From Patescibacteria group bacterium (GTDB lineage: Bacteria; Patescibacteriota; Minisyncoccia; UBA6257; GWB1-50-10): a stretch of 64,000 nt of DNA. The stretch is taken from contig JBBTQX010000004.1 of NCBI GenBank assembly GCA_038065455.1, positions 5,157 to 69,156 on the forward strand. Reading direction: 5' to 3'. Positions 1 to 64,000 of the stretch are shown one piece after another. Made by a program: the position numbers and the translations under genes. The notes beneath the pieces are model-generated. The model was not told the origin of the DNA, did no database searches, and saw only the letters and a list, made by a program, of their open reading frames with translations. Numbering within the stretch: position 1 is the stretch's first letter; each line of letters opens with the position of its first letter.

Positions 1-636
1 ATCTCGAACGAAAGTGATAACACCGCCGAAAGTGAAATAAAAACCCAACTCCAGAAGCTTCTCGGCTTCGTTTTCCGTGCCGGTAAAAAAATGAATAATA
101 CCCGGATTAGAACCTAGAAGCCGGAATCTAAAATCTAGAATACTTATTAAATCCGGAAAAGCGTTGCGACAATGAATCATTAGGGGCTTATTAACTTCAT
201 GAGCCAATTTTATTTGTTCTTCAAACGCCCATTTCTGTTTTTCCTTAATTCCTAATTCATTATCTGCGATTCTAAAGTAGTCCAACCCGCATTCGCCAAT
301 CGCAACTACTTTCGAGTCCAGTGCCAATTTCTTGTAGTACCCGTAATCAAATACCTCGCCTCGGCTCGTGAATTCCTTGGCCGCTTCGCCTCCGCCAAGT
401 TCGTTCACGTCGTGAAAAGATTTGTCCGTATGCACGGGATGCAGACCGATAGCGGCGAAGACCGGCTCACTCGCGAATTCCAGGGCGATTTCCACAGCCC
501 GCAAAGAAGTGTCTTTCTGTGTGCCGACATTCACCATTCCCACGCCGGCGGAAAGCGCGCGGTTCACGACTTCCTTATAATCCTCTTTGAATGCAGAGAG
601 ATTGGCATGCGTATGGGCGTCGAAAAACTTGAGCAT
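1..636 (-). CDS. TatD-family metal-dependent hydrolase/DNase. Partial: the C-terminus runs past the window start.
   Basis: The reverse translation starts MLKFFDAHTHANL..GLHPVH..GECGLDY, which matches TatD/YchF TIM-barrel hydrolase motifs. The ATG is at 634-636. Confidence 0.65.
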   Translation of the reverse strand, partial: MLKFFDAHTHANLSAFKEDYKEVVNRALSAGVGMVNVGTQKDTSLRAVEIALEFASEPVFAAIGLHPVHTDKSFHDVNELGGGEAAKEFTSRGEVFDYGYYKKLALDSKVVAIGECGLDYFRIADNELGIKEKQKWAFEEQIKLAHEVNKPLMIHCRNAFPDLISILDFRFRLLGSNPGIIHFFTGTENEAEKLLELGFYFTFGGVITFVRD

Positions 637-658
637 AATTTTTTATTATATGTGGATC

Positions 659-2116
659 TTAAGAAAAGCGCGGAAACAAAATCGCGCTTTTTTTATTCGC
701 AAGCACGGCTTTTTTTATCTTCGCGCCCGTATCGGGCATAAAAGGCTCAAGCAAACGGGCGATGAAATACAGTTCCTCCGCGAGTTCGGCAATAATCTTT
801 TTGCCGGCCTCCGGATCGGTTTTCACCAGCCGGAATGGTTCCTTCTCATTTATCTTCTGGTCCATGGCCCGCGCACGCGCTAAAATATAGCCCGTCGCCC
901 GGTTGAATTCGAATTTTCCCATCGCTTCTCTGTATTCAGGGGGCAATTCCGCGGCCTCCGGCCGAACGGCCTTCTCGAGATTATCCTCGGCCAGCTTCAT
1001 CACGCGGGCGGCCAAGTTTCCGATGCCGTTCGCCAAATTGGCATTGTAGGCTTCTTTGAATCTATCCCAAAAAAAATCACTGTCTTCAAACGGGCTCATG
1101 TTATGTGCCAGAAAAAATCGGAGCGCATCCGTTCCGTATTTTTCCACGATTTCAAACGGATTCACCACATTCCCCAAACTCTTGCTCATCTTCTGCCCGT
1201 CGCTTGTGATAAAACCATGGATGATTATCTGCCGGGAAGGTGGCAAGCCGGCGGATAGGAGCATCGCCTGCCACATTGCGGACTGCTGGCGCAGATTGTC
1301 CTTGCCGGCAATCTGGAGCGCGTTCGGTTTTTCTTTCGTACCCCAAAAATCACCGAATTTTTTATCGTCTTCGGGCCAGCCCAAGGTCGAAATATAATTC
1401 GTCAAGGCATCGAACCAAACATACATTATTTGCATATCGTCTCCGGGCACCGGCACGCCCCACGGCATCTTGCTTTTTAGGCGCGAAACGCTGAAATCTT
1501 GAAGCCCGCTCGCAACGAAGTTTCTTATTTCAGTCAGTCGATGGGCCGGTACCACAAAATCCGGATATTTTTCGTAAAGTTCCAAAAGCGGTTTTTGATA
1601 TTTCGAAAAACGGAAGAAGTAATTTTCCTCGTCGATAAGTTCCAATTCAAGATTGGGATGAATCGGACACTTGCCGTCCGCAAGCTCGGAATCGGTTTTT
1701 TCGAGTTCGCAGCCGACGCAATATTTCACCCGGTAATTCTTTTTGTAAATATCGCCGCTGTTCTCGCATCGCCGCCAGAATTCTTGCGCCGCCGCCATAT
1801 GATGCGGATCGGTCGTACGGATAAAATTTGTGAAGTCCAAATTCAAAGATTTTTTCAATTTGCCGAATTTGGCGGCATTCTCGTCCGCATATTTTTGAGT
1901 TTCTTTGCCCTCTTCCAAGGCTTTCCGATAAATTTTTAACCCGTGCTCATCGGTACCCGTATTAAAAACAACTTCTTCGCCGAGAAACTTATGATGACGG
2001 GCAATAATATCCGCCTGGACGACTTCGAGCGCAAAGCCGATATGCGGATCCGCATTCACATAAGGCAGGGTGGTAGTAATATAGAATTTGCCAATTTTAT
2101 TCATGAGCCCGCCCAT
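659..2116 (-). CDS. metG: methionyl-tRNA synthetase (short form)
   Basis: The N-terminus reads YITTTLPYVNADPHIGF (the class I HIGH region) and a KMSKSLGN motif is present. It is 485 aa. Confidence 0.9.
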   Translation of the reverse strand: MGGLMNKIGKFYITTTLPYVNADPHIGFALEVVQADIIARHHKFLGEEVVFNTGTDEHGLKIYRKALEEGKETQKYADENAAKFGKLKKSLNLDFTNFIRTTDPHHMAAAQEFWRRCENSGDIYKKNYRVKYCVGCELEKTDSELADGKCPIHPNLELELIDEENYFFRFSKYQKPLLELYEKYPDFVVPAHRLTEIRNFVASGLQDFSVSRLKSKMPWGVPVPGDDMQIMYVWFDALTNYISTLGWPEDDKKFGDFWGTKEKPNALQIAGKDNLRQQSAMWQAMLLSAGLPPSRQIIIHGFITSDGQKMSKSLGNVVNPFEIVEKYGTDALRFFLAHNMSPFEDSDFFWDRFKEAYNANLANGIGNLAARVMKLAEDNLEKAVRPEAAELPPEYREAMGKFEFNRATGYILARARAMDQKINEKEPFRLVKTDPEAGKKIIAELAEELYFIARLLEPFMPDTGAKIKKAVLANKKSAILFPRFS

Positions 2117-2219
2117 AGTTTCAACTCACGACTGAGGAATTGAACAGAGCATATTATTATCTTTCCTTTTTCATTACTATCCATATATTTATTGAAACTA
2201 TAGGCGGGGTATCAAGCCC

Positions 2220-3233
2220 TTACATATCGAGCACCGGGCGGCGCTCTTTCCTTTCGGTCAGATAATTGAAGATTTCTTGGACTAAGACAGCAAGCGGAAC
2301 ACTTAAGATTATCCCCACAAAACCGGCGATTTGGGCCCCAGCCAAAAGGGAAACAACCACGATTACCGGGTGTACTCTCATACTCTTACCCATTATGATC
2401 GGAATGAGTATATGATTCTCAAATTGCTGGACAACAAAAAAGAATGCTAAAGCATACATACCCAACGCCGTGGAATCGGCGATAGCGATAACGAAGGCAA
2501 TAAGCCCAATCATTATAGGACCGATGATCGGCACCACCTCGAATATGGCGGCGAGAATACCCAAAATCAGAGCGTAGCGAACGCCAATAAACCACATTCC
2601 CAATCCCACCGCGAAACCGACGAATAGACTCAATACCAGCTGAGTGCCGAGCCAGCGGCGCATTTTTATCTTGAATCCGTCGAAAATGGATAGAATCGGC
2701 CGTTCGTAATCATCCGGGATGATAACCCGTATCATTTTTTCCGCTCCGTCTTTTTCAATACTCAAATAAAGTGTGACAAAAATCGAGGAGAAGAAAAGAA
2801 TGGCGTTTCCGAAGAGTTTAGTAATCGCGCCGGGAACGGAATTGCCCGCGCCCGAAATCAAATTCAATATCTGATCCGCTCCGATATTCAAACTTTCCAA
2901 ACTCAAGCTGAAATTGCCGAAACGAAAAACCGAAGTAACGAATTGAGTAAAATGGAAAAGGAAGCCGGCCAGTTCCTCGAAGATAACCGGCGCTATGATG
3001 TATATTCCGCCGGCAAAAACGGAAATAATGGCGAGAATCACGATGATGGAGGCGAAGACCCGACCGATTCTGGCTTTCTCGGCGAGAAAAGTGACGAATG
3101 GGTCTATTCCCATCGAAATCACAACACCCACAAGAAGAACGGTGAAAGCATCCCAGGCGAAATAAACGAGCGCGATGCCCGCCAGAAAGATAAAAATCCT
3201 CCATAAAGTCCCCCAAGCCACTTCCGTTTTCAT
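2220..3233 (-). CDS. AI-2E family transporter (PerM/YhhT-like)
   Basis: This is a polytopic membrane protein with an AI-2E-like core (RRWLGTQLVLSLF..VPIIGPIMIGLIAFVIA). The start is probably the ATG at 3231-3233 (MKTEVAWG), which overlaps the inverted repeat of the element at 3231-3361. Confidence 0.55.
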   Translation of the reverse strand: MKTEVAWGTLWRIFIFLAGIALVYFAWDAFTVLLVGVVISMGIDPFVTFLAEKARIGRVFASIIVILAIISVFAGGIYIIAPVIFEELAGFLFHFTQFVTSVFRFGNFSLSLESLNIGADQILNLISGAGNSVPGAITKLFGNAILFFSSIFVTLYLSIEKDGAEKMIRVIIPDDYERPILSIFDGFKIKMRRWLGTQLVLSLFVGFAVGLGMWFIGVRYALILGILAAIFEVVPIIGPIMIGLIAFVIAIADSTALGMYALAFFFVVQQFENHILIPIIMGKSMRVHPVIVVVSLLAGAQIAGFVGIILSVPLAVLVQEIFNYLTERKERRPVLDM

Positions 3234-3361
3234 CCCGTTAGAAACAGGATACGCCGCTTTGGCGCATCCGTTGGGAATCAAGCGACCTCCGAGATTTGAT
3301 TTTTCTCATAATTACCTTCATTTTTATATCTTTAGAATACACCGGTTTCTAACGGGATTCA
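3231..3361. mobile_element. small element bounded by inverted repeats (copy a)
   Basis: The ends are CATCCCGTTAGAAAC ... GTTTCTAACGGGAT, a 14-bp inverted repeat. Inside, next to the left arm, is the hairpin GGATACGCC..GGCGCATCC, and the rest is AT-rich. The flanking pentamers TTCAT/TTCAT form a possible direct repeat. Confidence 0.6.
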
Positions 3362-4627
3362 TACTTTCACTATATCAAGAAAACTCCTCTTCTTAAAGGG
3401 CCCGATGAGCGCCAGATTCAAGCCGTCGTTTCTTACCACTTCCCGCATAACTTTTCTTACGTCATTCGCGGTTATTCCGTTTACCTTCCGAGCCAGCTCC
3501 TGAGGCGAGGTGAGCTTCAGTCCCAGCATTTCCTGGCCGCCGTAGAAATAAGCCAATTCATCCGAGGTTTCGAGCGAGAGATAAAGATTGCCTATCAGAT
3601 GTTCTTTGGCTTTTTTGAGATCTTTTTCGCTCACCAATTCGTTCCGCAAACGGTTGAATTCTTCCAAACCGGCCCTAATAACCGTTTCGATTTTTGTATG
3701 CTCGATTCCCGCCGCCATCGTCAAAAGGCCGTGATCGGAATAAAGGTCGGCATCGGCCCGCACATAATAGGCGGCGCCGAGCTCTTCCCGAATTCTTTGA
3801 AAAAAGCGCGAGCTCATTCCCCCGCCCAGGATTTCGGCCGCGACCTGGAGGGCGATTCGCCGCTCGTCGTGGACGCCGAAAGCGCGGAACCCGAGAACCA
3901 AGTGGGTCTGGTCCGATTTTTTGAATTGAATGAGTTCCCGCGGCCTGGCCTGAATCTCTTTAACTTTGAGTTTTTTGCTTTTGGGTCCGGGCTTCAAAAC
4001 CGAAAAATATTTTTCGATTCTTTTCGCGATGTCTTTCTCGCCGAAAGCGCCCGCGACCGTCACAATCGTGGCTTGAGGCACGTAGTGTTTCGCCCGATAT
4101 TTCATGAAGTCGTTCCGGGTGATGCTCCGAATAACTTCTTTACGGCCGAGAATATCCCAACCCGCCGGCTGATTGCCGTAGACGAGATTCATAAAAAGGC
4201 TCTGAACCTTCCGAGAAGGCGTATCCTCGTACATATTGAACTCCTGGATAATGACGCCTTTTTCTTTTTCGATTTCCCGGGAATCAAATGTCGGATTCAG
4301 ATACATATCGGCCACCACGTCCAATATCTCGTTCACATTCTCTTTTTTCGCTTTTGCATAATAGCTCGTGGATTCCTGACTCGTGAAAGCATTGGATTGC
4401 GCCCCAAGCCCGTCCATCTCCGCCGCAATATCAATCGGCTTCGGCCGCTTTGCCGTACCTTTGAAGCACATATGCTCCAGAAAATGCGAGATGCCGCTTA
4501 TGTCTTTCGTTTCGTATTTCGAGCCGGCCTCCACCGACACCATTACGGTCGCCGCCAGACTGCCCGATTGGGGCGCGAGAATAATCCGCAGACCGTTTTT
4601 TAATTTAATTCTTCTGATATTTTTCAT
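3359..4627 (-). CDS. M16-family zinc peptidase (insulinase-like)
   Basis: HFLEHMCFKGT carries the inverted zinc-binding HxxEH motif. It is 422 aa. Confidence 0.85.
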   Translation of the reverse strand: MKNIRRIKLKNGLRIILAPQSGSLAATVMVSVEAGSKYETKDISGISHFLEHMCFKGTAKRPKPIDIAAEMDGLGAQSNAFTSQESTSYYAKAKKENVNEILDVVADMYLNPTFDSREIEKEKGVIIQEFNMYEDTPSRKVQSLFMNLVYGNQPAGWDILGRKEVIRSITRNDFMKYRAKHYVPQATIVTVAGAFGEKDIAKRIEKYFSVLKPGPKSKKLKVKEIQARPRELIQFKKSDQTHLVLGFRAFGVHDERRIALQVAAEILGGGMSSRFFQRIREELGAAYYVRADADLYSDHGLLTMAAGIEHTKIETVIRAGLEEFNRLRNELVSEKDLKKAKEHLIGNLYLSLETSDELAYFYGGQEMLGLKLTSPQELARKVNGITANDVRKVMREVVRNDGLNLALIGPFKKRSFLDIVKV

Positions 4628-6026
4628 ATATGTAATTTTTTAGTTCTTTGATTTTTACGCGTTCCTGTTTCATCGTATCGCGGTCCCGCACCGTCACGTC
4701 TTCAGTTTCCAGGCTTTCGAAATCCACCGTGATGCAGTAAGGCGTGCCGGCTTCGTCCTGCGCCCGATAGCGCTTGCCCACATTTCCCCTGTCGTCCCAC
4801 GCCACCGTGTACTCTTTCCTCAATTCTTCGTAGATTGTCCGTGCCAGTTTTACCAGCTCCAGCTTATTAGCCAGAAGCGGAAAAACCGCGGCTTTGTAGG
4901 GCGCTAATTTGGGATGTAATTTCAATACAATCCGTTTTTCCATTTCGTTGTTTTCTTTATTTGAATTTTGGGGCTTGTTTAGGATTTCGGATTTCGGATT
5001 TAGGATTTCTTCCGTATACGCATCCATTAGAAAGAAAAGGGTTGCGCGGTCTACGCCGCCCGAGGTCTCGATGATATAAGGCAGAAAGCGTTCCTTGGAT
5101 TCCTCGTCGAAATAGGTCAGATCCTGCTTGGAAAATTCCTGATGGCGCCGCACATCCCAATCGCCCCGATGGTGGATTCCCTCCATCTCCTTCCAGTCGC
5201 CTTCCGCGTTATACTCGATATCGAATGCCGCCTGGGCGTAGTGCGCCAACTGCTCGTGTTCCTTGAAACGGAGATTTTTCTTCGTCATTCCGAGGGACAG
5301 ATACCACTTCATCCGTTCTTCTTTCCAATATTCCATCCACTTCATCGATTCTTTTTTGTCCGGTTTCGTATAGAACTGCAATTCCATCTGCTCGAATTCA
5401 CGGGAGCGGAAAGTGAGTCCGCCGGGCGTTATCTCGTTCCGGAAGGCCTTGCCGACCTGGACGACGCCGAACGGGATTTTAACGCGGGTGGAATCCAGAA
5501 CATTTTTGAAATTCACGTGCACGCCCTGGGTGATTTCGCCGCGGAGATATGTCTTGAGCTTCTCTCCCTCTATTGAGCCGAGATAGGTCTCGACCATCAG
5601 ATTGAATTGCTTCGGTTCGGTTATTTCTCCGCCGCAATCGGGACATCCGCCAGCCGGCGGATTTTTCTCCAATTGGTCGGCGCGAAAACGATGGTGGCAT
5701 TTTTTGCACTCGACGAGCGGGTCGGAAAAAGAATCCAGATGGCCCGATGCCTCCCAAACCTTCGGATTCATTATTATGGCGGCATCCAGGCCCACGATAT
5801 TCTCGTGCTCCTGCGTCATGTTCTTCCAAAACTCGTTCTTGATATTCCGCTTCAATTCCGCCCCGAGCGGGCCGTAATCCCAAGTACCCGCGAGGCCGCC
5901 GTAGATTTCGGAGCCCGGATAAATAAAGCCGCGCCGCTTGGCCAGAGAAGTAATCTTCTCGAAAATATCCTTCTTTTCTTCCTTCTTCATATATGAACCT
6001 ATTGTAAACCGTAAACAACTCTTCAC
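4605..6026 (-). CDS. glyQS: glycyl-tRNA synthetase, class II (GlyQS type)
   Basis: YGGLAGTWDYGPLG and class II aaRS motifs are present. The protein contains an in-frame heptamer-repeat insertion that encodes EILNPKSEILNKP. Confidence 0.9.
   Translation of the reverse strand: MKSCLRFTIGSYMKKEEKKDIFEKITSLAKRRGFIYPGSEIYGGLAGTWDYGPLGAELKRNIKNEFWKNMTQEHENIVGLDAAIIMNPKVWEASGHLDSFSDPLVECKKCHHRFRADQLEKNPPAGGCPDCGGEITEPKQFNLMVETYLGSIEGEKLKTYLRGEITQGVHVNFKNVLDSTRVKIPFGVVQVGKAFRNEITPGGLTFRSREFEQMELQFYTKPDKKESMKWMEYWKEERMKWYLSLGMTKKNLRFKEHEQLAHYAQAAFDIEYNAEGDWKEMEGIHHRGDWDVRRHQEFSKQDLTYFDEESKERFLPYIIETSGGVDRATLFFLMDAYTEEILNPKSEILNKPQNSNKENNEMEKRIVLKLHPKLAPYKAAVFPLLANKLELVKLARTIYEELRKEYTVAWDDRGNVGKRYRAQDEAGTPYCITVDFESLETEDVTVRDRDTMKQERVKIKELKNYIYEKYQKN
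4974..5009. repeat. tandem heptanucleotide repeat (GGATTTC/GGATTTA, 4 units) inside the glyQS coding sequence
   Basis: The + strand reads aggatttcggatttcggatttaggattt. On the coding strand this is GAAATCC units. Confidence 0.85.
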
Positions 6027-6041
6027 TCAAGTTATCAAAAA

Positions 6042-7850
6042 CTATTTAACCACATCGGATTCCCCTGAGATTGCTCCTACTACTGCGCTCGTGACGGAGC
6101 CCGCAACGCTTTGCAAATCGAGTCCGGTAAAATTGTCCAAGGCCTTGAGGCGGGCCGCTCTCAGGAGAAGCTGAGAAGCACCCAACATATCGTCATTCGG
6201 CGTTCCTTCGATTTGAAAGACCGCCTCGGCCGGCTCGCTCAAAACCCCCTTGGTCGCCGCCACTCGGTCGATTCTCCAAACCACCTCGTTCTCCTTCTCG
6301 TCGAAGACGGGCGATTCGCCCAAATTGGCCTTGACCGCGCCACTCCATTTCACCCCGGCGGCGAGCGCCGCCCTTACCTCGACATTATTCAAATCATTGG
6401 AAAAATTCTTTATCACCCAATGGACGGAGTATTGGGTGGATTCGCCCACTTTGGGCGGCAGATTGCCCGCATCCGTTATTCCGCTTTCTTTGTTATTATG
6501 GAAAGTTTGGGCGGTTAGGAGCACCAAGCCGGAAATCTTCGTATCCGACGCCACGCTCACCGACGTCTGGCCGGCCGAAAGATAGTAAGGCACCGAAGGC
6601 GAAGTCACAATCGCGTTCATCCGAACGGAAAAATTGCGGTCGTTCAGCCTCGTAAGATTGAACGAGCTTCTTATCTTCGCCTGGAAATTCACCTCGCCGT
6701 TCGCGCCCGGATCAAGCATCTTCAAAGCCGGCAAATTCGAGAAATTCCAATAAAAAGATTTGGCCGCCGCCGGATCGAGCATTTCTCCGGTCAAAGACGC
6801 GTTCAATTTCACGTCGGCTAAAACAATGCCGCTGTCATTCCGATAACGGATGGAATAATTGAGGGTTTCGCCGACTTTCGCGGTGTAATCTTCCCGACCG
6901 TTCACCGAAACTTCCAGAAAAATCGGCGAAGCGGAAGGCGAGAGATTTACCGTTCCTTCCGCGATTGGATATTCGTTCCCACCCAGTTCGGCCGAAATTT
7001 TAACGGGAATGACGGCAGTCGCCCCATAGGTCAAATCAAGCCGACCAGAAATAACAAGTTTACCCTTCGCCCCGGGAGCCAAAACGCCCAACTTCCAATA
7101 ATTATTGAGCGAAGCCGGCGGAACGCTCGCCGAATCGAATTTGAACGAGTTGGGATACTCCGCCTGCAAGATTAATTCCGAAAAGCTGAAATCGCTCTCA
7201 TTTTTGTAATTCACTTCCAGCTGAAAGCCCGAACCGCTCAATATTTGGCCGGGATTTTTTATTTCCATCGATACGGCCGAGCCTTTTATTTTCACTTCTC
7301 CGGCCGATCGAACTTCGAAACGGGTGCCTGTCCCGATCGAGTAGGATACCGAGGCCGATATTTTCCCGACCGAATTGTCTTCGCCTGTTGCCAAGAGGGA
7401 AAAAGTTTTTTTAACCAGGTTTCCCGAAGCGATGTCACCCGCGCTTTCCGTCGCCAAATTACGGCCTGCGGGAAAACCAGGCACGGCGATGCCCTCGGGA
7501 AGATTGAGGGTAATCACGGCTTTATTAATAACCCCGCCTGAATTATTCGCCATACTAACTTCAACGGAAAAAGGGGTACCCCGTGAAACGCTCTTGGGAA
7601 CGGATACCTCTAGTGTCACATCCCGGGAAACGGAAGTATAGGAAAAGATGAAAAATAAGCCGGCGCCGACTATGAGGAGTGCAATAATACTGCCGATAAG
7701 AAGTATTTTTTTGAGCCACCTGTGATGATCTTCGATATCATCCTCAAATTCGCGGATTTTTTCGGCGAAAGGCTCGATCCCGGCTTTTTTTGCGGTGGGA
7801 AACTTTTTTTGGAAAGTTTTGAGCCTTTTCTCGAGGTTATTCAGGGCCAT
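6042..7850 (-). CDS. membrane-anchored surface protein with repeated beta-sandwich domains (DUF11/CARDB-like)
   Basis: The N-terminus has a TM segment (ILLIGSIIALLIVGAGLFFIF). It is followed by Thr/Ser/Asn-rich repeated modules of about 100 aa. Confidence 0.4.
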   Translation of the reverse strand: MALNNLEKRLKTFQKKFPTAKKAGIEPFAEKIREFEDDIEDHHRWLKKILLIGSIIALLIVGAGLFFIFSYTSVSRDVTLEVSVPKSVSRGTPFSVEVSMANNSGGVINKAVITLNLPEGIAVPGFPAGRNLATESAGDIASGNLVKKTFSLLATGEDNSVGKISASVSYSIGTGTRFEVRSAGEVKIKGSAVSMEIKNPGQILSGSGFQLEVNYKNESDFSFSELILQAEYPNSFKFDSASVPPASLNNYWKLGVLAPGAKGKLVISGRLDLTYGATAVIPVKISAELGGNEYPIAEGTVNLSPSASPIFLEVSVNGREDYTAKVGETLNYSIRYRNDSGIVLADVKLNASLTGEMLDPAAAKSFYWNFSNLPALKMLDPGANGEVNFQAKIRSSFNLTRLNDRNFSVRMNAIVTSPSVPYYLSAGQTSVSVASDTKISGLVLLTAQTFHNNKESGITDAGNLPPKVGESTQYSVHWVIKNFSNDLNNVEVRAALAAGVKWSGAVKANLGESPVFDEKENEVVWRIDRVAATKGVLSEPAEAVFQIEGTPNDDMLGASQLLLRAARLKALDNFTGLDLQSVAGSVTSAVVGAISGESDVVK

Positions 7851-8383
7851 TAGAGATATATTAACTCATCACTCTTCGTTTTTAAACCGCAATTCCGGCA
7901 AAAAAATGACTGGTCTTTCGCACGGAAAAAAGCGGCAGGTCTTCCCGCGCAAATATCGCACTCCGCCTCCTGCGGATCGTAGCCGAGCGCCTTGAGAAAA
8001 ACTTTGACGTCTCCATCCGCCGAAGCCAGACCCTTCACAATCAAATGCCATAGGCGCAAATCGGGCACTCCTTTGGGAGTGAGCGCCCGCACCAGGGATA
8101 TTATCCTGAAAGCCGAGGGATAGAATTTCGGATCTTGCCGATTTTTCCGAAAACTTTCATCAGTCAAAGCATCCGTGAGAATAATGCGATTTTTTTCCGC
8201 CAAACGCACTATTATTACATTGAATAAATTCAAATGCGGGGAGAGCTTCGAAAGAATCCGCCGCCCGCCCACGACATTCGATTCCAAACGGCCGAAATCT
8301 CTGGTATAAAGATCGACTACTCGGTCGCTTTCTTTATGCGGACGAAGCCCAAGAACCACCGCTTGAGTGAGATATTCCGTCAT
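7850..8383 (-). CDS. recO: DNA repair protein RecO (short)
   Basis: MTEYLTQAVVLGLRPHKESDRVV resembles the RecO N-terminal OB fold. The C-terminus has the zinc finger CDICAGRPAAFF..FFCRNCG. The start is the internal Met at 8381-8383, which abuts the stop of the upstream gene. Confidence 0.75.
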   Translation of the reverse strand: MTEYLTQAVVLGLRPHKESDRVVDLYTRDFGRLESNVVGGRRILSKLSPHLNLFNVIIVRLAEKNRIILTDALTDESFRKNRQDPKFYPSAFRIISLVRALTPKGVPDLRLWHLIVKGLASADGDVKVFLKALGYDPQEAECDICAGRPAAFFRAKDQSFFCRNCGLKTKSDELIYL

Positions 8384-9870
8384 CGGGATGCGGGCAGATT
8401 GTCTTTCGGGGTCCGCCAATACCCCAAACGGAATCGGCCGCCGAGCATTAGCCGCGTTTGGGCGTCCAATGCCGGAAACGCCGAGAAAACTATGAAAACC
8501 AGCGGAGTGAGCAGCCACTCGAGAAAATACCAGATCAAATACCACCGCTTGAAGCCTTTGAGCCGCGGATAAAGAATGATAATGCTCAAAAAAGCCGAGG
8601 TAATAATGCCGATGGAGCTCAAATTCAATATCCAGCCGGTCAGGCGGGGAAGATTGTACGAGATGACTGAGGTCCGAAACGCCTCGTCTCCCAATAAATT
8701 CGGGAACCAGCCGAAAAGAAAGATGATAAAAGAGCTTGTGGACCAGGAATATACGCCGTCAAAAAGCGTCCATTTCCAAAAACGCCCGACTTTGGCCGGA
8801 AAAGATTTATCTTTCGAAAAATCATTCGCCGCCCGGGCCAAATTCTCGGCACCCCAGGCCCAGCGCCTCTGTTGTTTATAAAGATTCTTGAGCGCCGCGA
8901 AAAAAGTTTCGCCGGCCACCGCGTCCATGTAAACGGGATAAAGAAGCGGTTCGGCCCGCCAATCGCCCTTATAATGCGCGAGGCATTGGAAAAATATTCT
9001 CGAATCTTCGGAAACGATATCGGTCTCCCAAAACCCGACTTCGACCAAGGCCTTGAGCGGCATACTATGGGAAGAGAATGATACCAATTGCTCCGGCCGC
9101 GACTCCTGCATTAATTGCCAGAAAGAGCCGGAAAATCCGACCAAGCGGGCGAAAAACGGGGCTTCATGGACGTTATTGATAAAAAGCGGAATTGGCTGGA
9201 AACTCGAGCGATATGGATGGGACGAATTCAGGAATTTATAGGCGAGTATTCCGAAATAATCCTGATCGGTGCGCGTATCGATATCGAAAACCGAGACCAG
9301 AACGTCGTCGTAAGAAATACTTAAAGGGTTAATGAGTTTTGAAAGCGCTTCTTTGGCCGCCCAAGCCTGATTCGATCCCTTGCCGGCCAGCTCACCCGGC
9401 AAATCGGCCGGATGACGGGTTATTAGAAAACCCTTGAAAGCGGCGCCGAACTCTTCTTCGATTTTCAAAGCGGTTTCCCGGTCGGTTTCTCCTCCCCTTT
9501 CTTCGGTCGCAAGAACGACGAAAAATTTTTCTTTCGGATAATTGGCTTCTATGAGATTTGAAAATGCCTGTTTTATTATCCCATAGCTTTCCCGATAGAC
9601 CGGCAATATCACCAAGTGGCGGATTTTCTCCCAATTTTCCGGATTATCTTTTTTCAACTTCGCGAGCCAATCCATCTTCAGATTGGCATTCATCTTGGTG
9701 AACGACGAACGGAGGTGAAAAAAGAGATAGATTAGCTTTAAAAACCAATAAAGATCGTAAAGAAGGATGAAAACGACCACGGCGACGGGCGCGCGCCAAG
9801 AAAGAAATGCGAGACCGAAAAGAGTAAGCCAGGCCAGGGCGCCAGGCATTATTTCCCAAAATCGAATCAT
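8380..9870 (-). CDS. family 2 glycosyltransferase, processive type (QxxRW motif), membrane-bound
   Basis: VILPVYRE..FFVVLATEERGGETD is a GT-A DxD-like region. QQRRWAWGAENL is the QxxRW motif. Several TM segments are present. Confidence 0.7.
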   Translation of the reverse strand: MIRFWEIMPGALAWLTLFGLAFLSWRAPVAVVVFILLYDLYWFLKLIYLFFHLRSSFTKMNANLKMDWLAKLKKDNPENWEKIRHLVILPVYRESYGIIKQAFSNLIEANYPKEKFFVVLATEERGGETDRETALKIEEEFGAAFKGFLITRHPADLPGELAGKGSNQAWAAKEALSKLINPLSISYDDVLVSVFDIDTRTDQDYFGILAYKFLNSSHPYRSSFQPIPLFINNVHEAPFFARLVGFSGSFWQLMQESRPEQLVSFSSHSMPLKALVEVGFWETDIVSEDSRIFFQCLAHYKGDWRAEPLLYPVYMDAVAGETFFAALKNLYKQQRRWAWGAENLARAANDFSKDKSFPAKVGRFWKWTLFDGVYSWSTSSFIIFLFGWFPNLLGDEAFRTSVISYNLPRLTGWILNLSSIGIITSAFLSIIILYPRLKGFKRWYLIWYFLEWLLTPLVFIVFSAFPALDAQTRLMLGGRFRLGYWRTPKDNLPASR

Positions 9871-9883
9871 AAAAAGAGGCTAT

Positions 9884-10285
9884 TTAGTATATGAGGATAC
9901 CGAGGAAATTCTCCAAACTGTAAGCTCCGCCGCCGAGAACCGCAAGCGCGATTGCCGCGGCGAAAATAATGAGGTCGAATTCATAGCCGTCCGCCAATCC
10001 TTTCTTCATTTTCATCTTCAAAATTATGACGGCAAATTGAATCGCGATTAATACCGCGACGAGCTGGACGAGAAATCCGGCCAGCAAAAATATTCCGCCG
10101 ACGAACTCCAATATTGAAACGACGGCCGCCCAAAAGATTCCCGGCTTAAATATCTGTCCCATCCACTCCGCCGTTCCTTTGATGTTTTTTATCTTCGGCC
10201 AGCCATGGGCGATTAAAATGATGCCCAATATCACCCTTAAAAAAGCTATCCCGATGCCCCCGAATACAAATAAAGGTTGAATCAT
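9884..10285 (-). CDS. DoxX-family membrane protein
   Basis: MIQPLFVFGGIGIAFLRVILGIILIAHGWPKI is a DoxX-like sequence. The start is taken at the internal ATG (10283-10285) so the gene does not run across the tsaD start. Confidence 0.55.
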   Translation of the reverse strand: MIQPLFVFGGIGIAFLRVILGIILIAHGWPKIKNIKGTAEWMGQIFKPGIFWAAVVSILEFVGGIFLLAGFLVQLVAVLIAIQFAVIILKMKMKKGLADGYEFDLIIFAAAIALAVLGGGAYSLENFLGILIY

Positions 10286-10330
10286 GCCTGTAAGTATACA
10301 ACCGCCGGATTTATCCGTAAAATGGTTGGA

Positions 10331-11437
10331 ATGAAGATACTCGCAATCGAAACGTCCTGCGATGAAACCGCGCTCGCGCTTCTCAAAGCAAGCGGGGGCT
10401 TGCGCGCTCCGAAATTTAAAGTCATTAAGAATCTGGTCTCTTCCCAGATAGAAGTGCATCGGCCCTGGGGTGGCGTCGTGCCGAACCTCGCCAAACGAGA
10501 ACACATTAAAAATTTGCCGATTGTGTTTGAGCAAATTTTTTCAAATCCTAAATACCGATTTCATCGAGTATCCTCGACAAAGTCGGGACAAATTCAAAAT
10601 TCTAAAATCCAAATTCCAAAAATTGATCTGCTGGCCGTAACAGTGGGACCGGGACTGGAGCCGGCACTTTGGACCGGCGTCGAATTCGCAAAAGAATTGA
10701 AAAAAAATATTTTTCCGAAAGTTCCGCTAATCGGCGCAAACCATTTGGAGGGACACCTATACAGTTTTTTGCTATCGCAAAAAACTGCAAATCCTAAATC
10801 CAAAATCCTAAATCCTAAAATATTTCCCGCAATTGCGCTTATAGCAAGCGGGGGTCATACCATTCTTCTCAAGATGGAATCACTCATAAAATGGAAAAAA
10901 TTGGGTGAAACGCGGGATGACGCGGTGGGCGAGGCTTTCGATAAAGCGGCAAGAATACTCGGCCTTCCCTACCCTGGCGGACCGGAAATTCAGAAGCTCG
11001 CAGCTAACGGCAATCCCGAAGCCGTCGCCTTCCCTCGTCCGATGATTTACGACAATTCGCCGACTGGCAAATATGAATTCAGTTTCTCTGGTTTGAAAAC
11101 TTCCGTCCTTTATTATCTGCGGGATAATCCGAAAGCCGACAAAGCGAATGTAGCCGCCTCATTCCAGAAAGCTGCGGTGGACGTTCTGATATCGAAAACC
11201 GCCCGCGCCGTTCGGGAATTTAAGGCGAAATCGGTAATGCTTTCGGGCGGCGTCGCGGCCAACGCGTATCTTAGAGACAGACTGCGAGAGGCAAGCGACA
11301 AGATGGGTGTAAATTTCCTGGTGCCGCCGATGGATTTCAATACCGATAACGCCGTGATGATCGCGGCCGCGGCCTATATCCAAAATCTGCGCAAAAAGAA
11401 ATACGCCATTCGCGCCCAAGGGAATTTGAATTTATAA
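10331..11437 (+). CDS. tsaD: tRNA N6-adenosine threonylcarbamoyltransferase TsaD (Kae1/Gcp family)
   Basis: MKILAIETSCDETALAL, LIASGGHT and GVAANAYLR are all present. Two low-complexity heptamer-repeat insertions are also present. Confidence 0.9.
   Translation: MKILAIETSCDETALALLKASGGLRAPKFKVIKNLVSSQIEVHRPWGGVVPNLAKREHIKNLPIVFEQIFSNPKYRFHRVSSTKSGQIQNSKIQIPKIDLLAVTVGPGLEPALWTGVEFAKELKKNIFPKVPLIGANHLEGHLYSFLLSQKTANPKSKILNPKIFPAIALIASGGHTILLKMESLIKWKKLGETRDDAVGEAFDKAARILGLPYPGGPEIQKLAANGNPEAVAFPRPMIYDNSPTGKYEFSFSGLKTSVLYYLRDNPKADKANVAASFQKAAVDVLISKTARAVREFKAKSVMLSGGVAANAYLRDRLREASDKMGVNFLVPPMDFNTDNAVMIAAAAYIQNLRKKKYAIRAQGNLNL
10589..10623. repeat. degenerate heptamer repeat (AAATTCA/AAAATCC ...) in tsaD
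   Basis: The sequence is aaattcaaaattctaaaatccaaattccaaaaatt. It encodes QIQNSKIQIPK. Confidence 0.7.
10789..10816. repeat. heptamer repeat AAATCCT/AAATCCA, 4 units, in tsaD
   Basis: The sequence is aaatcctaaatccaaaatcctaaatcct. It encodes ANPKSKILNPK. Confidence 0.85.
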
Positions 11438-11444
11438 TTGGAAT

Positions 11445-13709
11445 ATGAACGCTGATTTTTCAAAGCCCTATGACCCGAAGATAACCGAAGAAAAAATATA
11501 CCAGCTTTGGCTTGATTCCGGCTATTTCAATCCGGACAACCTGCCTGCGCAGGCAGGCCTGCCTGTCGCAAAAATCAAAAATTCAAAAATTAAAAATTAC
11601 GTGGTATATATGCCCCTCCCGAACGTGACGGGCACGCTCCATATGGGCCACGCCTTGAACAACACCATTCAGGATATTCTCATCCGTTATCATCGGATGA
11701 AGGGATATAAAACGCTCTGGCTCCCCGGCACAGACCACGCCGGCATCGCCACGCAGTACGTGGTGGAAAAAGACCTGCGAAAACAAAATATTTCCCGTTT
11801 CGAACTCGGCCGGGAAAAATTCGTGGAGAAGGTCTGGGAATGGAAGAAAAAATATGGCGACGCGATCTTAAACCAGCTCAAAAAAATTGGCATCTCGGCC
11901 GATTGGTCCCGCACGCGCTTCACGATGGACGAAGCCTATAGCCAAGATGTTTTAAAAGTCTTCGTTCATTACTACGAGAAGGGCTGGCTTTATCGCGGAC
12001 TCCGCACCGTGAACTGGTGCCCGAAGGATGGCACAAGCCTCTCCGAGCTGGAACTGGAATACGAGGATACCGAAACCAAACTCTGGTATATCAACTATCC
12101 GCTTACGGATAGTAAATCCGAAATCCGAAATCCGAAATCCGAATTCATAACAGTGGCGACAACGAGACCCGAAACGATGCTGGGCGATACCGCGATTGCC
12201 GTGAATCCCGCCGACAAGAGATACAAGCATCTTATCGGAAAGACCGTCGTCCTTCCGATTCAAAATCGAGAGATACCGATTGTGGGCGATATCGCGATAG
12301 ACCCTAAGTTCGGCACGGGCGCGGTCAAGGTGACGCCGGCCCACGATATTCTCGATTTCGAAATCGGCCAACGGCACAAACTGGAAACGATTCAGGTAAT
12401 AGACGAACGGGCCAAAATGACGGTGATAGCCGGAAAGTATGCCGGACTAAAAGCCGTTGAAGCCCGCGAAAAAATCGTGAACGACCTCAAAGAAATGGGG
12501 CTTCTGGTAAAAGAAGAAAAATATCAAACCCGCGTCGCGAAGTGCTACCGTTGCGGCACGATTATTGAGCCTATCCCATCCAATCAATGGTTTTTGAAGA
12601 TGGATAAATTGGGAGCGATGGCGAAGCAGGCCGTGAAATCCAAAAAAGTGAGAATTCAGCCGAAAAATTTCGAGAAAACCTACTTGAATTGGCTTGAAAA
12701 CGTCCGCGACTGGTCGGTCTCCCGCCAAATTTGGTGGGGACACCGGTTGCCGGTTTGGTTTCACGAGCCGAAGTGCGTTCCCAAAAAGGGCCGCGAAAAG
12801 GATTCCGCCAAGTGCGAGGAGATGGTGGTTTCGCTCACCGAACCGGAGTGTAAATATTGCGAAGGGAAATATATCCAATCGGAAGACGTGCTTGATACCT
12901 GGTTTTCCTCCGCTCTTTGGCCATTTGCCGGGCTTTCTAAAGAAGATGCAGAAAAATATTATCCCGGAAACGTCCTCGTAACCGCCCGCGACATCATTAA
13001 TTTATGGGTCGCGCGGATGATCTTCTCCGGCTTAGAATTCAAGAAAAAGGTTCCCTTCACTGATGTCTTCATTAACGGCACCATCCTTGCCAAGGACGGC
13101 CGGCGAATGTCCAAAAGCCTCGGCACTGGCATTGACCCGCTGAATTACATCGGACTGCATGGAGCGGACGCGACACGTTTCGCTATCATCTGGCAGGCCT
13201 CCGGCCAGGATATCCGCTGGGACGAGGCGGCCGTCATGGCCGGCCGGAAATTCTGCAATAAAATCTGGAACGCATCCCGCTTTGTTATAGAACAAAGCGG
13301 AAATCCGAAATCCGAAATCCGAAATCCGAAACCTCGAACGGCAGCGGATAAAAAGATTCTTAAGAAGCTCGCGGCGGTGAAAAAACAAACCGGAAAAAAC
13401 ATAGAAAAATTCGAGTTCTCGAAAGCGCTCCACGATATTTACGATTTCTTCTGGCATGAGTTCTGCGACATTTACATCGAGGAGACAAAAAAAATTCACC
13501 CCGTTAGAAATAGCCCGCCCCAAGGCCCGGAGGGCGCGCGCCGCGCGGGCGAGATTTCTAACGGGGCAGGAGGAAATTCGGCAGAAATATTGATGTATGT
13601 ATTAAAAGAATCCCTTAAAATGCTCCATCCATTCATGCCATTCATCACGGAAGCGATCTATGGAAACATGGCCGAAAAAAATGGGCTTTTAATGGTTGAA
13701 AAATGGTAG
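11445..13709 (+). CDS. valS: valyl-tRNA synthetase (C-terminally short)
   Basis: PNVTGTLHMGHAL is the HIGH region, DGRRMSKSLG is the KMSKS motif, and LHPFMPFITE is present. The protein is 754 aa. It contains two GAAATCC repeat insertions and a 69-bp element inserted in frame. Confidence 0.9.
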   Translation: MNADFSKPYDPKITEEKIYQLWLDSGYFNPDNLPAQAGLPVAKIKNSKIKNYVVYMPLPNVTGTLHMGHALNNTIQDILIRYHRMKGYKTLWLPGTDHAGIATQYVVEKDLRKQNISRFELGREKFVEKVWEWKKKYGDAILNQLKKIGISADWSRTRFTMDEAYSQDVLKVFVHYYEKGWLYRGLRTVNWCPKDGTSLSELELEYEDTETKLWYINYPLTDSKSEIRNPKSEFITVATTRPETMLGDTAIAVNPADKRYKHLIGKTVVLPIQNREIPIVGDIAIDPKFGTGAVKVTPAHDILDFEIGQRHKLETIQVIDERAKMTVIAGKYAGLKAVEAREKIVNDLKEMGLLVKEEKYQTRVAKCYRCGTIIEPIPSNQWFLKMDKLGAMAKQAVKSKKVRIQPKNFEKTYLNWLENVRDWSVSRQIWWGHRLPVWFHEPKCVPKKGREKDSAKCEEMVVSLTEPECKYCEGKYIQSEDVLDTWFSSALWPFAGLSKEDAEKYYPGNVLVTARDIINLWVARMIFSGLEFKKKVPFTDVFINGTILAKDGRRMSKSLGTGIDPLNYIGLHGADATRFAIIWQASGQDIRWDEAAVMAGRKFCNKIWNASRFVIEQSGNPKSEIRNPKPRTAADKKILKKLAAVKKQTGKNIEKFEFSKALHDIYDFFWHEFCDIYIEETKKIHPVRNSPPQGPEGARRAGEISNGAGGNSAEILMYVLKESLKMLHPFMPFITEAIYGNMAEKNGLLMVEKW
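11541..11603. repeat. GC palindrome plus AAAAATN heptamer run in the valS N-terminal region
   Basis: The GC palindrome is cctgcctgcgcaggcaggcctgcctg. It is followed by aaaaatcaaaaattcaaaaattaaaaatt, which encodes AKIKNSKIKN. Confidence 0.6.
12114..12141. repeat. tandem heptamer AAATCCG x4 in valS
   Basis: The sequence is aaatccgaaatccgaaatccgaaatccg. It encodes KSEIRNPKSE. Confidence 0.9.
13301..13328. repeat. tandem heptamer AAATCCG x4 in valS
   Basis: The sequence is aaatccgaaatccgaaatccgaaatccg. It encodes NPKSEIRNPK. Confidence 0.9.
13498..13566. mobile_element. small element bounded by inverted repeats (copy d), inserted in frame in valS
   Basis: The ends are CCCCGTTAGAAAT ... ATTTCTAACGGGG, a 13-bp inverted repeat. 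The core is GC-rich. At 69 bp it adds 23 codons (PVRNSPPQGPEGARRAGEISNGA). Confidence 0.6.
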
Positions 13710-14383
13710 CCGCACTCAACTTAGCCGTTATCCTTGCGCTCGCCTTCCTGCCTTCCATCGTCTGGCTCATTTTCTTTCTCAAGGAAGACCGCCATCCCGA
13801 ACCGAAGAAATTGATATTTTTGGTCTTCTGCGCGGGCGCGCTCGCGAGCGTTCCGGCGATTGTTTTTCAATTCGGATTCCAGAGATTTGTGAGCAACCCT
13901 CTTCACCTTTTTATCGTTACCATTCTCGGACTGGCGCTCATTGAGGAAATTTTCAAGTTTTCCGCGGCTTATTTCAGCGTCCGAAAAGAGCCGGCCTTCA
14001 ACGAGCCGGTGGACGCGATGATTTATTCCATCGTCGCCGCCCTGGGCTTCGCCACGATAGAAAATTTGTTCATTATGGGGGACAAGATGCAATATTTGAC
14101 CGTAAACAGCCTAATCGTGAGCGTGAGCACGCTCGGTTTCCGCTTCGTGGGTGCTACCCTGCTCCATACTCTCGCCTCGGCCTTCGCTGGCTACTATTGG
14201 GCCAGGCGGAAAATTTTCCTCGGTCTCGCGGCGGCCACACTCTCTCATTTCATCTTCAATTATCTCGTTTATCGATTCGAAAGCGTGAGTCTGCTTTACC
14301 CCTCCATTTTCCTCGTTTTTCTCGCAATCTTCATCTTCAATGATTTTTCAAAATTGGACAGGCAACAAAATTCATCGGACTAA
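13703..14383 (+). CDS. PrsW-like intramembrane protease family protein
   Basis: A multi-TM protein with EEIFKF, GFATIENLF and LLHTLASAF, which resemble the PrsW motifs. Confidence 0.45.
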   Translation: MVAALNLAVILALAFLPSIVWLIFFLKEDRHPEPKKLIFLVFCAGALASVPAIVFQFGFQRFVSNPLHLFIVTILGLALIEEIFKFSAAYFSVRKEPAFNEPVDAMIYSIVAALGFATIENLFIMGDKMQYLTVNSLIVSVSTLGFRFVGATLLHTLASAFAGYYWARRKIFLGLAAATLSHFIFNYLVYRFESVSLLYPSIFLVFLAIFIFNDFSKLDRQQNSSD

Positions 14384-14395
14384 CCTCTCCGCAAT

Positions 14396-14404
14396 TGGTA
14401 TAAT
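14396..14404 (+). promoter_or_regulatory. extended -10 promoter (TGgTATAAT) placing the transcript start at or next to the hsp20 ATG (leaderless)
   Basis: TGGTATAAT sits at 14396-14404 and the ATG at 14411, which is 7 nt after the -10. No Shine-Dalgarno sequence is present. Confidence 0.45.
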
Positions 14405-14410
14405 AAACTT

Positions 14411-14875
14411 ATGTTCCAAGAAAAAAATGGAAATAAAAAAAATGAGCCCAGGAGGGATATTTTCGCGGAGCTCGCCAAAATAAAAACCGAGCCGGCGCCG
14501 CTTATCAAAGTAAGAACCGGGGACGGAAAAGGACCGGAAGAAGACGAAGGCACTTTGACCGTGGATGTCTTTGAAGACGGCGACTACTTCATCGTCGAAT
14601 CCACTATTGCCGGCGCGAAGGACGAGGATTTGGAGATAAATATCACGAACGAATCGGTCACTATCAGGGGCCGGCGCGAACGCAAGGAAGAGGTGAAAGA
14701 AAAAGATTATTTCTATCAGGAACTCTTCTGGGGCGCTTTTTCCCGCTCCATTATCCTCCCCCAGGAAGTGGATCCCGAAAATTCCACCGCCGCTTTGAAA
14801 AACGGCATTCTCACGATAAGGATGCCGAAAATGAACAGGCAAAGATCAAAAAAACTAAGAGTGGGCTTAGATTAA
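14411..14875 (+). CDS. Hsp20/alpha-crystallin family small heat-shock protein
   Basis: The alpha-crystallin domain reads LTVDVFEDGDYFIVES..ITIRG...GILTIRMPK. Confidence 0.8.
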   Translation: MFQEKNGNKKNEPRRDIFAELAKIKTEPAPLIKVRTGDGKGPEEDEGTLTVDVFEDGDYFIVESTIAGAKDEDLEINITNESVTIRGRRERKEEVKEKDYFYQELFWGAFSRSIILPQEVDPENSTAALKNGILTIRMPKMNRQRSKKLRVGLD

Positions 14876-14882
14876 AAAGAAG

Positions 14883-14912
14883 TCCCGCCAAAAGCAATTG
14901 GCGGGATTTTTT
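14883..14912. terminator. bidirectional rho-independent terminator between hsp20 (+) and the ORF at 14919..15224 (-)
   Basis: The hairpin is TCCCGCC-aaaagcaatt-GGCGGGA. It is followed by TTTTTT on the + strand and an A-run on the other side. Confidence 0.7.
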
Positions 14913-14918
14913 ATTGAA

Positions 14919-15224
14919 TTATTCTCTTATGTACGGAGCGGATCTGAACATGTCGGAAATAACCTCGCAATCGCATCCGGAATCAAGCGAAGCTATTATC
15001 TCCTTAAATTCTTCGCGGCGGAATTCTATGTCAAGATCAAGCCCTAATACATTCGCTATTTTATCACGCAGGGAATCAAAAAAACGAAATGCTTCAGTCG
15101 TATCTCTTGGACTATTGGGGGCAAAATTCATTCCCAACTTGCATAAACTTTTTAGATACTGCTCGCTTCCTAACTCATGGATGCTTAATTCATCCAGTTT
15201 TTCTTGAAAATCTTTTGAGCCCAT
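14919..15224 (-). CDS. hypothetical protein (101 aa)
   Basis: The ORF sits in a lower-GC stretch. On the minus strand GGAGG lies upstream of the ATG. No recognisable motif was found. Confidence 0.4.
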   Translation of the reverse strand: MGSKDFQEKLDELSIHELGSEQYLKSLCKLGMNFAPNSPRDTTEAFRFFDSLRDKIANVLGLDLDIEFRREEFKEIIASLDSGCDCEVISDMFRSAPYIRE

Positions 15225-15323
15225 ATTTCCTCCAATATTTTTAATTGTTAAGCAAAAACGTGAATAATAACTGTCTATAAAATATGCCTCCTTTCTTATA
15301 AAGTCAAAGCGGCCCCCGCCCGG

Positions 15324-16703
15324 CTAACGGCGCTTGAAAATTTTCTTGCAATAGAGATTGAATTTTTCTCCCCTATCGAACTCGTTCTTGAACTTCTCAA
15401 AGCTGGCCGCCCCCGGCGAAAAAATAATCATCCATTTCGTCTTTTTCTCTTTTTTTTCATAAATCACTTGGGTGGTATACTTAAGTATACCACCTAGATC
15501 TTCGTAGAAGTTTATTTTTTTGTTTTTAGAATATCCGATTTTCTCGAGCGCCGCGATCATTTTTTTGGTGGCGCTGCCGTTCAAAAGGAAAAGGTTTTCC
15601 GGTTTCACGAAGCGCTTTACTGTTTTCGCCCATCCGCCATATTCCAAGTTTTTATCCGTTCCACCGGAGATGAGGATAATATTTTCTTTTCCGAACCTCC
15701 GAAGAGCGGCTATCGTCCCATCGGGCGAGGTCGCCGTCGTGTCATTCACCACCGTAAGCTTCGGCGATTTGAAGACGATCTCCTCCCGGAATTTTATTCG
15801 CGGCAAACGCCAGGCCGCTCGTCGGAGAGCCGAAACGGGCACGCCGGCAAGTTTGGCGGCGAGATATGCGGCTTTGAAATTCTCCAGATTATGCGGACCG
15901 GAGATTTTGGAGAATTTCTTTTCATTTATACCGGTTTTTGCGGATGAATAGAGCATCTTTGAGCCGACCCTCCAATTGGAGAATTTTTTAAGGAAAAATT
16001 TCGTCCATTCGTTCCGGCAATTCAGAATCAAAAAATCTCCCTTCTTCTGGTTTTTGAATATATTCGCCTTCGCAGAAGCATAGCTGACAAGCGTCCGGTA
16101 GCGGTTCATATGGTCACGGTAGATATTGGTGATTACAGCCACTTCCGGACCCCGGCCGGATTGGCTTAAAAGCTCCAGGTGCCAGGACGAAAGTTCCGCG
16201 ACGACGGGCGACTTGCCGTCTAAGCCGTCCAGAATGCCGAGCAGGGGCTGGTCCGAGGAGTTGCCGGTAAGTTTCGCCTTCGGAAACTTTTGCTTCAATA
16301 AAAACAATATCCAGTTCACGGTTGTCGTCTTCCCCCGGGTGCCGGTCACGGCGATAATCGGATTTTTGCAGTATCGGAAGAACAAGCTCGCTTCATTCTC
16401 CAAACGCGCACCGTGTTTTTTGGCAATGGCGAGATACTTGCTCTCGCGCGGCACGGCTGGATTCACCACGATAATTTTATTGGTCTTGAAATCAGCTCTG
16501 CGGTGTTTGCCCAAAACGAAAATAATTTTTTTCGCCGCCGCGCCCAATTTATTTATCGAGTCTTTTAATTCCCCGCGCGAACGCAAATCCGTCACGGTCA
16601 CATTCGCGCCGTGCAGAATGAGCCACTTCGTGGTCGCAATCCCCCCGCCGAGCAGACCCAGGCCCATTACCAGTACTTTTTTGTTTTTTAACTCAATGGC
16701 CAT
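15324..16703 (-). CDS. murD: UDP-N-acetylmuramoylalanine--D-glutamate ligase MurD
   Basis: KKVLVMGLGLLGGG is the Rossmann-type N-terminus and IAVTGTRGKTTT is the P-loop. The C-terminus carries a 24-bp palindrome within the coding sequence. Confidence 0.85.
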   Translation of the reverse strand: MAIELKNKKVLVMGLGLLGGGIATTKWLILHGANVTVTDLRSRGELKDSINKLGAAAKKIIFVLGKHRRADFKTNKIIVVNPAVPRESKYLAIAKKHGARLENEASLFFRYCKNPIIAVTGTRGKTTTVNWILFLLKQKFPKAKLTGNSSDQPLLGILDGLDGKSPVVAELSSWHLELLSQSGRGPEVAVITNIYRDHMNRYRTLVSYASAKANIFKNQKKGDFLILNCRNEWTKFFLKKFSNWRVGSKMLYSSAKTGINEKKFSKISGPHNLENFKAAYLAAKLAGVPVSALRRAAWRLPRIKFREEIVFKSPKLTVVNDTTATSPDGTIAALRRFGKENIILISGGTDKNLEYGGWAKTVKRFVKPENLFLLNGSATKKMIAALEKIGYSKNKKINFYEDLGGILKYTTQVIYEKKEKKTKWMIIFSPGAASFEKFKNEFDRGEKFNLYCKKIFKRR

Positions 16704-16780
16704 TTAGAAACATTATTCCCTGTTTACAGATTTTTCACAAACAAAAAACTCATTTTGTGAGGAATTTTCAATATATTAAG

Positions 16781-18754
16781 TTAAAGAAACGGAACGATGA
16801 GGAGCGCCACAATGTTTATCACTTTGATAAGCGGATTGATGGCCGGACCGGCGGTGTCTTTGTAGGGATCACCCACCGTGTCGCCCGTGACCGCCGCCAA
16901 GTGCGCGTCCGAACCCTTGCCGCCGTGATTCCCTTCCTCAATATGCTTCTTTGCATTATCCCAGGCCGCGCCGCCCGAAGTCATCGAGATACCGATGAAA
17001 AGCCCCGAAATAATCGTGCCTATCAGGAATCCGCCCAGAGATTCTTTGCCGAGACCAAATCCCACCGCCAAGACCGCCACGATAGGCAGAAGCGCCGGCA
17101 CAATCATTTCCTGCAAAGCCGCCTTCGTCACAATATCCACCGCCTTTTGATATTCGGGCCTGGCCGTGCCTTCCATTAATCCCTTGATTTCGCGGAATTG
17201 CCGGCGGATTTCGTCCACAATCGCGCCCGCCGCCTTGCCGACGGATTTCATCGCGATGGCAGCGAATAAATTCGGAATGGCCGCACCCAACAGGAGCCCA
17301 ATTAAAACATAAGGATTCTGAAGATCGAACGAAATGGAAGAATAAGATTTCAAAAGCTCTTCGGTATAGCCGGCGAAAAGCACGAGCGCCGCGAGGCCGG
17401 CCGAAGCAATAGCATAGCCTTTTGTGACCGCCTTCGTGGTGTTCCCCACCGCGTCCAGCGAGTCGGTTATCTGCCGAACGCTTTCGGACGCGCCCGACAT
17501 TTCGGCAATACCGCCCGCGTTATCGGTAATCGGCCCGAACGAATCTATCGCCACGATAATCCCAGCAACCGAAAGCATCGAAACCGCCGCGATTGCCACG
17601 CCGTAAATTCCGGAAAGAAGAAAAGCGCCGAGTATCCCCGCCACAATCACGATAATCGGCAGGAAGGTCGCCTCCATTCCGACCGAAAGGCCCATAATAA
17701 TATTCGTGCCGTGGCCGGAATTAGACGCGTCCGAAATGCTTTGCACCGGCCGGTAGCCCTTCGCCGTGTAGTAATCGGTAATGACGACCATCAGGGCCGT
17801 AACCGCGAGTCCGATAAGACTCGAAGCAAAAATACCGCCGAATTCCGTCGGGAAAAAATACTTGGCGGCGAAATAAAAGAGGATTGCGGAGACGACAAGC
17901 GAAGCGATGAGCCCTTTGTAAAGCGCCTTCATTATTCCTTGATCATTGGGGTCTTTTCCGAGTCGAACAAAAAGACTGCCGATGATTGAGGCAATAATAG
18001 CGAGCGCTCCCAAAACCAGCGGGAATAAAAGCACGGGACCGGACATTGTGAGCGCCCCAAGAAGCATCGCCGCCGTGAGCGTCACAGCGTAAGTTTCGAA
18101 AAGATCGGCGGCCATGCCGGCGCAGTCGCCGACATTATCGCCCACATTGTCGGCAATGACGCCGGGATTCCTCGGATCGTCCTCCGGAATGCCCGCCTCA
18201 ACCTTGCCGACGAGATCGGTGCCCACGTCGGCCGCCTTTGTGAAGATACCGCCACCCAAACGGGCAAAGACCGAAATCAAGCTCGCACCGAAGCCGAGGC
18301 CGATGAGTGCGTTCGCATCATTCGTCAAAAGATAGAAACCGGCGACCGACAACAATCCCAGAGCCACCACCAAAAATCCGGTAACCGAACCGGCCCTGAA
18401 AGCCAAAGAAAGAGCGGGGCCCAAACCCTTGCCGGCCGCCTCCGCTGTTTTTGAATTGGAACGGACGGCTACATTCATTCCTAGATAGCCGGCGAGCGCC
18501 GAAGCGGCCGCCCCTACCAGAAATCCCAAAGCCATTAAATAACCCAAGGCAAAATAAATTATCAAAAAAAGAACCGACGCGACGACGGCCACCGTCCGAT
18601 ACTGCCGGCTGAGATATGCCGAAGAACCCTCCTGAATAGCCTTCGAAATCTCCACCATTTTTTCGTTTCCTGCCGGCTGCTTTTTGAGCCATAAAGCCAG
18701 ATAGGCTGTGTAGGCGACTGCGACCACTACAGAACCAAAAATTAAATACAACAT
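16781..18754 (-). CDS. hppA: membrane-bound proton-translocating pyrophosphatase (H+-PPase)
   Basis: [18 protein letters not shown] and [21 protein letters not shown] are present. It is 657 aa with many TM segments. Confidence 0.9.
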
Positions 18755-18786
18755 ATTATTGAATGTTTTAAAAAATTAAATTTTAT

Positions 18787-20010
18787 TTATTTCTCGACTT
18801 GTTTTTCTTCCTCTCCGAAATCATTCTGACCTTCCTCTACCGCCGCCACGGCTACACCGCCTTCCTGCACCTCGTCCGGATTGGATTGCGAGCGCACATC
18901 TATCTTCCAACCCGTAAGTTTAGCCGCGAGCCGCACATTCTGTCCGCCTTTGCCGATTGCGAGGCTCAACTGGTCTTCGGAAACGAGCACCCGCGCTTCG
19001 CGCCGTTCCAATATTTCCACGAGCTTCGCCTTGGCGGGCGAAACGGAATTGCCGATGAACTTCGCCGGGTCATCGGACCACTCTATAATGTCTATTTTTT
19101 CGTTGCCGAGCTCGTTCGTCACCGCCATCACGCGCGTTCCGCGCTGGCCGACCGCCGAGCCGACGGGGTCCACGCCGTCTTCCTTCGAAGCGACCGCGAT
19201 TTTGGTGCGGCTGCCCGCTTCCCGCGCGATTTCTTTTACCTCCACCGTGCCTTCGGCAATCTCGGGCACCTCAAGTTCGAAAAGCTTTTTCACGAAATTC
19301 GGGTGCGAACGCGAAAGCACGATACCCGGCCGGCGCGGATCGTCCTGAACGGCCAAAACATAAAAGCGCATCCGGTCGCCCACGCGATAGTGCTCACCCG
19401 GAATGCTTTCGTTCGGATACATAATGCCCACCGCGCGCCCGAGATTCACGAAAACATTGCCCCGGTCGAAACGCTGAACTACTCCGCTCATAATCATTCC
19501 CTCTTTGTCCGCAAATTCGTCTTTTATTGACGAGCGCTCCGCCTCGCGGAGATTCTGCAAAATCACCTGCTTGGCCGTCTGCGCCGCGATGCGGCCGAAA
19601 TCGGCCTGTACCTCGAGCGGAAATTCCAATTCCTCTTCTATCTGGACATCCGATTTTATTTTTTTGGCATCCTCGAGGAATATGTGCCGGTCGGGATTAT
19701 ATCGCGGGAACTCTTCTTTTTCCTCCGCTCCCTGAGCCATGGGCGGCTGATTCTGAATCTGTTCTTCCTCTTCCGATTCGCTCACAATGCGCACTTGAGC
19801 GGGATCAACCACTGCCTTTACCTGCGAGAAATCCACATCCCCCGTTTTCAGGTTAAATTTGGCACGAATTATTTCCGAACGCTTCCGGTATTCTTTTTTA
19901 TAGGCGGCGGCGATGGCCGCTTCGATAGCGCCCAAAACTTTTTCCGCCGGTATTCCTTTTTCCGCGGCAATTTGTTCCGCCGCGCTCGCTAATGTTTTTA
20001 AATCCATCAT
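18787..20010 (-). CDS. nusA: transcription termination/antitermination factor NusA
   Basis: An N-terminal domain, an S1 domain and two KH domains are present (LSLAIGKGGQNVRLAAKLTGWKIDV). There is an acidic insertion in the middle. Confidence 0.85.
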   Translation of the reverse strand: MMDLKTLASAAEQIAAEKGIPAEKVLGAIEAAIAAAYKKEYRKRSEIIRAKFNLKTGDVDFSQVKAVVDPAQVRIVSESEEEEQIQNQPPMAQGAEEKEEFPRYNPDRHIFLEDAKKIKSDVQIEEELEFPLEVQADFGRIAAQTAKQVILQNLREAERSSIKDEFADKEGMIMSGVVQRFDRGNVFVNLGRAVGIMYPNESIPGEHYRVGDRMRFYVLAVQDDPRRPGIVLSRSHPNFVKKLFELEVPEIAEGTVEVKEIAREAGSRTKIAVASKEDGVDPVGSAVGQRGTRVMAVTNELGNEKIDIIEWSDDPAKFIGNSVSPAKAKLVEILERREARVLVSEDQLSLAIGKGGQNVRLAAKLTGWKIDVRSQSNPDEVQEGGVAVAAVEEGQNDFGEEEKQVEK

Positions 20011-20086
20011 GTTTGTTTAAAATTTTACCGCTCTCGAGGAGCGGATTACATATCAATAATATCCCAACCGATAAAACAATCAAGTA

Positions 20087-20115
20087 TTGACGTATTTATA
20101 TTATTATGATATACT
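20087..20115 (+). promoter_or_regulatory. sigma70-type promoter TTGACG-17-TATACT
   Basis: The -35 is at 20087-20092 and the -10 at 20110-20115. An AGGAGG Shine-Dalgarno sits at 20163-20168, before the ATG at 20175. Confidence 0.5.
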
Positions 20116-20174
20116 ACAATTAGCATAGAAAATTAACGATTTAATTTTTATTCACAATTTAATAGGAGGTTGTT

Positions 20175-20639
20175 ATGAAAAGAGAATTAAAGGCATTTTG
20201 GGTATCTTTATTCATCATTATTGCCATTCTAGTACTGATGATATTATTGAAAGTCACGGGTTATCGGGAATTTGATTTCGACCGCTCTGATAATCCTCTG
20301 CCGCCGAATCCTGTTATTAATTCTTCCCTTTGCGCCGAACTCGAAAAGGCTAAGGAGGGTGATTTTGTTGAATTCGATAGTCAGTGGCATGTTATAACCA
20401 ACATAAATTTCATTAACGATGGCGATGACCGGGATTATTATGTCATGCTCCTAAAATATGGCGGTATGATCAATATACCGGTTTACTATAATCGAGTCGA
20501 TGACAATGCACGGATTAGTCGGGTTATCCGGTGGGAAGAGGGCAATGAATCATCATTATCAATGATGAGTGATGTGCCGATCGGCCAAATAAAATGGAAG
20601 GCCGCGGCAAGGGAGTTTTTCAAAACAAACAAGCAGTGA
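20175..20639 (+). CDS. hypothetical N-terminally anchored protein (154 aa)
   Basis: A strong Shine-Dalgarno sequence precedes the ATG and the N-terminus has one TM helix. The gene is in an AT-rich region. Confidence 0.55.
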   Translation: MKRELKAFWVSLFIIIAILVLMILLKVTGYREFDFDRSDNPLPPNPVINSSLCAELEKAKEGDFVEFDSQWHVITNINFINDGDDRDYYVMLLKYGGMINIPVYYNRVDDNARISRVIRWEEGNESSLSMMSDVPIGQIKWKAAAREFFKTNKQ

Positions 20640-20958
20640 AATCCGAGTTAGTATGATAATGGCGACCAATTCATCGGCCGCCATTTTTATTTCCTAAAAC
20701 CGTTTAGATATATAACTAAAAAAACAAGGTAGTATAATTGACTATACCACCTGGTAATTAATCCTTGAGTAATTCTATTTTAAAGCAGGCCTTTTCTCTT
20801 AATTCCTGACTTATATTCTTTTTGTTCACCCGTGTCATATTGATTTCTTTTTATTCTAGCATATATAAATAGTTCGACATGCTATACCATCTGGTAGTCT
20901 AATTGATTAGACTACCCATTATAATATGTGAAATTAGGGACATATTCAAACATTTTCT

Positions 20959-21336
20959 TTAAATGTTTTCGTAGTGGCGGATTTCGAAAGCATCGGCTTC
21001 GGCAAACCCATTACTCTTCTTAACAAGAGCCACGAGATCCAGACGCCAGCCCCTTTTGTCGCTTATGAGCTCTTCGTGGGAACCCGCGTATATTTCCGCC
21101 GTCCGGCGGAATTTTTTCATCTTAGCTCCGGACATCTGGTCTTCCGGTTTCAATATCCCCGGCCTCATAGTCTTAACTTCCACAAAAACCAGGGTCTTAT
21201 CCGGTGCTATTACCACAATATCCAACTCGCCCCATTTCTCCCGCTTATTTCGTTCAATTACCCCATAACCCTTTCTTTTCAGATATTCGGCCGCAAAATC
21301 CTCCCCCTCCCGCCCCAATTCAGATTTTTGAGTCAT
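20959..21336 (-). CDS. YraN-family (UPF0102) putative endonuclease
   Basis: GREGEDFAAEYLKRKGYGVIERNKREKWGELDIVV...LVFVEVKTMR matches the YraN signature. The start is taken at the internal Met (MTQKS). Confidence 0.65.
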   Translation of the reverse strand: MTQKSELGREGEDFAAEYLKRKGYGVIERNKREKWGELDIVVIAPDKTLVFVEVKTMRPGILKPEDQMSGAKMKKFRRTAEIYAGSHEELISDKRGWRLDLVALVKKSNGFAEADAFEIRHYENI

Positions 21337-21772
21337 AGTAAGCAAATTTCCCGAATTTCCCCTGTTTGTGCAAATTGAATATTCTTCTATATGGATATGG
21401 GACGTTGGTATTCCCAATCTTCTCTATCCATTCCTGAAATTGAACTCCTTTGTAACCACGGAGTTTTCCATAAAAGAACGGAACGACCACATTTATAAGC
21501 GACAAATAATCCCTAACTATTAATGTCGCCATTTTACCCCTATTAACCCCGTCTTTTCTGTATGGACCACTAACATAAATACTATTACTGTTTATTTTTG
21601 GCAGCTTCATTGATGTTCTCATGAGCCTCAAAAGCTCTTCATCTCGTTGATGCATAGAAATAATAAAAGTTGGAACTTTTAGTTTTTCTTCTCTTTTTAC
21701 TCTTGTATCAAAGGTGAAGCAACCCTCTCCTTCTACTAATCCTCTGATATATTCATCAGAAAGTAGTTCCAT
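21320..21772 (-). CDS. free-standing single-motif LAGLIDADG homing endonuclease
   Basis: LSDEYIRGLVEGEGCF is the LAGLIDADG dodecapeptide. The protein is 150 aa. The island is AT-rich. A TGATATAAT -10 lies directly upstream. Confidence 0.75.
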   Translation of the reverse strand: MELLSDEYIRGLVEGEGCFTFDTRVKREEKLKVPTFIISMHQRDEELLRLMRTSMKLPKINSNSIYVSGPYRKDGVNRGKMATLIVRDYLSLINVVVPFFYGKLRGYKGVQFQEWIEKIGNTNVPYPYRRIFNLHKQGKFGKFAYYDSKI

Positions 21773-22042
21773 ATATAAATAATTATATCAAAAAATATTT
21801 GATAAAGTGTTTATGCACAAACACTTTTGACCCTTATTTTTCTCAAAATCCTAAAAACGTAATGCCAGTATGACTACCAGGTTTTGGAGTTATCAACAGT
21901 GTTTTACAATGTTTTACAAGATTCGTCAAAAGAGTAGCATTCATCGCGCTACCCGATAACCGCATGAAACCTACATATGTAGGTTTCATCGCATTATCGG
22001 GTTTTTCGGGTTTTACAGGTTTTTCAATTTAATCAAATAAAA

Positions 22043-22080
22043 GACCCTTTACCGAAAAACCGGCAAAAGGTCTAAAACAG
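22043..22080 (-). terminator. rho-independent terminator downstream of the ORF at 22090..22461
   Basis: On the minus strand the hairpin GACCTTTTGCCGG-ttttt-CGGTAAAGGGTC is followed by CTTTTATTT. Confidence 0.5.
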
Positions 22081-22089
22081 ATATATCAA

Positions 22090-22461
22090 TTAGACAGTAC
22101 GGGGAGTGGGGGAATTTCCGGAATATTTTGGTATTCTCTTCACCTTTTTCACGATATTCGACGCTTTTTTAAAAGCATACTCTGCACAATAACGCTGGGT
22201 TTGCAGATAATCATTATCCAAGATGTTTTTTGGATCAGATTCAAATATCACACATTCATTTTTTCGCGCGAAATCATCACATTTCTTTTTTGCCTCTCTC
22301 CATTTATAGCTCAATTCATTCAATTTATTCCTGATTTCATAATCAGAAACCTGCGCCGGCCATTTCCCGAAAATCTTCCGAAAACGCCAAGCCGGACTGA
22401 ACAAAAATGCTACTGGCAAAAATAGGGCGATTAAAGCCAAAAGATACAAAAGATTTGACAT
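22090..22461 (-). CDS. hypothetical membrane-anchored protein (123 aa)
   Basis: The N-terminus has one TM helix (LLYLLALIALFLPVAFLF). No recognisable motif was found. Confidence 0.45.
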   Translation of the reverse strand: MSNLLYLLALIALFLPVAFLFSPAWRFRKIFGKWPAQVSDYEIRNKLNELSYKWREAKKKCDDFARKNECVIFESDPKNILDNDYLQTQRYCAEYAFKKASNIVKKVKRIPKYSGNSPTPRTV

Positions 22462-22535
22462 AAGACCTCCTTAAAAATGAAAGTTAGGTTTTGAAATATT
22501 GGTTTATAAAGCTATCTGATTCAATTAAACAACTA

Positions 22536-23282
22536 CTATAGAACTCTGTCAATAAACCTCTTTGTCTCTTCCGGACCGGATACTTTTACGCATTTTATTC
22601 CGGCTTTCTTAGCCGAATAGTCATTCCCGCCGGGAAAGAGGGTGTCGCCGAAAAAAACAACATCTTTTTTTGAAATCTTAAAGAACTTCATCAGTTTTTT
22701 TATAGCATAGCCTTTATCGATGCCTTTCTTGGTGATATCAATCGAGGTGAGCCCGCCTTGGCGAACTTCGAAATTCGGCAGGATTTTTTTCATAAATTTT
22801 ACGATCCTGGGCCGAATATCTCGCCGGCGGTTCCATTCTTTTTTAAACGGCAGGGGAGCGCGGTCGCCCAAAGCCGAGAATGTCACCTGAGTTCCGCGAT
22901 TCTCAATCGTGACTCCGAATATGCGTTTGGGATATTCAAAATCGGCTTCAAAAAGCCCTTTATTCAAGGCTTTTTTTATTCTCGCCAAGTCTTTTCGGTT
23001 AAGCCTTATCTCATACTCTTTCCGCCAACCTTTCCTATAGGAGAAGAACGAAGCGCCATTGGTGGGGAAAAGGAACAAATTATGGAGATTTATCGACTCT
23101 TTTTCGAGCGGTTTCAAAAGTTGTTCCTTGAAAAGTGCCAATTTGCCGCCGCCCACAACCGCCACCTTGGTTTTTTGGGTCAGTTTGGCGAGAATTTTGG
23201 CCATACCGCGATCGATCGGCATCTTACTTTTCGCAAGCGTTCCATCCAAATCGAAAATGAAGACTTTTTTGTCCTTGAGCAT
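22536..23282 (-). CDS. HAD-IIB family hydrolase, phosphomannomutase-like
   Basis: FIFDLDGTL is HAD motif I. FFGDTLFPGGNDY resembles the eukaryotic-type phosphomannomutase C-terminal motif. Confidence 0.6.
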   Translation of the reverse strand: MLKDKKVFIFDLDGTLAKSKMPIDRGMAKILAKLTQKTKVAVVGGGKLALFKEQLLKPLEKESINLHNLFLFPTNGASFFSYRKGWRKEYEIRLNRKDLARIKKALNKGLFEADFEYPKRIFGVTIENRGTQVTFSALGDRAPLPFKKEWNRRRDIRPRIVKFMKKILPNFEVRQGGLTSIDITKKGIDKGYAIKKLMKFFKISKKDVVFFGDTLFPGGNDYSAKKAGIKCVKVSGPEETKRFIDRVL

Positions 23283-23368
23283 GGGCTGGTTAACCAGGCA
23301 GTAGAAACTCGATTAGGGTATGGATTCCGGCCGCGCCGCAATCGAGTTTTCACTACCTGGTTAATTGA
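23283..23368. repeat. inverted pair of the CGAGTTTCTACTACCTGGTTAA repeat, with a CTGGTTAACCAG palindrome
   Basis: The reverse copy is at 23283-23311 (ctggttaaccaggcagtagaaactcgatt). The forward copy is at 23340-23368 (aatcgagttttcactacctggttaattg). A third copy is at 33112-33140. Confidence 0.6.
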
Positions 23369-23405
23369 ATTCTAGTCTATTTTCGTCTTTAATAGAATAA
23401 GTCTT

Positions 23406-25487
23406 ATGACAAAAATGAAATCAAAACAAAAGAAAGGAGAGATAACACCTCTTCATCCCGATACGATGAAAAGTATTTGGTTCGTGATTCTCTTTGGTCT
23501 TGCGATAATTTTTATTTTGGCCGGCACCGGCCAGGCGGGTCCCATCGGCAACGGCTTTTACGGATTTTTCGGAAAACTTTTCGGCTGGGGCTATTGGCTT
23601 CTACCCGCGCTTTCGCTTCTTGTCGGTTTTGTTTCGCTTGCAAGCGACAGACGGAAATTGCTCGGCTCGGTGCTTATGGGCGGCATCATCTTTATTCTTT
23701 CCGCTTTGGGACTGATAGATATTATTTCGCCCGGAAACGGCGGTTGGGCGGGTATAGCCGTGGGCGCGCTTAAGATTCCTTTCGGCACTCCGGCTTCGGT
23801 TGTCATTACCATAACCGCGCTCGTGGTTTCTTTTCTCGTTATCGTGAACCGGCCGCTTAAACTGAATCTTTTGAACGGCAAAAAAGACAATGAGGAAGAT
23901 GAGTTGGAAATAAACATACCCGAAGAACCGCCGGCTGCGCCTAAAAATGAAAAGAATCTGCCGACTGGCGGAAAAAAAGAGAATAGTCCGCCAGCTGGCG
24001 GAGAGGAAAATCTGGTAATAGAATCGAAAATGGAAATGCCAAAAACGGGGGTTCTCGCTCGGCCGATAAAGAATTATGTCGCGCCGCCGCTCGACCTTTT
24101 AACCTCGACTACCGAGAAGCCGACTATCGGTGACCTGCGGGCAAACGCGAACGTCATTAAACGGACTTTGGACGGCTTCGGTATCCCGGTCGAGATGGGA
24201 GAAATCAACGTCGGACCAACCGTTACCCGCTACACCTTAAAACCAGCCGAGGGAATCAAACTCTCCAGAATAACGGCTTTAAGCCAGGATTTAGCCATGT
24301 CTTTGGCCGCCCATCCTATTAGGATTGAAGCGCCGATTCCCGGCAAATCGCTCGTAGGCATCGAGGTGCCAAACAAAGCGGCGGCCGTCGTGCGGCTTGG
24401 TAGCCTTCTCTTGTATCCCGATTCCAAAAAATCCGGCCAGCTTTCTTTTGCCCTCGGACGGAATGTGAGTGGCGAGCCGATTTTCAAAGATATCGAAAAA
24501 ATGCCCCACCTTTTGGTCGCAGGCGCGACCGGCTCCGGCAAATCCATCATGATTCACTCCATTATAATGTCTCTGCTCTATAAAAACTCGCCGGATATGC
24601 TCCGTTTTATAATGATTGACCCGAAACGCGTGGAACTTTCAATTTATAACGGCATTCCGCATCTTTTATCTCCCGTCATCACCGAGAATAAAAAATCAAT
24701 CGCCGTCCTCCGCTGGGCCATTCAGGAAATGGATCGGCGCTACAAGCTCCTTCTGGGCGAGGGCTCGCGCGATATTACAAGTTACAATAAGTCCGGTAAG
24801 AATTCGCTACCTTATCTCGTAATCGTGATAGACGAATTGGCGGATCTAATGACTTCCTACGGCCACGAAGTGGAGGGTTCAATTATCCGCCTAGCACAGA
24901 TGGCCCGCGCGACCGGCATCCATCTCATTGTTTCCACCCAGCGGCCGTCGGTCGAGGTCATCACTGGCCTCATCAAAGCCAATATTACCTCGCGCATCGC
25001 GCTCCAAGTGGCGAGCCAGATAGATTCGCGGACGATACTGGATGCCGCCGGCGCGGAAAAACTTTTGGGGAGCGGCGACGCGCTCTTTACCTCCGCCGAA
25101 CTTTCAAAACCTCTGCGCGTCCAGGGCGCGTATCTCACGGAGGAAGAAATAAAGAAGGTAACCGAATTTATCAAAAAGAATAATGAGAGCGCCGATGAGG
25201 GCATAAATGTTTCGGGTAATAACGGCACCGGAGAAGAAACCTCGGTGAATCTCAACTTCGACGACTTCGATACCGATGGCGCCGACGAACTTCTCGAAGA
25301 AGCGATTGAAACCGTCCGGGCCGCGAAAAAAGCTTCGGCTTCTCTCCTTCAGAGACGGCTTAAAGTCGGCTATGCCCGGGCCGCGAGACTCTTGGATATA
25401 ATGGAGGAAAAAGGCATAATCGGGCCGGGGGACGGAGCGAAACCCCGGGAAGTGTTTTATAATGACGGGGAAGGAAATGGAGAATGA
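23406..25487 (+). CDS. ftsK: DNA translocase FtsK/SpoIIIE
   Basis: The N-terminus has TM segments. The Walker A motif is GATGSGKS. The C-terminal gamma domain is winged-helix-like (LLQRRLKVGYARAARLLDIMEEKGIIGP). Confidence 0.9.
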   Translation: MTKMKSKQKKGEITPLHPDTMKSIWFVILFGLAIIFILAGTGQAGPIGNGFYGFFGKLFGWGYWLLPALSLLVGFVSLASDRRKLLGSVLMGGIIFILSALGLIDIISPGNGGWAGIAVGALKIPFGTPASVVITITALVVSFLVIVNRPLKLNLLNGKKDNEEDELEINIPEEPPAAPKNEKNLPTGGKKENSPPAGGEENLVIESKMEMPKTGVLARPIKNYVAPPLDLLTSTTEKPTIGDLRANANVIKRTLDGFGIPVEMGEINVGPTVTRYTLKPAEGIKLSRITALSQDLAMSLAAHPIRIEAPIPGKSLVGIEVPNKAAAVVRLGSLLLYPDSKKSGQLSFALGRNVSGEPIFKDIEKMPHLLVAGATGSGKSIMIHSIIMSLLYKNSPDMLRFIMIDPKRVELSIYNGIPHLLSPVITENKKSIAVLRWAIQEMDRRYKLLLGEGSRDITSYNKSGKNSLPYLVIVIDELADLMTSYGHEVEGSIIRLAQMARATGIHLIVSTQRPSVEVITGLIKANITSRIALQVASQIDSRTILDAAGAEKLLGSGDALFTSAELSKPLRVQGAYLTEEEIKKVTEFIKKNNESADEGINVSGNNGTGEETSVNLNFDDFDTDGADELLEEAIETVRAAKKASASLLQRRLKVGYARAARLLDIMEEKGIIGPGDGAKPREVFYNDGEGNGE

Positions 25488-26136
25488 AAAGAAAAAATTA
25501 AACAATCTCATCCTTGAAGCTTTGAAACTCAAAGGGATGAATCTGGAAAAGCTTTCCCAGCTGACCGGGGTTTCCGAACATTCGCTCGCTCTGCTTCTTG
25601 AGGAGCAATTCGACAAATTGCCGCCCGCGCCCTATGTCCGCGGCTATTTGCTCAAGATCGCCGAGGTTCTGAACCTGGACGGCCGGGAACTTTGGCGGGA
25701 ATATCTTAAAAATAACGAGGAAATCCGCCGTTCCGGCAAAGAAGATATCTTGCCGTTGAACCGGTTCGCCATACCGAAACTCAATAAAAAAATTGTCGCA
25801 ATTTCCGGAGCGGTTATTTTGTTCGTCGCGCTCGTCATTTTCCGCCTGCCGGCTTTTTTCGGCCAGCCGGAACTCGAAATTTCGAATATTGACGAGAATC
25901 CGACCATTGTCCGCGAGGCCACGTTCGCCGTCCGTGGTATAATGAATCCGACTGATGAACTTATGATAAACGGCGAGGTCATCTATCCTCAAAAAGACGG
26001 AAACTTCGAAAAAAACATATTGCTTCAGCCCGGCTTCAATAATGTAGTGTTCCAAATAAAAAAATTGCTTGGTCGAGTCTATATGGTAGAAAAACAAATT
26101 TTCTATCAAACCAAAGAAAAAAATGAAACCCAATAA
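25462..26136 (+). CDS. RodZ-like helix-turn-helix membrane protein
   Basis: The N-terminal helix-turn-helix region reads [43 protein letters not shown]. It is followed by one TM helix and then a beta-rich C-terminal domain. Confidence 0.5.
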
Positions 26137-27166
26137 ACAGGAAAAGGAAAAAGCCGGCGAGAGCATTGATTCACTCATCGAATCCATCCAGTCGCGCTTC
26201 GGCGACGGCTCCATAATGAGGTTAGGAGAAAATCATCATTCCAAGGTGGCGGTCGTGCCTTCCGGTTCGTTCTCGTTGGATATCGCCCTAGGCGGAGGAT
26301 TGCCCAAAGGAAGAGTAATCGAAATATTCGGACCGGAATCTTCCGGCAAGACGACGCTCGCGCTCCACGCGGTCGCCGAAGCACAGAAGCGCGGCGGCAA
26401 GGCTGCTTTTATAGATGCCGAACACGCCCTTGATCCGGAATATGCCGCGCGCATCGGCGTGAAGGTGAAAGACCTCATTATTTCCCAGCCGGACAACGGC
26501 GAAGAGGCGCTGAATATCCTGGAAAGCCTCGTGCGCTCCAACATTATAGACGTGGTGGTAATAGATTCCGTCGCGGCCCTCACCCCGAAGGCCGAAATCG
26601 AGGGCGAGATGGGTCAATCGCATATGGGGCTCCAAGCGCGCCTCATGTCCCAAGCCCTCCGCAAACTCACCGCTATCGCGGACAAATCCGGCACGATAGT
26701 TATTTTCATAAACCAGACTCGGATGAAGATCGGCCTCGTCTTCGGCAATCCTGAAACGACGACCGGCGGAATGGCTTTAAAATTCTATGCCTCCGTTCGC
26801 ATCGATATCCGCCGCATCGCCCAGGTAAAAAAGGGGGAGGATATTATCGGCAACCGGGTGAAGGCCAAAATAGTCAAAAATAAAGTGGCACCGCCTTTCC
26901 GCATTGCCGAATTCGACATTATGTATGGCGAGGGCATTTCCTACGAAGCCGATGTGATGAACACCGCCTTGAAATACGAAGTAATGAAAAAGAACGGCGC
27001 GAGTTTTTCTTTCGGCGAAGAGAAGTTGGGAGTCGGATTCGACAATGTCCGGCTGAAACTCAAAGAAGACAAAAAACTCCTTGAATCGATAAAGAAAAAG
27101 ACCCAGGAGGCAGCCGACAAAAAGATTATAATTGGAGCTAGTCCTTCAACTGTTAGCGAAGAATAA
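26123..27166 (+). CDS. recA: recombinase RecA
   Basis: [19 protein letters not shown] is the Walker A region. The L1 and L2 loop regions are conserved. Confidence 0.95.
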
Positions 27167-27171
27167 ATAAA

Positions 27172-27200
27172 AATCCGACATAATGTCGGATTTTTATTTT
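27172..27200. terminator. bidirectional rho-independent terminator between recA (+) and folD (-)
   Basis: The hairpin is TCCGACA-taa-TGTCGGA. It is followed by TTTTTATTTT, and the folD stop codon lies inside that T-tract. Confidence 0.7.
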
Positions 27201-28009
27201 AAATTGAGCTTGAAGAAATTTTCAAAAAGCTTGGCGACGAGAATCGGGCCGGTGCCGCCGGGAGTCGGCGTATAACAAATAGATTCGGAAACGCTCATCG
27301 GATTGAAATCGCCGGAAATTTTATCTCCACTCATCCCATATCCGAAATCAATTACGAGCGCATCATTTTTCACCATTTCTGATTTTATCAATCCGGCTTG
27401 CCCAGTACCCAAAATGATCAGATCGGCCTGTTTTAAAATCTTTAGATCACTTCCTATATCTAAACAATATAATTCGGCGCACTTGCCTTTGAGCCAAACG
27501 GATACCGGCTTACCCACTAAAAATCCCAAACCTACTACCGCTACGCGATAATTTTCAATCCGCCAGTCGGCGGACAATATACAATTTTCAACTATTTCTT
27601 GAACAACGCCGACGGCGGGAGGTAAAACCGGATTCCGACCGGTGTAGAAAGCGCCGAGCGCCCGTTCGCCCAAAACATCGATGTCCTTTTCTCGCGAAAT
27701 GGCGTTCAAAACATATTGGCAGTCGATATGGGCCGGAAGCGGCAACTGGACTATCGCTCCGCCGCACGTTTTATGTTTCGCGATTTTCAAAATCTCCTTC
27801 CGCAAGCCGTCCTGACCGATGCTTTCGGAAAATTTATAGAGCCGAAAATCCACACCAATCTCTTTCGCAATTTTTTCCTTTTGTTTTACAAAACTGGCCG
27901 ACGCCGCGTCATCTCCGATTAAAAAAACCGCCATAAATTTATTCGGTTTTTCCGATTTTTTCAAATTCTCCAATATCCCTTCCGCGATTTTCTTCCCGTC
28001 TATTACCAT
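27194..28009 (-). CDS. folD: bifunctional methylenetetrahydrofolate dehydrogenase/cyclohydrolase FolD
   Basis: The N-terminus MVIDGKKIAEGI... is followed by the FolD fold motifs PGGTGP and GPIL. Confidence 0.85.
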   Translation of the reverse strand: MVIDGKKIAEGILENLKKSEKPNKFMAVFLIGDDAASASFVKQKEKIAKEIGVDFRLYKFSESIGQDGLRKEILKIAKHKTCGGAIVQLPLPAHIDCQYVLNAISREKDIDVLGERALGAFYTGRNPVLPPAVGVVQEIVENCILSADWRIENYRVAVVGLGFLVGKPVSVWLKGKCAELYCLDIGSDLKILKQADLIILGTGQAGLIKSEMVKNDALVIDFGYGMSGDKISGDFNPMSVSESICYTPTPGGTGPILVAKLFENFFKLNLK

Positions 28010-28054
28010 TGATTTAGCAAAAGAAACGTGTTGTGGATAAGAGGAGGATAAGCC

Positions 28055-29275
28055 CTATTTAATAGGGAAATCCTTGCAGATTCGGCCTACTTCTTTTTTG
28101 AGGATTTCCGGTTTTTTCTCTTTCAAAAGCGCTTCGGAAATGAGCCGCCCGATTATTTTCATCTGCCTTTCTTTTAAACCGCGGGTCGTGAGCGCGGCCG
28201 TTCCCAGCCGGATGCCCGACGGGCTCATTGGCGTGCGTGTGTCGTGCGGAATGGTGTTTTTGTTCGCGATAATACCGATATCTTCCAGAAGCTCGCTGGT
28301 TTCCTGTCCGCTCAAACCGCGCGCCCAAGTATCCAAAAGTATAAGATGCGAATCCGTGCCGCCCGAAACTATTTTCCAATGAAGTTTTTTCAGAGTCTCC
28401 GCGAGAGCTTTGGCATTTCTGACCGTCTGCTTCGCATACTTCCTAAAGCCAGGTTCGGCCGCTTCTTTCAGAGCCACGGCTGTCGCGGCGATCTGATTGC
28501 CGTGAGGGCCGCCCTGAAGGCCGGGGAAAACGCTTTTATCTATCGCTTCCGAGAATTTATTGCGCGAGAAGATGAGCGCCGCTCTCGGTCCGCGCAAAGT
28601 TTTGTGCATTGTGGTCGTAACCACGTCGGCCGAAGAAAATGGCGAAGGATAAGCGCCGCCCGCGATCAAGCCCGCGAAATGGGACATATCCACCATAAAA
28701 ATCGCACCGGAAGATTTGGCGATTCTCTGGAATTTTTTGAAATCGATTATCCGAGAGTAAGCGGTGTAGCCGGCCACAATTAGTTTCGGCCGTTCTTTTT
28801 TCGCGATTCCGGAAACTTCGCCGTAATCGAGTTGGCCACTGCCTTTTTGGACAACGTAAGGAATAATCTTCCACAACTTTCCCGTCACGCTCACCTTGTG
28901 GCCATGGGTAAGGTGGCCGCCCATATCCAAACGCAACCCCATAATCTTTTCTCCGACCGGAACGAGCGCGAGATAAACGGCGAGATTGGCGGGGGAGCCG
29001 GAATAAGGCTGGATATTCACGGACCATTCTTTGGGTGAAAGCCGGAAAAGCTTCAAGGCGCGCTCTTTCGTAAGGTCTTCCAGCTTGTCCATCACTTCGT
29101 TCCCGCCATAATACCTCATTTTAGAGTAGCCTTCCGCGTATTTATTGGTAAAAACGGAGCCTAGGGCAGCCAAAACATCGTCGGAGACGTAATTTTCCGA
29201 AGCAATCAGATTCAAAGTGTCGTTTTGCCGCTTAGCCTCGCTGTTTATGAGATTTTCGACGATTTTATCGTTCAT
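28055..29275 (-). CDS. glyA: serine hydroxymethyltransferase
   Basis: LIASENYVSDDVLAALGSVFTNKYAEGY is present. The PLP-binding region reads TTTMHKTLRGPR. Confidence 0.95.
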   Translation of the reverse strand: MNDKIVENLINSEAKRQNDTLNLIASENYVSDDVLAALGSVFTNKYAEGYSKMRYYGGNEVMDKLEDLTKERALKLFRLSPKEWSVNIQPYSGSPANLAVYLALVPVGEKIMGLRLDMGGHLTHGHKVSVTGKLWKIIPYVVQKGSGQLDYGEVSGIAKKERPKLIVAGYTAYSRIIDFKKFQRIAKSSGAIFMVDMSHFAGLIAGGAYPSPFSSADVVTTTMHKTLRGPRAALIFSRNKFSEAIDKSVFPGLQGGPHGNQIAATAVALKEAAEPGFRKYAKQTVRNAKALAETLKKLHWKIVSGGTDSHLILLDTWARGLSGQETSELLEDIGIIANKNTIPHDTRTPMSPSGIRLGTAALTTRGLKERQMKIIGRLISEALLKEKKPEILKKEVGRICKDFPIK

Positions 29276-29317
29276 TGTTTCTTTAGTATAATCTTAAAAA
29301 ATCAAAAACACAAAGAA

Positions 29318-29347
29318 AAAGCGGGTGGTATACTCAAGTATACCACC
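29318..29347 (-). terminator. palindrome GGTGGTATACTCAAGTATACCACC plus T-run, acting as terminator for the ORF at 29378..29665
   Basis: On the minus strand the palindrome is followed by CGCTTTTTCTTTG. A near-identical palindrome lies at 15471-15494 inside murD. Confidence 0.5.
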
Positions 29348-29377
29348 CTGTTTTTTAATCAAAGTAATCAGTCCGAA

Positions 29378-29665
29378 CTATTTATTCAGTAAATCGTTCA
29401 GATCATTCAGCGAGTTCTGTTCATCTTGAAGCCCGGAAAAACTGTCGGGAAGAGAGGTTTTGGCCGGCGTGCTTGTGGGCGTTGTAGTCGCAATATTATT
29501 TTCCGCCGGCAATTGGGCGTTGTAGTCATCTTCGGTCAGATTGGCCGCCGGGAACACTTCGGCCGGAGGAGGAAATATCATCGGAATGTAGGCGGCCATA
29601 AGTCCGATTGCCATTAAAATAGCGAAGGTTGCCAACACCACCCGATTATTTTTGAAGCTGTTCAT
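29378..29665 (-). CDS. hypothetical small membrane-anchored protein (95 aa)
   Basis: The N-terminus has a TM helix and the C-terminus is Thr/Pro-rich. No recognisable motif was found. Confidence 0.4.
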   Translation of the reverse strand: MNSFKNNRVVLATFAILMAIGLMAAYIPMIFPPPAEVFPAANLTEDDYNAQLPAENNIATTTPTSTPAKTSLPDSFSGLQDEQNSLNDLNDLLNK

Positions 29666-30228
29666 AAAAGCTGATTTTGAGCCGATAGTTCTTCCTTATA
29701 TTCTATCGCAAGTTTGGTCATTCGGGAAGAATAGCGCTCCGGTATCCAGAGATAGCCTTGTTTTTTGATGAGTTCATACAGCTCTTTCGTCACCTTCACA
29801 TCCTGCAGGCAATAATCCTTGAGTTCTTGGATCTCCCCTCGCCGATACATTTCTATCGCCTCTAGCCCGTGGCTGGATTTGCCGATACCGAGATTCGCCT
29901 CGGCCAGAATTCCCAAACCGATGCGCCGGCCGAGATTCTTTTCCACTTCTTCGAGAATGTCGAAGTGCTCGATGGAATTGAAATTAAAGCTGAAATATTT
30001 TTCGAGGACCGGCAAATCGAAACGCACGCCGGCAAAGGTAACGATAAGCTGAGTGCGCTTTAAAAGCTCGCCCAGTTTTTCCATCTCGTGCTCGTCAAAA
30101 GCGAAATATTTGTCTTCGTCGTAGGAGTAAACGCCTACTACCGACACCGACAAATCTTTCAGGTGGTCGCGGCCGCCCACATCCTCGAAGGAGTTTTTCG
30201 TCTCGATGTCCAATATAATACGGTCCAT
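29662..30228 (-). CDS. DEDD-type 3'-5' exonuclease domain protein
   Basis: MDRIILDIETKN is a DEDD Exo I-like motif. The start is taken at the internal Met at 30226-30228. The C-terminus reads YCLQDVKVTKELY. Confidence 0.5.
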   Translation of the reverse strand: MDRIILDIETKNSFEDVGGRDHLKDLSVSVVGVYSYDEDKYFAFDEHEMEKLGELLKRTQLIVTFAGVRFDLPVLEKYFSFNFNSIEHFDILEEVEKNLGRRIGLGILAEANLGIGKSSHGLEAIEMYRRGEIQELKDYCLQDVKVTKELYELIKKQGYLWIPERYSSRMTKLAIEYKEELSAQNQLL

Positions 30229-30229
30229 G

Positions 30230-30733
30230 TTAAACGTGTCGGTCCGCAACTTTGGAGGCGGCATAGCTGTCGGGCTTGGTTTTTGCCTCGAAATTGTTGG
30301 CCCGCACCATTCCCACGACTTCCTGAATGAGATTTTTGGTCGGGCCGTTTTCGCCCACGTCCACGTGGATTTCGAAATCCCAGTTCAATTTCACGCCTTG
30401 CGCCGCCTGCTCTTTCGTAACTTTTTCCAAGTCGGTCAGAATGGCTTTCGCGGTATCGATGGAGAGCATTACTTCCTGGATGATGCGGTCGTGGAGATTG
30501 TAGAATTTGCCCATATCAAGCCGGCGCCAGAAATACCGGCCGCCATTCCCCACGCGGTGCACCACAATTGCGGTTACGAAGTCTGCATCGTTGTCCTGCA
30601 AACGCAAAGAATCGCTTCCGATAATCACTTTGTAATGCGCGTTCGGCTTTATTTTTATGAAATCTAAAATCTCCCGCACAACCTGGTCGGCATCAATTTT
30701 TAATCCGTATGATGTGTTGAAAACCGTATTCAT
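30230..30733 (-). CDS. DUF458/YkuK-like RNase H-fold protein
   Basis: YKVIIGSDSLRLQDNDADFVTAIVVHRVGNGGRYF resembles the YkuK family pattern. Confidence 0.45.
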   Translation of the reverse strand: MNTVFNTSYGLKIDADQVVREILDFIKIKPNAHYKVIIGSDSLRLQDNDADFVTAIVVHRVGNGGRYFWRRLDMGKFYNLHDRIIQEVMLSIDTAKAILTDLEKVTKEQAAQGVKLNWDFEIHVDVGENGPTKNLIQEVVGMVRANNFEAKTKPDSYAASKVADRHV

Positions 30734-30738
30734 TGTTG

Positions 30739-30766
30739 ATATAAAAATACGCCCCAGGAAGGGGCG
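30739..30766 (-). terminator. rho-independent terminator (CGCCCC-aggaa-GGGGCG then T-run on the minus strand)
   Basis: The hairpin is at 30750-30766. On the minus strand it is followed by TATTTTTATAT. The likely function is to end the ftsH-tRNA transcript. Confidence 0.45.
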
Positions 30767-30803
30767 GTGTCAAATGAAACTCTATTTTTTTCTTCAGGAC
30801 TTC

Positions 30804-30950
30804 TTAACGTCGGCCCAAAAGAAACAATAGCCCCAACAGAACGAATATCGCCGCCTCCAGCCAATTTTGTTTTTGAAAAGCTTCAATTAAAGCTAATCCG
30901 AAAAATAATACAAATACCGCGAAGTTGGCGCCGAACTTAATCTTTTTCAT
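30804..30950 (-). CDS. small hydrophobic ORF (48 aa), speculative
   Basis: The translation is MKKIKFGANFAVFVLFFGLALIEAFQKQNWLEAAIFVLLGLLFLLGRR, which has two TM helices. It lies directly downstream of the tRNA pair and is too short for the ORF track. Confidence 0.25.
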   Translation of the reverse strand: MKKIKFGANFAVFVLFFGLALIEAFQKQNWLEAAIFVLLGLLFLLGRR

Positions 30951-30953
30951 TTG

Positions 30954-31025
30954 TGGGCGATGAGGGATTTGAACCCCCGGCCTTCATCGTGTAAAGATGT
31001 TGCTCTACCACTGAGCTAATCGCCC
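30954..31025 (-). tRNA. tRNA-Val (anticodon UAC)
   Basis: The cloverleaf reads GGGCGAT-TA-GCTCAGTGGTAGAGC-A-ACATC-TTTACAC-GATGA-AGGCC-GGGGG-TTCAAAT-CCCTC-ATCGCCC-A. CCA is not encoded. Confidence 0.85.
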
Positions 31026-31032
31026 TGGATTG

Positions 31033-31106
31033 TCGGCCCGGAAGGACTCGAACCTTCGAATAGACGAGGTATAAGCTCGTTGCATTAGCCGCTATGCTAC
31101 GGGCCG
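31033..31106 (-). tRNA. tRNA with anticodon UAU, putative tRNA-Ile2(UAU) reading AUA
   Basis: The cloverleaf has acceptor CGGCCCG/CGGGCCG, D-arm GCAT-AGCGGCTA-ATGC, anticodon arm ACGAG-CTTATAC-CTCGT, a 6-nt variable loop, T-arm GAAGG-TTCGAGT-CCTTC and discriminator A. It directly abuts the ftsH stop codon. Confidence 0.65.
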
Positions 31107-32951
31107 TTAGGCCTTCAATCCTACTTGCTTCAGATTAAAGCTTTTTATGATTTTGTAAAACTCTTCCTGTTCCAAGGTCTCTTTTTCCATGAGCGCCTTA
31201 GCGATGGTATCCAGAACGGTGCGGTGGGCCGTCACGATTTTTTTGGCGATGTTTAAGGTCTTCTCGATTATCTTATTCACCTCGGCATCTATTTCAGTAC
31301 CGACGGTTTCGGAATAATCTTTTTCAGTCGTCATCTCGCGGCCCAAAAAAATCAGTTCTTGGGTCTTGCCAAAGGTGCGCGGCCCGAGTTTTTCACTCAT
31401 GCCATATCTGGTCACCATCCGATGGGCATCGTCCGTCGCATTCTTGATATCACTCGAGGAGCCGGTCGTAATGTCTTTGAAAACCAATTGCTCCGCCACA
31501 TATCCGCCGAAGGATACGGCGAGGTCGGCCAAAAACTGCGTCTTGGTGCGGAGATGGGTTTCTTCAAGCGGCAATTTTATCGTATAACCGCCGGCCATTC
31601 CTCGGCTGATAATGGAAACCTTGTGTATCGGGTCGGCATCTTTCAAAGCCGCCGCGACAAGCGCGTGGCCGGCCTCGTGATAGGCGGTGATTTTCTTTTC
31701 GTTGTCGGAGATGACGCGGCTTCGGCGCGCGGGTCCGAGCATCACTTTCTCGATGGAACTCAAAAAATCTTCCTGGTCGACAATTTTCTTATTCTCCCGG
31801 GCGGCTTTGATGGCCGCTTCGTTTATGAGATTCGCCAAGTCCGCTCCGGCGAAGCCCGGCGTGCGCACCGCCACCACTTTCAAATCGACATTTTTCGCGA
31901 GCGGCTTTCCGATGGCGTGGATTTTCAAAATCTCTTCCCGGTCTTTGATGTCGGGACTGTCCAGAACCACGCGCCGATCGAATCGGCCGGGTCTCAAAAG
32001 CGCGGCGTCCAAAACATCCGGGCGATTTGTTGCCGCCATCACGATAACATTGGAGTTCCGTTCAAAGCCATCCATTTCAACGAGAATTTGATTCAAGGTC
32101 TGTTCGCGCTCGTCATGGCCGCCGCCCATCCCGGTGCCGCGCTCGCGTCCCACCGCATCAATCTCATCTATGAAAATAATGGAAGGCGCGGCTTTCTTGG
32201 CTGTCATAAACAAATCCCGCACGCGGCTTGCACCCACGCCCACGAACATTTCGACGAATTCCGAAGCGGAGATATGAAAAAAAGGAACATTGCTCTCGCC
32301 CGCCACCGCCCGGGCCAAAAGGGTTTTGCCCGTGCCCGGCAGACCCATCAGAAGCACGCCGCGGGGAATACGCGCGCCGATATCCAGAAATTTCTTGGAA
32401 TTTTTCAAAAAATCCACTACTTCGCGCAATTCTTCTTTGGCTTCTTTCAATCCCGCCACATCCTTGAAGGTCACCTTGTCCTTACTTCGGGAAAAGAGCT
32501 TGATGTTCATTTTGCCGAATGAAAAGGCCTGATTCGCTCCGGTCTTCGCTTGGCGGAATATCCACCAAAAAATCAAAACCATAACGATTATGGGCAGGAT
32601 AATCGGAACAAGAATACCCATCCAATATTTGAAACCACTCTCGTCTTGGACGCTCAGTTGCAGTTTTATCAAAGCTTCTTTCGTTACGCCGTAACCGGTG
32701 AGCGTTTCGATTATTCCCGTCTCGTTCTCCTTGCGCGAATGGGCGTTCGTCCCATCGTTCAATTTTATTTCCAAATCATTGCCATTCACATTCACGCTCT
32801 TCACCTCGCCTGCGATTATTTTTTGGGCCAGAGCGTCAATTGTGAGCTTCTGCGAATCCGTACCGGCCGGCGCCGAAAAAAGCGAAAAGATAAAAGCGAC
32901 GAAAAATAAAAGGATTATGGCGCCCGTGAAATTTTTGGTAAACTTTTTCAT
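31107..32951 (-). CDS. ftsH: ATP-dependent zinc metalloprotease FtsH
   Basis: The Walker A motif is GLPGTGKT. The second region of homology is present. HEAGHAL is the zinc-binding site. The N-terminus has TM segments. The ATG overlaps the inverted repeat of element copy b. Confidence 0.95.
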
Positions 32952-33064
32952 CCCGTTAGAAACAGGATGCGCTTTTTAAGCGTATCCGTATTATTAAACT
33001 TATTTATTTCTTTATTTTTCATGGAATATTCTATATTATACTTAGCAAATTTCTAACGGGATGA
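32949..33064. mobile_element. small element bounded by inverted repeats (copy b)
   Basis: The ends are CATCCCGTTAGAAAC ... ATTTCTAACGGGATG. The internal hairpin is GGATGCGC..GCGTATCC and the core is AT-rich. The left repeat arm contains the ftsH start codon. Confidence 0.6.
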
Positions 33065-33125
33065 ATATTTTATATCATAACAAAAAAACAAACCGCCCTC
33101 AAATGAGAGCGGGTTCGAGTTTCTA

Positions 33126-34217
33126 CTACCTGGTTAATTTCAAAACAATTCTCTTTTCCTGCGTTTTCACTTCGTGGACTGTGAAATCGTAGGCTTGGCC
33201 GATTGTCAGTTCTTTTCTCATTTCCGGCAAGCCGCCGAAATCCGTCACATGCACCTGACCCTGCAAACCGTGCTCCAGATTCACAACCGCGCCGAAAGGA
33301 TTGAAGACGTAGACCGTGCCCTTTACCGCATCGCTTTCCTTGAAAAGCTCTTCGACTTTGGTCCAGGGATCTTCTTTCAGAACCTTGAGCGAAAGCGAGA
33401 TACGGCCGTCCTTGATATCCACTATCTTGGCCTTAATCACTTCGTCTATTTTGACAAATTCCTTGGGGTTGTCGATTACGCGATGGTCAATTTCGGAAAC
33501 ATGGATGAATCCTTCAAGGGCCGGATTGTCGGTAAATCGGATAAAAATGCCGAAGTCCGCCACACCCGAGACCACTCCCTCGATATCCTGGCCAACCGAA
33601 TAGTTCTTGGCGAGCTCCTTGGCGCTCAATTCTTGGGCCGCCCGTTCGGAAACGATTAATTTGTTGGTGCGCGAGTTCGCATCGATTATTTTCACTTCGA
33701 ATTCCTGGCCCACAAAAGCCTGAAGCGCTTCGAGAATCTTGCCCTTTTCCTCCGCGCCGACTTTCGGATAGTGCTCGTTCGCCAATTGGGAAACTGGCAG
33801 GAAAGCTCCCAAGCCCCTGAGCTCGGCCATCAGCCCGCCTTTATTGAAACCGGTTATCTTCACTTTAATGGGCTCCTCTTTGCCCATCAATTCCTGAACA
33901 TCGGTCCAGGCTTTTTGTTTATCGGCTTGCGAAAGCGAGAGTTCTATTAATCCTTCTTCATTATCTATATTGACTACTTTGGCGTGCACCGGCTCGCCCA
34001 CATTCAAACTCTTCACAATTTCCTTCGCATTCTGAAGTTCGCCGCGATAAACGGCGCCCGTGCCGAAGCGGCCCAAATCTACCGTGAGCATTTTGGAACT
34101 TTTCTCCATTACTTTCCCTTCCACGAGATCGCCCGTCTTCAGGGTCGGCAAAAAATTCGGGTCCGTTTTCAAAAACTGGCCGATGAGGGTGTTCGCGCTC
34201 GGTTTCACTTTATCCAT
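33126..34217 (-). CDS. rpsA: 30S ribosomal protein S1-like (four S1 domains)
   Basis: Four tandem S1 / OB-fold modules are present. It is 363 aa, a short form of rpsA. Confidence 0.7.
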   Translation of the reverse strand: MDKVKPSANTLIGQFLKTDPNFLPTLKTGDLVEGKVMEKSSKMLTVDLGRFGTGAVYRGELQNAKEIVKSLNVGEPVHAKVVNIDNEEGLIELSLSQADKQKAWTDVQELMGKEEPIKVKITGFNKGGLMAELRGLGAFLPVSQLANEHYPKVGAEEKGKILEALQAFVGQEFEVKIIDANSRTNKLIVSERAAQELSAKELAKNYSVGQDIEGVVSGVADFGIFIRFTDNPALEGFIHVSEIDHRVIDNPKEFVKIDEVIKAKIVDIKDGRISLSLKVLKEDPWTKVEELFKESDAVKGTVYVFNPFGAVVNLEHGLQGQVHVTDFGGLPEMRKELTIGQAYDFTVHEVKTQEKRIVLKLTR

Positions 34218-34253
34218 ACTTGACGAAGATTATCATAAAAGCGCGTTGAAAAT

Positions 34254-34331
34254 CAATCCCGTTAGAAATCACGCCCGCGCGCAAGCGCGCCCCGCAGGGG
34301 CCTGCGGGGCGGGCTATTTCTAACGGGATCA
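34254..34331. mobile_element. small element bounded by inverted repeats (copy c), with a GC-rich hairpin core
   Basis: The ends are ATCCCGTTAGAAAT ... ATTTCTAACGGGAT, a 14-bp perfect inverted repeat. The core is GCCCGCCCCGCAGG-GGCC-CCTGCGGGGCGGGC. The flanks are ATCAAT and ATCAAC. Confidence 0.6.
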
Positions 34332-34387
34332 ACCCCTAAATTCATTGCTGAACATCAGAAACAATGATAAAATAGGATAAATTCAGT

Positions 34388-34960
34388 ATGATCATCAACT
34401 ACTACGGCGGAGATTACTTCAAAATCCAGGCCGGAGACCTCGCCATTCTCATCGACCCGGAAAACCAGCGCTCGTTCAAGGGCGCGACATTGGCGTTGAA
34501 CACCATAAGGCCGAGTTTGGCAGAAGCGCCTCTTGAAGCTTCTCCGGCATGGATAGACCACCAAGGGGAGTATGAGGTGAACGGAATAAGGGTAGAGGGC
34601 CGGACATTGGGTGAAGAGGAAAAAAAGGAAAAGACGGCTTATCGAATCGAGTTCGACGAGGTTCGCATCGGCGTTTTGGGCCATCTCGCGAAAGATCCCG
34701 ATCCGAAGATGCAGGAGTTTTTGATGGATTGCGATGTGCTGATTATTCCGGCCGGAGAAAAGCCTTTTATTTCTTCCGCGGCGGCGGCTAAACTCATCCG
34801 CCAGCTCGAACCTTCGATTGTCATTCCGTCTTTCGCCGAGAATCCCAAACCGTTTCTCAAAGAGATGGGGCAGGAAAAAATAACAGCGGAAGAGAAATTC
34901 GTCTTTAAAAAGAAAGATCTTGCGCCGAAAGCGATGATCGTAAAATGGCTGGCTTCCTGA
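34388..34960 (+). CDS. metallo-beta-lactamase-fold hydrolase family protein (tentative)
   Basis: YFKIQAGDLAILIDP..VLIIPAG resembles the UPF0173 / MBL-fold pattern. No HxHxDH motif is visible, so the call is weak. Confidence 0.35.
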   Translation: MIINYYGGDYFKIQAGDLAILIDPENQRSFKGATLALNTIRPSLAEAPLEASPAWIDHQGEYEVNGIRVEGRTLGEEEKKEKTAYRIEFDEVRIGVLGHLAKDPDPKMQEFLMDCDVLIIPAGEKPFISSAAAAKLIRQLEPSIVIPSFAENPKPFLKEMGQEKITAEEKFVFKKKDLAPKAMIVKWLAS

Positions 34961-35310
34961 AAAAAATCAGCGAATTCCTGCGGCGGGTCCGTCGCTCGGA
35001 CGACCGCGAGAAAAAACGCTGGATGATTTTTTTCTCCGCTATCGGGATGATTGCCGTCGTCGCCCTTTGGATGGCTTATCTGAATATCACTCTTCCTAGA
35101 AGCTCCGCGGACGAAACGAGCGCGACCCCCGAAGAAATTGGAACATCGCCATCTTTCTTTAAAATTCTCGGAACGGGCTGGGAATCCGTTTGGAAAAGCA
35201 TCGAGAACAACGCGAATAATATCGGCAGAAATTTGGAAAATCAATGGCTGAATCTGATGGAGCAGGCAAAACGCACGAATGACGTGAACCTGGAAAAACC
35301 TTCGAATTAG
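34945..35310 (+). CDS. hypothetical membrane-anchored protein (121 aa)
   Basis: It has one TM helix (WMIFFSAIGMIAVVALWMAYL). No recognisable motif was found. Confidence 0.4.
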   Translation: MAGFLKKISEFLRRVRRSDDREKKRWMIFFSAIGMIAVVALWMAYLNITLPRSSADETSATPEEIGTSPSFFKILGTGWESVWKSIENNANNIGRNLENQWLNLMEQAKRTNDVNLEKPSN

Positions 35311-35335
35311 GATATATTAATTAAAGGAATAATTT

Positions 35336-38300
35336 ATGAATAAAGAAAAAGAAATACCGGAAGAAAGAAGGGACAAGATTCAGGCGCAGGAGATTACCTC
35401 CGAGCTCCGCGATTCCTATCTGGACTACGCGATGTCCGTCATCGTCTCGCGGGCTTTGCCCGACGTGCGCGACGGCCTGAAGCCGGTTCAGCGGAGAATT
35501 CTCTGGGCGATGTGGGACGACAGCCTGACGCACAGCGCCAAGTTCCGGAAATCGGCCAATGTCGTGGGTGCGGTCTTAGGGCGCTATCATCCGCACGGCG
35601 ACATCGCACTTTACGACGCGATGGCCCGAATGGCCCAGGATTTTTCCCTGCGCTATCCGCTAGTTGACGGGCAAGGCAATTGGGGATCGATCGACGGGGA
35701 TTCTCCCGCAGCAATGCGTTACTGCGTAACCGGAAACACTTTAATCATTACCGAAAAAGGACTGGTTCCGATTGAAAGTTTAGGAGATTCAAAAAATCTG
35801 GACGGCGAAGAAAAAAATATTCAAATAAAAATACTTTCTAAAAATAGGGGGGTTAACAAAGCCGTGAAATGGTTTGACAGCGGCAGACATCCAACGATTA
35901 AAGTGGAAACGAATCACGGATTTTCCTTGACGGGCAGTGAAAATCATCCGATTCTCACTTGGATAAAAAATCCCGCCACTGGCGCTCCTTCTTTCTCGTG
36001 GAAACTTTTAAACGATGTAAAAGAAGGAGATTTTGCCGTTATTGAAAGAACTTCCGATTTGTTATGGCCGGAAAAAAATATCAACCTGGCTTCTTATTGG
36101 CCAAATGAAAATAGGCGCTGGGATAAAAAAATCCTACCCAGAGAGTTGGATGAAAATTTAGCGTTCGTGCTTGGGGCGTTAATAGCGGAGGGAACAATCA
36201 AAGAAAATGAGATTGAATTCTGTAACAGCGATCCCGAATTCATAGATGAATTTAAGGCGAAATGGCGGAATGTTTTCCCCGATTGCCGCCTCCATCAGTT
36301 TTACCGCAAGCCGAATTCTTTTGGCAAAAAACCTTACCAAACGCTGGAGATACACTCCCGGCAAGTGGCGGCTCTATTGAGAAATGTCGGTCTTTTACCC
36401 GTGAAATCCGCCAAAAAAACGATTCCTAATCTGGTTCTTCAATCACCAAAGTCAGTTGTCGCTTCTTTCTTAAGGGCCTATTTCGAAGGAGACGGCAGTA
36501 TCAGCTGGAGCGGGAGAATGAACGAACTTAGCGCGGTTTCCACAAGCGAGAAACTTATTAAAGAAATTCAAATAGCACTTTTGAGATTTGGGATAGTATC
36601 CGCGAAAAGATTTGATAGATTAAAAAGCAATCACAAGCTCTATATTCGCGGCCTGAAAAACTACGCGCTTTTCAAAAAGCAGGTAGATTTTGCTGTTTCG
36701 GTCAAAAAAACAAAGTTGAACGGCTTATTGGAAAAAACCGAAAGAGATTCTTCATTGACGGACTTCGTGCCATTTTTATCAGAATTCATAAGGAAAAATA
36801 CGGAACGAGATTATAAAAAAGAAAGAATAACCAACCATTACAATTTTGACCGTTATTCAAACCTAAAAAACAGAGAAGCGGGCATATTAACTGCGGTTCG
36901 CTCCGAAATAAAAACCAAAACCGCCGGAGTCCTGGAATCCCTACTTTCAAACAATTACCTTTTTGACCCGATTGTAAAAGTGGAAAAAGGCGGAATTGAA
37001 AAAGTTTATTCGGTAAAAGTCGCCAGTGATTGCCACTCTTTCGTTGCGAACGGTTTTATAAATCACAACACGGAGGCGCGCCTTTCGCGGATAGCGGAGG
37101 AACTTCTCACGGATATCGAAAAAGAAACGGTGGATTGGCAGCCGAACTACGACGCCACCCGCGAAGAACCGAAATTCCTGCCGGCCCGGCTTCCGAATCT
37201 GCTTTTGAACGGCACGGTCGGCATCGCGGTCGGTATGGCGACATCCATTCCGCCCCATAATCTGGGCGAGATTGCGGACGCGACCGCTCATCTAATAGAG
37301 CACCCCGACGCCGATATAAAAGAATTGATGCAATTTATGCCCGGGCCGGACTTTCCGACCGGCGGAATCATCTACGACAAAAAAGCGCTCGAGGAAGCCT
37401 ACACGACCGGCAAGGGTTCGGTCACTATCCGCGCCAAAGCTGAGATAGAAGAAAGAACCCATTCAAAACACACCGGTCAGGCGTCATCGGGCAGCTTCCA
37501 GATAATCATCTCCGAAATTCCGTATCAGGTGAATAAATCCGATCTCATCACCAAGATGGCCGAACTCGTGACGGACAAGAAAATCGAGGGTATCCGCGAC
37601 ATTCGCGACGAATCCGACCGTGAAGGCCTCCGCATCGTCGTGGAATTAAAGAACGACTCCTCGCCCCAGAAAATACTGAATCAGCTCTATGAATATACCG
37701 AACTCCAGAAGAATTTTTATTACAACGTTCTCGCGCTCGTAAACGGCCTTCAGTCGGAGATACTATCGCTCAAAGACGTGCTCTCGGAATATCTGGAACA
37801 CCGGAAAATAGTAATTCGCCGCCGAACGGAATTCGACCTCAAAAAAGCCCAGGACCGCGCCCATATTCTCGAAGGCCTCGTTAAGGCACTCGATAACATA
37901 GACAAAATAATCTCGACCATCAAGAAATCGAGAGACCGCGAAACGGCGAAACAGAGTCTGGTCAAGAATTTCAAACTCTCACCTCTCCAAGCCGACGCCA
38001 TTTTGGAAATGAAACTTCAAAGTCTTGCCGCCCTCGAACGGGAAAGACTGGAGAACGAGCTTAAGGAAAAAAGAAAGCTTATCGCTGAGCTCGAGTTGAT
38101 ATTAAAACAGCCGAAGAGGATATTAGGCATCATTAAAGATGATCTTCTGGATCTCAAAAAAATCTTCGCTGACCCGCGCCGGACGAAAATCATCGCGACC
38201 GGACTTAAAGAATTCAAGGAAGAGGATCTAATTCCTCAAGAAGAGGCTATTATCACCTTCACTCAAGACGGCTATGTGAAAAGGATGCCGCCGACGACCT

Positions 38301-39172
38301 TCCGCGTGCAGAAGCGCGGCGGCAAGGGTCTTATCGGTTCCGATCTCAAGGATGAAGACTTGATCAACCAACTCCTTTCGGCCGACACGCACGATAACAT
38401 TATCTTCTTCACGACCGGCGGAAAAGCCTTTCAAACAAAAGTTTACGAAATACCGGTGGCCGCTCGCACCGCGAAAGGCAAATCAATCCATAACTTCTTG
38501 GAGATTCCGCCGAACGAAAAAGTGAGTGCGATTGTCACCTATCCGCAGGCGCACGCCGACGGCAAGCACTTTATGGTAATGGTGACGAAAAGCGGCGTGG
38601 TGAAGAAAACCCCATTGGCGGATTTCGAAAATGTCCGCCGGAGCGGCATCATCGCCATCAAATTGAGCGCGGGCGACATTCTGGGCTGGATAAAGCTTTC
38701 CGAAGGCGATGATCAGATAATCCTCGTAAGCGCTCTCGGACAGGCTATCCGTTTCAAGGAAAAAGACATTCGGGGTATGGGTCGCGCGGCCGCGGGCGTA
38801 CGCGCCATCCATCTCAAGAAAAGCGACAGCGTGAGCGGGCTTGATATAATAAAGAAAGAGAATTCGGACAAATCAAGAATGGTGGCGGTGATGGCGAATG
38901 GCTTCGCTAAACAGACGGCGCTCAAAGAGTATAAAATCCAGCGCCGGGGCGGCTCGGGAACAAAGACGGCCAAGATTACGGATAAGACGGGGCCGGTCAT
39001 CGGAGCGCATATCGTGGACGATAAAGTAGAGGAGGTGTTGGCTTTTTCGACTAAGGGCCAAGCCATCCGGACACCGCTCAAAGATATCAGAGTATTGAGC
39101 CGCGCCACGCAAGGGGTGAAGATTATGAACCTGGAAAAGGGGGATAATCTGGTGGGAATAGTGTGCTTATAG
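35336..39172 (+). CDS. gyrA: DNA gyrase subunit A containing an intein
   Basis: The N-extein reads ..[22 protein letters not shown] 449-aa intein follows. The C-extein reads [11 protein letters not shown].., then the GyrA core and the beta-pinwheel C-terminal domain. The extein is 829 aa. Confidence 0.9.
35723..37069 (+). other. GyrA intein with LAGLIDADG homing endonuclease domain, inserted after the catalytic Tyr
   Basis: It begins CVTGNTLI (Cys1). [14 protein letters not shown] and [12 protein letters not shown] are the LAGLIDADG blocks. It ends ..VANGFINHN, followed by Thr at +1. It sits at the same site as the Mxe GyrA intein. Confidence 0.85.
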
Positions 39173-39176
39173 AATT

Positions 39177-40394
39177 ATGAATTTATCAAAAAACCAATTA
39201 ATAATCACAGTTGCTGTCGGGGTGGTGATATTGATATTTGCGCTGGTTTTTTCGGGCATTATTCCCGGCCTCCAGAATAAAACAACGGACTCGACAAAAA
39301 TAAATGCGACTTTGAGTTTCTGGGGAATTGGAGATATGAAAGACGCTTATGTAGGCATTTTCGGTTCTTTCAAAACAACCTATCCAAATGTTACGGTGAA
39401 TTACCGCGCTTTTACGGACGGCGCCGAATACGACACCGCGCTCCTTGAAGCGCTCGCGGCCGGCCAGGGCCCTGATATTTTTATGGTTCGGAACACGGAT
39501 CTCCCGAAACAAATAAACAAAATTGCGCCCTTTCCTCAAACACAGATTGCCGCCGCGCAATTCAAGCAATATTTCCCGCAGGCCGCAGGTCAGGACTTCA
39601 CGTTGGGTCAAAATGTTTATGCCTTACCGCTCTCAATAGACACGCTCGCGCTTGTTTATAATCGCGATATCTTCGACCAGGCGGCGATGCCGCTTCCGAC
39701 GAGCTGGCAAAGCTGGGAGGATTTCACGGCCGCGGCCTCCAAATTGGAAGCCAAAACTGAAACCAACGACCTTCTCTATCTCCTTATGATGCAGAACGGA
39801 ACGAAACTTTCGGACAATAGCGGCAAAGGACTAGTGTCTTTCGCCTCTCCGAACGGCGTCCAAGCTTTGAACTTTTATTCTCCGCTTTATAAAGCAGGAG
39901 CAATCGACGATTTCAGCCAGGGTAAGACAGCGATGACTTTTGCTTACGCGCGCGACCTTCCGCGAATAGCGTTAAAGAACGGGTTTTTGAACTTTGCCGT
40001 CGCGCCCGTACCTCAACCGAAGAACGCCGCGCTCTCAATTTCGTATCCGAGTTATTGGGGCTATGCCGTTTCGCGCCAAAGTCCGAACCAAGCACTCGCC
40101 TGGAATTTCATAATCGCGATGGCGGTGAACGAGGCGACGGCAAAAGATTATGTCGAAAAAACAGGCAATCCGCCGACCTTGAACTCGCTTATTTATAAAT
40201 ATCAAAATGACCCCGCCCTCGGCGTTTTCGCGAGACAGGCCCTGACCGCCCGCTCTTGGTACCAAGCGGACGCCGAATTCATAAACAAAACCGTTTCGGG
40301 TATGATTAATTCATTCGCAAAGGGCGGAATCCAAGCAATAGAAGCCTTAAATCAGGCTCAAAGCGCCATCAACCAATCTTTGAATAAAAGATAA
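39177..40394 (+). CDS. extracellular solute-binding protein-like (SBP family 1), N-terminally anchored
   Basis: An N-terminal TM helix is followed by a sugar-type SBP-like fold (FWGIGDMKDAYVGIF.., ..DIFMVRNTD). Confidence 0.45.
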   Translation: MNLSKNQLIITVAVGVVILIFALVFSGIIPGLQNKTTDSTKINATLSFWGIGDMKDAYVGIFGSFKTTYPNVTVNYRAFTDGAEYDTALLEALAAGQGPDIFMVRNTDLPKQINKIAPFPQTQIAAAQFKQYFPQAAGQDFTLGQNVYALPLSIDTLALVYNRDIFDQAAMPLPTSWQSWEDFTAAASKLEAKTETNDLLYLLMMQNGTKLSDNSGKGLVSFASPNGVQALNFYSPLYKAGAIDDFSQGKTAMTFAYARDLPRIALKNGFLNFAVAPVPQPKNAALSISYPSYWGYAVSRQSPNQALAWNFIIAMAVNEATAKDYVEKTGNPPTLNSLIYKYQNDPALGVFARQALTARSWYQADAEFINKTVSGMINSFAKGGIQAIEALNQAQSAINQSLNKR

Positions 40395-40399
40395 TAATT

Positions 40400-40774
40400 A
40401 TGAATAATTTCTCGGCCGCTATTTTCGACATTTGGAAGGGCGCTAGTTGCGGCGCTTCCGTTCCGATAACGTCCGGCAGTGGGCCAGCCGGCCCGTGCAG
40501 TCTCTGCGATGGCCTCCAGGTGGCGATAAATATAGTGAACGGCCTTACGACGGCCGCCATCGTCATCGCGACGGCGATGATAATCTATGGCGCGGTCCGC
40601 CTAATGCTCTCGGGCGGCTCGGAACAAATGTTTAAAGACGCAAAAGGCACTATCACGAGTGCTGTTATCGGGCTCGCTATCGTCCTCGGCGCCTGGCTTA
40701 TAATAAACACCGTCATCCATATCATCTCGGGCAATGTTAATTTCCCTTGGGCGAGCATTAAGTGTTTAATATAA
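40400..40774 (+). CDS. VirB2/TrbC-like pilin family protein (paralog 1)
   Basis: It has a leader peptide, then two hydrophobic helices separated by a SGGSEQMFKDAKG loop (IIYGAVRLMLSGG...). This is the VirB2-like topology. Confidence 0.5.
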   Translation: MNNFSAAIFDIWKGASCGASVPITSGSGPAGPCSLCDGLQVAINIVNGLTTAAIVIATAMIIYGAVRLMLSGGSEQMFKDAKGTITSAVIGLAIVLGAWLIINTVIHIISGNVNFPWASIKCLI

Positions 40775-41163
40775 ATAAAATGTTCAAAAAAATTATTTCA
40801 ATTGTGAGCCTAACAGCCTTCTTGTTGGTTTTATCGGTTGCGACGATTGCATCTGCTCAAAATCCTCAACCTCCTCCCCCTAGTGGTTTAATTAATCCAC
40901 TTTGCCCCGCAGGTAATCCGAATTGCGCCCGCTCCGACGCCGAAGGCCTCTTAAATTCCATCGTAAGCTGGCTTTTGATAATCGCAACTCCGATTGCAGT
41001 CGGAATGATAATTTACGGCGCTTTCCAGATGATTTTCGCCGGCGGCGACCCGGAAAAATTCAAGAACGGCAAGATGACGATTCTTTACACGGCAATCGGC
41101 TATGGTATAATCCTGATAGGTGAGGGTATCACCCTGATAATCAAGGACGTTCTGAGCAAATAA
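40762..41163 (+). CDS. VirB2/TrbC-like pilin family protein (paralog 2)
   Basis: The signal peptide ends ..ASA. The core reads MIIYGAFQMIFAGGDPEKFKNGKMTILYTAIGYGIIL. Confidence 0.55.
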   Translation: MFNINKMFKKIISIVSLTAFLLVLSVATIASAQNPQPPPPSGLINPLCPAGNPNCARSDAEGLLNSIVSWLLIIATPIAVGMIIYGAFQMIFAGGDPEKFKNGKMTILYTAIGYGIILIGEGITLIIKDVLSK

Positions 41164-41201
41164 GATACCCCATAAAAGGTCGCTTTTAGATATAAATAAA
41201 A

Positions 41202-41546
41202 ATGATAAAAAATAAAAAATTGATTAGCGGAGTTGCGTTTCTGGTTGTTTTATTGCCAGTTCTGGCTTTTGCTCAAATTTCTGGTCTCCCGGTTCAAATC
41301 ACGTCGGTAACTGAGGCTAGCACCAGATTAGGAGCCATTGTGGGTTTTTTCGTGATTTTATTTTGGGTTCTCACCGTTGCCATGTTAATCTGGGCTGCCA
41401 TAATTTATCTCACAGCCGGTGGCGATGAGGAAAAATTAAAGGAGGCTAAGAGCCGGATAATCTATGCCGTAATAGCGGCCGCTATCGCCTTACTATCTAC
41501 CAGTCTGAAATCCATTGTTACAAATCTAATCGGTGGTACCAGTTAA
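41202..41546 (+). CDS. VirB2/TrbC-like pilin family protein (paralog 3)
   Basis: The signal peptide ends ..AFA. The core reads IWAAIIYLTAGGDEEKLKEAKSRIIYAVIAAAIAL. Confidence 0.55.
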   Translation: MIKNKKLISGVAFLVVLLPVLAFAQISGLPVQITSVTEASTRLGAIVGFFVILFWVLTVAMLIWAAIIYLTAGGDEEKLKEAKSRIIYAVIAAAIALLSTSLKSIVTNLIGGTS

Positions 41547-41568
41547 TCGGGTTTTATAGATACTAAAA

Positions 41569-41597
41569 AACACTCTCACAAAGGAGGGTGTTTTTTT
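41569..41597 (+). terminator. rho-independent terminator
   Basis: The hairpin ACACTCTC-acaaag-GAGGGTGT is followed by TTTTTTT. Confidence 0.6.
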
Positions 41598-41627
41598 TAC
41601 AACAGTTAAAGTAATATAATATGTAAT

Positions 41628-41921
41628 ATGTTCAATAAAATCGTCACTGTGGTTTTTGCCGCAGATCCCCCAATAAAATCTATAACGGATGTGGAAAACA
41701 CTCTAGTCAAGATTGTAAATTTGATGTTTGGGATATTTTGGATAATTGCGGTCGTCGTTATTATTTGGGCCGCTTTTACGTTCCTTACGGCTGGCGATGA
41801 CAAAGAAAAGGTGGAGAAAGCTAAAAAGATTCTCCTTTACGCTTTGATCGCTGCCACTGTGGCGCTTTTAGCAAATAGCATTGGTCCGGTTTTGAGCAAT
41901 CTTCTTGGTGGAATATCCTAA
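41628..41921 (+). CDS. VirB2/TrbC-like pilin family protein (paralog 4)
   Basis: The core reads IIWAAFTFLTAGDDKEKVEKAKKILLYALIAATVALL. Confidence 0.5.
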   Translation: MFNKIVTVVFAADPPIKSITDVENTLVKIVNLMFGIFWIIAVVVIIWAAFTFLTAGDDKEKVEKAKKILLYALIAATVALLANSIGPVLSNLLGGIS

Positions 41922-43254
41922 GATAATTGGAGTTATGTTAACGAATATTTTTCAAAAACAATTAATTAAAATTGTTTTTTTCTCACTAATTATAATTAGT
42001 GCCTTAGCACATATCTATAAAATAAATTTGCCTGCAATTCCAGTCTTTGACGAGTCTTATTTTTCCACCTTTGCCGCCCAGAACGCCCTCGGCGAACCCT
42101 ACTTCGATATTCATCCTCCGCTCGGCAGACTAATATTTACCCTTCCGTTATTTTCAAAAAGCCGGGAAGCGCTTAAAGATGCGGACTTTGTAAGAACATA
42201 CCGAAGCCCGACGAGCAGCCAAATAATAACTGACTATAGGCCGGGGAGTTATAAAAGTTTTCCTTATTTGGATTTGAGATTAATAAGTGTTCTTTCGGGT
42301 TTGGCATTTCTTTCGGCGCTTTTCTTTTTCATCCGGGAGCTGGCAGGGGACAAGGTCGCTCTTCTTGCAATGTTTCTTGCAGCTTTGGAAAATGCGCTTC
42401 TGCTCCATACCCGCCTCATCTTAATGGATGGAATGTATCTGGCGCTCGGTTTATTCGGCCTCTACTTCTTCGTTAGAAAATATCCGAAACCTATTCTGGG
42501 CGGGTTGTTATTCGGCGCGGCCTTGGCTGTAAAACTCACTGCCATTGCCCTTATTGGGCCGGCTCTGGTTCTATGGATGCTTTCGGGCGACAAAAAAACA
42601 GCCGGAAAAAACTTTTTGAAATTCTGTCTTATATCTTTTGGAACTCTCCTGGTACTCTGGTTTTCCATAAACACCCTGCTTTCCCCCCCCGGAGAAAGGC
42701 TCGCCTCATTCAATGAAATTATGGGGACTAGCCTCGCGCCTGCTTTCTGGACGCCGATAATAATGTTTTTGAAAGATATTTTAGTATCATTCGTCGGTTA
42801 TACTTTCGGCGGAAATAACCCAATGATGAGCCCGTGGTATTTTTGGCCCATTCTTTTAGGAACTATCCATTACGATAATTCAGGGATGAACATAAGACTT
42901 GTCGGCAATATTTTCGTCTGGTATCTTTCAACACTCGCGGTTCTCGCGGCAATCGTGAAGTTCGCGAGAGACGGGATAAAAAAAATCAGCTTGAGCGAAG
43001 AATACAAACCGGCGCTTATCCTGCTTGGCGGATATATATTCGCCCTGGTTCCGTTTTTTACGATAATCCGCCGAGCGACTTTCCTGTACCACTACTTCCC
43101 CGCGCTTGCTTTTGCCATCGGTCTTGCGGCCTTTTTTATAATAAAATTCCTTGAGAATAAATCTAAGGGAATAAAAAACACGGCTATTTCCGCGATAATA
43201 ATTCTCACCGTCATCGGTTTCATCGTTTCCGCTCCCTATACCTACGGTTTATAA
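41905..43254 (+). CDS. PMT/ArnT-like (GT39/GT83) membrane glycosyltransferase
   Basis: VFDESYFSTFA...DIHPPLGRLIF matches the DE...HPPLGK signature of protein O-mannosyltransferase-like enzymes. It has about ten TM segments. Confidence 0.6.
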   Translation: MVEYPKIIGVMLTNIFQKQLIKIVFFSLIIISALAHIYKINLPAIPVFDESYFSTFAAQNALGEPYFDIHPPLGRLIFTLPLFSKSREALKDADFVRTYRSPTSSQIITDYRPGSYKSFPYLDLRLISVLSGLAFLSALFFFIRELAGDKVALLAMFLAALENALLLHTRLILMDGMYLALGLFGLYFFVRKYPKPILGGLLFGAALAVKLTAIALIGPALVLWMLSGDKKTAGKNFLKFCLISFGTLLVLWFSINTLLSPPGERLASFNEIMGTSLAPAFWTPIIMFLKDILVSFVGYTFGGNNPMMSPWYFWPILLGTIHYDNSGMNIRLVGNIFVWYLSTLAVLAAIVKFARDGIKKISLSEEYKPALILLGGYIFALVPFFTIIRRATFLYHYFPALAFAIGLAAFFIIKFLENKSKGIKNTAISAIIILTVIGFIVSAPYTYGL

Positions 43255-43269
43255 GAATTAAAAAAAACA

Positions 43270-43308
43270 GAGCCTCAACTCTGAATATTTCGGAGCGAGG
43301 CTCTTTGA
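43270..43308. terminator. bidirectional rho-independent terminator
   Basis: The hairpin is AGAGCCTC-aactctgaatatttcggagc-GAGGCTCT, with an A-run upstream and T-rich sequence downstream. It lies between convergent genes. Confidence 0.55.
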
Positions 43309-43368
43309 ATCTACAAACTAAAACTTGTAACTTACAACCGGGTCTTATGACCTCATTCCGAAAACCAG

Positions 43369-44256
43369 CTAATTCCAAGCTATTGAAGTGGCATCTACAT
43401 CACCGTCAAGCGCCGTCATCCAAAAGATGGCTTGCCGCTCAACTTTACCGCTTAAGCTTTTTCCAATGTCCACCGTATCAGTGGACCCATTTTGAAATTT
43501 AACAAGCGTTCTTCCGGTAACAATCACGTCAACCATACGTCGGTAATTATAATTGTAAAGATCTATCTTTTCGCTCCGCACGCCTTTTGTAAGGTGTATC
43601 GGAAAAGAAATCAGATCTTTTTTCTCCGGCTCTGTAGGGATGTTCGCAACGGAATTCTGATAAATTACCGTTGCTACAACCGGCGATTGTTTCACCGATG
43701 TAGTATCTAACAGCCAACCTGCCGTCTTCCCATCCCATCTGCTTACCGCCCCACCAACAGCATTTAAAGTTGATGGAATAACCGCGTACAAGAAGAAAAG
43801 AATTGTAATCCCGATTGCCAGAAAAGTTAACACACTTCTGGAACTGGTCACGAATTTTTCCATCCCATAGGGATCATACGATGGAAGAAATATTAATGCC
43901 AGAATAACAAGTAAAAATACCGGAATCAGTGATACAACACTTGTTATTGGAACTATTACCAAATAAAGAGCGAATAATAATTCGAATCCCAGCACCAATC
44001 CAATCAATGTCAGAAGACGCCTTCCTCCACTTATCAGTGCAACAGCGCCAATTAGCAGGGGATCAGCCACAACCATAAAGAATAGGAGAATCCCAATTAA
44101 AGCGAATGTGACTGTAAGCCATGGATATCCAAATAATGCGACGATAACAATTAAAAACGGATACAAAAAAGAGATAATAATTGCTATCTTTAAAATTAAC
44201 CAAACCATTAGTACCTGTGGGGTACGGAAAATTTCTACTATTGTTCTCATTGCCAT
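43369..44256 (-). CDS. hypothetical polytopic membrane protein (295 aa)
   Basis: It has at least five TM helices and a hydrophilic C-terminal domain. It overlaps the upstream ORF by 10 nt, so the two are probably an operon. Confidence 0.45.
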   Translation of the reverse strand: MAMRTIVEIFRTPQVLMVWLILKIAIIISFLYPFLIVIVALFGYPWLTVTFALIGILLFFMVVADPLLIGAVALISGGRRLLTLIGLVLGFELLFALYLVIVPITSVVSLIPVFLLVILALIFLPSYDPYGMEKFVTSSRSVLTFLAIGITILFFLYAVIPSTLNAVGGAVSRWDGKTAGWLLDTTSVKQSPVVATVIYQNSVANIPTEPEKKDLISFPIHLTKGVRSEKIDLYNYNYRRMVDVIVTGRTLVKFQNGSTDTVDIGKSLSGKVERQAIFWMTALDGDVDATSIAWN

Positions 44257-44828
44257 TCTCCTTTCTTTTCACCTCTGAATTTTCTTAACCAATTTGCGGC
44301 ATTTTTATCCGCCTCATTGAAGCTTTCCCAAAAACCTTTTCCTTTGGGTTTGTCGTCAGCAATAACCGGTTCTTCTTTCTTACCGAAGAAGATATCATCA
44401 AAGAGTTGGAGCTCTTTCTTTATCTTCTCCGCTTCTTTTTCCATGTCCATATCACCGGCTTTTTCCAGACGTTCGAATATTTTACCAACAAAAGCTGCTC
44501 TAGTGCTTTCTGCGGCTTTAGAGGAAATATCCTTTTTTTGTTTTTTTCCAGACACGTCTCCTTCTTTTTTGTTATCCAGTCTATCTGAAACATATTCCAA
44601 AAAATCGGAGCTTTTTTCCATTATCGCCGAAAGAAATGGATTAGAAACTTTCTCTGCTCTTCCTTCTATCCAACTGGTAAAAAGATCGAAACCTCTCTTT
44701 AAGATAGGGTTATTTCTTAATTTACTATCCTCCGGGATAAATTTTTCAACGAACAAGTCGGCAAGTTTTTCCAACTCTGTATTGAAGAAACTCAATGCCT
44801 CATTTACGTGTTGTTTTTTAACAGCCAT
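44247..44828 (-). CDS. hypothetical protein (193 aa), Lys/Glu-rich
   Basis: A strong Shine-Dalgarno sequence (GGAAAGGAG) and a promoter lie upstream. The gene is in a low-GC region. No recognisable motif was found. Confidence 0.45.
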   Translation of the reverse strand: MAVKKQHVNEALSFFNTELEKLADLFVEKFIPEDSKLRNNPILKRGFDLFTSWIEGRAEKVSNPFLSAIMEKSSDFLEYVSDRLDNKKEGDVSGKKQKKDISSKAAESTRAAFVGKIFERLEKAGDMDMEKEAEKIKKELQLFDDIFFGKKEEPVIADDKPKGKGFWESFNEADKNAANWLRKFRGEKKGEWQ

Positions 44829-44904
44829 TTTTACATCTCCTTTCCTTCCTTTCGGAAGAATCTAGTTATAAGTTAGTTATTTATTATGACAATATTCTGC
44901 TTAT

Positions 44905-44933
44905 ATCTTAGCATAGAACAAATTAGTTGTCAA
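44905..44933 (-). promoter_or_regulatory. sigma70-type promoter TTGACA-17-TAAGAT (minus strand)
   Basis: The -35 is the reverse complement of tgtcaa at 44928-44933. The -10 is the reverse complement of atctta at 44905-44910. Confidence 0.5.
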
Positions 44934-44950
44934 TTACTCGTAAGGCACAT

Positions 44951-45326
44951 TCAACCCTCAAGTGCAACACTCATCACCTCCTGGGGTGTTCTCCACCCCA
45001 GACGTTTTCTTGGTCTTGAATTTAATGCGCGTTCGACATACGCGATATCTTCTTCCTGTATCATAGTGAAATCAGTCTTCTTGGGGAAGTAGTCTCGGAT
45101 GAGGCCATTCGTGTTTTCGTTCGTGAGCCAGACGAGGGGTATATACTCTGCGCTCCCCGGGAAAGTTTCTCTGCAGCTCCCTGGAGACTGACGATGGAGA
45201 GCGATTCAAAACAAAAGCAATAGAACGGACCGATTCCCTTTTCCACCTCATCACCTGAATGATTTCCCTCTCTTCGATTGAAAAATGTTGATATGACATA
45301 CACTTCATTTTACCGAAGTGTTGCAC
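44951..45326 (-). pseudogene. IS30-family transposase pseudogene (core deleted, frameshifted)
   Basis: The evidence is as for the element above. The two homologous segments are in different reading frames and together cover about 145 of the roughly 340 aa expected. Confidence 0.65.
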
Positions 45327-45335
45327 TTACTTGTT
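44951..45335 (-). mobile_element. internally deleted IS30-family element (remnant) with 12-13 bp terminal inverted repeats
   Basis: The inverted repeats are AAGTGCAACACT at 44959-44970 and AGTGTTGCACTT at 45320-45331. The transposase N-terminal helix-turn-helix region (HFSIEEREIIQ..RSPSSVSRELQRN) is present. The C-terminal tail (PLVWLTNENTNGLIRDYFPKK..LNSRPRKRLGWRTPQEV) is present in a different frame. The DDE catalytic core is missing. Confidence 0.7.
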
Positions 45336-45385
45336 GAACTAACTAAATCGCGGTATTATGCGATAAATAAAGGGTATTTTAGCAT

Positions 45386-45469
45386 GGGCAGGTGGCGAAA
45401 TTGGCAGACGCACCAACTTTAGGAGTTGGCGATCGCAAGGTCTTGTGGGTTCAAGTCCCACCCTGCCCA
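45386..45469 (+). tRNA. tRNA-Leu (anticodon UAG), type II with long variable arm
   Basis: The acceptor stem is GGGCAGG/CCTGCCC. The anticodon arm is CCAAC-TTTAGGA-GTTGG. The long variable arm is CGATCGCAAGGTCTT. The T-arm is GTGGG-TTCAAGT-CCCAC. Confidence 0.85.
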
Positions 45470-45496
45470 CTAGATAATTATTAATTCTCCGTATTG

Positions 45497-45530
45497 GGGC
45501 CTGAAACCGATTATTTATCGGTTTGTTTTT
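45497..45530 (+). terminator. rho-independent terminator after tRNA-Leu
   Basis: The hairpin AAACCGAT-tattt-ATCGGTTT is followed by GTTTTTGTT. Confidence 0.55.
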
Positions 45531-45550
45531 GTTCCTATGTTTTATCATTA

Positions 45551-45584
45551 CTATCCTATTTATCCGACCGGATAAATAGGATAG
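45551..45584. promoter_or_regulatory. 15-4-15 perfect palindrome CTATCCTATTTATCC-gacc-GGATAAATAGGATAG (operator-like)
   Basis: It lies downstream of the PaaX-like gene at 45644..46231. A related ATCCTATC-ggaaa-GATAGGAT palindrome lies upstream of the same gene. Confidence 0.5.
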
Positions 45585-45643
45585 TAAGAAGACAAAATAA
45601 AAAACGTGGAAATAACAATATTGGAAATCGGCAAAAACGAATC

Positions 45644-46231
45644 TTAGTTGATTTGTTTTAAACTTCCCGCCTTGCTGATTTCAAAAATTTCGACAAAATC
45701 AACCATATTAAACTTATCCAAATCATCGATGAATTGTTTTGGGATTTTTACTTTGCCAACCCATACGCTTTTCTGAATCATTTTCAAGTCCAGGTTTTTT
45801 AAAACTTCTCTAATCCAGGCTCGCTTTGATCTTTCTTTTTCCGGAATATCGAAAACAACAATGGTAAATTGACCCTTTTCTTTCGAATAGCTCATAGGCC
45901 GAGGCAATCTTTTTATATTATCCAATTTCAATTTTTCAAGTTTTTCTTTTCCTTTTCCGGTAATGGAGAAGAAATTTGTCTTGTTTCTCGCTTCAACTTT
46001 TATAAGGCCGTCTTCTTTTAGTTTATAAAGAAGGTTGTAATATTTTTGTTTAATTTCCGCTTCTTTTTTTCTTCCGGCTCTATCGTCTTTTATTTTATAT
46101 GTCTCGTGTTCCATTCTACCAATGGAGGCACCGTAACCGGCATTCAAGAAAGCATTGAAAAAATCAAAACTATTAATTGTCATATCTCCTAAAACCTCCA
46201 AAACCTTCAATAAAATATCTCCTTTAGCCAT
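45644..46231 (-). CDS. PaaX-like transcriptional regulator family protein
   Basis: FTIVVFDIPEKERSKRAWIREVLKNLDLKMIQKSVWVG resembles the PaaX C-terminal domain pattern W.G.W.lv..ipe..R..R..lr..L...Gf..lq.SVw. It is a paralog of the gene at 55294..55863. Confidence 0.5.
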   Translation of the reverse strand: MAKGDILLKVLEVLGDMTINSFDFFNAFLNAGYGASIGRMEHETYKIKDDRAGRKKEAEIKQKYYNLLYKLKEDGLIKVEARNKTNFFSITGKGKEKLEKLKLDNIKRLPRPMSYSKEKGQFTIVVFDIPEKERSKRAWIREVLKNLDLKMIQKSVWVGKVKIPKQFIDDLDKFNMVDFVEIFEISKAGSLKQIN

Positions 46232-46254
46232 ATTTTTATTATACTATCTTATTA

Positions 46255-46275
46255 ATCCTATCGGAAAGATAGGAT
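46255..46275. promoter_or_regulatory. palindrome ATCCTATC-ggaaa-GATAGGAT overlapping the -35 region of the PaaX-like gene promoter
   Basis: It is followed on the minus strand by TAGTATAAT and an AAGGAG Shine-Dalgarno before the ATG at 46231. Confidence 0.5.
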
Positions 46276-46316
46276 AGTGATTCTATTAATAAAATAAATA
46301 GAAGAATATCTTCTTA

Positions 46317-47210
46317 CTATTTGCGGCGGCGGGCGTGGAAGGTCTGATGGATTTCCTTGAGCTCCTTATTGGTCAGGTGGGTATAGACCTGGGTGGTCGA
46401 AATATTGGCGTGGCCCAGAAGCGACTGGACCGAACGCAGGTCGGCGCCGTTTATAAGAAGGTCGGTGGCAAACGAGTGTCGGATTTGATGGGGGTGGACT
46501 TTTTTCGGGATGCCGGCTTTTTTGGCGTAGAAAGAAGTTAATCTCTGAACGGAACGGGGATTTATCCGGCCGATTACCTTGTTCTTTTTGGTCAGGCTCG
46601 CGAAAAGGTATTCCTCGGTATCGCTTCTTTTTTCCAAATAGTTTTTAATGGATTTTTTGGCCCCCTCCGACAGAAAAACCACCCGGAGCTTGTCGCCTTT
46701 TCCGCGCACGGATATTTCGCCCCGCTCCAAATCCAGATAGCGGGGGAGGGCGCAAAGTTCGGAGAGCCGGAGACCGGTCGAGAAAAATGTTTCCAAAATT
46801 GCCCGGTCCCGAAGCGAGCGCAAATCCTTCCCGTCGGGAGCCGAAACCAGGCGCTCCAATTCTTTATAGTCCAGGGTTTCAATGTCGCGTCGGGAAACCC
46901 TCGGCAACTCTATTTTTTCCGGAGCGAGCACTTTTATATCGCGCTTCAGGAGATATTTCAAAAGATTGCGAATGGCGATTACGTAATAACTCTGGGTATT
47001 TTTTTTCAAATCTTTGCGGGAAAGATTTACCCGGAAGTCGCGCACCGCATCCTCCGTAATATCCTTAATGGAACGGATTTTCTGGTTTTCCAGAAAAAAT
47101 TTCAGGTAGCGCCCATAGTTCTCGCGCGTCTTCCGCGAGCGGTTTCTTTCCACCTCCAGATAGTCCAGATAATCCTTGAGATATTTTTCCGCTTCGGTCA
47201 TTTGTTTCAT
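46317..47210 (-). CDS. tyrosine recombinase (XerC/XerD-like phage-integrase family)
   Basis: The C-terminal catalytic motifs are present (HQIRHSFATDLL, LLGHANISTTQVYTHL). The N-terminus has a SAM-like domain. It is 297 aa. Confidence 0.8.
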   Translation of the reverse strand: MKQMTEAEKYLKDYLDYLEVERNRSRKTRENYGRYLKFFLENQKIRSIKDITEDAVRDFRVNLSRKDLKKNTQSYYVIAIRNLLKYLLKRDIKVLAPEKIELPRVSRRDIETLDYKELERLVSAPDGKDLRSLRDRAILETFFSTGLRLSELCALPRYLDLERGEISVRGKGDKLRVVFLSEGAKKSIKNYLEKRSDTEEYLFASLTKKNKVIGRINPRSVQRLTSFYAKKAGIPKKVHPHQIRHSFATDLLINGADLRSVQSLLGHANISTTQVYTHLTNKELKEIHQTFHARRRK

Positions 47211-47225
47211 CTTACCACTTCTGTC

Positions 47226-47437
47226 GCAAAAGGTTTGGGGGTATCCCTAGTTCCCTCAAAAAACACGCTATCAAATTCCCCAGTGCCGATAACCTCCGGT
47301 TATCGAGCATCCACGATTGCTTTCGCAATCGGGACGTGGAATTTGCGCTCGCTCTCGGCCTCGCTCTTCCGCTTCGCGGAAACCATGCCCACTCGGCCTG
47401 CGAGACGGTTTTCTTGAGGAAATTAGGGATACCCCAT
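47226..47437. ncRNA. candidate structured RNA: long closing stem enclosing a three-way junction (possible S15-binding leader or 6S-like RNA). The strand is unknown.
   Basis: GGGGTATCCCTAGTTCCCTCAA at 47226-47247 pairs with TTGAGGAAATTAGGGATACCCC at 47416-47437. Inside are the nested helix CAAATTCC/GGAATTTG and the hairpins CGATAACC-tcc-GGTTATCG and CGATTGC-ttt-GCAATCG. The region is GC-rich. It lies directly upstream of rpsO. Confidence 0.3.
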
Positions 47438-47543
47438 TAATAAAATAAAAAGGTGAGGTTTTTCTTCCCAAAGAAATATCTCGAAGCTAGGTTACGACTT
47501 TACGAGTGGTAATGAAGGGGATGCGGGAGAGGCGATAAAAACT

Positions 47544-47571
47544 TTACAAATTCAAAAACCTGAGATAGAAT
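47544..47571 (+). promoter_or_regulatory. candidate promoter TTTACA-16-TAGAAT directly upstream of the rpsO ATG
   Basis: The -35 is at 47544-47549 and the -10 at 47566-47571. The ATG is at 47581 and no Shine-Dalgarno is present, so the mRNA would be nearly leaderless. Confidence 0.35.
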
Positions 47572-47580
47572 GGAAAAACC

Positions 47581-47847
47581 ATGTTAACCAAGAGACAAAA
47601 GCAGAATGTCATCAAAGAGAGTGCCAAGCACGATACCGATACCGGCTCCGAGGAGGTCCAAATTGGCCTTCTTTCTAAGCGAATTAAGCTTCTGGCCGAT
47701 CACCTCAAAAAGAACGCCAAAGATAATCACTCTAGGCGGGGTCTTTTGATAATGGTGGGCAAACGGCGCCGCTTTCTCCAAGCCCTCAAAGTGGATGACG
47801 AGAAGCGCTATACGCAAGTTATGAAGAAGCTCGCAATCGAGGCGTAA
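47581..47847 (+). CDS. rpsO: 30S ribosomal protein S15
   Basis: LTKRQKQNVIKE..DTGSEEVQIGLLSKRIKLLADHLKKNAKDNHSRRGLL is an S15 sequence. Confidence 0.9.
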   Translation: MLTKRQKQNVIKESAKHDTDTGSEEVQIGLLSKRIKLLADHLKKNAKDNHSRRGLLIMVGKRRRFLQALKVDDEKRYTQVMKKLAIEA

Positions 47848-47851
47848 ACAG

Positions 47852-48370
47852 ATGGTTAATAACAATCCAAACCAGAGAGTGGGCGTCTTCATAGATGTCC
47901 AGAATATTTACCATTCGGCAAAAAATCTCTACCGTTCCCGCGTCAATTTCAAAGAATTGATGAAGGCGGTCGTAGGCCGGCGCCAGCTGGTCCGCTCGAT
48001 GGCTTATGTCATCAAAACGGAAAATACCGAAGGAGAGAGTTCTTTTTTCGAGGCCCTGCGCCAAGCCGGAATGGAATTAAGAGTGAAAGACCTTCAGATA
48101 TATCCGGATGGAACGAAAAAAGGCGACTGGGATGTGGGTCTGGCGGTGGACGCCATGCGGATGGCTTCGACCCTGGATGTCATCGTGCTCGTGACGGGCG
48201 ACGGCGATTTCGTGCCCCTCGTGGAATATCTGAAGCTCGGAATGGGCAAAGCAGTGGAAGTCGCGGCTTTCAGCCGGACGGCTTCAGGAAAACTCAAAGA
48301 AACTACCGACACCTTCGTCGAGGTGGAACACATTCCCCGGGCGCTCTTGAGAATAAAGAGCCGGGAATAA
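47852..48370 (+). CDS. NYN-domain (LabA-like) protein
   Basis: VGVFIDVQNIY..VIVLVTGDGDFVPLV matches the NYN / PIN-like fold signature. Confidence 0.65.
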   Translation: MVNNNPNQRVGVFIDVQNIYHSAKNLYRSRVNFKELMKAVVGRRQLVRSMAYVIKTENTEGESSFFEALRQAGMELRVKDLQIYPDGTKKGDWDVGLAVDAMRMASTLDVIVLVTGDGDFVPLVEYLKLGMGKAVEVAAFSRTASGKLKETTDTFVEVEHIPRALLRIKSRE

Positions 48371-48391
48371 ATTTTTAATAAAACAACTAAT

Positions 48392-50443
48392 ATGGACTTA
48401 GCGAGAAAAATATACAAAACAAGTATGAAAGGCGAGGAGGTTTCGTTTGAAGTTTCGAAAATAGCCGGCCAGGCGAATGCGGCCGTCATAGGCCGGCATG
48501 GCGATACGGCCGTTTTGGCAGCCGTTGTAATGAGTGAGCAGGACAAGAGCGGGGATTTCTTTCCGCTCACAGTTGATTATGAAGAAAGATTTTATGCCGC
48601 CGGAAAAATCCTCGGTAGCCGTTTCGTGCGTCGCGAAGGCAAAGCCACAGATGATGCCGTACTCTCCGCCCGCGTCATCGACCGTACCATCCGCCCGCTC
48701 TTCGACCCCCGCCTCCGCCGCGAAGTCCAGGTAGTTATCACTATTCTTTCTTACGAAGAAAAAAATGATCCGGATTTTATCGCGCTTCTATCGGCTTCGG
48801 CCGCGCTCGCCATCTCCGACATTCCCTGGAACGGCCCAGTGGCCGGAATGAAGATTATTTCTCCGGAAAATGGAGATATTGCGAGTTATCAGGCTTATTT
48901 CGCCGGAACGGATAAGAAAATTAATATGATAGAGTTCGAGGGGAAAGAGATTTCCGAGAGCGTGGCGGAAAAAGTTTTCGCCGAATGTTTCGAAGAAATC
49001 AAAAAATTGGTGGCTTTTCAGAGAGATATCGCGAAGGAAATAGGAAAACCCAAGGCCCAAGTGGCTCTGGCAACCGCCGATCCGAAAACCCAATCCGTCG
49101 TGAATGAATTTTTGAAAGAAGATTTGGAGGAAGCTCTTGCGGCTAAGCACACCGAAGGGTTACGGAAAAAAATATTGGAACATCTCGAAAAAGCCGGCGA
49201 GAATGAGAGCGTGCTCAATTCCGCCGAGGTCTTCTTCGAGGAAGAGGTGGACAAATATGTCCATACTTTGGCAATAGAAAAAGATAAGCGGGTTGACGGA
49301 AGAAAAATGGATGAGGTTCGCGATCTTCATGCCGAAGCCGGTCTTTTTAAAAGAGTTCATGGCTCGGCGCTCTTCTGCCGAGGTGAAACTCAGGTTTTGG
49401 CGATGACAACTCTTGCGACGCCCGAAGGCAAACAACTTGTTGAGAGCATGGAGGGCACAATCAAGAAGCGTTTTATGCTGAACTATAATTTCCCGGGTTT
49501 TGCAACCGGAGAAACAGGACGCTCCAATCGGGGACCCGGCCGCCGAGAAATCGGCCACGGCGCATTGGCTGCGAAAGCCGTCGTTGCGATGCTGCCCTCC
49601 GAAGAAGAATTTCCTTATGCAATCCGCGTCGTTGCCGAAACTCTTTCCTCGAACGGCTCCTCCTCTATGGCTTCAACCTGCGCAACCTCGCTCTCGCTTA
49701 TGGATGCCGGCATACCGCTCAAAAAACAAGTGGCTGGAATTTCCATCGGATTGATGAGTGATGAAAGCGGCCGCTACAAACTCCTAACCGACATTCAAGG
49801 ACCGGAAGACCATTACGGAGATATGGATTTCAAGGTGGCCGGCACGCGCGACGGAATAAATGCCATTCAGATGGATGTGAAAGTAGACGGTATTACGCTT
49901 CAAATTTTCAAAGAAGCTTTAATGGCCGCGAAGACCGCACGCTTCCAAATACTGGATGTTATGGATAAAACGCTTTCCGCACCCCGCGCAGATCTTTCGC
50001 CTTTTGCGCCCCGTATCACAACCATCCAAATCCCCATTGAAAATATCGGGCAAATTATCGGTCCGGGCGGAAAAACAATTAACGGCATTCTGGCTCAGAC
50101 CCAAAATAAGGTAACGATAGATATCGAAGAAGACGGAAGAATATTTATCGCCGGCACCGATTCGGCTCTCGTCGCTCAAGCGGTTTCGATAATCAAAGGA
50201 ATTGCGAAGGATGTGAATATCGGAGAAATGGTTGAAGGAACGATAATTAAAATATTGGATTTTGGAGCAATTGTGGATCTCGGCGGCGGCAAAGATGGAA
50301 TGATCCATGTTTCCGAACTCAAAGAAGGTTTTGTTAAAAAAGTGGAAGATGTCGTCAAGGTGGGCGATTTTGTAAGAGCGAAAGTAATCCGATCGGAGGA
50401 CGGAAAAATCGGACTTTCTCTGAAGCAGGTGGCGGCGAAGTAA
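48392..50443 (+). CDS. pnp: polyribonucleotide nucleotidyltransferase (PNPase)
   Basis: There are two RNase PH domains, a KH domain and an S1 domain. Recognisable segments are GRHGDTAVL, GETQVL, RFMLNYNFPGF and GDMDFKVAGT. Confidence 0.95.
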   Translation: MDLARKIYKTSMKGEEVSFEVSKIAGQANAAVIGRHGDTAVLAAVVMSEQDKSGDFFPLTVDYEERFYAAGKILGSRFVRREGKATDDAVLSARVIDRTIRPLFDPRLRREVQVVITILSYEEKNDPDFIALLSASAALAISDIPWNGPVAGMKIISPENGDIASYQAYFAGTDKKINMIEFEGKEISESVAEKVFAECFEEIKKLVAFQRDIAKEIGKPKAQVALATADPKTQSVVNEFLKEDLEEALAAKHTEGLRKKILEHLEKAGENESVLNSAEVFFEEEVDKYVHTLAIEKDKRVDGRKMDEVRDLHAEAGLFKRVHGSALFCRGETQVLAMTTLATPEGKQLVESMEGTIKKRFMLNYNFPGFATGETGRSNRGPGRREIGHGALAAKAVVAMLPSEEEFPYAIRVVAETLSSNGSSSMASTCATSLSLMDAGIPLKKQVAGISIGLMSDESGRYKLLTDIQGPEDHYGDMDFKVAGTRDGINAIQMDVKVDGITLQIFKEALMAAKTARFQILDVMDKTLSAPRADLSPFAPRITTIQIPIENIGQIIGPGGKTINGILAQTQNKVTIDIEEDGRIFIAGTDSALVAQAVSIIKGIAKDVNIGEMVEGTIIKILDFGAIVDLGGGKDGMIHVSELKEGFVKKVEDVVKVGDFVRAKVIRSEDGKIGLSLKQVAAK

Positions 50444-50508
50444 TTTACCGGGCCCGGTCTATCTTATCCACAACACAGAAAATTCTCAGGTGGTATAATA
50501 TAAGGACA

Positions 50509-51585
50509 ATGGCAAATGAAAACTTAATGGGTGCAGGCGAGGGCGAGTCTCCGTTGATGAAGCCGGCCGCTCCGAACGTCGACGTGCGGACGATGAGTTC
50601 CGACATGCAGTCGATTAATACCGGCAGTCCCACTCCGAAACCTTATGTTCCGCAAACAGCGCCCGAAAATATGGCTGTAGTTCCTCCGGTTCCGAATACT
50701 TCCGTTCCAGATCAATCATTCCAGATACCTCAGGCGGACACAACCTTCGGTTCGCCGATGCCAGAAATACCAGTCAAAAAAAGTGGTAAGGGGGTCTTCA
50801 CGGCTATCATAGTTTTCATTGCGGTCGTCGGCCTCGCGGCTCTCGGCTACTTCGTCATTTATCCGATTTTCTTCGCCAATCCGAATTCATTTCCGATTGC
50901 AATTCCGATTAATATGAATCCCAATCCGGCGCCGGCGCTTCCCGCAACCGAGCCGACCCCGATATCCGAACCGGCTCCGATTACCGAAGTCGTTTCTTCT
51001 ACCGCGCCCGTAGCGCCCGCTACGCCGGCACCAACCCACGTTTCGATTCTTACGATTCCGGCCGATAGTAAACTTGAATTAAGCACGGTACTGAAATACG
51101 GACCGGTGCTTTCCAATCTAGCCTTGAATACGACCGCCTCGCCCAGCCTTACTGAAATAATTTACAAGGACTCAAATGGAAATTTATTAGAAACCGCTGA
51201 TATTCTCAAAAACGTTTTGAAATTGGAAGCCTTAGCTTTCAATTACCAATTCAATGAGGGGGGAGCGGCTGGAATGGTTTATAATGACAGTAAAAATGTC
51301 CGCTCACTCGGTTTTGTTTTCCAATTGGCTGATAATACCGATTTGGAAACAAAAATAAGCGGTCTTCAATCTTTCATCGAAAAATTGGGTTTTAGCGGAA
51401 TTTTTTCGGGCAACCCGGGAGCGGAAAAAGCCTGGAAATCCAGCCAGGTTTCCGGCGCATCGAATCATCGCTATCTCACTTTCGAAAATCCTGGTTTTAC
51501 CATCGATTACGGCTGGGTCGGAAATAAACTGGTAATCGCTACCTCATTTGACGGCTTCAAAGAGATAATCAAGAGGCTTCAATAA
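50509..51585 (+). CDS. hypothetical Pro/Ala/Thr-rich membrane-anchored protein (358 aa)
   Basis: A single TM helix (VFTAIIVFIAVVGLAALGYFVIYPIFF) is followed by a Pro-rich linker and a C-terminal globular domain. Confidence 0.45.
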   Translation: MANENLMGAGEGESPLMKPAAPNVDVRTMSSDMQSINTGSPTPKPYVPQTAPENMAVVPPVPNTSVPDQSFQIPQADTTFGSPMPEIPVKKSGKGVFTAIIVFIAVVGLAALGYFVIYPIFFANPNSFPIAIPINMNPNPAPALPATEPTPISEPAPITEVVSSTAPVAPATPAPTHVSILTIPADSKLELSTVLKYGPVLSNLALNTTASPSLTEIIYKDSNGNLLETADILKNVLKLEALAFNYQFNEGGAAGMVYNDSKNVRSLGFVFQLADNTDLETKISGLQSFIEKLGFSGIFSGNPGAEKAWKSSQVSGASNHRYLTFENPGFTIDYGWVGNKLVIATSFDGFKEIIKRLQ

Positions 51586-51590
51586 TAATT

Positions 51591-51923
51591 ATGAACAAGG
51601 AAGATTTGAAAAAAATCGAAGAGAAGCTCCTCTCCGAAAAACTTGAAATTGAAAAAGACTTGGAAAAATTAAAAGAGGGATTGGATTTCGGAAGCGATGT
51701 GGATAATTTCGACGAAGAATCGGATGAAGCGGAAGAAATGGGCAACTATTTAGGCATTAAAAAAACCCAAGACGCCCGATTGAGCCAAATCGACAAAGCC
51801 ATCCAAAAAATAAAAGAGGGGACTTATGGTACTTGCGGAAAATGCGGAAAATTAATAGAAATGGAAATTTTGGAGATAGACCCGGAATCGTTCCTTTGTA
51901 AAAACTGCAAGCGCGGAGCCTAA
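51591..51923 (+). CDS. DksA/TraR-family C4-type zinc-finger protein
   Basis: The C-terminus has the C4 zinc finger GTCGKCGKLIEMEILEIDPESFLCKNC and the N-terminus is coiled-coil. Confidence 0.7.
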   Translation: MNKEDLKKIEEKLLSEKLEIEKDLEKLKEGLDFGSDVDNFDEESDEAEEMGNYLGIKKTQDARLSQIDKAIQKIKEGTYGTCGKCGKLIEMEILEIDPESFLCKNCKRGA

Positions 51924-51932
51924 AAATAAACG

Positions 51933-53471
51933 ATGCCGGCGGTTCCCAAACTTTATTCCGCAGAATTGGATGGTGTAAACGCCGAACTTATCGAAGTGGA
52001 GGCCGACTTGAATGTCGGCCTCCATTCTTTCAACATCGTCGGTCTCGCCGACAAGGCCCTAACGGAAGCGAAGGAGCGGGTTAATTCCGCCCTCAAAAAT
52101 TCCGGCATTAAGCCGCCCTCAAAAGAGAATCGGCGCATCACCATAAATCTCGCGCCGGCCGACGTGAAAAAAGTCGGCTCGAGATTCGACCTGCCTGTCG
52201 CGCTCGCTTATCTTTTGGCAAGCGAGCAATTAAAAAGTTTTGAAACGAAAGATAAGATGTTTATCGGCGAGCTTTCGCTCGACGGCGCCTTGCGTCCGGT
52301 CGCGGGCGCTTTGAACGCGGCGCTTCTCGCCCAAAGAAAAGGTTTCAAAGAAATATTCGTTCCGGCGGGAAACGCGGTCGAGGCCGCGATTCTCGAAAAC
52401 ATCAAGGTTTTTGGCGTGAAAAATCTGGTCGAAATAATCGGGCACCTGGAAGGAACCGCGCCCATCGCTCCGCAAATAAAGACCGAGATGACTCCCGGAT
52501 ATTCGGGGGTTTTCGTGAAACTGAGCGAGGTCAGGGGCCAGGCGGCGGCCAAACGGGCGCTTATAATCGCCGCGGCGGGCGGCCACAATCTGCTCTTCTC
52601 GGGTCCGCCCGGCACAGGAAAAACAATGCTGGCCCAGGCGATGAATTCGATTATTCCACCGCCCTCCCTCGAAGAAACAATCGAAATAACGGAGATTTGG
52701 AGCGCCGCCGGCCTTTTGAATCGGGCGAGTCCGGTTATCGATTTCCGCCCTTTTCGGGCGCCGCATCACAACGCCTCGCTTATATCCATTATCGGGGGCG
52801 GTTCGATTCCTAAACCGGGCGAGATAAGTCTGGCTCACCGGGGCGTGCTCTTCTTGGATGAGATGCCGGAATTCCATCGCGACGCGCTCGAGAGCCTGCG
52901 CCAACCGCTCGAATCCGGCTCGGTAAGCATCGCCCGTTCCAAAAAATCGCTGGTTTTTCCGGCCCGATTCATCCTTGTTGCCGCGATGAATCCCTGCCCC
53001 TGCGGATATTTCAACGACCCGGAAAAAGAATGCCGGTGCACGGCGAACGAGGTATTCCGCTACCACAAAAAGATTTCCGGGCCACTAATGGACCGGATTG
53101 ATATCCAACTTGAAGTGCCAAGGATACCCGTCGAAGAACTGCGACGAGAAGAAAACAGCGAAAACGATGAACCAGTCAGAAAAAAAATTAGGGAGGTGAG
53201 AGATGTTCAGCGGGAAAGATTTAAAAAAAACGGCTTCAAAATATTCACGAATGCCGAAATGTCTTCGCGCCAGACGGAACAAATTGCGAAACTCGAGACT
53301 GGAGCGGAAAATTTCCTCAAGGAAACTTTGGAAAAGAATTTCATTTCCATCCGCGGCTATTACCGCATCCTCAAAGTTTCCCGAACCATCGCCGATCTCG
53401 AAGAAAGTTTGGAAATAAAAACGGACCACTTGGCGGAAGCGTTCCAGTATAGGCTGAAAATTGGGGAATAA
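51933..53471 (+). CDS. comM: YifB/ComM family Mg-chelatase-like AAA+ ATPase
   Basis: The N-terminal domain resembles the Lon protease domain. The Walker A motif is GPPGTGKT. VLFLDEMPEF is present. Confidence 0.85.
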   Translation: MPAVPKLYSAELDGVNAELIEVEADLNVGLHSFNIVGLADKALTEAKERVNSALKNSGIKPPSKENRRITINLAPADVKKVGSRFDLPVALAYLLASEQLKSFETKDKMFIGELSLDGALRPVAGALNAALLAQRKGFKEIFVPAGNAVEAAILENIKVFGVKNLVEIIGHLEGTAPIAPQIKTEMTPGYSGVFVKLSEVRGQAAAKRALIIAAAGGHNLLFSGPPGTGKTMLAQAMNSIIPPPSLEETIEITEIWSAAGLLNRASPVIDFRPFRAPHHNASLISIIGGGSIPKPGEISLAHRGVLFLDEMPEFHRDALESLRQPLESGSVSIARSKKSLVFPARFILVAAMNPCPCGYFNDPEKECRCTANEVFRYHKKISGPLMDRIDIQLEVPRIPVEELRREENSENDEPVRKKIREVRDVQRERFKKNGFKIFTNAEMSSRQTEQIAKLETGAENFLKETLEKNFISIRGYYRILKVSRTIADLEESLEIKTDHLAEAFQYRLKIGE

Positions 53472-54335
53472 TTATTTGCTGACTGCAAAGGGATTTTTCG
53501 CGCCGAAAACCTCGAAATGAAGATGGCATCCCGTCGGGCCGTGCGTGTTGCCGGTATTTCCCATTATGCCAACTTCTTCGCCGCGGCTTACGTATTGCCC
53601 AATCTTCACGAGAACCTTATCCAAGTGAGCGTAGCGGGTTTTCACGCCGTTTGGATGTTCAAGAAGAACAAAGGTTCCGTAGCCGTTGTTCCAGCCGCTC
53701 GCGCCATCTCCCAAAACACTGTCCGAAATCACAAGACCTTCCGCCGCAGCATGCACAGACGTACCGCACTGATTCGCGATATCCACCGCATTAGCATTAT
53801 GGAGCTGGCCCCAATTCCAGCCGATTGCCGGCAAAGCGAAATAATCCTTGAGATCGGGGAGAATACCATCCACGGAAACGGCTTGAATCGCCGACTTGTC
53901 CTCCAGAGGCGAAACCACGATTGTATCGCCTTGTTTTATCGTCTTCACTCCCGGATTAAGCTTCTTGAGAGCGTCCGCCGAAAGGCCGAGGTTCGCGGCA
54001 ATCTTCTGGAAAGTATCACCCTTTCTCACTTTGTATTTTTTGAGGCCGTCGCCCAGGAATATCAGATTGGTAAGAGGATCCGAGGCGCCGGAAACAGCCG
54101 TACCCTCCGCCAAAAAAACGTTGTTTTCGGCCGTGTCGGCCGGAGCGCCCGGATAAACGACATCACCCGAAGCAGAGGAGCGTCCGGCCCCCAATTCCTC
54201 TACCGGACCGCCCGAACTCCAGGCCGCCGGCCTCTCATAGGCTTCGGTGTTGCGCCAAAACCAGAAAACGGACGCGTTCAAAACCAGGAAAGCGGGGATA
54301 AAAAGGAGCGACCAGAAACTGGTCGTTTTGAACAT
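53472..54335 (-). CDS. M23-family peptidase with LysM domain
   Basis: The LysM domain reads YKVRKGDTFQKIAANLGLSADALKKLNPG. The M23 active site reads HLHFEV, and GNTGNTHGPTGCH is present. Confidence 0.85.
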   Translation of the reverse strand: MFKTTSFWSLLFIPAFLVLNASVFWFWRNTEAYERPAAWSSGGPVEELGAGRSSASGDVVYPGAPADTAENNVFLAEGTAVSGASDPLTNLIFLGDGLKKYKVRKGDTFQKIAANLGLSADALKKLNPGVKTIKQGDTIVVSPLEDKSAIQAVSVDGILPDLKDYFALPAIGWNWGQLHNANAVDIANQCGTSVHAAAEGLVISDSVLGDGASGWNNGYGTFVLLEHPNGVKTRYAHLDKVLVKIGQYVSRGEEVGIMGNTGNTHGPTGCHLHFEVFGAKNPFAVSK

Positions 54336-54398
54336 CCCCTTAAAAAGGGGCTTAAATTGAAGTAAAATCGTACTAATAGGGGTATTATACCAAAACGA

Positions 54399-55196
54399 AT
54401 GGAAAAATCAAAGAAAAGCCTCGGTCAGAATTTCCTGTTAAACAAGGAGAAAATAAAAGAGATTGTTGGGGCGCTGGACATAAAATCCGGCGATGTGGTG
54501 GTTGAAATCGGTCCCGGACACGGGGAGCTGACGAAAGAACTGATAACTAATGACAAATTACGAATAATCGCAATTGAGAAAGACGAGGGGTTGGTGGAAA
54601 AACTTGGAGATGAAATGAAGAAACATGGAGATAAAATCGAAATTATAGCCGGCGATGCGTTAAAAATGCTTCCGGACGTAGTTTCGGGTTATGGGTCAAA
54701 AACAAGTTATAAGTTAATTGGAAATATTCCCTATTACATCACCGGCTTCCTTTTGAGAACGATAAGCGAATTGGAGCACAAGCCGAAAATCACCGTTCTC
54801 ACGGTCCAAAAAGAGGTGGCCAAGCGTATCTGCGGAGAAATGAATTTGCTCTCCGCGAGTGTCCGATACTGGGCGGAACCGGAAATCATCGGTATTATTC
54901 CCAAGTCGGATTTTTCTCCCCAACCCAAAGTGGACTCGGCGATTATCAGGTTAAAAACCATAAACAAAAAACGAGAAACGGGGGATGAGGCGAAAAGTGC
55001 CGAGAATTATCATAAATTCATAAAAATTCTCTTCAAACAACCCCGAAAAACCATATTGAACAATTTGCTTGGAATGGGGAAAAACAAGGTGGAAATTGAG
55101 AAAATCCTAAAAGAAAATAGTATAGACCATAACAGCCGGGCCCAAAATCTCAATGTGTCTCAAATAAGAGAACTGGCTCGGATTTTTACCGCTTAA
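54399..55196 (+). CDS. rsmA: 16S rRNA (adenine1518-N6/adenine1519-N6)-dimethyltransferase RsmA/KsgA
   Basis: SLGQNFLLNKE is present. The SAM-binding motif is VVEIGPGHGELT. NIPYYIT is present. Confidence 0.9.
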   Translation: MEKSKKSLGQNFLLNKEKIKEIVGALDIKSGDVVVEIGPGHGELTKELITNDKLRIIAIEKDEGLVEKLGDEMKKHGDKIEIIAGDALKMLPDVVSGYGSKTSYKLIGNIPYYITGFLLRTISELEHKPKITVLTVQKEVAKRICGEMNLLSASVRYWAEPEIIGIIPKSDFSPQPKVDSAIIRLKTINKKRETGDEAKSAENYHKFIKILFKQPRKTILNNLLGMGKNKVEIEKILKENSIDHNSRAQNLNVSQIRELARIFTA

Positions 55197-55257
55197 AAAC
55201 AAGCAAAAACCGTAAAAACAGAAAAATATTAGTAATTCATTATAATTTAGAATATTG

Positions 55258-55288
55258 CAAAGTTATACTGTCATGACATAATAACTTA
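55258..55288. promoter_or_regulatory. imperfect palindrome CAAAGTTATAcTGTCATGACAtaATAACTTaG overlapping promoter-like TATAAT/TAGAAT elements upstream of the second PaaX-like gene
   Basis: It is about 26 bp with an ATGTCATGACAT core. Its perfect twin lies downstream of the gene at 55876-55909. Confidence 0.5.
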
Positions 55289-55293
55289 GTAAA

Positions 55294-55863
55294 ATGCGAA
55301 TTAGGAGAAACTCACAACCCTATCGCCTTCTTAAATACCTTGCTATAGGCACCGGTGTTTTGACACTCTCTCTTATAGCGCCGGTAAGCGGCGCGATGCT
55401 GGTGAAAAATTTTATCCGCTATTATTTCAGGAATAAAAAGTTTCAAAAATATCGATTTCTAAATGATTTGAAAAATCTCCAAAGTAGAGAATTGGTATCG
55501 TATAAAGAGGAGGGGAGAGGAGTGGTGAAAATCACCCTTACTAAGAACGGCCGGGAGAAAATACTGCGGTACCAAATTGATGAAATAAAAATAAAAAAGC
55601 CCGCCCGCTGGGATGGGCAATGGCGGCTGATAATGTTTGATATACCGCATTACAAACGCATTGCCCGCGACGCTTTTCGGACAAAGCTGAAAAATTTGGA
55701 ATTCTATCCTATTCAGAAAAGCGTATTTATCACTCCTTATCCCTGCGAGAATGAGATAGATTTTATAGCGTCTATTTTTGATGTAAGAAAAGAGGTTCTT
55801 ATCCTTTATGTGAGCCGATTTGAAGGGGAGGAGAAATTCAAAAATCACTTCAAAATATACTAA
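55294..55863 (+). CDS. PaaX-like transcriptional regulator family protein (paralog)
   Basis: WDGQWRLIMFDIPHYKRIARDAFRTKLKNLEFYPIQKSVFITP resembles the PaaX C-terminal domain pattern. Confidence 0.5.
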   Translation: MRIRRNSQPYRLLKYLAIGTGVLTLSLIAPVSGAMLVKNFIRYYFRNKKFQKYRFLNDLKNLQSRELVSYKEEGRGVVKITLTKNGREKILRYQIDEIKIKKPARWDGQWRLIMFDIPHYKRIARDAFRTKLKNLEFYPIQKSVFITPYPCENEIDFIASIFDVRKEVLILYVSRFEGEEKFKNHFKIY

Positions 55864-55875
55864 ATATTCGCTATT

Positions 55876-55909
55876 ACAAAGTTATTATGTCATGACATAA
55901 TAACTTTGT
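55876..55909. promoter_or_regulatory. perfect 34-bp palindrome ACAAAGTTATTATGTCATGACATAATAACTTTGT
   Basis: It is read directly from the sequence and lies downstream of the PaaX-like gene. Confidence 0.5.
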
Positions 55910-56018
55910 AAAAATGTAGAAAAAAGGGAGAGGGGGAATGAAGGAGAAAGATGGTGATAGAGGAGGATGGGGAGTGGGGAGAGAGAAAGAAAAAAGGAAA
56001 AAGTGGGGGCTGTTTGAT

Positions 56019-56381
56019 TTAAAATAAACTAACTCCTGCTTTCCAGATGGTACCTTCCGCCGTAATGGGTACCGGAAGCACGCAAACCCCTCCCGGGATG
56101 GCGGTTCCCAAGACTTTCGCGCCGGGTTTAAGAATGAAATTTTCGTAAATCACGGAAACACCCGGCTGATAAAGAAAAACTCCGGGTCTAGGTTGCCCAA
56201 CCGTAATAAGAATGCCATTAGTGCAAGGAACGGCGACTAAGATATTGCCCCCGAAAGGAATGATCAGTCCTATTGCTGAAGCGAATTGAGGGAAAATAAG
56301 CATACCGACAGCAAGAAAAAAGAAAGAAAAAGAAGATATAATAAAAAACATTTTCACTCCTCTGTAAAACATGTTAGGCAT
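56019..56381 (-). CDS. hypothetical secreted or membrane-anchored protein (120 aa), Gly/Pro-rich
   Basis: The N-terminus has a hydrophobic signal or anchor segment. No recognisable motif was found. Confidence 0.4.
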   Translation of the reverse strand: MPNMFYRGVKMFFIISSFSFFFLAVGMLIFPQFASAIGLIIPFGGNILVAVPCTNGILITVGQPRPGVFLYQPGVSVIYENFILKPGAKVLGTAIPGGVCVLPVPITAEGTIWKAGVSLF

Positions 56382-56462
56382 TGTTCAAAAAGGCTTATTT
56401 AAGCCAAAAACATTATAACATCCGGCGGCAAAATATAGTATACTGATAACATCTCGAATTAT

Positions 56463-57260
56463 ATGAAAAAAAGGAAAATAATCTCCGCCATTATTTTATT
56501 GAGCGGTTTGGCATTTTTTCTGCTAATCGTCAATTCCACCGGAAAAAATCAAGAATTTCCGGCCATGGTAGCCCTGAATAAGAATAACTCTGAATCCGGT
56601 TTTGACTACCGAACCGATAAAAATCGGGACATTATCCCGAGCGCGATTTCCGGAACAAATATGTCTCCCGCGACCGACAATTTAACCGAATTGCTCGCTA
56701 AAAACATTTCCAGTGGAATTCTCACGGTAAACAGTAAACTAGTATCCGAACAAGGAACTTCTTCCATTGCCCTTCCTTCATCTAATTCGTTGGGCAACTC
56801 CATAGAGCAGTCTATCGAGCAAAATATGAAATTCCCGGTCTTCGGCTTAAAAGATATCAGAATCGGCTCTGATAATTCGCCGGAGGCCCAACTCGCTTAT
56901 TTCAACACAATCGGGGAAATATCCAAGAAAAACTTTGGGAATTTCAAAACCTCCATCGTGACAATGCTCAATAATTTAATTGAAAATAACGATTCCACCG
57001 CACTCGCCAAATACGCTAGAATTGCAAATAAACAAGTCGCTGATTTTCTTGCGCTTAAAGTCCCGGAACAACTTTCCGCTTGGCATCTACAAAACCTGAA
57101 TTTATGGCAGAAGAAATTCACGGCCTATTCCGCGATGGCTAATTTGAGTTCCGATCCGCTCAAAATGATTATCGCCTTCAAAGAGGTTCCGAATATCGTG
57201 CAGGAAACATTGAATTTGGATTCAGTGATGAAAGAAAAATATTTAAAATTGATACCATAA
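56463..57260 (+). CDS. hypothetical N-terminally anchored exported protein (265 aa)
   Basis: The signal or anchor segment reads IISAIILLSGLAFFLLIV. It lies in a T4SS-like neighbourhood. Confidence 0.45.
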   Translation: MKKRKIISAIILLSGLAFFLLIVNSTGKNQEFPAMVALNKNNSESGFDYRTDKNRDIIPSAISGTNMSPATDNLTELLAKNISSGILTVNSKLVSEQGTSSIALPSSNSLGNSIEQSIEQNMKFPVFGLKDIRIGSDNSPEAQLAYFNTIGEISKKNFGNFKTSIVTMLNNLIENNDSTALAKYARIANKQVADFLALKVPEQLSAWHLQNLNLWQKKFTAYSAMANLSSDPLKMIIAFKEVPNIVQETLNLDSVMKEKYLKLIP

Positions 57261-58981
57261 TGGATTTATTGATGAAAAAAATTATTTCTTTGGTTCTTTT
57301 AACGTCTGTTTTGGCGGGAACCGCATTAATGGTTCCTCAAAAAGCTCAAGCGGCTGATCCGATAACCTGGGCGGTTTGCGGAGCATATGAAGCAACAATA
57401 GGGAAATTGTTCGGGGCTGCTGAAGATACAGTGAGTGGAACCATATCGGGTGCTGCGAATAAAATAGTGAACAAAGTAGTGAGCATTGATGCTGTTCCAG
57501 TTTCCGATAGTGCAGTTCAAAGCGGTCAAAAAGCGCAGGTCGCGAGCGATAAAAAAACGGAATGTGAGCGTTTTGTAGCGGATGTCGCGCTTGCCGCTTT
57601 GAAAAAACGACTTTTAAATATTATGACCCAGGATGTCGTAGAGTGGATAAATAATGGGTATGGGCCAGAAGGACCTAAATTCACCCAAGACTTCGAAAAA
57701 GTTTTCACCGACGCCGGGGACCAAGCTATAGGTGATATTCTTCAAGAATATGCCTTCACTGCTCCGCTTTGTAAACCTTTTTCTTTTGATATCACTTTCC
57801 AACTCCAGCAGCCGGCTCCGCTCGCCGAAAGAGCCCAATGTACGCTCACGAGCGTCATTAAAAGCTTTGAAAGCTACCGGGACGACTTCAAGAACGGCGG
57901 CTGGATCGGCTATCAGGAGCTTCTAAAACCTCAAAACAACCAATGGGGAGTGGAGCTTCTGACTCAAAGCGAGATAACGAGCCGCACGGCTCTTAAGATA
58001 AATTCCAGCGCTCTAAAAGAAACTGTTAATGTTGGATTCGATTCTTCGGAATGCACCGGCGGATGGGATTTAATGGATAAAATAACTAAACAGCTGGCAA
58101 AAGCTGGTTCCGAAATAGACCAAAATACAATAAATTTTTATGGTCATATAAATAAGGGTGATGTTTATCATGGGAAGACTTGGGACGATCCAAAATTAGC
58201 ACCTCCTTCTCCGACGAAAAGTAGTAAAAATTTCTTTTATAGTTGTGCTGGTACCACAATCACGACACCCGGTCGGACGATTGCGGCCGCTTTGGAAAAA
58301 TCCATTCTTCCAGAATTTGATCTTATAATAAACTCAAAAGACCTTACCAATTCTCTCGCTATTATCGCCGACGCGGCTATCAATGACATTATAAAAAGAG
58401 GGGTAAGAGGAATACAGAATTTCAATAAACCCGTTCCGAAAAATCCAGAAAATGAGAAGTTTTCCGATTCCCAAAGAAACAGGGTTAATCAGGCATCCGG
58501 GGATTACGATAAAATCCAAGGGCAGATAAGCAACAGTAAAACGACAGGTGCTTATCTTGACCAGATTAATCCGGCCGCCAACACCATTCTCGCCGCCTCA
58601 TCGATTCTCAAAAATGCTTCCGATAAAAACGAAGAAGCGATAAAAACCGGTCAAGATACTCTTGCCTGTATTGCCCAATCAAATACTCACGCCGATAGAC
58701 CTGCCATTCAAGCCGCCGTGGACAAAGCGAATTTAAACCCCGTGCTCATCACCGCAAAATCAACAGAAATTAAAACTAATTCCGCTTCCATACAAACCCT
58801 TATTTCCCAAATTAACGCGGGTAATTGTGATACCTATTACCAACCTCAATCTTGCCAATCTCAAATAGATGGCAAAAGATCTGCCGCCGGACAACTTAAT
58901 ATCGACGCTAATAACCTTCTAAATTCTGTTCAAGATACACTAACCAATCTGGAAGAATTAAAAAAGAAAGTTTGCTCTTAA
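57260..58981 (+). CDS. hypothetical secreted protein (573 aa)
   Basis: The signal peptide ends ..AQA-AD. The protein is Gln/Asn/Thr-rich and shows no enzymatic motif. Confidence 0.45.
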   Translation: MDLLMKKIISLVLLTSVLAGTALMVPQKAQAADPITWAVCGAYEATIGKLFGAAEDTVSGTISGAANKIVNKVVSIDAVPVSDSAVQSGQKAQVASDKKTECERFVADVALAALKKRLLNIMTQDVVEWINNGYGPEGPKFTQDFEKVFTDAGDQAIGDILQEYAFTAPLCKPFSFDITFQLQQPAPLAERAQCTLTSVIKSFESYRDDFKNGGWIGYQELLKPQNNQWGVELLTQSEITSRTALKINSSALKETVNVGFDSSECTGGWDLMDKITKQLAKAGSEIDQNTINFYGHINKGDVYHGKTWDDPKLAPPSPTKSSKNFFYSCAGTTITTPGRTIAAALEKSILPEFDLIINSKDLTNSLAIIADAAINDIIKRGVRGIQNFNKPVPKNPENEKFSDSQRNRVNQASGDYDKIQGQISNSKTTGAYLDQINPAANTILAASSILKNASDKNEEAIKTGQDTLACIAQSNTHADRPAIQAAVDKANLNPVLITAKSTEIKTNSASIQTLISQINAGNCDTYYQPQSCQSQIDGKRSAAGQLNIDANNLLNSVQDTLTNLEELKKKVCS

Positions 58982-58996
58982 AATAGGAGTAATAAA

Positions 58997-60985
58997 ATGG
59001 AAAAAATAATTAGAAATAAAAAAATTGTATTATTCTCGCTTGGAACAATTTTTTTTGTTTCTTTGTTTATCATTCCCCATTTTGCCGGAGCGCAAACCTC
59101 GATTATTACCGACGCGGCAGTCGGAATTTTCGTCACGGCCTTCAAGGTTTTCGCCTATATTTTAAACACCATCCTCGGCTTCCTTTTTATGCTTGCCGGC
59201 GGGCTCGTGAATATCGCGATGGATTTGAACGCCAAAATTTTGGATAAAACGAACACGCTGGTCAGTATCGGCTGGACAATCACCCGAGATGTGGCGAACC
59301 TCGGCTTCGTCCTGATTATGATAGTGATGGCAGTCGCGACCATCGTCCGCTACGAAAAATATAGCGTTCAGAAGCTCTTACCGCTCCTGATCGGCGCCGC
59401 CATTCTCGTGAACTTCAGCCTTACGATTGCGGGGGTTTTTATCAGCTTCTCGGATACAGTTTCGAAAGTTTTTTTGAAGAGACTGGTCGTGGAGGGCGCT
59501 ACCGGCCGGAACCTCACCGATGCCATCGCCGGCGCTTTCAGTCCTCAACGACTGCTGATGAAAAATACCGACAATCCGGAGCCGCCCGATCCAGCCTCGC
59601 AGGGGAATTTTTTGAGCGACGTATCGGCGGCGGCCCTTATCAGCATCTCCGGATTGGTTTTCAACGTTATCTTCATGGCCATCGCGGTGATTTCAATGGC
59701 CGCTTTAGCGCTTATGCTCCTTTACCGCTATATTTATCTTTCCTTCCTACTTATCCTTTCGCCGCTCGCCTGGATGTTCTGGGTCTTTCCCGACTTGGAA
59801 TATCTCTATAAGAAATGGTGGGAGAATTTCATAAAGTGGTGCTTCTTCCTGCCAGCTGTCACTTTCTTCCTCTATTTGGCGGTGGAGACTGCCTTCCAGA
59901 TGGAAAAAAACTCGATTTTCATCAACGCGACCGGCTTTACGGGCGCATTGACATCTATTATGCAGCAAGGCGCGCAGATGATAGTGCTCGCGGGACTGCT
60001 TCTGGGCGGATTGATTGTGGCCCAAACTCTAGGGATTAAGGGGGCAGAAGGATCTATGAAGCTAGCCGCGAAAATGGGCGAAGGAGCAAGATCGATGGCT
60101 GGACGAAAAGCCTTGCAATATGGAAGTTATGCTTTGCGGAGAAAGGGAGAGAAGCCGGATTCCAAATCTGCCGCAGAATGGCTGGTTGATAAAGCTAAGA
60201 GCGTGAAAATCCCCGTTGTAAAACAAGCGGTCGGCTATTTAGCCCGCGGAGCCACCAGAATTTCAACCGCGGGAGGAGAAGATATTTTGAAGGGACACGA
60301 TAGCGCCGTGAGTAAAATGTCTACTGCCGATGCCACGGCGGCCCTACTGACTGCTTCCGGACCGCGCCGAATAGCCCTTGTTAAAAAACTTTCCAAGGAA
60401 AAACAGTTGGGTAATCTGGATATGGGAGAAATAATAAACGGGGGCACGAGATCTCTTTTTACAAGATTCAATCAAGGAAGAGAATTCGGCGACGTTGAGA
60501 AGAACGGCCTAATGACGGTGGATATGATGGAGGCGCTGAAAAACAATAACGAGGAGGGTCTTCAGATAGCCACAGATAAACTAGTTGGCAGCATGACCAG
60601 AAAAGACTTGGAAACCGCTGCGGTAAAAGATTTGTTCAGCGGCAAAAAGAAGTTTGGCTTTGAAATAAACGACGTAAAAAACCTTGCCCAAAATTTTGCC
60701 CGGGCTCTGGAGTCGGAAAATCCTGCTCTCGTACCGAGCATGATACCGAAATTTGATTCTCCCTCCAGAAAAAACTTTACCGACACCTATAATGATGTCT
60801 TGGATGAAAGCTTGAAAATGGCTACTCCGGGCAGCCCGGCATACGATGAGATAAAAAAGATGAAAAAACAATTTGATACGGTGCTTGCCAACTATACAAT
60901 GGGGTTTTCTCCCGTCGAAGAGACAAGCGGCGGAGGAACAACCGCCAGCACGCCACCGCCAAGCGGAGGGGCTCCGAAACCCTGA
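58997..60985 (+). CDS. polytopic membrane protein, possible VirB6/TrbL-like T4SS channel component
   Basis: It has about six TM helices in the first 340 aa. The C-terminal domain is long and hydrophilic and ends in a Gly/Pro/Thr tail. The call rests on topology and gene context only. Confidence 0.35.
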   Translation: MEKIIRNKKIVLFSLGTIFFVSLFIIPHFAGAQTSIITDAAVGIFVTAFKVFAYILNTILGFLFMLAGGLVNIAMDLNAKILDKTNTLVSIGWTITRDVANLGFVLIMIVMAVATIVRYEKYSVQKLLPLLIGAAILVNFSLTIAGVFISFSDTVSKVFLKRLVVEGATGRNLTDAIAGAFSPQRLLMKNTDNPEPPDPASQGNFLSDVSAAALISISGLVFNVIFMAIAVISMAALALMLLYRYIYLSFLLILSPLAWMFWVFPDLEYLYKKWWENFIKWCFFLPAVTFFLYLAVETAFQMEKNSIFINATGFTGALTSIMQQGAQMIVLAGLLLGGLIVAQTLGIKGAEGSMKLAAKMGEGARSMAGRKALQYGSYALRRKGEKPDSKSAAEWLVDKAKSVKIPVVKQAVGYLARGATRISTAGGEDILKGHDSAVSKMSTADATAALLTASGPRRIALVKKLSKEKQLGNLDMGEIINGGTRSLFTRFNQGREFGDVEKNGLMTVDMMEALKNNNEEGLQIATDKLVGSMTRKDLETAAVKDLFSGKKKFGFEINDVKNLAQNFARALESENPALVPSMIPKFDSPSRKNFTDTYNDVLDESLKMATPGSPAYDEIKKMKKQFDTVLANYTMGFSPVEETSGGGTTASTPPPSGGAPKP

Positions 60986-60994
60986 TAATACAAA

Positions 60995-61843
60995 ATGATT
61001 AATCCTTTAAAAATAACCCAGGGGCAATTCGACCGGCGATGGGATGAAATGCCAGAAAGTCTTCGTGAACTTCTTTATTCTCCGGAACACGCCGAAATAA
61101 TCAGACTCATCTGCGAAAATCACCACCTGAGTGAAGAAAAAATAGAGACGGTTCTTGGTGTTGTTGGGAGTATTATTGCTGGATTTATTCATATTCAAGA
61201 TCTGGATCATCAAATTGTGGTTGTTCTTGATTTAAATCCCGAGTTGGCGAAAACGCTAGCTCTCGAAATCAATGAGCGGGTATTGGTTCGTTTCGAAAAA
61301 GAAATTGAGGATGTTTTTCAGCCGGTTTTGACGACTGGGGGAGCAAAAAAGAAAGAGAAAGAGAATAATAATTTAACGAACGTTAAGATTGTGGACGAAG
61401 ATGTACCTGGGCCCGTTTCTTTGTCGGAAAAGCCTTTTATTCTTCATCAAGAAAAATCCGAGGCTCCGGAAGAGAAGAAATCGTCTTTCAAAGGATTTTC
61501 GATGCCGTTCGGATTTTTCAAATCTAAAAATCAGCCAACTCCCGCCGGAAAATCGACAAAGGTGGAAATAGAAACTTCCGGCGACTCTCCGAAAAACGAA
61601 AAAAGAACGGTGAACTACAATGAGCTCCGTACCTCGCTCTCGCCCTTTGAAGTTGAACAAAATTTCATCAATCCCGTTAAAAATGAACCGGTTTCCGCGC
61701 TAATCGTTCCGATTCCGGAAATAAAACCCGTTCCGGCGGCGCCGGAAATATCCCCGCTCTCGGAAGAAAAGAAAAGCGAGATATTCGGCACCATCAAAAA
61801 GCCCCAGCCGAAAACGGAGGGAAATACCATCGATCTGCGATAA
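60995..61843 (+). CDS. hypothetical protein (282 aa)
   Basis: No recognisable motif was found. The C-terminus is Pro/Glu/Lys-rich. Confidence 0.4.
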   Translation: MINPLKITQGQFDRRWDEMPESLRELLYSPEHAEIIRLICENHHLSEEKIETVLGVVGSIIAGFIHIQDLDHQIVVVLDLNPELAKTLALEINERVLVRFEKEIEDVFQPVLTTGGAKKKEKENNNLTNVKIVDEDVPGPVSLSEKPFILHQEKSEAPEEKKSSFKGFSMPFGFFKSKNQPTPAGKSTKVEIETSGDSPKNEKRTVNYNELRTSLSPFEVEQNFINPVKNEPVSALIVPIPEIKPVPAAPEISPLSEEKKSEIFGTIKKPQPKTEGNTIDLR

Positions 61844-61853
61844 TTTTATAACC

Positions 61854-62336
61854 ATGAATTTCCAAGTCCCGCAATTTATAGAACAAAAGCCCAAAATCGT
61901 CGGGTTTCTGACCCTGCCCCAATTTCTCTATGTCGCGGGAGCCGCTATCTTAGGCTACATATCTTTCTATGTTTTCAATTTCTTCTTTGCCATTATTATC
62001 ACTGTTTTTGCCGGGCTTATCGGCATCGCTTTCGCTTTCGTAAAAGTGAACGGCCAAGAATTTCCCAAAATCATCGTGTCGGTCTTCGGTTATTTATGGG
62101 GACCCCGCCTTTATACCTGGCAAAGACAAACAGCCCGCGAATCCGTGAATATCAACGAGGTGGAGGAACTGCGGGGCAAGATGAGCCTCCAGGAAAAATT
62201 GAAATCCGTCGCTTTGAAAATCACTACCGGCAAATTCTTCAAGCCGGCGGACGAAGTTAGCGGGGACGGTGAAAAATACGAAACGGTGATGTATCTGACG
62301 GGAGAAAGACGAAGAGCTAAAAAAGTGGACTACTAG
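61854..62336 (+). CDS. small two-TM membrane protein, VirB3-like candidate
   Basis: KIVGFLTLPQFLYVAGAAILGY resembles the VirB3 (L)FKGLTRP..F motif. It sits directly upstream of the VirB4-like gene. Confidence 0.4.
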   Translation: MNFQVPQFIEQKPKIVGFLTLPQFLYVAGAAILGYISFYVFNFFFAIIITVFAGLIGIAFAFVKVNGQEFPKIIVSVFGYLWGPRLYTWQRQTARESVNINEVEELRGKMSLQEKLKSVALKITTGKFFKPADEVSGDGEKYETVMYLTGERRRAKKVDY

Positions 62337-62395
62337 GCAATTTTTAATTTTTGAATTTTTAAATAAATTATAATGTCTGAATTTTTAAACACTTT

Positions 62396-62740
62396 ATGAA
62401 ATATGATTTGGAAGAGAGGACGGCTAAATTTGGAGAAAGTGTCATATTTTTCATTAAGAAAATTCCTGAAAATCGGATAAACCAGCCACTAATAAACCAA
62501 GTCATAAGGTCTGCTACGAGCATTGGGGCTAATTATATGGAGGCTAACCAGGCAAGCTCTAAAAAGGATTTTAGAAATAAAATAAGAATTTCCCAAAAAG
62601 AATCTAATGAAACTAAGCATTGGATTAGAATGATGGCCGCCGCGAACCAGAACCATAAAGAAGAGTGTATGGTTTTATGGAAAGAGGCCCACGAATTAAC
62701 CTTGATTTTTGCTAAAATATCAAAAAATTGCGGTGTTTAA
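62396..62740 (+). CDS. four-helix-bundle protein (23S rRNA intervening-sequence protein family)
   Basis: RSATSIGANYMEANQASSKKDFRNKIRISQKESNETKHWIRM resembles the family pattern. It lies in an AT-rich islet. Confidence 0.55.
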   Translation: MKYDLEERTAKFGESVIFFIKKIPENRINQPLINQVIRSATSIGANYMEANQASSKKDFRNKIRISQKESNETKHWIRMMAAANQNHKEECMVLWKEAHELTLIFAKISKNCGV

Positions 62741-62803
62741 AAACTAGAATTTAGACATTATTTAAAAATTACAAAAATTACAAAATTATAATACAATAAG
62801 GAT

Positions 62804-63439
62804 ATGTCCGATACACCGCAACCATCCCAGCAATTCGTTCCGATAAAAGAGATTCGGGACGGCGTCGTTTATCTTAAAAATGGCGGGCTTCGCCAGCTCC
62901 TGATAGTGAGCGGGGTGAATTTTGAATTGAAATCCGAGGCCGAACAAAACCTGATTCTCGGCGGCTTCCAGAACTTCATCAACTCGCTCGATTTTTCCGT
63001 TCAAATCTTCGTCCATTCCCGCAAAGTGAATGTGGATAATTATCTGGCAAAAATGGACATGCGGAAAAAAGACGAGCAGAATGAGCTTTTAAAAATCCAA
63101 ATAGAGGAGTATGCGAATTTCATCCGGAGTTTCGTGGACCAGAACGCCATTATCAGCAAGAATTTTTTCATAGTGGTGCCCTACGACCCGATTGCCGCTC
63201 CGGCCGCCGCGAAAGGATTTCTCGGCCTTTTCGGCAAAAAAACTTCCGATAACGAGAAGAATGTTATGGAGAAAGAAAACTTGGAACAGCTCCGCCACCG
63301 GACGGAGCAGGTGATAGAAGGATTAAGCCAGACCGGAATCCGAGCCGCTATTTTGGAAAACGAAGAAGCAACGGAACTTTTTTATAATCTGTACAATCCC
63401 CAGCTCGTCGAGAAAAGAACTTTGGATATAGCCAAATAA
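62804..63439 (+). CDS. VirB4/TrbE-like conjugation ATPase, N-terminal segment (split gene)
   Basis: VPIKEIRDGVVYLKNGGLRQLLIVSGVNFELKSEAEQNLILGGFQNFINSLDFSVQIFVHSRKV...ELFYNLYNP resembles the N-terminal region of the Gram-positive VirB4 type (PrgJ/TcpF/ConE-like). Confidence 0.55.
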   Translation: MSDTPQPSQQFVPIKEIRDGVVYLKNGGLRQLLIVSGVNFELKSEAEQNLILGGFQNFINSLDFSVQIFVHSRKVNVDNYLAKMDMRKKDEQNELLKIQIEEYANFIRSFVDQNAIISKNFFIVVPYDPIAAPAAAKGFLGLFGKKTSDNEKNVMEKENLEQLRHRTEQVIEGLSQTGIRAAILENEEATELFYNLYNPQLVEKRTLDIAK

Positions 63440-63440
63440 A

Positions 63441-63572
63441 ATGAATCCCGTTAGAGACATAAGCCTTATGAAAAATATGATTACCAAACAATCAATGAAA
63501 TCCAATAAAGTCGAGTTAACTAATCCATCACGGATGCGCTTTTTGAGCGCATCCTGTCTCTAACGGGATGAA
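63441..63572. mobile_element. small element bounded by inverted repeats (copy e), lying between the two halves of the VirB4-like gene
   Basis: The ends are ATCCCGTTAGAGAC ... GTCTCTAACGGGAT. The hairpin GGATGCGC-tttttga-GCGCATCC sits next to the right arm. ATGAAT is directly repeated on both flanks. The right flank supplies the ATG of the downstream ORF. Confidence 0.6.
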
Positions 63573-64000
63573 TATTAAAATTCCTAAAGCGTACAAGCCG
63601 GGCGCCGAAGATATTCCGAACGTAATCGCTCCAGCGGGGCTGGAGATCGCGAGCAATTATATTAAGATAGGCGATTATTATTCCAAAACTTTTTTCGTTT
63701 TTACCTATCCCAGATATATTTCGACCGGCTGGTTCTCGCCGCTCGTAAATCTTCCGGAAATGATGGATATTTCCATATTCATCCACCCGATGGATACCGC
63801 GCTCGCGCTCCGAAACCTCCGAAAGAAAGTGGCTCAAGTTGAAGCTGAAATAAGCGAAAAAGAGGAAAAAGGTATTGTCCGCGACCCCGTACTCGAAACG
63901 GCCTATCAGGACATAGAATCGCTCCGGGATTCTCTTCAACAAGCACGGGAAAAACTCTTTGAGGTGGGTGTTTATATCACGATTTACGGGAAAAACCTGG
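63568..64000 (+). CDS. VirB4/TrbE-like conjugation ATPase, continuing segment (partial at window end)
   Basis: It begins MNIKIPKAYKPG. IKIGDYYSKTFFVFTYPRYISTGWFSPLVNLPEMMDISIFIHPMDTALALRNL resembles the VirB4 N-domain core. Confidence 0.55.
   Translation, partial: MNIKIPKAYKPGAEDIPNVIAPAGLEIASNYIKIGDYYSKTFFVFTYPRYISTGWFSPLVNLPEMMDISIFIHPMDTALALRNLRKKVAQVEAEISEKEEKGIVRDPVLETAYQDIESLRDSLQQAREKLFEVGVYITIYGKNL

What the first reader, a model, noticed from the sequence alone, without database searches (positions are those of the whole stretch)
3231..3361. Family of five small elements with inverted-repeat ends (ATCCCGTTAGAAA ... TTTCTAACGGGAT)
There are five copies in 64 kb: 3231-3361, 13498-13566, 32949-33064, 34254-34331 and 63441-63572. 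Their ends form a 13-14 bp terminal inverted repeat, and the copy at 63441-63572 has G in place of A (AGAGAC). Three copies carry the same internal hairpin (GGATGCGC..GCGCATCC) next to one arm, followed by an AT-rich core. Two shorter copies have a GC-rich hairpin core instead. In three copies the flanking 5-6-mers repeat directly (TTCAT/TTCAT, ATCAAT/ATCAAC, ATGAAT/ATGAAT), which fits a target-site duplication. The elements sit at gene boundaries, and their CATCCC/GGGATG ends overlap start codons of ftsH, a transporter gene and the second half of a VirB4-like gene. This looks like an active or recently active non-autonomous mobile element family. I could not match it to a family I know.
Basis: seen in the sequence. 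Interest (0 to 1): 0.8.

Follow-up and report, generated by a model that had tools for sequence, protein, structure and literature searches.

The report
Small hairpin-ended jumping DNA elements
The five repeats are real copies of a small non-coding mobile DNA element that duplicates four bases on insertion, is still present or absent between near-identical groundwater strains, and has the same ends in many bacterial phyla, although the enzyme that moves it was not found.

Summary

- **Copies:** the window holds five elements of 68-125 bp.
- **Ends:** each has a 13-bp terminal inverted repeat, Y-CCCGTTAGA-R-A-N. Differences between copies are compensated in the other arm.
- **Target-site duplication:** it is 4 bp (TNNA), not 5-6 bp.
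- **Empty site:** a Hainich groundwater contig 99.6-99.8% identical on both flanks has one TGAA in an ATGA stop/start overlap. The window has TGAA-[125 bp]-TGAA there.
- **Other sites:** a second site is empty in the same strain. A third carries a different palindromic element at the same TTGA. The copy inside ValRS is in frame (72 nt), fixed in the population, and absent from orthologues of 77% identity or less.
- **Distribution:** exact arm pairs occur in at least 120 genome stretches, spanning many Patescibacteria classes, Omnitrophota, Planctomycetota, Deltaproteobacteria and others. Central flank bases match in 89 of 131 copies (18.5 expected).
- **Context:** about 65% of copies abut a start or stop codon. 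The terminal purine plus the duplicated TG rebuilds ATG or GTG.
- **Not found:** no transposase, no autonomous copy, no Rfam family and no literature match.

Verdict: a new MITE-like family, with piggyBac/IS1380-like end features offered only as a lead.

The parts
3233..3357 (-). Copy 1, long type (125 bp). On the transcribed (-) strand it reads: distal arm, A-rich core, hairpin (3247-3269), proximal arm. It lies between the M16 peptidase stop and the start of the AI-2E-family (PerM-like) transporter gene.
   Evidence: fold -45.6 kcal/mol, z -5.4. The site is empty in L135/L139/L140.
3229..3232 (.). Target-site duplication of copy 1, left copy on the + strand (TTCA, which is TGAA on the - strand). 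With element base 3233 it forms the transporter gene's ATG.
3358..3361 (.). Target-site duplication of copy 1, right copy (TTCA/TGAA). It holds the TGA stop of the M16 peptidase gene.
13499..13566 (+). Copy 2, short G+C-rich type (68 bp), in frame inside the valyl-tRNA synthetase gene (11445-13709). It is translated as ..HPVRNSPPQGPEGARRAGEISNGA...
   Evidence: It is present in all population contigs and absent from orthologues of 77% identity or less.
32951..33061 (-). Copy 3, long type (111 bp), hairpin at 32965-32987, lying between the S1-domain gene and ftsH. Its terminal base supplies the A of the ftsH ATG.
   Evidence: It is absent in L125/L130/L132. Its flanks TTCA and TGAA do not match.
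34257..34328 (-). Copy 4, short G+C-rich type (72 bp), in the divergent spacer upstream of the S1-domain gene. The duplication TCAA lies at 34253-34256 and 34329-34332.
   Evidence: z -7.7. The Hain_H51 strain has a different 72-bp palindromic element at the same TTGA.
63446..63568 (+). Copy 5, long type (123 bp), hairpin at 63532-63554, with the AGAGA/TCTCT arm variant. It lies between the TraC-like ORF and the VirB4-like ORF. The duplication TGAA lies at 63442-63445 and 63569-63572.
   Evidence: Several assemblies break inside it.

Best explanation
These are copies of a miniature, non-coding DNA transposon family (MITE-like).

Shown:
- An element is Y-CCCGTTAGA-R-A-N ... N-T-Y-TCTAACGGG-R, with anything from about 5 to more than 250 bp between the arms.
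- It sits in a TNNA tetranucleotide, most often TGAA/TTCA or TAAA/TTTA, and that tetranucleotide is duplicated on both sides.
- Sites are polymorphic between near-identical strains, and element-bearing segments are shuffled between haplotypes by homologous recombination.

Inferred:
- A trans-acting transposase binds the 13-bp ends and makes cuts staggered by 4 bp. Its type is probably DDE, and its identity is unknown.
- The preferred target is R|TNNA|Y, and the element itself starts with Y and ends with R, so both junctions rebuild R-TNNA-Y. An insertion into ATGAA or TGAA/TAAA therefore leaves a stop codon on one side and a fresh ATG or GTG on the other.
- That lets copies survive exactly at gene junctions of compact genomes. 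Copies of suitable length and frame survive as in-frame peptide inserts.
- Compensated changes in the arms and in an arm-adjacent hairpin indicate that the element must also fold as a hairpin in single-stranded DNA or RNA at some stage.
For: - **Non-random, paired arms:**
- **Clean empty versus filled alleles:** the flanks are 99.6-99.8% identical. The empty allele reads ..GATA-TGAA-AACGG and the filled one ..AGTA-TGAA-[T..123 nt..A]-TGAA-AACGG. The recombination breakpoint lies about 105-135 nt from the element.
- **Other window sites:** a second site lacks the element, and a third is occupied by another element family with the same TTGA flanks.
- **Flank statistics on 131 copies from 120 genome stretches plus the window:** the central two flank bases are identical in 89, against a shuffle mean of 18.5 and a maximum of 31. 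Variant flanks CTCA and TGAG repeat directly. Positions -1/+1 are complementary in 126 of 131, arm position 10 in 129 of 131, and position 12 in 112 of 131 (50 expected).
- **Signs of recent copying:** near-identical copies within genomes (L026, DX4.bin27, L120) and nested mini-elements with their own flank repeats (L015, L104).
- **In-frame inserts:** ValRS; the RmlB-like, Fpg-like (MPELPEVE N-terminus), GatB-like (read by eye) and other ORFs.
- **Gene-boundary census:** of 113 copies, 50 abut an ORF start, 33 abut an ORF stop, and 8 lie inside ORFs.
- **No coding capacity:** elements are 68-125 bp here.
Against: - No transposase gene and no long copy bounded by these ends was found in the window, in about 0.8 Mb of genome loci, or in a further 0.88 Mb that included the metagenome loci.
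- Copy 3 has non-matching flanks, and 11-13 nt next to it differ from the empty allele, so that site is not a simple insertion.
- Copy 2 has lost its right-hand repeat.
- Strict complementarity of the two arms is not required by a classical transposase that binds each end separately.
- The direction of each polymorphism (insertion or precise excision) is not known.
- The genome scan demanded exact arms, so their conservation across phyla is partly built into the search.
Confidence: 0.85

Rival explanations
1. The elements arose by transposition but are kept for a role in RNA. Read with the operon, they would supply a promoter, a ribosome landing region or a processing/stability hairpin for the downstream gene. 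This is compatible with the main explanation.
For: - In long copies the arm-adjacent hairpin is present in 25 of 72, against 1.0 expected from shuffled interiors, with 14 different compensated stems.
- Orientation is biased. The hairpin-proximal end abuts an ORF start in 11 copies and the distal end in 3 (p = 0.057). The distal end abuts an ORF stop in 8 copies and the proximal end in none.
- The core is A-rich on the transcribed strand.
- The distal arm's TAGARA followed by a -10-like hexamer 16-18 nt downstream occurs in 9 of 26 copies, against 3.3 +/- 1.6 in shuffles.
- ftsH lost its GAAGG ribosome-binding site in the filled allele yet remains intact.
Against: - No conserved interior sequence or fixed promoter position exists.
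- Sites are dispensable: empty alleles occur in the same species.
- Copies also sit inside ORFs and in a Mu-like prophage.
- The orientation bias could come from an asymmetric target preference.
- The promoter matches are only 9 of 12 positions.
Confidence: 0.15
2. REPIN-like elements: inverted doublets that fold into a hairpin in single-stranded DNA and are moved by a single-copy HUH (RAYT/IS200-like) enzyme.
For: - The arms are perfectly complementary with compensated changes.
- The arm-adjacent hairpin covaries.
- No linked transposase was found.
- The elements are dispersed at gene ends.
Against: - A clean 4-bp duplication of a single TGAA is seen at the empty/filled site and statistically in 131 copies. 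From established knowledge, HUH single-strand transposition makes no duplication.
- No conserved GTAG-type foot is present.
- No RAYT-like gene lies in the window.
Confidence: 0.06
3. A conserved cis-regulatory hairpin, intrinsic terminator or protein-binding palindrome that belongs to the genes it flanks and is not mobile.
For: - The folds are strong (z -3.1 to -7.7).
- The elements lie at gene boundaries.
- One terminator-like call overlaps a hairpin.
Against: - Presence and absence vary between 99.7%-identical haplotypes.
- Flanks are duplicated.
- Flanking genes are unrelated across 120 loci.
- Copies occur inside coding sequence.
- No U-tract follows the outer stem.
- No Rfam match appears even at E <= 10.
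Confidence: 0.03
4. Invertible promoter segments (invertons) or integron attC-type recombination sites bounded by inverted repeats.
For: - Inverted repeats bound an A/T-rich segment upstream of genes.
- The arms contain GTTAGAA/TTCTAAC, which from memory resembles the attC core sites GTTRRRY/RYYYAAC.
Against: - All population contigs that carry a given copy show it in one orientation.
- The core-like motifs are in the opposite order to attC.
- Copies are 1-30 kb apart between housekeeping genes, not in cassette arrays.
- No integron integrase was found among the window ORFs scanned; the only tyrosine recombinase there is Xer-like.
- Flank duplications are not produced by site-specific recombination.
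Confidence: 0.01

Closest known systems
Bacterial MITEs such as Correia/NEMIS elements of Neisseria
   Same: Both are about 100-150 bp and non-coding, with terminal inverted repeats and a flank duplication. Both have many dispersed copies at gene ends, fold into long hairpins when transcribed, and may affect neighbouring gene expression. The Correia properties are from my own knowledge.
   Different: Correia elements duplicate TA, have 26-bp ends and are confined to one genus. This family duplicates TNNA (4 bp), has 13-bp ends with an unrelated interior, and is found with identical ends in many phyla.
Rickettsia palindromic elements (RPE)
   Same: Both are palindromic repeats that persist in frame inside housekeeping protein genes as extra peptide segments. 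Here the hosts are ValRS and the RmlB-like, Fpg-like, GatB-like and other ORFs.
   Different: No sequence relation was tested or seen. Here most copies are intergenic, at start and stop codons, and a defined 4-bp duplication and empty sites are documented.
piggyBac superfamily and the bacterial IS1380 family (recalled from memory, a lead only)
   Same: Both make a 4-bp duplication of a T..A tetranucleotide; the related second family in this window is flanked by TTAA. Element tips begin CC(C). A TAGAAA motif lies near the tip, as in my recollection of the piggyBac end CCCTAGAAAG.
   Different: No transposase of that or any other family was found. The target is degenerate TNNA rather than strict TTAA. 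About half of the copies start with T rather than C. The one IS1380 member I could check in a paper (IS1247) makes a 5-bp duplication.
REPINs (REP doublets mobilised by RAYT)
   Same: Both are hairpin-forming inverted doublets, abundant at gene ends, with no transposase next to the copies and with complementarity kept between the arms.
   Different: REPINs make no flank duplication and are lineage-specific. Here the duplication is demonstrated.
bcr1 repeat of the Bacillus cereus group (from my own knowledge)
   Same: Both are small mobile repeats with a short A/T-rich flank duplication and a conserved secondary structure with compensatory changes.
   Different: bcr1 has a conserved core of about 155 bp and a TTTAT duplication, and occurs in one species group. 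In this family only the 13-bp ends are shared.

Membership tests
MITE (non-autonomous DNA transposon) | Short, with no coding capacity | tested here: met
   The elements are 68-125 bp in the window and 27 to about 380 bp elsewhere.
MITE (non-autonomous DNA transposon) | Terminal inverted repeats | tested here: met
   The inverted repeat is 13 bp. Positions -1/+1, 10 and 12 are complementary in 126, 129 and 112 of 131 copies.
MITE (non-autonomous DNA transposon) | Target-site duplication of fixed length | tested here: met
   The duplication is 4 bp (TNNA). The central bases are identical in 89 of 131 copies against 18.5 expected. A single TGAA in the empty allele is duplicated in the filled allele.
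MITE (non-autonomous DNA transposon) | Presence/absence polymorphism at orthologous sites | tested here: met
   Copy 1 and copy 3 sites are empty in Hain_H51 contigs. The ValRS copy is absent from orthologues of 77% identity or less.
MITE (non-autonomous DNA transposon) | A cognate autonomous element with the same ends that encodes a transposase | tested here: inconclusive
   None was seen in the window or in the roughly 1.7 Mb of fetched loci. Whole genomes could not be searched.
piggyBac / IS1380-derived element | 4-bp duplication at TTAA-like sites and CC(C) termini | tested here: inconclusive
   TNNA is duplicated. TTAA itself is rare in this family (3 of 131) but flanks the second family at 23290-23364. 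The tips are CCCCG or TCCCG.
piggyBac / IS1380-derived element | A DDE transposase of that superfamily acting on these ends | not tested
REPIN / REP-RAYT | No flank duplication; a conserved tetranucleotide at the hairpin foot; an associated RAYT gene | tested here: not met
   A flank duplication is present. No recurrent neighbouring protein family was found.
Integron attC site | RYYYAAC ... GTTRRRY in that order, at cassette 3' ends in arrays beside intI | tested here: not met
   The motifs are in the opposite order. Copies are dispersed among housekeeping genes. No integron integrase was found among the window ORFs scanned.
Intrinsic terminator / cis-regulatory RNA family | A fixed position relative to orthologous genes; a U-tract or a curated family match | tested here: not met
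   The sites are polymorphic. No Rfam match overlaps any copy at the gathering threshold or at E <= 10.
Inverton | Both orientations of the segment present in a population | tested here: not met
   Every contig carrying copies 1-5 shows the same orientation.

The most novel reading that the evidence does not exclude
These elements belong to a very broad superfamily of orphan hairpin MITEs that target TNNA.

- Family 1 has invariant 13-bp ends in at least ten phyla. A second family, CCNGG-YAGTRRAAACTCGA, follows the same 4-bp rule.
- They would be moved by a conserved enzyme that is not yet recognised. It could be a single-copy, vertically inherited or domesticated transposase of the piggyBac/IS1380 type.
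- Their ends would have evolved to rebuild start and stop codons. This would let them colonise operon junctions and even protein interiors in the most streamlined bacterial genomes.
- They might also pass between ultrasmall episymbionts (Patescibacteria, Omnitrophota) and the larger bacteria that share their habitats.
Probability: 0.25. Interest if true: 0.75.

Novelty: new member of a known kind. Interest (0 to 1): 0.5.

Why it matters
Patescibacteria genomes are about 1 Mb, gene-dense and usually described as poor in mobile DNA. Here an element family shows strain-level presence/absence polymorphism in a natural groundwater population, indicating current or recent activity. It sits at about one copy per 13 kb, exactly on start and stop codons and inside essential proteins.

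- **Markers:** the polymorphic sites are ready-made markers for strain tracking and for following recombination.
- **Codon-rebuilding junctions:** they offer one explanation for how a transposon can live in a genome with almost no intergenic space.
- **Identical ends across distant phyla:** this points to an unidentified, conserved transposition enzyme worth finding.
- **Annotation:** the elements break assemblies, add peptide inserts to aminoacyl-tRNA synthetases and other enzymes, and replace ribosome-binding sites.

Tried and rejected
- **Rfam:** searched at gathering thresholds and at E <= 10. Nothing overlaps any copy.
- **Literature:** searched for the arm sequences of both families and for MITEs in Patescibacteria/CPR. 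Only unrelated primer hits and papers about arthropod mites came back.
- **Autonomous copy:** I looked for arm pairs 140-6000 bp apart, for any inverted repeat of at least 14-15 bp spanning 600-4000 bp in all fetched loci, and for protein families recurring near the elements. Only housekeeping genes appeared (PilB-type ATPase, SIMPL, RmlB, glycosyltransferase).
- **L020:** a 320-bp inverted repeat containing the element flanks a secreted protein gene, not a transposase.
- **Viral contigs:** only 3 hits. Two lie in a Mu-like prophage whose MuA transposase does not fit a 4-bp duplication.
- **Pfam on window ORFs:** a Xer-like recombinase, a LAGLIDADG ORF and a UPF0102 nuclease, but no transposase.
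- **Protein-database census of the in-frame peptide:** failed. The first query was too short, and the second found no shared words.
- **IS1380 end sequences:** I could not get them from papers. One paper gave sizes only, and another is not held.
- **Conserved upstream ORF through the element:** rejected. By inspection of the type-H element lengths listed, they are not enriched for the required frame.
- **Alternative duplication models:** a 6-bp model (outer positions match only 69 and 55 of 131) and a 2-bp model (CTCA and TGAG variants repeat directly) were both rejected.
Full report
**Observation**

The motif ATCCCGTTAGAAA, allowing up to 2 mismatches, occurs 13 times in the window. The expectation is 3.1, and none of 100 shuffles reaches 13. 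Ten of these matches form five inverted pairs. A pattern requiring both arms 42-102 nt apart matches only those five places, with zero expected. No further convincing pair exists. The match at 61671 is a lone arm with one mismatch inside an ORF.

- Copies 1, 3 and 5 are long (111-125 bp). They have a GGATGCGC..GCGCATCC hairpin beside one arm and an A/T-rich core.
- Copies 2 and 4 are short (68 and 72 bp) and share a G+C-rich core.
- Copy 5 carries the A-to-G change in both arms.

All five fold into a long outer stem. Energies lie 3.1 to 7.7 standard deviations below shuffles.

**Anatomy**

I scanned one genome per species of GTDB with CCCGTTAGARA...TYTCTAACGGG.
- The inverted repeat is 13 bp: Y-CCCGTTAGA-R-A-N.
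- Every variable position is compensated in the other arm. Positions -1/+1 are complementary in 126 of 131 copies (64 expected), position 10 in 129 of 131, and position 12 in 112 of 131 (50 expected), with all four bases used.
- Interiors are unrelated between genomes and can be as short as about 5 nt. A 27-bp element is nested in another copy in L015, with its own ACGAG flanks.
- One recurrent long subtype (114-123 bp) has arm - YA - GGnnnnn - loop - nnnnnCC - GTR. It occurs in 25 of 72 long copies, against 1.0 expected from shuffled interiors (maximum 5 of 200). There are 14 different outer stems, and 103 of 104 cells are paired.

**Duplication and empty sites**

The flanks are direct repeats of four bases at -5..-2 and +2..+5, with consensus TNNA.
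- The two central bases are identical in 89 of 131 copies. The shuffle mean is 18.5, and the maximum of 2000 shuffles is 31.
- Rarer flanks such as CTCA or TGAG also repeat directly. The next positions outward match only weakly (69 and 55 of 131).
- The element therefore includes the Y and R bases, and the duplication is 4 bp.

This was confirmed directly at copy 1. The AI-2E-family (PerM-like) transporter protein next to copy 1 is identical in 14 contigs from the Hainich groundwater wells.
- In three of these contigs (L135, L139, L140), the M16 peptidase stop and the transporter start overlap as ..GATATGAAAACGG.
- In the others, and in the window, the sequence is ..GTA-TGAA-[T CCCG..CGGG A]-TGAA-AACGG.
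- L135 is 99.6% and 99.8% identical to the window on the two flanks.
- The window haplotype switches from L135-like to the filled L136-like type about 105-135 nt from the element. The element-bearing segment has therefore been moved between haplotypes by homologous recombination.

The other window sites also vary or show history.
- **Copy 3 site.** Three H51 contigs lack the element. However, 11-13 nt next to it also differ, including the GAAGG ribosome-binding site of ftsH, and the flanks of copy 3 (TTCA, TGAA) do not match. That site has a more complex history.
- **Copy 4 site.** The H51 strain carries a different 72-bp palindromic element with ends CCGGGTAGTGAAAACTCGA, between the same TTGA repeats.
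- **Copy 2.** It is fixed in all population contigs, including the H51 contig that is empty at site 1. It is also present in orthologues 96-97% identical. The 77%-identical orthologue and all more distant ones lack it. Element plus duplication is 72 nt, which is 24 codons.

**Distribution**

The 120 genome stretches come from many Patescibacteria classes. These include Nomura-, Kerfeld-, Uhr-, Lloyd-, Moran-, Jorgensen-, Wolfe-, Kaiser-, Komeili-, Berkel- and Levybacteria, Saccharibacteria and Kazan. They also come from Omnitrophota, Planctomycetota/Pirellulales, Deltaproteobacteria/Syntrophaceae/Geobacteraceae, Thermodesulfovibrionales, WOR-3, Stahl- and Edwardsbacteria, and one Gammaproteobacteria MAG.
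- Some hits lie on contigs of 0.3-1.2 Mb, which argues against mis-binning.
- Lineage-specific interiors exist. One example is the TTCCAGCGGGGCATTAAACCCCG.. core shared by four deltaproteobacterial MAGs.
- Near-identical copies occur within genomes (L026, DX4.bin27, L120).
- Essentially all hits are metagenome-assembled or otherwise uncultured genomes (119 of the 120 record titles are labelled MAG).
- Only three hits occur in 2.9 million viral contigs, two of them in a Mu-like prophage.
- The scan required exact arms, so it shows breadth but not the degree of conservation.

**Context and consequences**

I classified 113 copies that had enough flank.
- 50 have an ORF of at least 80 codons starting within a few bases of a border.
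- 33 have an ORF ending at a border.
- 18 have both.
- 8 lie inside an ORF that reads through them.

The junction logic follows from the sequence. The preferred target is R-TNNA-Y, and the element begins with Y and ends with R, so both junctions again read R-TNNA-Y. With TGAA, the left copy keeps the TGA stop. The right copy, preceded by the terminal A or G of the element, makes ATG or GTG. This is what is seen at copies 1, 3 and 5 and in many loci (..CGGGatgaa..CGGGgtgaa).

Read-through copies use two stop-free frames, PVRN..ISNG or PLE..LTG. They occur in an RmlB-like dehydratase, an Fpg-like ORF (a nested pair; MPELPEVE N-terminus), a protein I read by eye as GatB-like that carries a close relative of the ValRS insert, and others.

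**What moves it**

I found no answer.
- Pfam scans of selected window ORFs, those flanking the copies and those in the low-G+C regions, found a Xer-like tyrosine recombinase, a free LAGLIDADG ORF, a UPF0102 nuclease and type IV secretion genes. They found no transposase.
- No protein family recurs next to the elements.
- No longer unit bounded by these ends exists in about 1.7 Mb of fetched loci.

The 4-bp stagger points to a DDE-type enzyme acting in trans. From memory, a T..A tetranucleotide duplication, tips starting CC(C) and a nearby TAGAAA recall piggyBac (TTAA | CCCTAGAAAG) and its bacterial relatives, the IS1380 family. I could not test this, so it is a lead only.

A second family supports a shared mechanism. 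Window 23294-23360 is flanked by TTAA, and a solo arm overlaps the S1 stop codon. A metagenome scan gave at least 119 stretches and 72 distinct copies. Their ends are CCNGG-YAGTRRAAACTCGA, their 4-bp flanks are identical in 41 of 72 (4.3 expected, maximum 14), and their arms are always asymmetric, GA on one side and AG on the other.

**Alternatives**

- **Fixed regulatory hairpin or terminator.** This is excluded by the empty sites, the flank duplications, the unrelated neighbouring genes, the coding-sequence copies and the lack of a U-tract. Rfam has nothing, even at E <= 10.
- **Invertons.** These are not supported, because every contig shows the same orientation.
- **attC sites.** These are not supported. 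The core-like motifs are in the wrong order, and there are no cassette arrays and no integron integrase among the window ORFs scanned.
- **REPIN-like single-strand mechanism.** This would explain the arm complementarity and the lack of a linked transposase, but it does not produce duplications.

**Possible RNA-level role (inference)**

- In the hairpin subtype, the hairpin-proximal end abuts an ORF start in 11 copies and the distal end in 3 (p = 0.057). The distal end abuts an upstream ORF stop in 8 copies and the proximal end in none.
- The core is A-rich on the transcribed strand, without a conserved box.
- The distal arm's TAGARA followed by a -10-like hexamer 16-18 nt downstream is found in 9 of 26 copies, against 3.3 +/- 1.6 in shuffles.

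These are hints of selection on orientation, or of an asymmetric target preference. They do not demonstrate function.

**Verdict**

The kind of element, a MITE, is well known. This family matched no Rfam family and no paper in the searched library. It is unusual in three ways: the breadth of hosts sharing the same ends, its codon-rebuilding junctions, and the absence of any visible autonomous partner.

Noticed in passing
window 23290-23364; solo arm at about 33113-33133; L125/L130/L132 upstream of the S1 gene; L151-L269: A second palindromic element family has ends CCNGG-YAGTRRAAACTCGA, with arms always asymmetric (GA/AG). The window copy is flanked by TTAA. In the H51 strain it occupies the same TTGA site where the window has copy 4. 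It is abundant in groundwater metagenomes, and its 4-bp flanks are identical in 41 of 72 copies.
   Followed up: partly
window 12115-12135, 13302-13322, 4983-4996 (- strand): Runs of the heptamer AAATCCG are read in frame as KSEIRNP inside ValRS and another gene. The first ValRS run lies within a region where the 96-97%-identical orthologues P0001/P0002 are 13 residues shorter, so it may vary in length.
   Followed up: partly
window 2108-2208 and 47238-47435: Two further elements bounded by inverted repeats (CCCGCCCATAGTTTCAA.. and GGGGTATCCCTAGTTCCCTC..). The second lies next to the start of a Xer-like tyrosine recombinase gene (46320-47210, - strand). No flank duplication was evident.
   Followed up: no
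window 35336-39172 and 21323-21772: The 1278-residue GyrA-like ORF at 35336-39172 matches, by size and position next to the Lactamase_B_3 gene, the GyrA that carries an intein with a LAGLIDADG domain in the population contigs (Pfam list). A separate free-standing LAGLIDADG ORF sits in a low-G+C stretch of the window.
   Followed up: no
window 56463-64000: A type IV secretion-like cluster (TrbL_3, PrgI, TraC-like and VirB4-like ORFs) has a 23S-rRNA intervening-sequence-protein gene (62396-62740) inserted between PrgI and the TraC-like ORF. Several assemblies end inside copy 5.
   Followed up: no
window 45647-46231: An ORF with a Cas2-like/PaaX central domain lies next to tRNA-Leu (45386-45470) and the Xer-like recombinase, in a low-G+C region. 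This may be an integrated element.
   Followed up: no
L149/L150 (IMGVR_UViG_3300038429_000794): Two copies of the family lie inside a Mu-like transposable prophage that encodes a MuA-type transposase and a MuB/TniB-like ATPase.
   Followed up: partly
L020 2046-2369 and 4832-5155: In MAG DX4.bin27 the element is embedded in a 320-bp inverted repeat that flanks a 686-residue secreted protein gene. The same extended repeat recurs on other contigs of that MAG.
   Followed up: partly
L276 and L272 (population contigs of the ValRS 3' end): One contig has one A fewer in the A-run just before the in-frame element. In another, ValRS is called as two ORFs. These may be frameshift variants or assembly errors next to the element.
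   Followed up: no

Follow-up and report, generated by a model that had tools for sequence, protein, structure and literature searches.

A short hairpin element with the footprints of a transposon lies in frame within the valyl-tRNA synthetase gene of a Patescibacteria group bacterium

The palindrome at 13499-13566 of the window (the whole stretch of DNA analysed, 64 kb in length) is, with a probability that we put at about 0.8, a hairpin-type transposable element of the non-autonomous sort, which resembles a MITE (miniature inverted-repeat transposable element) in its structure, works like the RPEs (Rickettsia palindromic elements) and is carried by valS as a selfish or near-neutral translated loop. 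The element belongs to a large and apparently undescribed family, whose copies appear to put one and the same short peptide loop into numerous housekeeping proteins across several bacterial phyla.

The valS element is 68 bp in length and is a canonical member of a GC-rich sub-family, being 88% identical to the reconstructed sequence of that sub-family, with a terminal C:G pair, 13-nt arms and a 42-nt GC-rich core. The left arm, CCCCGTTAGAAAT (13499-13511, plus strand), and the right arm, ATTTCTAACGGGG (13554-13566, plus strand), are exact reverse complements over 13/13 positions. The inverted-repeat ends reported in a preliminary description of this DNA were thus recovered as perfect arms, and both lie within the 754-aa ValRS ORF, in keeping with its placement of the element in frame inside an essential aminoacyl-tRNA synthetase. 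The same description had given the unit as 69 bp, at 13498-13566, and as exactly 23 codons (PVRNSPPQGPEGARRAGEISNGA). While the peptide itself was correct, its codons occupy 13500-13568, and the repeat-bounded unit is the 68 bp from 13499 to 13566, base 13498 being an A outside the palindrome. Nor is 68 a multiple of three. Translation of 13500-13565 (plus strand) gave 22 in-frame codons, PVRNSPPQGPEGARRAGEISNG, corresponding to ValRS residues 686-707; taken from one outer end of the 11-nt arm motifs to the other, the copy is 66 nt. The fold and the family alignment resolved the core (13512-13553, plus strand) into a second stem, GCCCGC/GCGGGC, and two small hairpins, GCCC-GGA-GGGC and GCGC-GCC-GCGC. 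The RNA of 13490-13575 folded at -40.6 kcal/mol (z = -2.45), compensatory variants (e.g. GGTCC/GGACC and GTGCGC/GCGCAC) were read by eye in other copies, and a copy in a GatB gene (locus L046) has a core near-identical to that of the valS copy.

The tetranucleotide on the left of the element, TTCA (13495-13498, plus strand), is the sequence that the family most often duplicates at its targets (TGAA/TTCA), while that on the right, CAGG (13567-13570, plus strand), does not repeat it. The valS copy is therefore without a flanking target-site duplication, and either its insertion departed from the simple canonical course or the flank on the right has since been altered. The pre-insertion sequence was not recoverable from orthologues of 72-77% identity, and the empty site could not be reconstructed because the loop is too variable among them. 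One scenario, in which a canonical insertion of 72 nt was offset afterwards by small indels, fits the DNA of P0003, but is unparsimonious and was not adopted.

The host gene, valS (11445-13709, plus strand), was assigned to valyl-tRNA synthetase from its ORF, Pfam domains, PDB match and motifs. Pfam searches returned tRNA-synt_1 (8e-123) and Anticodon_1, the families matched being PF00133, PF13603 and PF08264, the best PDB match was Thermus thermophilus ValRS (1gax, E 7e-179, aligned over residues 5-752), and the motifs HMGH and RMSKS were readable in the translation. The protein thus has the Rossmann catalytic core, HIGH/KMSKS motifs, CP1 editing domain and helical anticodon-binding domain of a class Ia ValRS; it is without the C-terminal coiled-coil domain, its end aligning to T. 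thermophilus residue ~703 of 862. As originally described, the insert contains no stop codon, the ValRS ORF reading straight through it, and it lies ahead of the LHPFMPFITE segment, at a distance of about 20 aa. Mapping onto structure, which had been proposed as a check, placed the insert in a loop that joins two of the helices in the anticodon-binding bundle and corresponds to T. thermophilus residues of about 655-662 in the 1gax alignment. In an AF2 model, which was built from 21 sequences, was poor overall (mean pLDDT 61.8) and was used for local helix-loop-helix context only, the segment 687-709 had pLDDT <50 and was flanked by helices 658-684 and 709-727; the insert segment is thus predicted to be disordered.

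Identical copies of the 68 bp, with the same flanks, were found in two independent assemblies (L002 and L003) of strains that are 96-97% identical. The valS genes of these strains differ from that of the window at 80 other positions, and the insert is without any substitution across the three strains. The 23-aa segment, which the preliminary description expected to be absent from orthologues, was indeed missing from an orthologue of 77% identity and from 17 further aligned orthologues, all of which have a loop of 6-13 aa instead. Among the best 120 ValRS homologues, only the two 96-97% identical proteins carried the insert, and besides the orthologue of 77% identity the other 117 were without it. 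As judged from these alignments, the valS insert is lineage-specific.

Family members have in common a stem of 13 bp, made up of Y-CCCGTTAGAAA(T) and the complementary ...TTTCTAACGGG-R, which encloses a variable interior of 3 to >100 nt; the paired ends read YCCCGTTAGAAA...TTTCTAACGGGR. Matches were obtained at no fewer than 120 genome loci and at least 118 metagenome loci, and the hosts of the copies listed are mainly Patescibacteria and Planctomycetota, with Desulfobacterota and others. Copies span 27-125 bp, the canonical length being 66-68 bp and the smallest a 27-nt hairpin (L232). The stem is exactly 13 bp and is conserved in 251 copies, with pairing ending abruptly beyond it, and it covaries at four positions (CG160/TA72; AT230/GC14; AT223/GC19; TA172/CG25/GC17/AT7). 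An origin of the copies from distinct master elements, and not selection for pairing, could also explain this covariation. The arms recur across phyla and the interiors differ. Rfam had no matching family, since the whole window gave tRNAs only at the gathering score and the surroundings of two copies, searched at E up to 10, gave matches at chance level, and Pfam had nothing for the peptide of a sub-family copy (from L124) scanned with its flanks. A synthetic 48-aa query of the family peptide matched no protein, while an exhaustive HMMER search with a 30-aa segment from the window gave 2 matches at E up to 1e-3, since so short a query cannot score higher. Literature searches returned nothing relevant on the arm sequence, nor on MITE or RPE with CPR or Planctomycetes.

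The window itself holds five family copies. The arm motif, allowing up to 2 mismatches, occurs 9 times against 2.7 expected, a number reached in 0/100 shuffles; these matches form 4 pairs, and there is a fifth pair, whose arms have the compensated variant GAGA/TCTC. Besides the valS copy, a 125-bp copy with an AT-rich interior and one inner hairpin (3233-3357) lies between two minus-strand genes and is flanked by TTCA on both sides (3229-3232 and 3358-3361). The third, of 111 bp (32951-33061), has TTCA and TGAA as flanks, an inverted rather than a direct repeat, and its left arm abuts the ATG of a minus-strand gene (31107-32951). The fourth (34257-34328, 72 bp) is an intergenic member of the GC-rich sub-family with its core in the orientation opposite to that in valS and TCAA on either side. 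The fifth (63446-63568, 123 bp) has the compensated arms CCCGTTAGAGA and TCTCTAACGGG and is flanked by TGAA on both sides; its terminal A together with TG makes the ATG, at 63568, of a plus-strand ORF.

The preliminary description had called the element mobile, and for the family mobility is demonstrated by duplicated flanks, by copies nested in other copies and by empty sites that could be reconstructed. Among the matches listed, 149 of 250 unique copies have direct repeats of 4 nt at their borders that are perfect and all in the same exact register, and 32 further copies match at 3/4 positions, while shifted registers give 0-9. The oriented target logo is R|TVAA. Nested copies have duplications of their own, and tandem copies share one. 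When a nested copy was removed together with one repeat, the resulting intact empty site could be aligned through the junction, at 92-97%, to dozens of host elements that are intact. The core was found in both orientations relative to the target, 29 forward and 28 reverse. A serine-recombinase-like avoidance of palindromic central dinucleotides was considered, but a TVAA target preference is simpler. The 4-7 kb or so around some 240 copies contained no recognisable transposase, all-against-all clustering of the ORFs from these loci gave housekeeping families only, with no shared transposase-like ORF, and no long arm pair enclosed such an ORF; candidate autonomous partners, in the form of long-range arm pairs with matching flanks, proved to be separate copies at gene starts, e.g. 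around the his genes of L137. Judging by its footprints, the family behaves as a non-autonomous transposon.

The share of copies that reside within coding sequence, or precisely at start codons, is unusually high. Of 223 copies, 24 are strictly intragenic, and each of these is stop-free and has a length divisible by three. Among the 38 copies flanked by long open frames, 26 are read straight through, the other 12 being apparently gene-gene junctions, at least four of which have an ATG immediately after the element. One frame of the arms contains TAG and TAA, and in the GC-rich set the frame giving PVRN..ISNG outnumbered the other open frame by 27:1. The PVRN...ISNG peptide was found in ValRS, GatB, GlyRS, ArgRS, UvrB, UvrC, RecG, LigA, MetE and others, and Pfam domains were recognised on either side of the insert in UvrB, UvrC, ArgRS, alanine racemase, RecG, MetE, an aminotransferase and GatB. 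These frame statistics suggest that the insert is translated, in which case the valS insert should yield the tryptic peptides NSPPQGPEGAR and AGEISNGAGGNSAEILMYVLK. The earlier remark that such a host is unusual stands in a relative sense only, as in-frame residence in housekeeping genes (GlyRS, ArgRS, GatB) is common for the family and has a precedent in the RPEs (PMC10969869).

The following course of events would account for the valS copy. A canonical member would have entered valS among the codons of a variable surface loop in the anticodon-binding helix bundle of ValRS, probably in the ancestor of a narrow group of strains, with the mobilising enzyme acting in trans. A canonical insertion would amount to 66 + 2 + 4 = 72 nt and would have no stop in the frame CCC GTT AGA AAT, so that it would be translated as a Pro/Gly/Ser-rich loop of 22-24 aa (PVRN...ISNG) which the enzyme tolerates. 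The element would then be selfish or near-neutral DNA, making no regulatory or catalytic addition, and would have been retained because it is not harmful.

Four other explanations were weighed against this. The hairpin could be a functional cis-acting RNA in the valS mRNA (a pause, a stability element, an RNase III site or a domesticated regulator) kept for that role, as might be expected from its very stable structure (-40.6 kcal/mol), from the compensatory changes that conserve the stem and inner hairpins, and from its 100% conserved sequence in three strains whose valS genes differ at 80 sites. However, a hairpin required for mobility would be expected to have its structure conserved just as well, and the element is without an Rfam match, occurs in both orientations relative to the target (29 forward and 28 reverse for the core) and in dozens of unrelated genes and intergenic sites, and is absent from all other ValRS genes compared; we therefore regard such a role as unlikely. 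The intact, unsubstituted state of the insert across strains, and its location in the anticodon-binding domain of a ValRS that stops at T. thermophilus residue ~703 of 862 and is without the C-terminal coiled-coil, could also be taken to mean that the loop has been exapted and now aids ValRS function, e.g. in binding tRNA or a partner. We consider this highly improbable, as orthologues that also lack the C-terminal domain manage without the loop, the segment is predicted to be disordered, and GatB, UvrB and other proteins have nearly the same peptide, which argues that its sequence is dictated by the element and not by ValRS.

Translational bypassing is known from phage T4 gene 60 and from the yeast mitochondrial 'byp' GC-clusters, and a hairpin between short direct repeats resembles that architecture, the repeats serving as take-off and landing sites; the element might thus go untranslated, either in this way or as an intervening sequence removed at the RNA level, and the TAG and TAA in one frame of the arms would be consistent with this. 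It is nevertheless very unlikely, as a skipped segment would not be constrained in frame and length, whereas the intragenic copies are enriched for lengths divisible by three (24/24), stop-free frames (26/38) and a single frame (27:1), and the valS copy in particular is without matching flanks. Nothing like a group I or group II intron, or a known structured RNA, was detected with the Rfam covariance models. Inteins are splicing blocks with a Hint domain and at least ~130 aa, for which 22 residues are too few, and the sub-family copy from L124 had no Pfam match. As for an assembly or sequencing artefact, named in the preliminary description as grounds for refutation, palindromes are prone to assembly errors and the source is a metagenome, so that a chimeric join or palindrome-induced error could in principle create in-frame continuity; the probability of this is negligible, given the identical insertion and flanks in two other independent assemblies from separate replicates, and the presence of the family in hundreds of contigs from many projects.

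The preferred reading, that of a non-autonomous hairpin-type transposable element, invites comparison with several known systems. RPE-1 to RPE-10 are palindromic repeats of about 100-150 bp reported in Rickettsia (Ogata et al. 2000, as summarised in PMC10969869). Like them, the present elements are short dispersed palindromes, many of them in frame in unrelated and often essential genes, where they read as a tolerated, element-encoded peptide. In contrast, the present family spans 27-125 bp, has a sharp 13-bp covarying stem and a clear 4-bp duplication at R|TVAA, and resides in Patescibacteria, Planctomycetota, Desulfobacterota and others, not in Rickettsiales. By analogy, the family may be said to work like the RPEs, and it is treated as a different family with no evident relationship to them in sequence. 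The MITEs (Correia/CREE, ERIC, Nezha; PMC10969869) are likewise small, non-coding, multi-copy and nested, with terminal inverted repeats, target duplication and an occasional in-frame ORF fusion. Short length without a transposase gene, terminal inverted repeats and many dispersed copies were all seen here, and the target duplication was seen in the family but not at the valS copy; however, about 240 loci yielded no cognate autonomous IS that shares the ends, copies go down to a 27-nt hairpin, the same arms recur across phyla with different interiors, and the share in coding sequence or at start codons is unusually high.

The IS1380 family makes a 4-5 bp target duplication and piggyBac one of 4 bp of the T..A type, both with short terminal repeats beginning CC(C). 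The piggyBac TIR, CCCTAGAAAGATA (13 bp), shares TAGAAA with CCCGTTAGAAAT. The present family likewise has a 4-bp duplication and ends beginning CC, a resemblance that is a lead only; TTAA, on the other hand, was the duplication in 0/149 cases, and no such transposase was seen near the copies. Yeast mitochondrial GC clusters, or byps, are bypassed in translation or lie in tolerant regions of organelle genes. They too are GC-rich hairpin elements that invade protein-coding sequence, while the frame statistics of the present family point to read-through. Transposition of the IS200/IS605 type is not known to leave a target duplication. REP and REPIN sequences are short, abundant, extragenic hairpin palindromes with a GTAG or CGTC head, moved by RAYT (IS200/IS605-like) transposases (PMC3733652). 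They share abundance, shortness and conserved pairing with the present family, which differs in its 4-bp duplication, in arms that start YCCCG with no GTAG/CGTC head, and in its frequent intragenic copies. An attC integron site was rejected, as attC reads RYYYAAC...GTTRRRY on either strand while the element reads GTTAGAA...TTCTAAC.

In-frame selfish palindromes in essential genes have so far been treated as a peculiarity of Rickettsia. The same behaviour is now seen in a different and sharply defined element, which is plentiful in bacteria of several phyla from groundwater and sediment, among them genome-reduced Patescibacteria, whose genes are thought to be under tight economy. Many unexplained insertions of 20-25 aa in proteins from metagenome-assembled genomes could have such an origin, and the PVRN...ISNG signature gives annotators a means to spot and mask them. 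The element also marks naturally permissive loop positions in ValRS, GlyRS, ArgRS, GatB and UvrB, and it poses the question of which enzyme moves a 27-nt hairpin with a 4-bp duplication across phyla. Tentatively, and at somewhat less than even odds, the copies may together form an as yet undescribed cross-phylum superfamily of minimal hairpin transposable elements, defined by the 13-bp covarying stem and by R|TVAA with a 4-bp duplication, with functional units as short as about 27 nt and interiors that are GC-rich three-way junctions at one extreme and AT-rich at the other. Such a superfamily would systematically invade coding sequence, with Patescibacteria, Planctomycetota and further uncultivated lineages as hosts, adding the PVRN...ISNG loop to housekeeping enzymes, rebuilding ATG/GTG starts at gene junctions from the terminal purine and the TGAA duplication, and moving in trans, possibly by means of a piggyBac/IS1380-like enzyme, with which precise excision would be possible. 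If true, this would be a general and reversible source of protein loop insertions in very small genomes.

In viral contigs the family gave 3 matches only. One of these lies beside what appears, by eye, to be a Mu-type transposase/ATPase pair, which seems unrelated to the element.

The valS open reading frame (11445..13709, + strand) encodes a 754-aa class I synthetase with Pfam matches to tRNA-synt_1 (E 8e-123), a fragment of the editing domain and Anticodon_1, and its best solved relative was the valyl-tRNA synthetase (ValRS) of Thermus thermophilus (1gax, E 7e-179, residues 5-752 aligned). Inside it, a left arm, CCCCGTTAGAAAT (13499-13511), and its exact reverse complement, the right arm ATTTCTAACGGGG (13554-13566), are separated by 42 nt and bound a unit of 68 bp. 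The preliminary description of an inverted-repeat insertion in frame within valS was essentially right, in observation and in interpretation. Its 69-bp extent (13498-13566) was one base too long, however, as base 13498 lies outside the palindrome, and the 23 codons that it reported are indeed free of stops, but the peptide bounded by the palindrome is PVRNSPPQGPEGARRAGEISNG, ValRS residues 686-707. The frame runs from CAC into CCC GTT AGA AAT ... ATT TCT AAC GGG and out into GCA. The segment folds as RNA at -40.6 kcal/mol (z = -2.45). That valS contains, in frame, one copy of a repeated palindromic element is close to certain (probability about 0.95).

The insert was restricted to a single lineage. 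In an alignment of 20 of the top ValRS homologues it was confined to P0001 and P0002 (96-97% identical), P0003 (77%) having KKQEGIGDIL at the site and the remaining 17 proteins a loop of 12-13 aa; a motif scan of 120 listed homologues found it in the same two proteins only, as had been predicted of orthologues. The 68-bp insert was likewise absent from the valS DNA of L001, L242 and L243, which encode P0003, P0004 and P0007. The DNA of P0001 and P0002 (L002 and L003, two separate assemblies) shares the identical 68 bp and the same flanks with the window, which excludes an assembly artefact as the source of the in-frame continuity; elsewhere in valS the two differ from the window by 80 substitutions and a 39-nt indel. 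These substitutions are strongly clustered around the indel (12089-12167) and in 12599-12875, outside of which the genes are nearly identical, a pattern that suggests possible recombination patches within valS.

By alignment, the site corresponds to the loop ALKAGNAH (approximately residues 656-663) of the T. thermophilus enzyme, which connects two helices in the helical bundle that binds the anticodon, in keeping with the loop position that had been anticipated. In an AF2 model of poor overall quality (pLDDT 61.8), residues 687-709 were below pLDDT 50 and flanked by helices 658-684 and 709-727. The T. thermophilus enzyme has 862 aa, and the C-terminus of the window ValRS (11445-13709) aligns with its residue 703 or thereabouts; Patescibacteria orthologues (694-766 aa) end likewise, and the C-terminal tRNA-binding coiled-coil region is absent.

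A genome-collection scan for CCCGTTAGAAA-N30-60-TTTCTAACGGG returned at least 120 loci. Among the 80 for which matches were listed by taxon, approximately 34 were from many classes of Patescibacteria and approximately 31 from Planctomycetota (Pirellulales, Phycisphaerae, Sedimentisphaerales and an anammox genome), the others including Desulfobacterota, Nitrospirae, Omnitrophota, KSB1 and WOR-3. Interiors were not conserved over this set, and sub-families were present. A metagenome scan with CCCGTTAGAAATAGCCCGC (the left arm extended by the initial 7 nt of the core of the valS copy) gave at least 118 loci, and the right arm, though outside the query, was almost always intact among those listed. 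The consensus of this GC-rich sub-family, Y-CCCGTTAGAAAT AGCCCGCCC..GCCC-loop-GGGC GCGC-loop-GCGC GGGCGyG ATTTCTAACGGG-R, contains two stems, the first of 13 bp, and a pair of small inner hairpins, the hairpins with compensatory variants read by eye (GGTCC/GGACC, GTGCGC/GCGCAC, GCAC/GTGC). In 251 unique copies, selected solely on CCGTTAG/CTAACGG, the stem was exactly 13 bp, with covariation at four positions (outer Y:R pair CG160/TA72; AT230/GC14; AT223/GC19; TA172/CG25/GC17/AT7), and just outside it pairing was at or below the shuffled level. Minimal hairpins of about 27 nt, consisting of the arms and a 3-5 nt loop, were also seen (L232 at about 6133-6159, L077 and L116). One such hairpin, in the loop of a larger copy, has its own TAAG/TAAG duplication; thus the arms alone seem to be sufficient for insertion.

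The four bases outside the Y:R pair formed a direct repeat in exact register in 149 of 250 copies, with a three-of-four match in 32; shifted registers gave 0-9. With strands collapsed, the targets were TGAA (51), TCAA (35), TAAA (22), TCCA (9) and CTCA (8), and the oriented pre-insertion logo was R followed by T-V-A-A, the -1 base being a purine in 140/148. TTAA, TATA, TCGA and TGCA were never used, against their 22% share of TNNA sites, and interior orientation relative to the target was random (29:28). Copies were nested within other copies at L134, L150, L155, L163, L165, L211 and L232, and tandem copies in L151 have one repeat in common. Removal in silico of a nested copy and one repeat restored 92-97% identity across the junction with dozens of intact host elements (L134 against L221, 96% over 77 nt; L232 against L198, 93% over 71 nt), and this comparison of filled with empty sites is evidence that insertion duplicates 4 bp. 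It is highly likely that the family transposes in this way. No transposase-like ORF family was shared among the approximately 240 loci listed, and the element is therefore non-autonomous; it was rare on viral contigs (3 matches).

Within long open frames lay approximately 30 of 126 copies in the genome set and 28 of 84 in the GC-rich metagenome set, a few of the latter at start codons with duplicated M-x residues. Of these 28, 27 were read as PVRN...ISNG and one as PLE...FLTG. The arms contain TAG/TAA in one of three frames, and TGA/TAA inside the targets TGAA and TAAA rule out one frame and so explain part of this 27:1 bias; the remainder suggests that the peptide is under selection and is therefore translated. 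The canonical insertion of 72 nt (66 nt from the outer end of one 11-nt arm motif to that of the other, the Y:R pair and four duplicated bases) keeps the element in frame. A stricter census took in 223 copies that had 300 nt or more of flanking sequence to either side. Of these, 24 lay inside genes, with 80 or more open codons left and right, and every one had a length divisible by three; 62 adjoined a start codon whose ORF had 80 codons or more, 8 were ambiguous and 129 lay in other contexts. Where 100 or more open codons flanked a copy in both directions (38 copies), 26 were read straight through and 12 appear to be operon junctions, at least four having an ATG directly after the element and the others being ambiguous; no clearly broken gene was seen among the 38. 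Pfam domains flanked the insert on both sides in UvrB, UvrC, ArgRS, alanine racemase, RecG, MetE, an aminotransferase and GatB, whose insert, pvrnsppsgpsgargageisng, is approximately the ValRS peptide. By eye, two more contigs had UvrB-like proteins with the element at two other positions, and GlyRS, LigA, PrmC, FolD, ProB, Xth and others were recognised as further hosts. We consider it probable that the valS copy is translated and tolerated, not removed.

Copies at gene junctions occupy ATGA overlaps of stop and start codons, where the terminal purine and TGAA repeat remake ATG or GTG (L137); the window copy at 63446-63568 rebuilds a start codon likewise. The two L137 copies (3519-3640 and 7140-7260; about 125 nt, another sub-family) lie exactly on overlaps between histidine-biosynthesis genes, the upstream stop being kept by the TGAA duplication and the start formed by terminal A or G and TGAA; an in-frame ATG in their interiors would add an MTKK...LPTSNG extension.

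The valS copy is canonical and intact, with all stems kept and with 11-nt arm motifs that span 66 nt, measured at their outer ends. On the left it is flanked by TTCA, the family's commonest target; its right flank is CAGG, and there is thus no duplication. Remodelling of the right flank once the element was in place would account for this, as would arrival of the copy by a non-canonical route, and the orthologue loops are too divergent to decide between the two. The missing duplication is the main point on which the valS copy falls short of the family-level mechanism.

The 13-bp CCC...TAGAAA ends and 4-bp T..A duplication show a possible resemblance to those of piggyBac and IS1380. In size, terminal inverted repeats, target-site duplication (at the family level), copy number and nesting the family resembles a MITE, but a known autonomous partner is lacking. 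A REP/REPIN is ruled out by the target-site duplication, the intragenic copies and the lack of a GTAG head, and an attC site by GTT/AAC cores in the opposite order; an intron or intein is also ruled out. In function it matches the palindromic elements of Rickettsia, which are the textbook example of palindromic repeats that lie in frame within essential genes (PMC10969869), and the valS event is an instance of this already known kind of phenomenon. Rfam and Pfam hold no matching family, and no description was found in the literature searched; the family itself appears to be new, to range widely across phyla and to be unusually sharply defined.

In the window, the arm motif with up to 2 mismatches gave 9 matches against 2.7 expected, a number reached in 0/100 shuffles. 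Arm pairs were found at 3233/3357, 13499/13566, 32951/33061 and 34257/34328, with a fifth at 63446/63568 whose arms have a compensated change (GAGA/TCTC); three of the five copies have perfect flanking repeats (TTCA, TCAA and TGAA). The copy at 32951-33061, whose left arm adjoins the ATG of a minus-strand gene (31107..32951), is flanked by TTCA and TGAA, an inverted, not direct, pair that may reflect past recombination involving two copies. A lone, slightly degenerate arm, TCCCGTTAAAAAT (61672-61684), has no recognisable partner; it could be what is left of a decayed copy, or a match by chance.

In-frame arrays of the heptamer GAAATCC and its variants, each with some 4.5 copies over about 31 nt, occur in the coding sequence of tsaD (10589-10620, 10789-10819) and valS (11569-11598, 12114-12143, 13300-13331) and, on the - strand, at 4978-5009; they give peptides of SEIRNPK / KIQNSK type. 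The array at 12114 is part of the 39-nt indel relative to the 96% identical L002 and L003 strains, and other ValRS orthologues have different low-complexity inserts there. These arrays are a second, distinct kind of in-frame insertion. Finally, ARAGORN identified a tRNA-Ile with anticodon TAT (31032-31106, - strand) beside tRNA-Val(TAC) (30953-31025, - strand); among bacterial isoleucine tRNAs a UAU anticodon is uncommon, the usual one being lysidine-modified CAU.

Follow-up and report, generated by a model that had tools for sequence, protein, structure and literature searches.

Heptanucleotide tandem arrays as in-frame loop insertions in essential enzymes of a Patescibacteria lineage

The 64,000-nt stretch of DNA analyzed here (the window) belongs to a metagenome-assembled genome (MAG) of Patescibacteria (Paceibacteria/Minisyncoccia), an ultra-small groundwater bacterium. 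Tandem repeats with a 7-nt unit lie inside several of its housekeeping genes. The question is what such repeats are doing within essential enzymes and whether they are peculiar to this window. Six period-7 arrays were found, spread over glyQS, tsaD and valS. The valS gene (11445..13709, plus strand) encodes valine--tRNA ligase of 754 aa (Pfam PF00133 and PF08264; exact match to MEK7651131.1) and hosts three arrays, and tsaD (10328..11437, plus strand) encodes the tRNA t6A37 threonylcarbamoyltransferase of 369 aa (Pfam PF00814, E = 1.2e-71; TsaD matches in the PDB) and hosts two. One array lies in glyQS (4605..5990, minus strand), which encodes glycine--tRNA ligase of 461 aa (MEK7651125.1; 8U2Q, E = 7e-139). 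For this product, Pfam returned only a class II aaRS core and an anticodon-binding domain, and its assignment as GlyRS rests on source names and PDB matches.

All six loci were called by TRF at period 7; copy numbers ranged from 4.0 to 4.6 and matches from 80 to 100%. Together with the Pfam and PDB matches of the hosts, these calls confirmed the in-frame heptamer arrays that a sequence-only reading of the window had described in the three genes. The positions given in that reading agreed with ours within 1-3 nt at all six loci; in glyQS its start was off by one, and one of the four units is GGATTTA. The first valS array (12114..12146, plus strand) is AAATCC-(GAAATCC)3-GAAtTC, a 33-nt sequence encoding KSEIRNPKSEF, with the repeat itself called at 12114-12143 as AAATCCG x4.3 (100% matches). 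The second (13300..13334, plus strand) is (GAAATCC)4-GAAAcC, which encodes GNPKSEIRNPK and was called at 13300-13331 as GAAATCC x4.6 (100% matches), and a degenerate array of CAAAAAT x4 (11569..11598, plus strand) encodes KIKNSKIKN within an N-terminal insertion. The tsaD array at 10789..10821 (plus strand) reads AAATCCT AAATCCA AAATCCT AAATCCT AAAAT and encodes NPKSKILNPKI (called at 10789-10819, AAATCCT/A x4.4); the degenerate tsaD array at 10589..10620 (plus strand, 80% matches) reads CAAATTC AAAATTC TAAAATC CAAATTC C and encodes QIQNSKIQIPK. On its coding strand, the glyQS array (4978..5009, minus strand) is GAAATCC TAAATCC GAAATCC GAAATCC TAAA, encoding ILNPKSEILNK, and it appears on the plus strand as GGATTTC/GGATTTA x4.6.

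Array orientation tracked the strand of the gene (minus in glyQS, plus in tsaD and valS), the coding strand of all six arrays being the A-rich strand of the GAAATCC family. The translations of the window genes contained SKSEIRNPKSEF, GNPKSEIRNPKP, ANPKSKILNPKI and ILNPKSEILNKP, and the encoded peptides were of a cyclic KSEIRNP type, in agreement with the NPKSEIR-like repeats proposed earlier. All four strong arrays fit a 33-nt span, AAATCC-(NAAATCC)3-NAAAYN, that is, 11 codons. Variant bases fell at the seventh position in 6/6 cases, and the T variant at this position was missing exactly where an in-frame TAA would result. A scan of the window at periods 4-12 found strong arrays only at period 7 (four) and period 9 (one), and base shuffles of the window gave no arrays at any of these periods. 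With up to 3 mismatches, AAATCCNAAATCCNAAATCC matched 15 overlapping positions at five loci, compared with 0.36 expected in the window; none of these matches was intergenic, as had been stated from the sequence.

The encoded peptides were placed in loops. At the start of the ValS editing domain, array 1 makes up a beta-hairpin tip, and the AF2 model of ValS, with a mean pLDDT of 88.8 and values below 50 at inserts, gives pLDDT below 50 at the corresponding residues 225-231. In the anticodon-binding domain, array 2 falls in the loop that joins helices 595-618 and 633-654 of this model, and residues 37-46, also below 50, cover a palindrome-encoded segment and the first residues of the array at 11569. 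The tsaD array at 10789 faces gaps in the alignment to T. maritima TsaD 6N9A, and the degenerate array at 10589 lies inside an insertion of ~20 residues relative to the same structure. The glyQS array is located in a linker ahead of the anticodon-binding domain and faces gaps in the alignment to GlyRS 8U2Q; the relative P0131 (94% identical) does not carry the 17-residue glyQS segment that contains the array. The expectation that orthologues and solved structures have only short loops, or none, at the array positions was upheld by the ortholog alignment, the AF2 model, 6N9A and 8U2Q.

We sampled 82 ValS-homology loci of relatives (956 kb), which were selected regardless of repeats, and found 121 period-7 arrays. 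The other periods in these loci gave 0 (period 4), 1 (5), 6 (6), 4 (8), 6 (9), 2 (10), 2 (11) and 8 (12) arrays. In 120 loci from many phyla, there were 70 exact period-7 arrays, excluding 146 seeded AAATCCG arrays, and 21, 3, 9, 2, 2, 1, 0 and 0 arrays at periods 4, 5, 6, 8, 9, 10, 11 and 12, respectively. Long ORFs contained 113 of 125 arrays (90%), a share that matches the coding density (ORF coverage 86.5%), and the hosts in the clade were ValRS, IleRS, ArgRS, GlyRS, TsaD, GyrA, RecG, SHMT, FolD and a Mur ligase. That is, heptamer arrays are a clade-wide, period-7-specific phenomenon and not a peculiarity of the window. The sequence-only reading had missed this specificity, as well as the membership of the arrays in a known prokaryotic repeat class. 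Across many phyla, a genome scan for GAAATCC matched >120 loci. A unique status of GAAATCC as a cross-phylum element was rejected, as composition-matched control heptamers formed arrays of similar length (viral contigs, 22 loci vs 5 and 7); because the controls also form arrays, the GAAATCC unit is only modestly enriched.

Microsatellites of 7 nt are over-represented in many prokaryotes (LSSR5-11; Mrazek, Guo and Shah 2007, as summarised in PMC4679880 and PMC4692102). Heptamer repeats include the cyanobacterial STRR, Nostoc GGGGAYT and Xanthomonas GGGAATC, the Xanthomonas arrays having mostly four units (PMC4692102), as well as TAACTGA in Beggiatoaceae, Cyanobacteria and Bacteroidetes (PMC4679880). 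Like these heptanucleotide LSSR/STRR, the arrays described here consist of head-to-tail 7-nt units in at least three copies, with an excess at period 7 over neighbouring periods and with many dispersed arrays per genome that have related units, typically about four. In both cases, one unit occurs in distant phyla, and polymerase slippage has been proposed with the mechanism unproven. The published heptamer LSSRs are overwhelmingly intergenic, or lie at protein termini or in hypothetical ORFs, and are reported as typical of large genomes, whereas the present arrays are ~90% intragenic, belong to a CPR lineage of roughly 1-Mb class, occupy mid-enzyme loop hot spots and show a strong coding-strand bias. 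Intergenic location is the main point of difference; it is a descriptive trait of the known heptamer examples and not a defining one. No publication on heptamer repeats of Patescibacteria turned up in a literature search. Our preferred reading, to which we assign a probability of about 0.6, is that the arrays are heptanucleotide long simple-sequence repeats of this known class, which the enzymes tolerate as passenger insertions in loops and which selection filters.

According to this reading, the arrays would arise through tandem duplication specific to period 7, probably by replication slippage that is unusually efficient at 7-nt units. The substrate would be A-rich proto-repeats in loop-coding DNA, such as the widely shared CAAATCGGAAATTCCAAA, which encodes Q-I-G-N-S-K, and array size would settle at ~4.5 units (31-33 nt). 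As the genome is ~87% coding, most arrays would arise in genes. Selection would then retain those with a net length change that is a multiple of 3 nt, a read frame free of stop codons, a hydrophilic peptide rich in K/N/S/I/Q/P, that is, with the A-rich strand coding, and a position in an insertion-tolerant surface loop. The arrays would be translated as disordered loop extensions and may be near-neutral passengers of essential enzymes, with no role in on/off switching. The more hydrophilic orientation was used in 82 of 100 non-redundant intragenic arrays (p = 6e-11) and, when units were stop-free on both strands, in 24 of 33 (p = 0.014); the mean hydropathy of 113 intragenic arrays was -0.99 vs +0.87 for the reverse orientation.

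The 56 arrays in 83 ValS genes fell at five loop hot spots (window residues 43-49, 219-235, 443-455, 497-500 and 616-632), and each hot spot held many different units. The busiest was 616-632, the site of window array 2, with 28 of the 56 arrays; the DNA at this site held fresh and decayed arrays with mixed units, e.g., AAATCCG followed by AAATTCG x3. The place of the valS array at 11569 holds KVRNSKFEIRN or KNSKLKAKN in relatives. Array units varied between lineages and were more alike within one genome; the mean Hamming distance within a locus was 2.02 vs 2.52 +/- 0.10, and 0 of 2,000 shuffles were as low (p < 0.0005). An identical compound array was present at two ValS sites in locus L183, and L139 also carried one compound array at two sites. 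Relative to L197, one entire array is exchanged in L198: 26 of the 30 differences between the two fall within a stretch of 49 nt, and the background is 99.9% identical. The hot-spot sites are old and common to the clade, and the arrays on them turn over, as in L198; the proposed choice between recent expansion and ancient low-complexity regions was too simple, as age belongs to the sites and turnover to the arrays. The proposed routes of turnover are mutation of units with homogenisation, exchange among the arrays of a genome, and short-patch recombination between strains.

Near-identical strains carried presence/absence alleles that lay in recombination patches. Array 1 of valS was missing (39 nt shorter) in strains L201/L202 and in P0001/P0002 (96-97% BLASTP identity to the window ValS). 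The tsaD array at 10789 exceeded the L201 allele by 15 nt and lay within a divergent patch. Array 2 of valS was of equal length in L201/L202, with one G-to-T change (R -> L), and the degenerate arrays at 11569 in valS and 10589 in tsaD were identical in L201. Filled and array-less alleles differed by 39, 15 and 51 nt, which are multiples of 3 and not of 7 or 21; their flanks were diverged, and no target-site duplication was visible at these alleles. Recent simple insertion was rejected, as the strain-polymorphic arrays sit in divergent patches that also occur without arrays. Such patches between near-identical strains were found away from arrays too, and therefore general recombination explains most of the presence/absence differences. 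In shared arrays, there were no unit-number differences among ten locus pairs that were 98-100% identical or between the window and L201/L202. Two earlier proposals were not supported by these data: unit numbers are not kept at multiples of three, as the arrays hold 4.3-4.6 units and the allele differences are those given above, and hypermutable slippage in unit number does not agree with the constancy of the shared arrays.

Several points count against slippage as the generator. One-unit steps add 7 nt, which would break an essential gene, and simple slippage does not account for the birth of an in-frame array of ~4.5 units. In addition, the peaked length of 31-34 nt and the sharp, phase-specific ends are not obviously predicted by open-ended slippage, and the within-genome similarity of units, the duplicate compound array of L183, the replacement in L198 and the lack of unit-number variation also speak against it. 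The arrays may instead be discrete ~33-nt elements copied or inserted whole, by templated insertion or by gene conversion from array to array within a genome; they would then be tiny non-autonomous mobile repeats whose 33 nt (11 codons) keeps the frame. We consider this doubtful. Whatever the unit or phylum, array lengths were sharply concentrated at 31-34 nt (100 of 148 GAAATCC arrays) with a mode of 32-33 nt, and 134 GAAATCC arrays had sharp ends and a non-uniform starting phase. These features favour whole elements, as do the common 33-nt form of the four strong window arrays, the similarity of units within a genome with the two-site compound arrays of L183 and L139, the L198 replacement, the presence/absence alleles and the occurrence of one unit in many phyla. 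However, beyond the 33-nt span the sequence flanking the window arrays and the 134 GAAATCC arrays was random, without duplications or inverted repeats, and a mobile element with conserved flanks was rejected on this comparison. The filled/empty differences were not 33 nt and their flanks had diverged, and the periodic lengths of intragenic arrays favoured none of 31, 32 and 33 nt and none of the length mod 3 classes (42/36/35). The same loops hold unrelated units in different lineages beside a shared proto-repeat, suggesting in-situ growth. Composition-matched control heptamers also gave arrays of ~31-35 nt; therefore, no sequence-specific element is needed.

A related reading, which we hold to be slightly more doubtful still, is that the arrays are discrete ~33-nt units (five cores at 7-nt spacing) that originate or are replaced in one step, with a length-measuring mechanism conserved across phyla. 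The arrays could be synthesised or inserted from a template, or converted in short patches, and in gene-dense CPR genomes the products would be caught in frame within essential genes. If this were true, the clade would be a natural record for working out the mechanism and the reason for seven.

Insertions of repeated DNA into bacterial genes were reportedly described by Ogata et al. in 2000 and 2002 as Rickettsia palindromic elements (RPE). RPE are ~100-150 bp long, palindromic and MITE-like, and encode a conserved peptide family (review PMC10969869). RPE and the present arrays are alike as in-frame repeated DNA in unrelated housekeeping genes of a reduced genome, with fold-compatible placement in surface segments and presence/absence between relatives, but the arrays are ~33-nt tandem heptamers without an inverted repeat. 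Of the traits of RPE and MITE, the arrays showed in-frame insertion at permissive housekeeping sites and neither a palindrome nor a target-site duplication. Two GC-rich hairpin inserts are also present inside valS and are closer to RPE than the heptamer arrays are.

It is improbable that the arrays are functional cis-elements, in which an RNA- or DNA-binding protein with several subunits or domains (such as S1, a Csp or a ring protein) would bind five AAATC-type cores spaced 7 nt apart. The arrays would then tune translation or the fate of the mRNA, and selection for binding would determine their length. The preferred copy number of about five cores is alike across phyla, and in the Acidobacteria MAG SZAS-13 the same arrays lie immediately before start codons and immediately behind stop codons, a placement reminiscent of the TAACTGA repeats that precede start codons (PMC4679880). 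The arrays were also unstructured as RNA, suiting single-strand binding; against dinucleotide shuffles, the MFE was 0 kcal/mol for valS array 1 (z +2.06) and -4.8 kcal/mol for array 2 (z -0.10). However, arrays in this clade lie within coding regions at loops and away from starts, their units differ widely between and within genomes, and they are dispensable in near-identical strains. Across 415 internal units from all loci, variation by unit position was 13, 10, 0, 6, 5, 11 and 3, which is only mildly non-uniform (p = 0.004), and a constrained AAATC core was rejected on this basis.

Phase-variable contingency loci of Haemophilus, Neisseria and Helicobacter resemble the arrays in being intragenic and in having a unit length that is not a multiple of three. 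Contingency loci vary in unit number between close isolates and switch surface or restriction-modification genes, none of which was seen here. We regard it as highly improbable that one-unit slippage turns the essential genes off, or that frameshifting rescues them, to give population heterogeneity: the repeats are perfect and their unit would shift the frame, but the hosts are single-copy essential enzymes and not surface genes, no near-identical pair differed in unit number, and AAATCCG does not have the X XXY YYZ form of a slippery site. A programmed -1 frameshift heptanucleotide site was rejected owing to this misfit and to a zero-frame ORF that continues with an orthologue match on both sides. 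Although every sequence comes from metagenome assemblies, assembly or sequencing artefacts, named at the outset as what could undo the finding, are effectively refuted, since the arrays at 10589, 11569 and 13300 recur identically or one SNP apart in independent assemblies from other samples and therefore are not assembly artefacts, long ORFs stay open across the arrays at their loop positions, and arrays are found at the homologous sites of dozens of unrelated assemblies.

Prokaryotes have been known since 2007 to carry an excess of 7-nt microsatellites, which has never been explained. The published cases are almost all intergenic, and therefore selection on heptamer arrays is hard to read. 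Because the present arrays lie within conserved essential proteins, each can be placed on an alignment or structure, dated against orthologues and scored for frame, stops and peptide chemistry; the birth of an array, its stop at ~33 nt and its replacement are now tractable by comparison. The in-frame arrays in loops and the clade-wide habit indicate that, on the preferred reading of a known microsatellite class under selection, this class would act as a steady source of core-protein loop insertions. Lineage-specific loop insertions in CPR proteins have an identifiable and abundant source in heptamer arrays, which bears on the annotation, structure prediction and phylogenomics of CPR, in which the array segments are non-homologous and should be masked.

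Using Tandem Repeats Finder and direct reading of the sequence, we confirmed six period-7 arrays in the window, indicating that the tandem heptamers which the sequence-only reading had placed in valS, glyQS and tsaD are real. The glycine–tRNA ligase gene (4605-5990, minus strand) contains an array at 4978-5009, with GGATTTC/GGATTTA units on the plus strand. The TsaD gene (10328-11437) contains a degenerate CAAATTC array at 10589-10620 and an AAATCCT/A array at 10789-10819. The valine–tRNA ligase gene (valS, 11445-13709) contains a CAAAAAT array at 11569-11598 and two perfect arrays, AAATCCG x4.3 at 12114-12143 (array 1) and GAAATCC x4.6 at 13300-13331 (array 2). All six lie within 4978-13334; the other ~50 kb of the window, including ORFs of 1278, 693, 683 and 662 aa, has none. 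Tandem Repeats Finder also reported two longer-period repeats (24-25 nt and 26 nt), at 48657-48719 and 62338-62397.

Scanned for self-similarity over periods 4-12, the window showed four strong period-7 arrays, a single period-9 array and no array of any other period; base shuffles of the window gave zero arrays at any of these periods. Read on the coding strand, all window arrays are GAAATCC-like, and AAATCC-(NAAATCC)3-NAAAYN fits 4/4 of the strong ones. With ≤3 mismatches, the family pattern had 15 overlapping matches at five loci versus 0.36 expected; no intergenic match was found in the window, in agreement with the earlier claim. Because 7 and 3 have no common factor, every frame yields the cyclic peptide K-S-E-I-R-N-P.

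The window ValS sequence is MEK7651131.1, from a Patescibacteria MAG, and its relatives are annotated as Minisyncoccia, Paceibacterota or Jorgensenbacteria. We fetched 80 loci by ValS homology, blind to repeats, and added the close relatives L201 and L202. These 82 loci (956 kb) contained 121 period-7 arrays, and 0, 1, 6, 4, 6, 2, 2 and 8 arrays of periods 4, 5, 6, 8, 9, 10, 11 and 12; i.e., heptamer arrays characterise the clade and are not peculiar to the window. Together with the window, 113/125 arrays were in long ORFs versus 86.5% ORF coverage; therefore, genes are not depleted of arrays. The hosts include ValRS, TsaD and GlyRS, and Pfam confirmed SHMT, FolD, a Mur ligase, IleRS, ArgRS, GyrA, RecG, a HAD-family P-type ATPase fragment and a response regulator. 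In locus L132 (604-4071, minus strand), an inserted, complete histidine-phosphatase domain (PF00300, E = 7e-35) separates the catalytic from the anticodon-binding part of an IleRS of 1156 aa. In locus L144 (14510-18250, minus strand), a GyrA ORF of 1247 aa carries an insertion of ~400 aa after the motif GQGNFG, which looks like an intein from its sequence.

Beyond the clade, (GAAATCC)3 was found in >120 species-representative genomes of Verrucomicrobiota, Acidobacteriota, Planctomycetota, Chloroflexota, Bacteroidota, Deltaproteobacteria and Patescibacteria. The same loci held 70 other exact heptamer arrays, 21 exact arrays of period 4 and ≤9 for each of periods 5, 6 and 8-12. Array length was sharply peaked, with 31-34 nt in 100/148 GAAATCC arrays and in 48/135 arrays of other units. 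Anchored profiles showed sharp ends, [A/C]AATCC-(GAAATCC)3-GAAAT[C], with random sequence outside; the 33-nt consensus comprises five AAATC cores spaced 7 nt apart. In viral contigs, GAAATCC arrays occupied 22 loci versus 5 and 7 for two composition-matched controls (~3-4 times commoner), and the control arrays were similar in length; therefore, the length preference is generic to heptamer arrays, not specific to GAAATCC. GAAATCC arrays also occurred as intergenic inverted pairs in four loci of the Acidobacteria MAG SZAS-13 (L026, L043, L056 and L063) and in L078 and L109: (GGATTTC)n is followed 60-160 nt on by (GAAATCC)n, one array lying immediately after a stop codon and its partner immediately ahead of the following start codon. 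An entire small gene is flanked by some of the pairs.

Array composition and orientation show signs of selection. Units read on the coding strand were rich in A and poor in G (A 388, T 199, C 156, G 48), against a coding-strand background of A 0.32, T 0.27, G 0.22, C 0.19. The more hydrophilic orientation was used in 82/100 non-redundant arrays (p = 6e-11) and in 24/33 whose units are stop-free on both strands (p = 0.014), and the encoded residues were chiefly K, N, S, I, Q, L, F, P and T. In the window, orientation tracks the gene strand rather than the DNA strand, and the seventh-base T variant is missing precisely in the phase giving an in-frame TAA.

Alignment with orthologues placed each array within a variable-length loop, as the sequence-only reading had expected. 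In an AlphaFold2 model of ValS (mean pLDDT 88.8, pTM 0.87), the only segments with pLDDT <50 were residues 37-46, 225-231, 689-693 and 699-709, corresponding to an N-terminal insert, array 1 and a GC-rich insert; array 2 maps to the loop that joins helices 595-618 and 633-654. The TsaD and GlyRS arrays fall opposite gaps in alignments to the solved structures 6N9A and 8U2Q, respectively. Across 83 ValS genes, 56 arrays were confined to five positions (window residues 43-49, 219-235, 443-455, 497-500 and 616-632), and arrays 1 and 2 both occupy such hot spots. Across all 83 genes, the DNA of the 616-632 loop showed fresh arrays of many units, decayed arrays and a mixed array of AAATCCG followed by three AAATTCG; a proto-repeat, CAAATCGGAAATTCCAAA (QIGNSK), is common to many ValS genes at the left edge of the loop.

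In other Paceibacteria (L188, L161, L182, L162, L174, L192 and L153), in-frame palindromic (hairpin-forming) inserts such as GAAGTCCGACTTCGG...GAAGTCGGACTTC take the place of heptamer arrays at this loop; therefore, two kinds of small repeat share the same permissive sites. In the window valS, positions 11540-11565 hold, in frame, a GC-rich palindrome that is perfect over 18 nt, CCTGCCTGCGCAGGCAGG, and then CCTGCCTG. This segment encodes PAQAGLPV directly upstream of the CAAAAAT array; it is single-copy in the window, missing from most orthologues and disordered in the model. At 13494-13570, a GC-rich hairpin (CCCCGTTAGAAAT...ATTTCTAACGGGG; -40.6 kcal/mol, z = -3.3; pLDDT <50) forms an in-frame insert near the C-terminus, encodes HPVRNSPPQGPEGARRAGEISNGAGG and is missing from the 92% identical P0127 allele. 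This insert is similar to RPE-like palindromic elements, which lie in frame.

Arrays differed among close relatives by presence and length. Array 1 is missing in the ValS proteins P0001/P0002 and in L201 (39 nt). L201 also has a tsaD array shorter by 15 nt, and a 17-residue segment that includes the glyQS array is missing in the GlyRS relative P0131. Compared with L201 over 6900-13740, the window alternates between long, near-identical stretches (0-1 differences per 100 nt) and patches with 18-34 differences per 100 nt, including 9300-9500, 10700-10900, 11100-11400 and 12600-12900; both polymorphic arrays covered by L201 (tsaD and array 1) are within divergent patches. This mosaic could reflect frequent short-tract recombination between strains that have diverged, or assemblies made chimeric by mixed strains. 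Of the 30 positions at which loci L197 and L198 differ over 4,565 nt, 26 fall within 49 nt, where the TsaD array (AAAATTT/G)x5 of L197 is swapped for (AAAAGCT/ATAAGCT)x5; since the more distant L137 has exactly the L197 array, the L198 array is the derived state. Arrays within a genome were more alike than those of different genomes (mean Hamming distance 2.02 vs 2.52 ± 0.10; 0/2,000 shuffles as low, p < 0.0005); in L183, two ValS sites share the same compound array, and two sites of L139 have AAGCGAC arrays.

We assign the arrays to the heptanucleotide long simple-sequence repeats, described as the SSR class most over-represented in many prokaryotes, which typically have ~four units of a genome-specific family, at times common to several phyla; polymerase slippage has been proposed, not shown, as their generator (PMC4679880, PMC4692102). 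We rank slippage plus selection first, at a probability of about 0.6. A one-step copy, insertion or conversion mechanism, ranked second and regarded as rather improbable, would explain why array lengths peak at 33 nt with sharp ends, why arrays resemble each other within a genome, and how the L198 swap came about.

Other explanations fare worse. Arrays as functional binding sites are unlikely. Phase variation is also unlikely: no unit-number differences were seen in arrays shared by near-identical sequences, so the suggested hypermutable one-unit slippage was not borne out. L201 and L202, contigs of other Hainich groundwater samples with 96-99% nucleotide identity to the window, match the window exactly in the 10589 and 11569 arrays and differ by a single G-to-T change in that at 13300; this recurrence in separate samples excludes the assembly artefact raised as a possibility in the sequence-only reading, and an artefact in general is unlikely. 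Separately, P0122 and P0130, ValS and GlyRS fragments of one 205-kb contig, are locally frameshifted gene versions, likely owing to indel errors of long-read assembly, not biology.

Under slippage plus selection, reading frame, stop codons, peptide chemistry and loop tolerance would decide which arrays persist in CPR genes. The Rickettsia palindromic element (PMC10969869) is the closest analogue for this in-gene, filtered behaviour. What is new here is the setting, i.e., arrays inside essential genes of a gene-dense CPR lineage.
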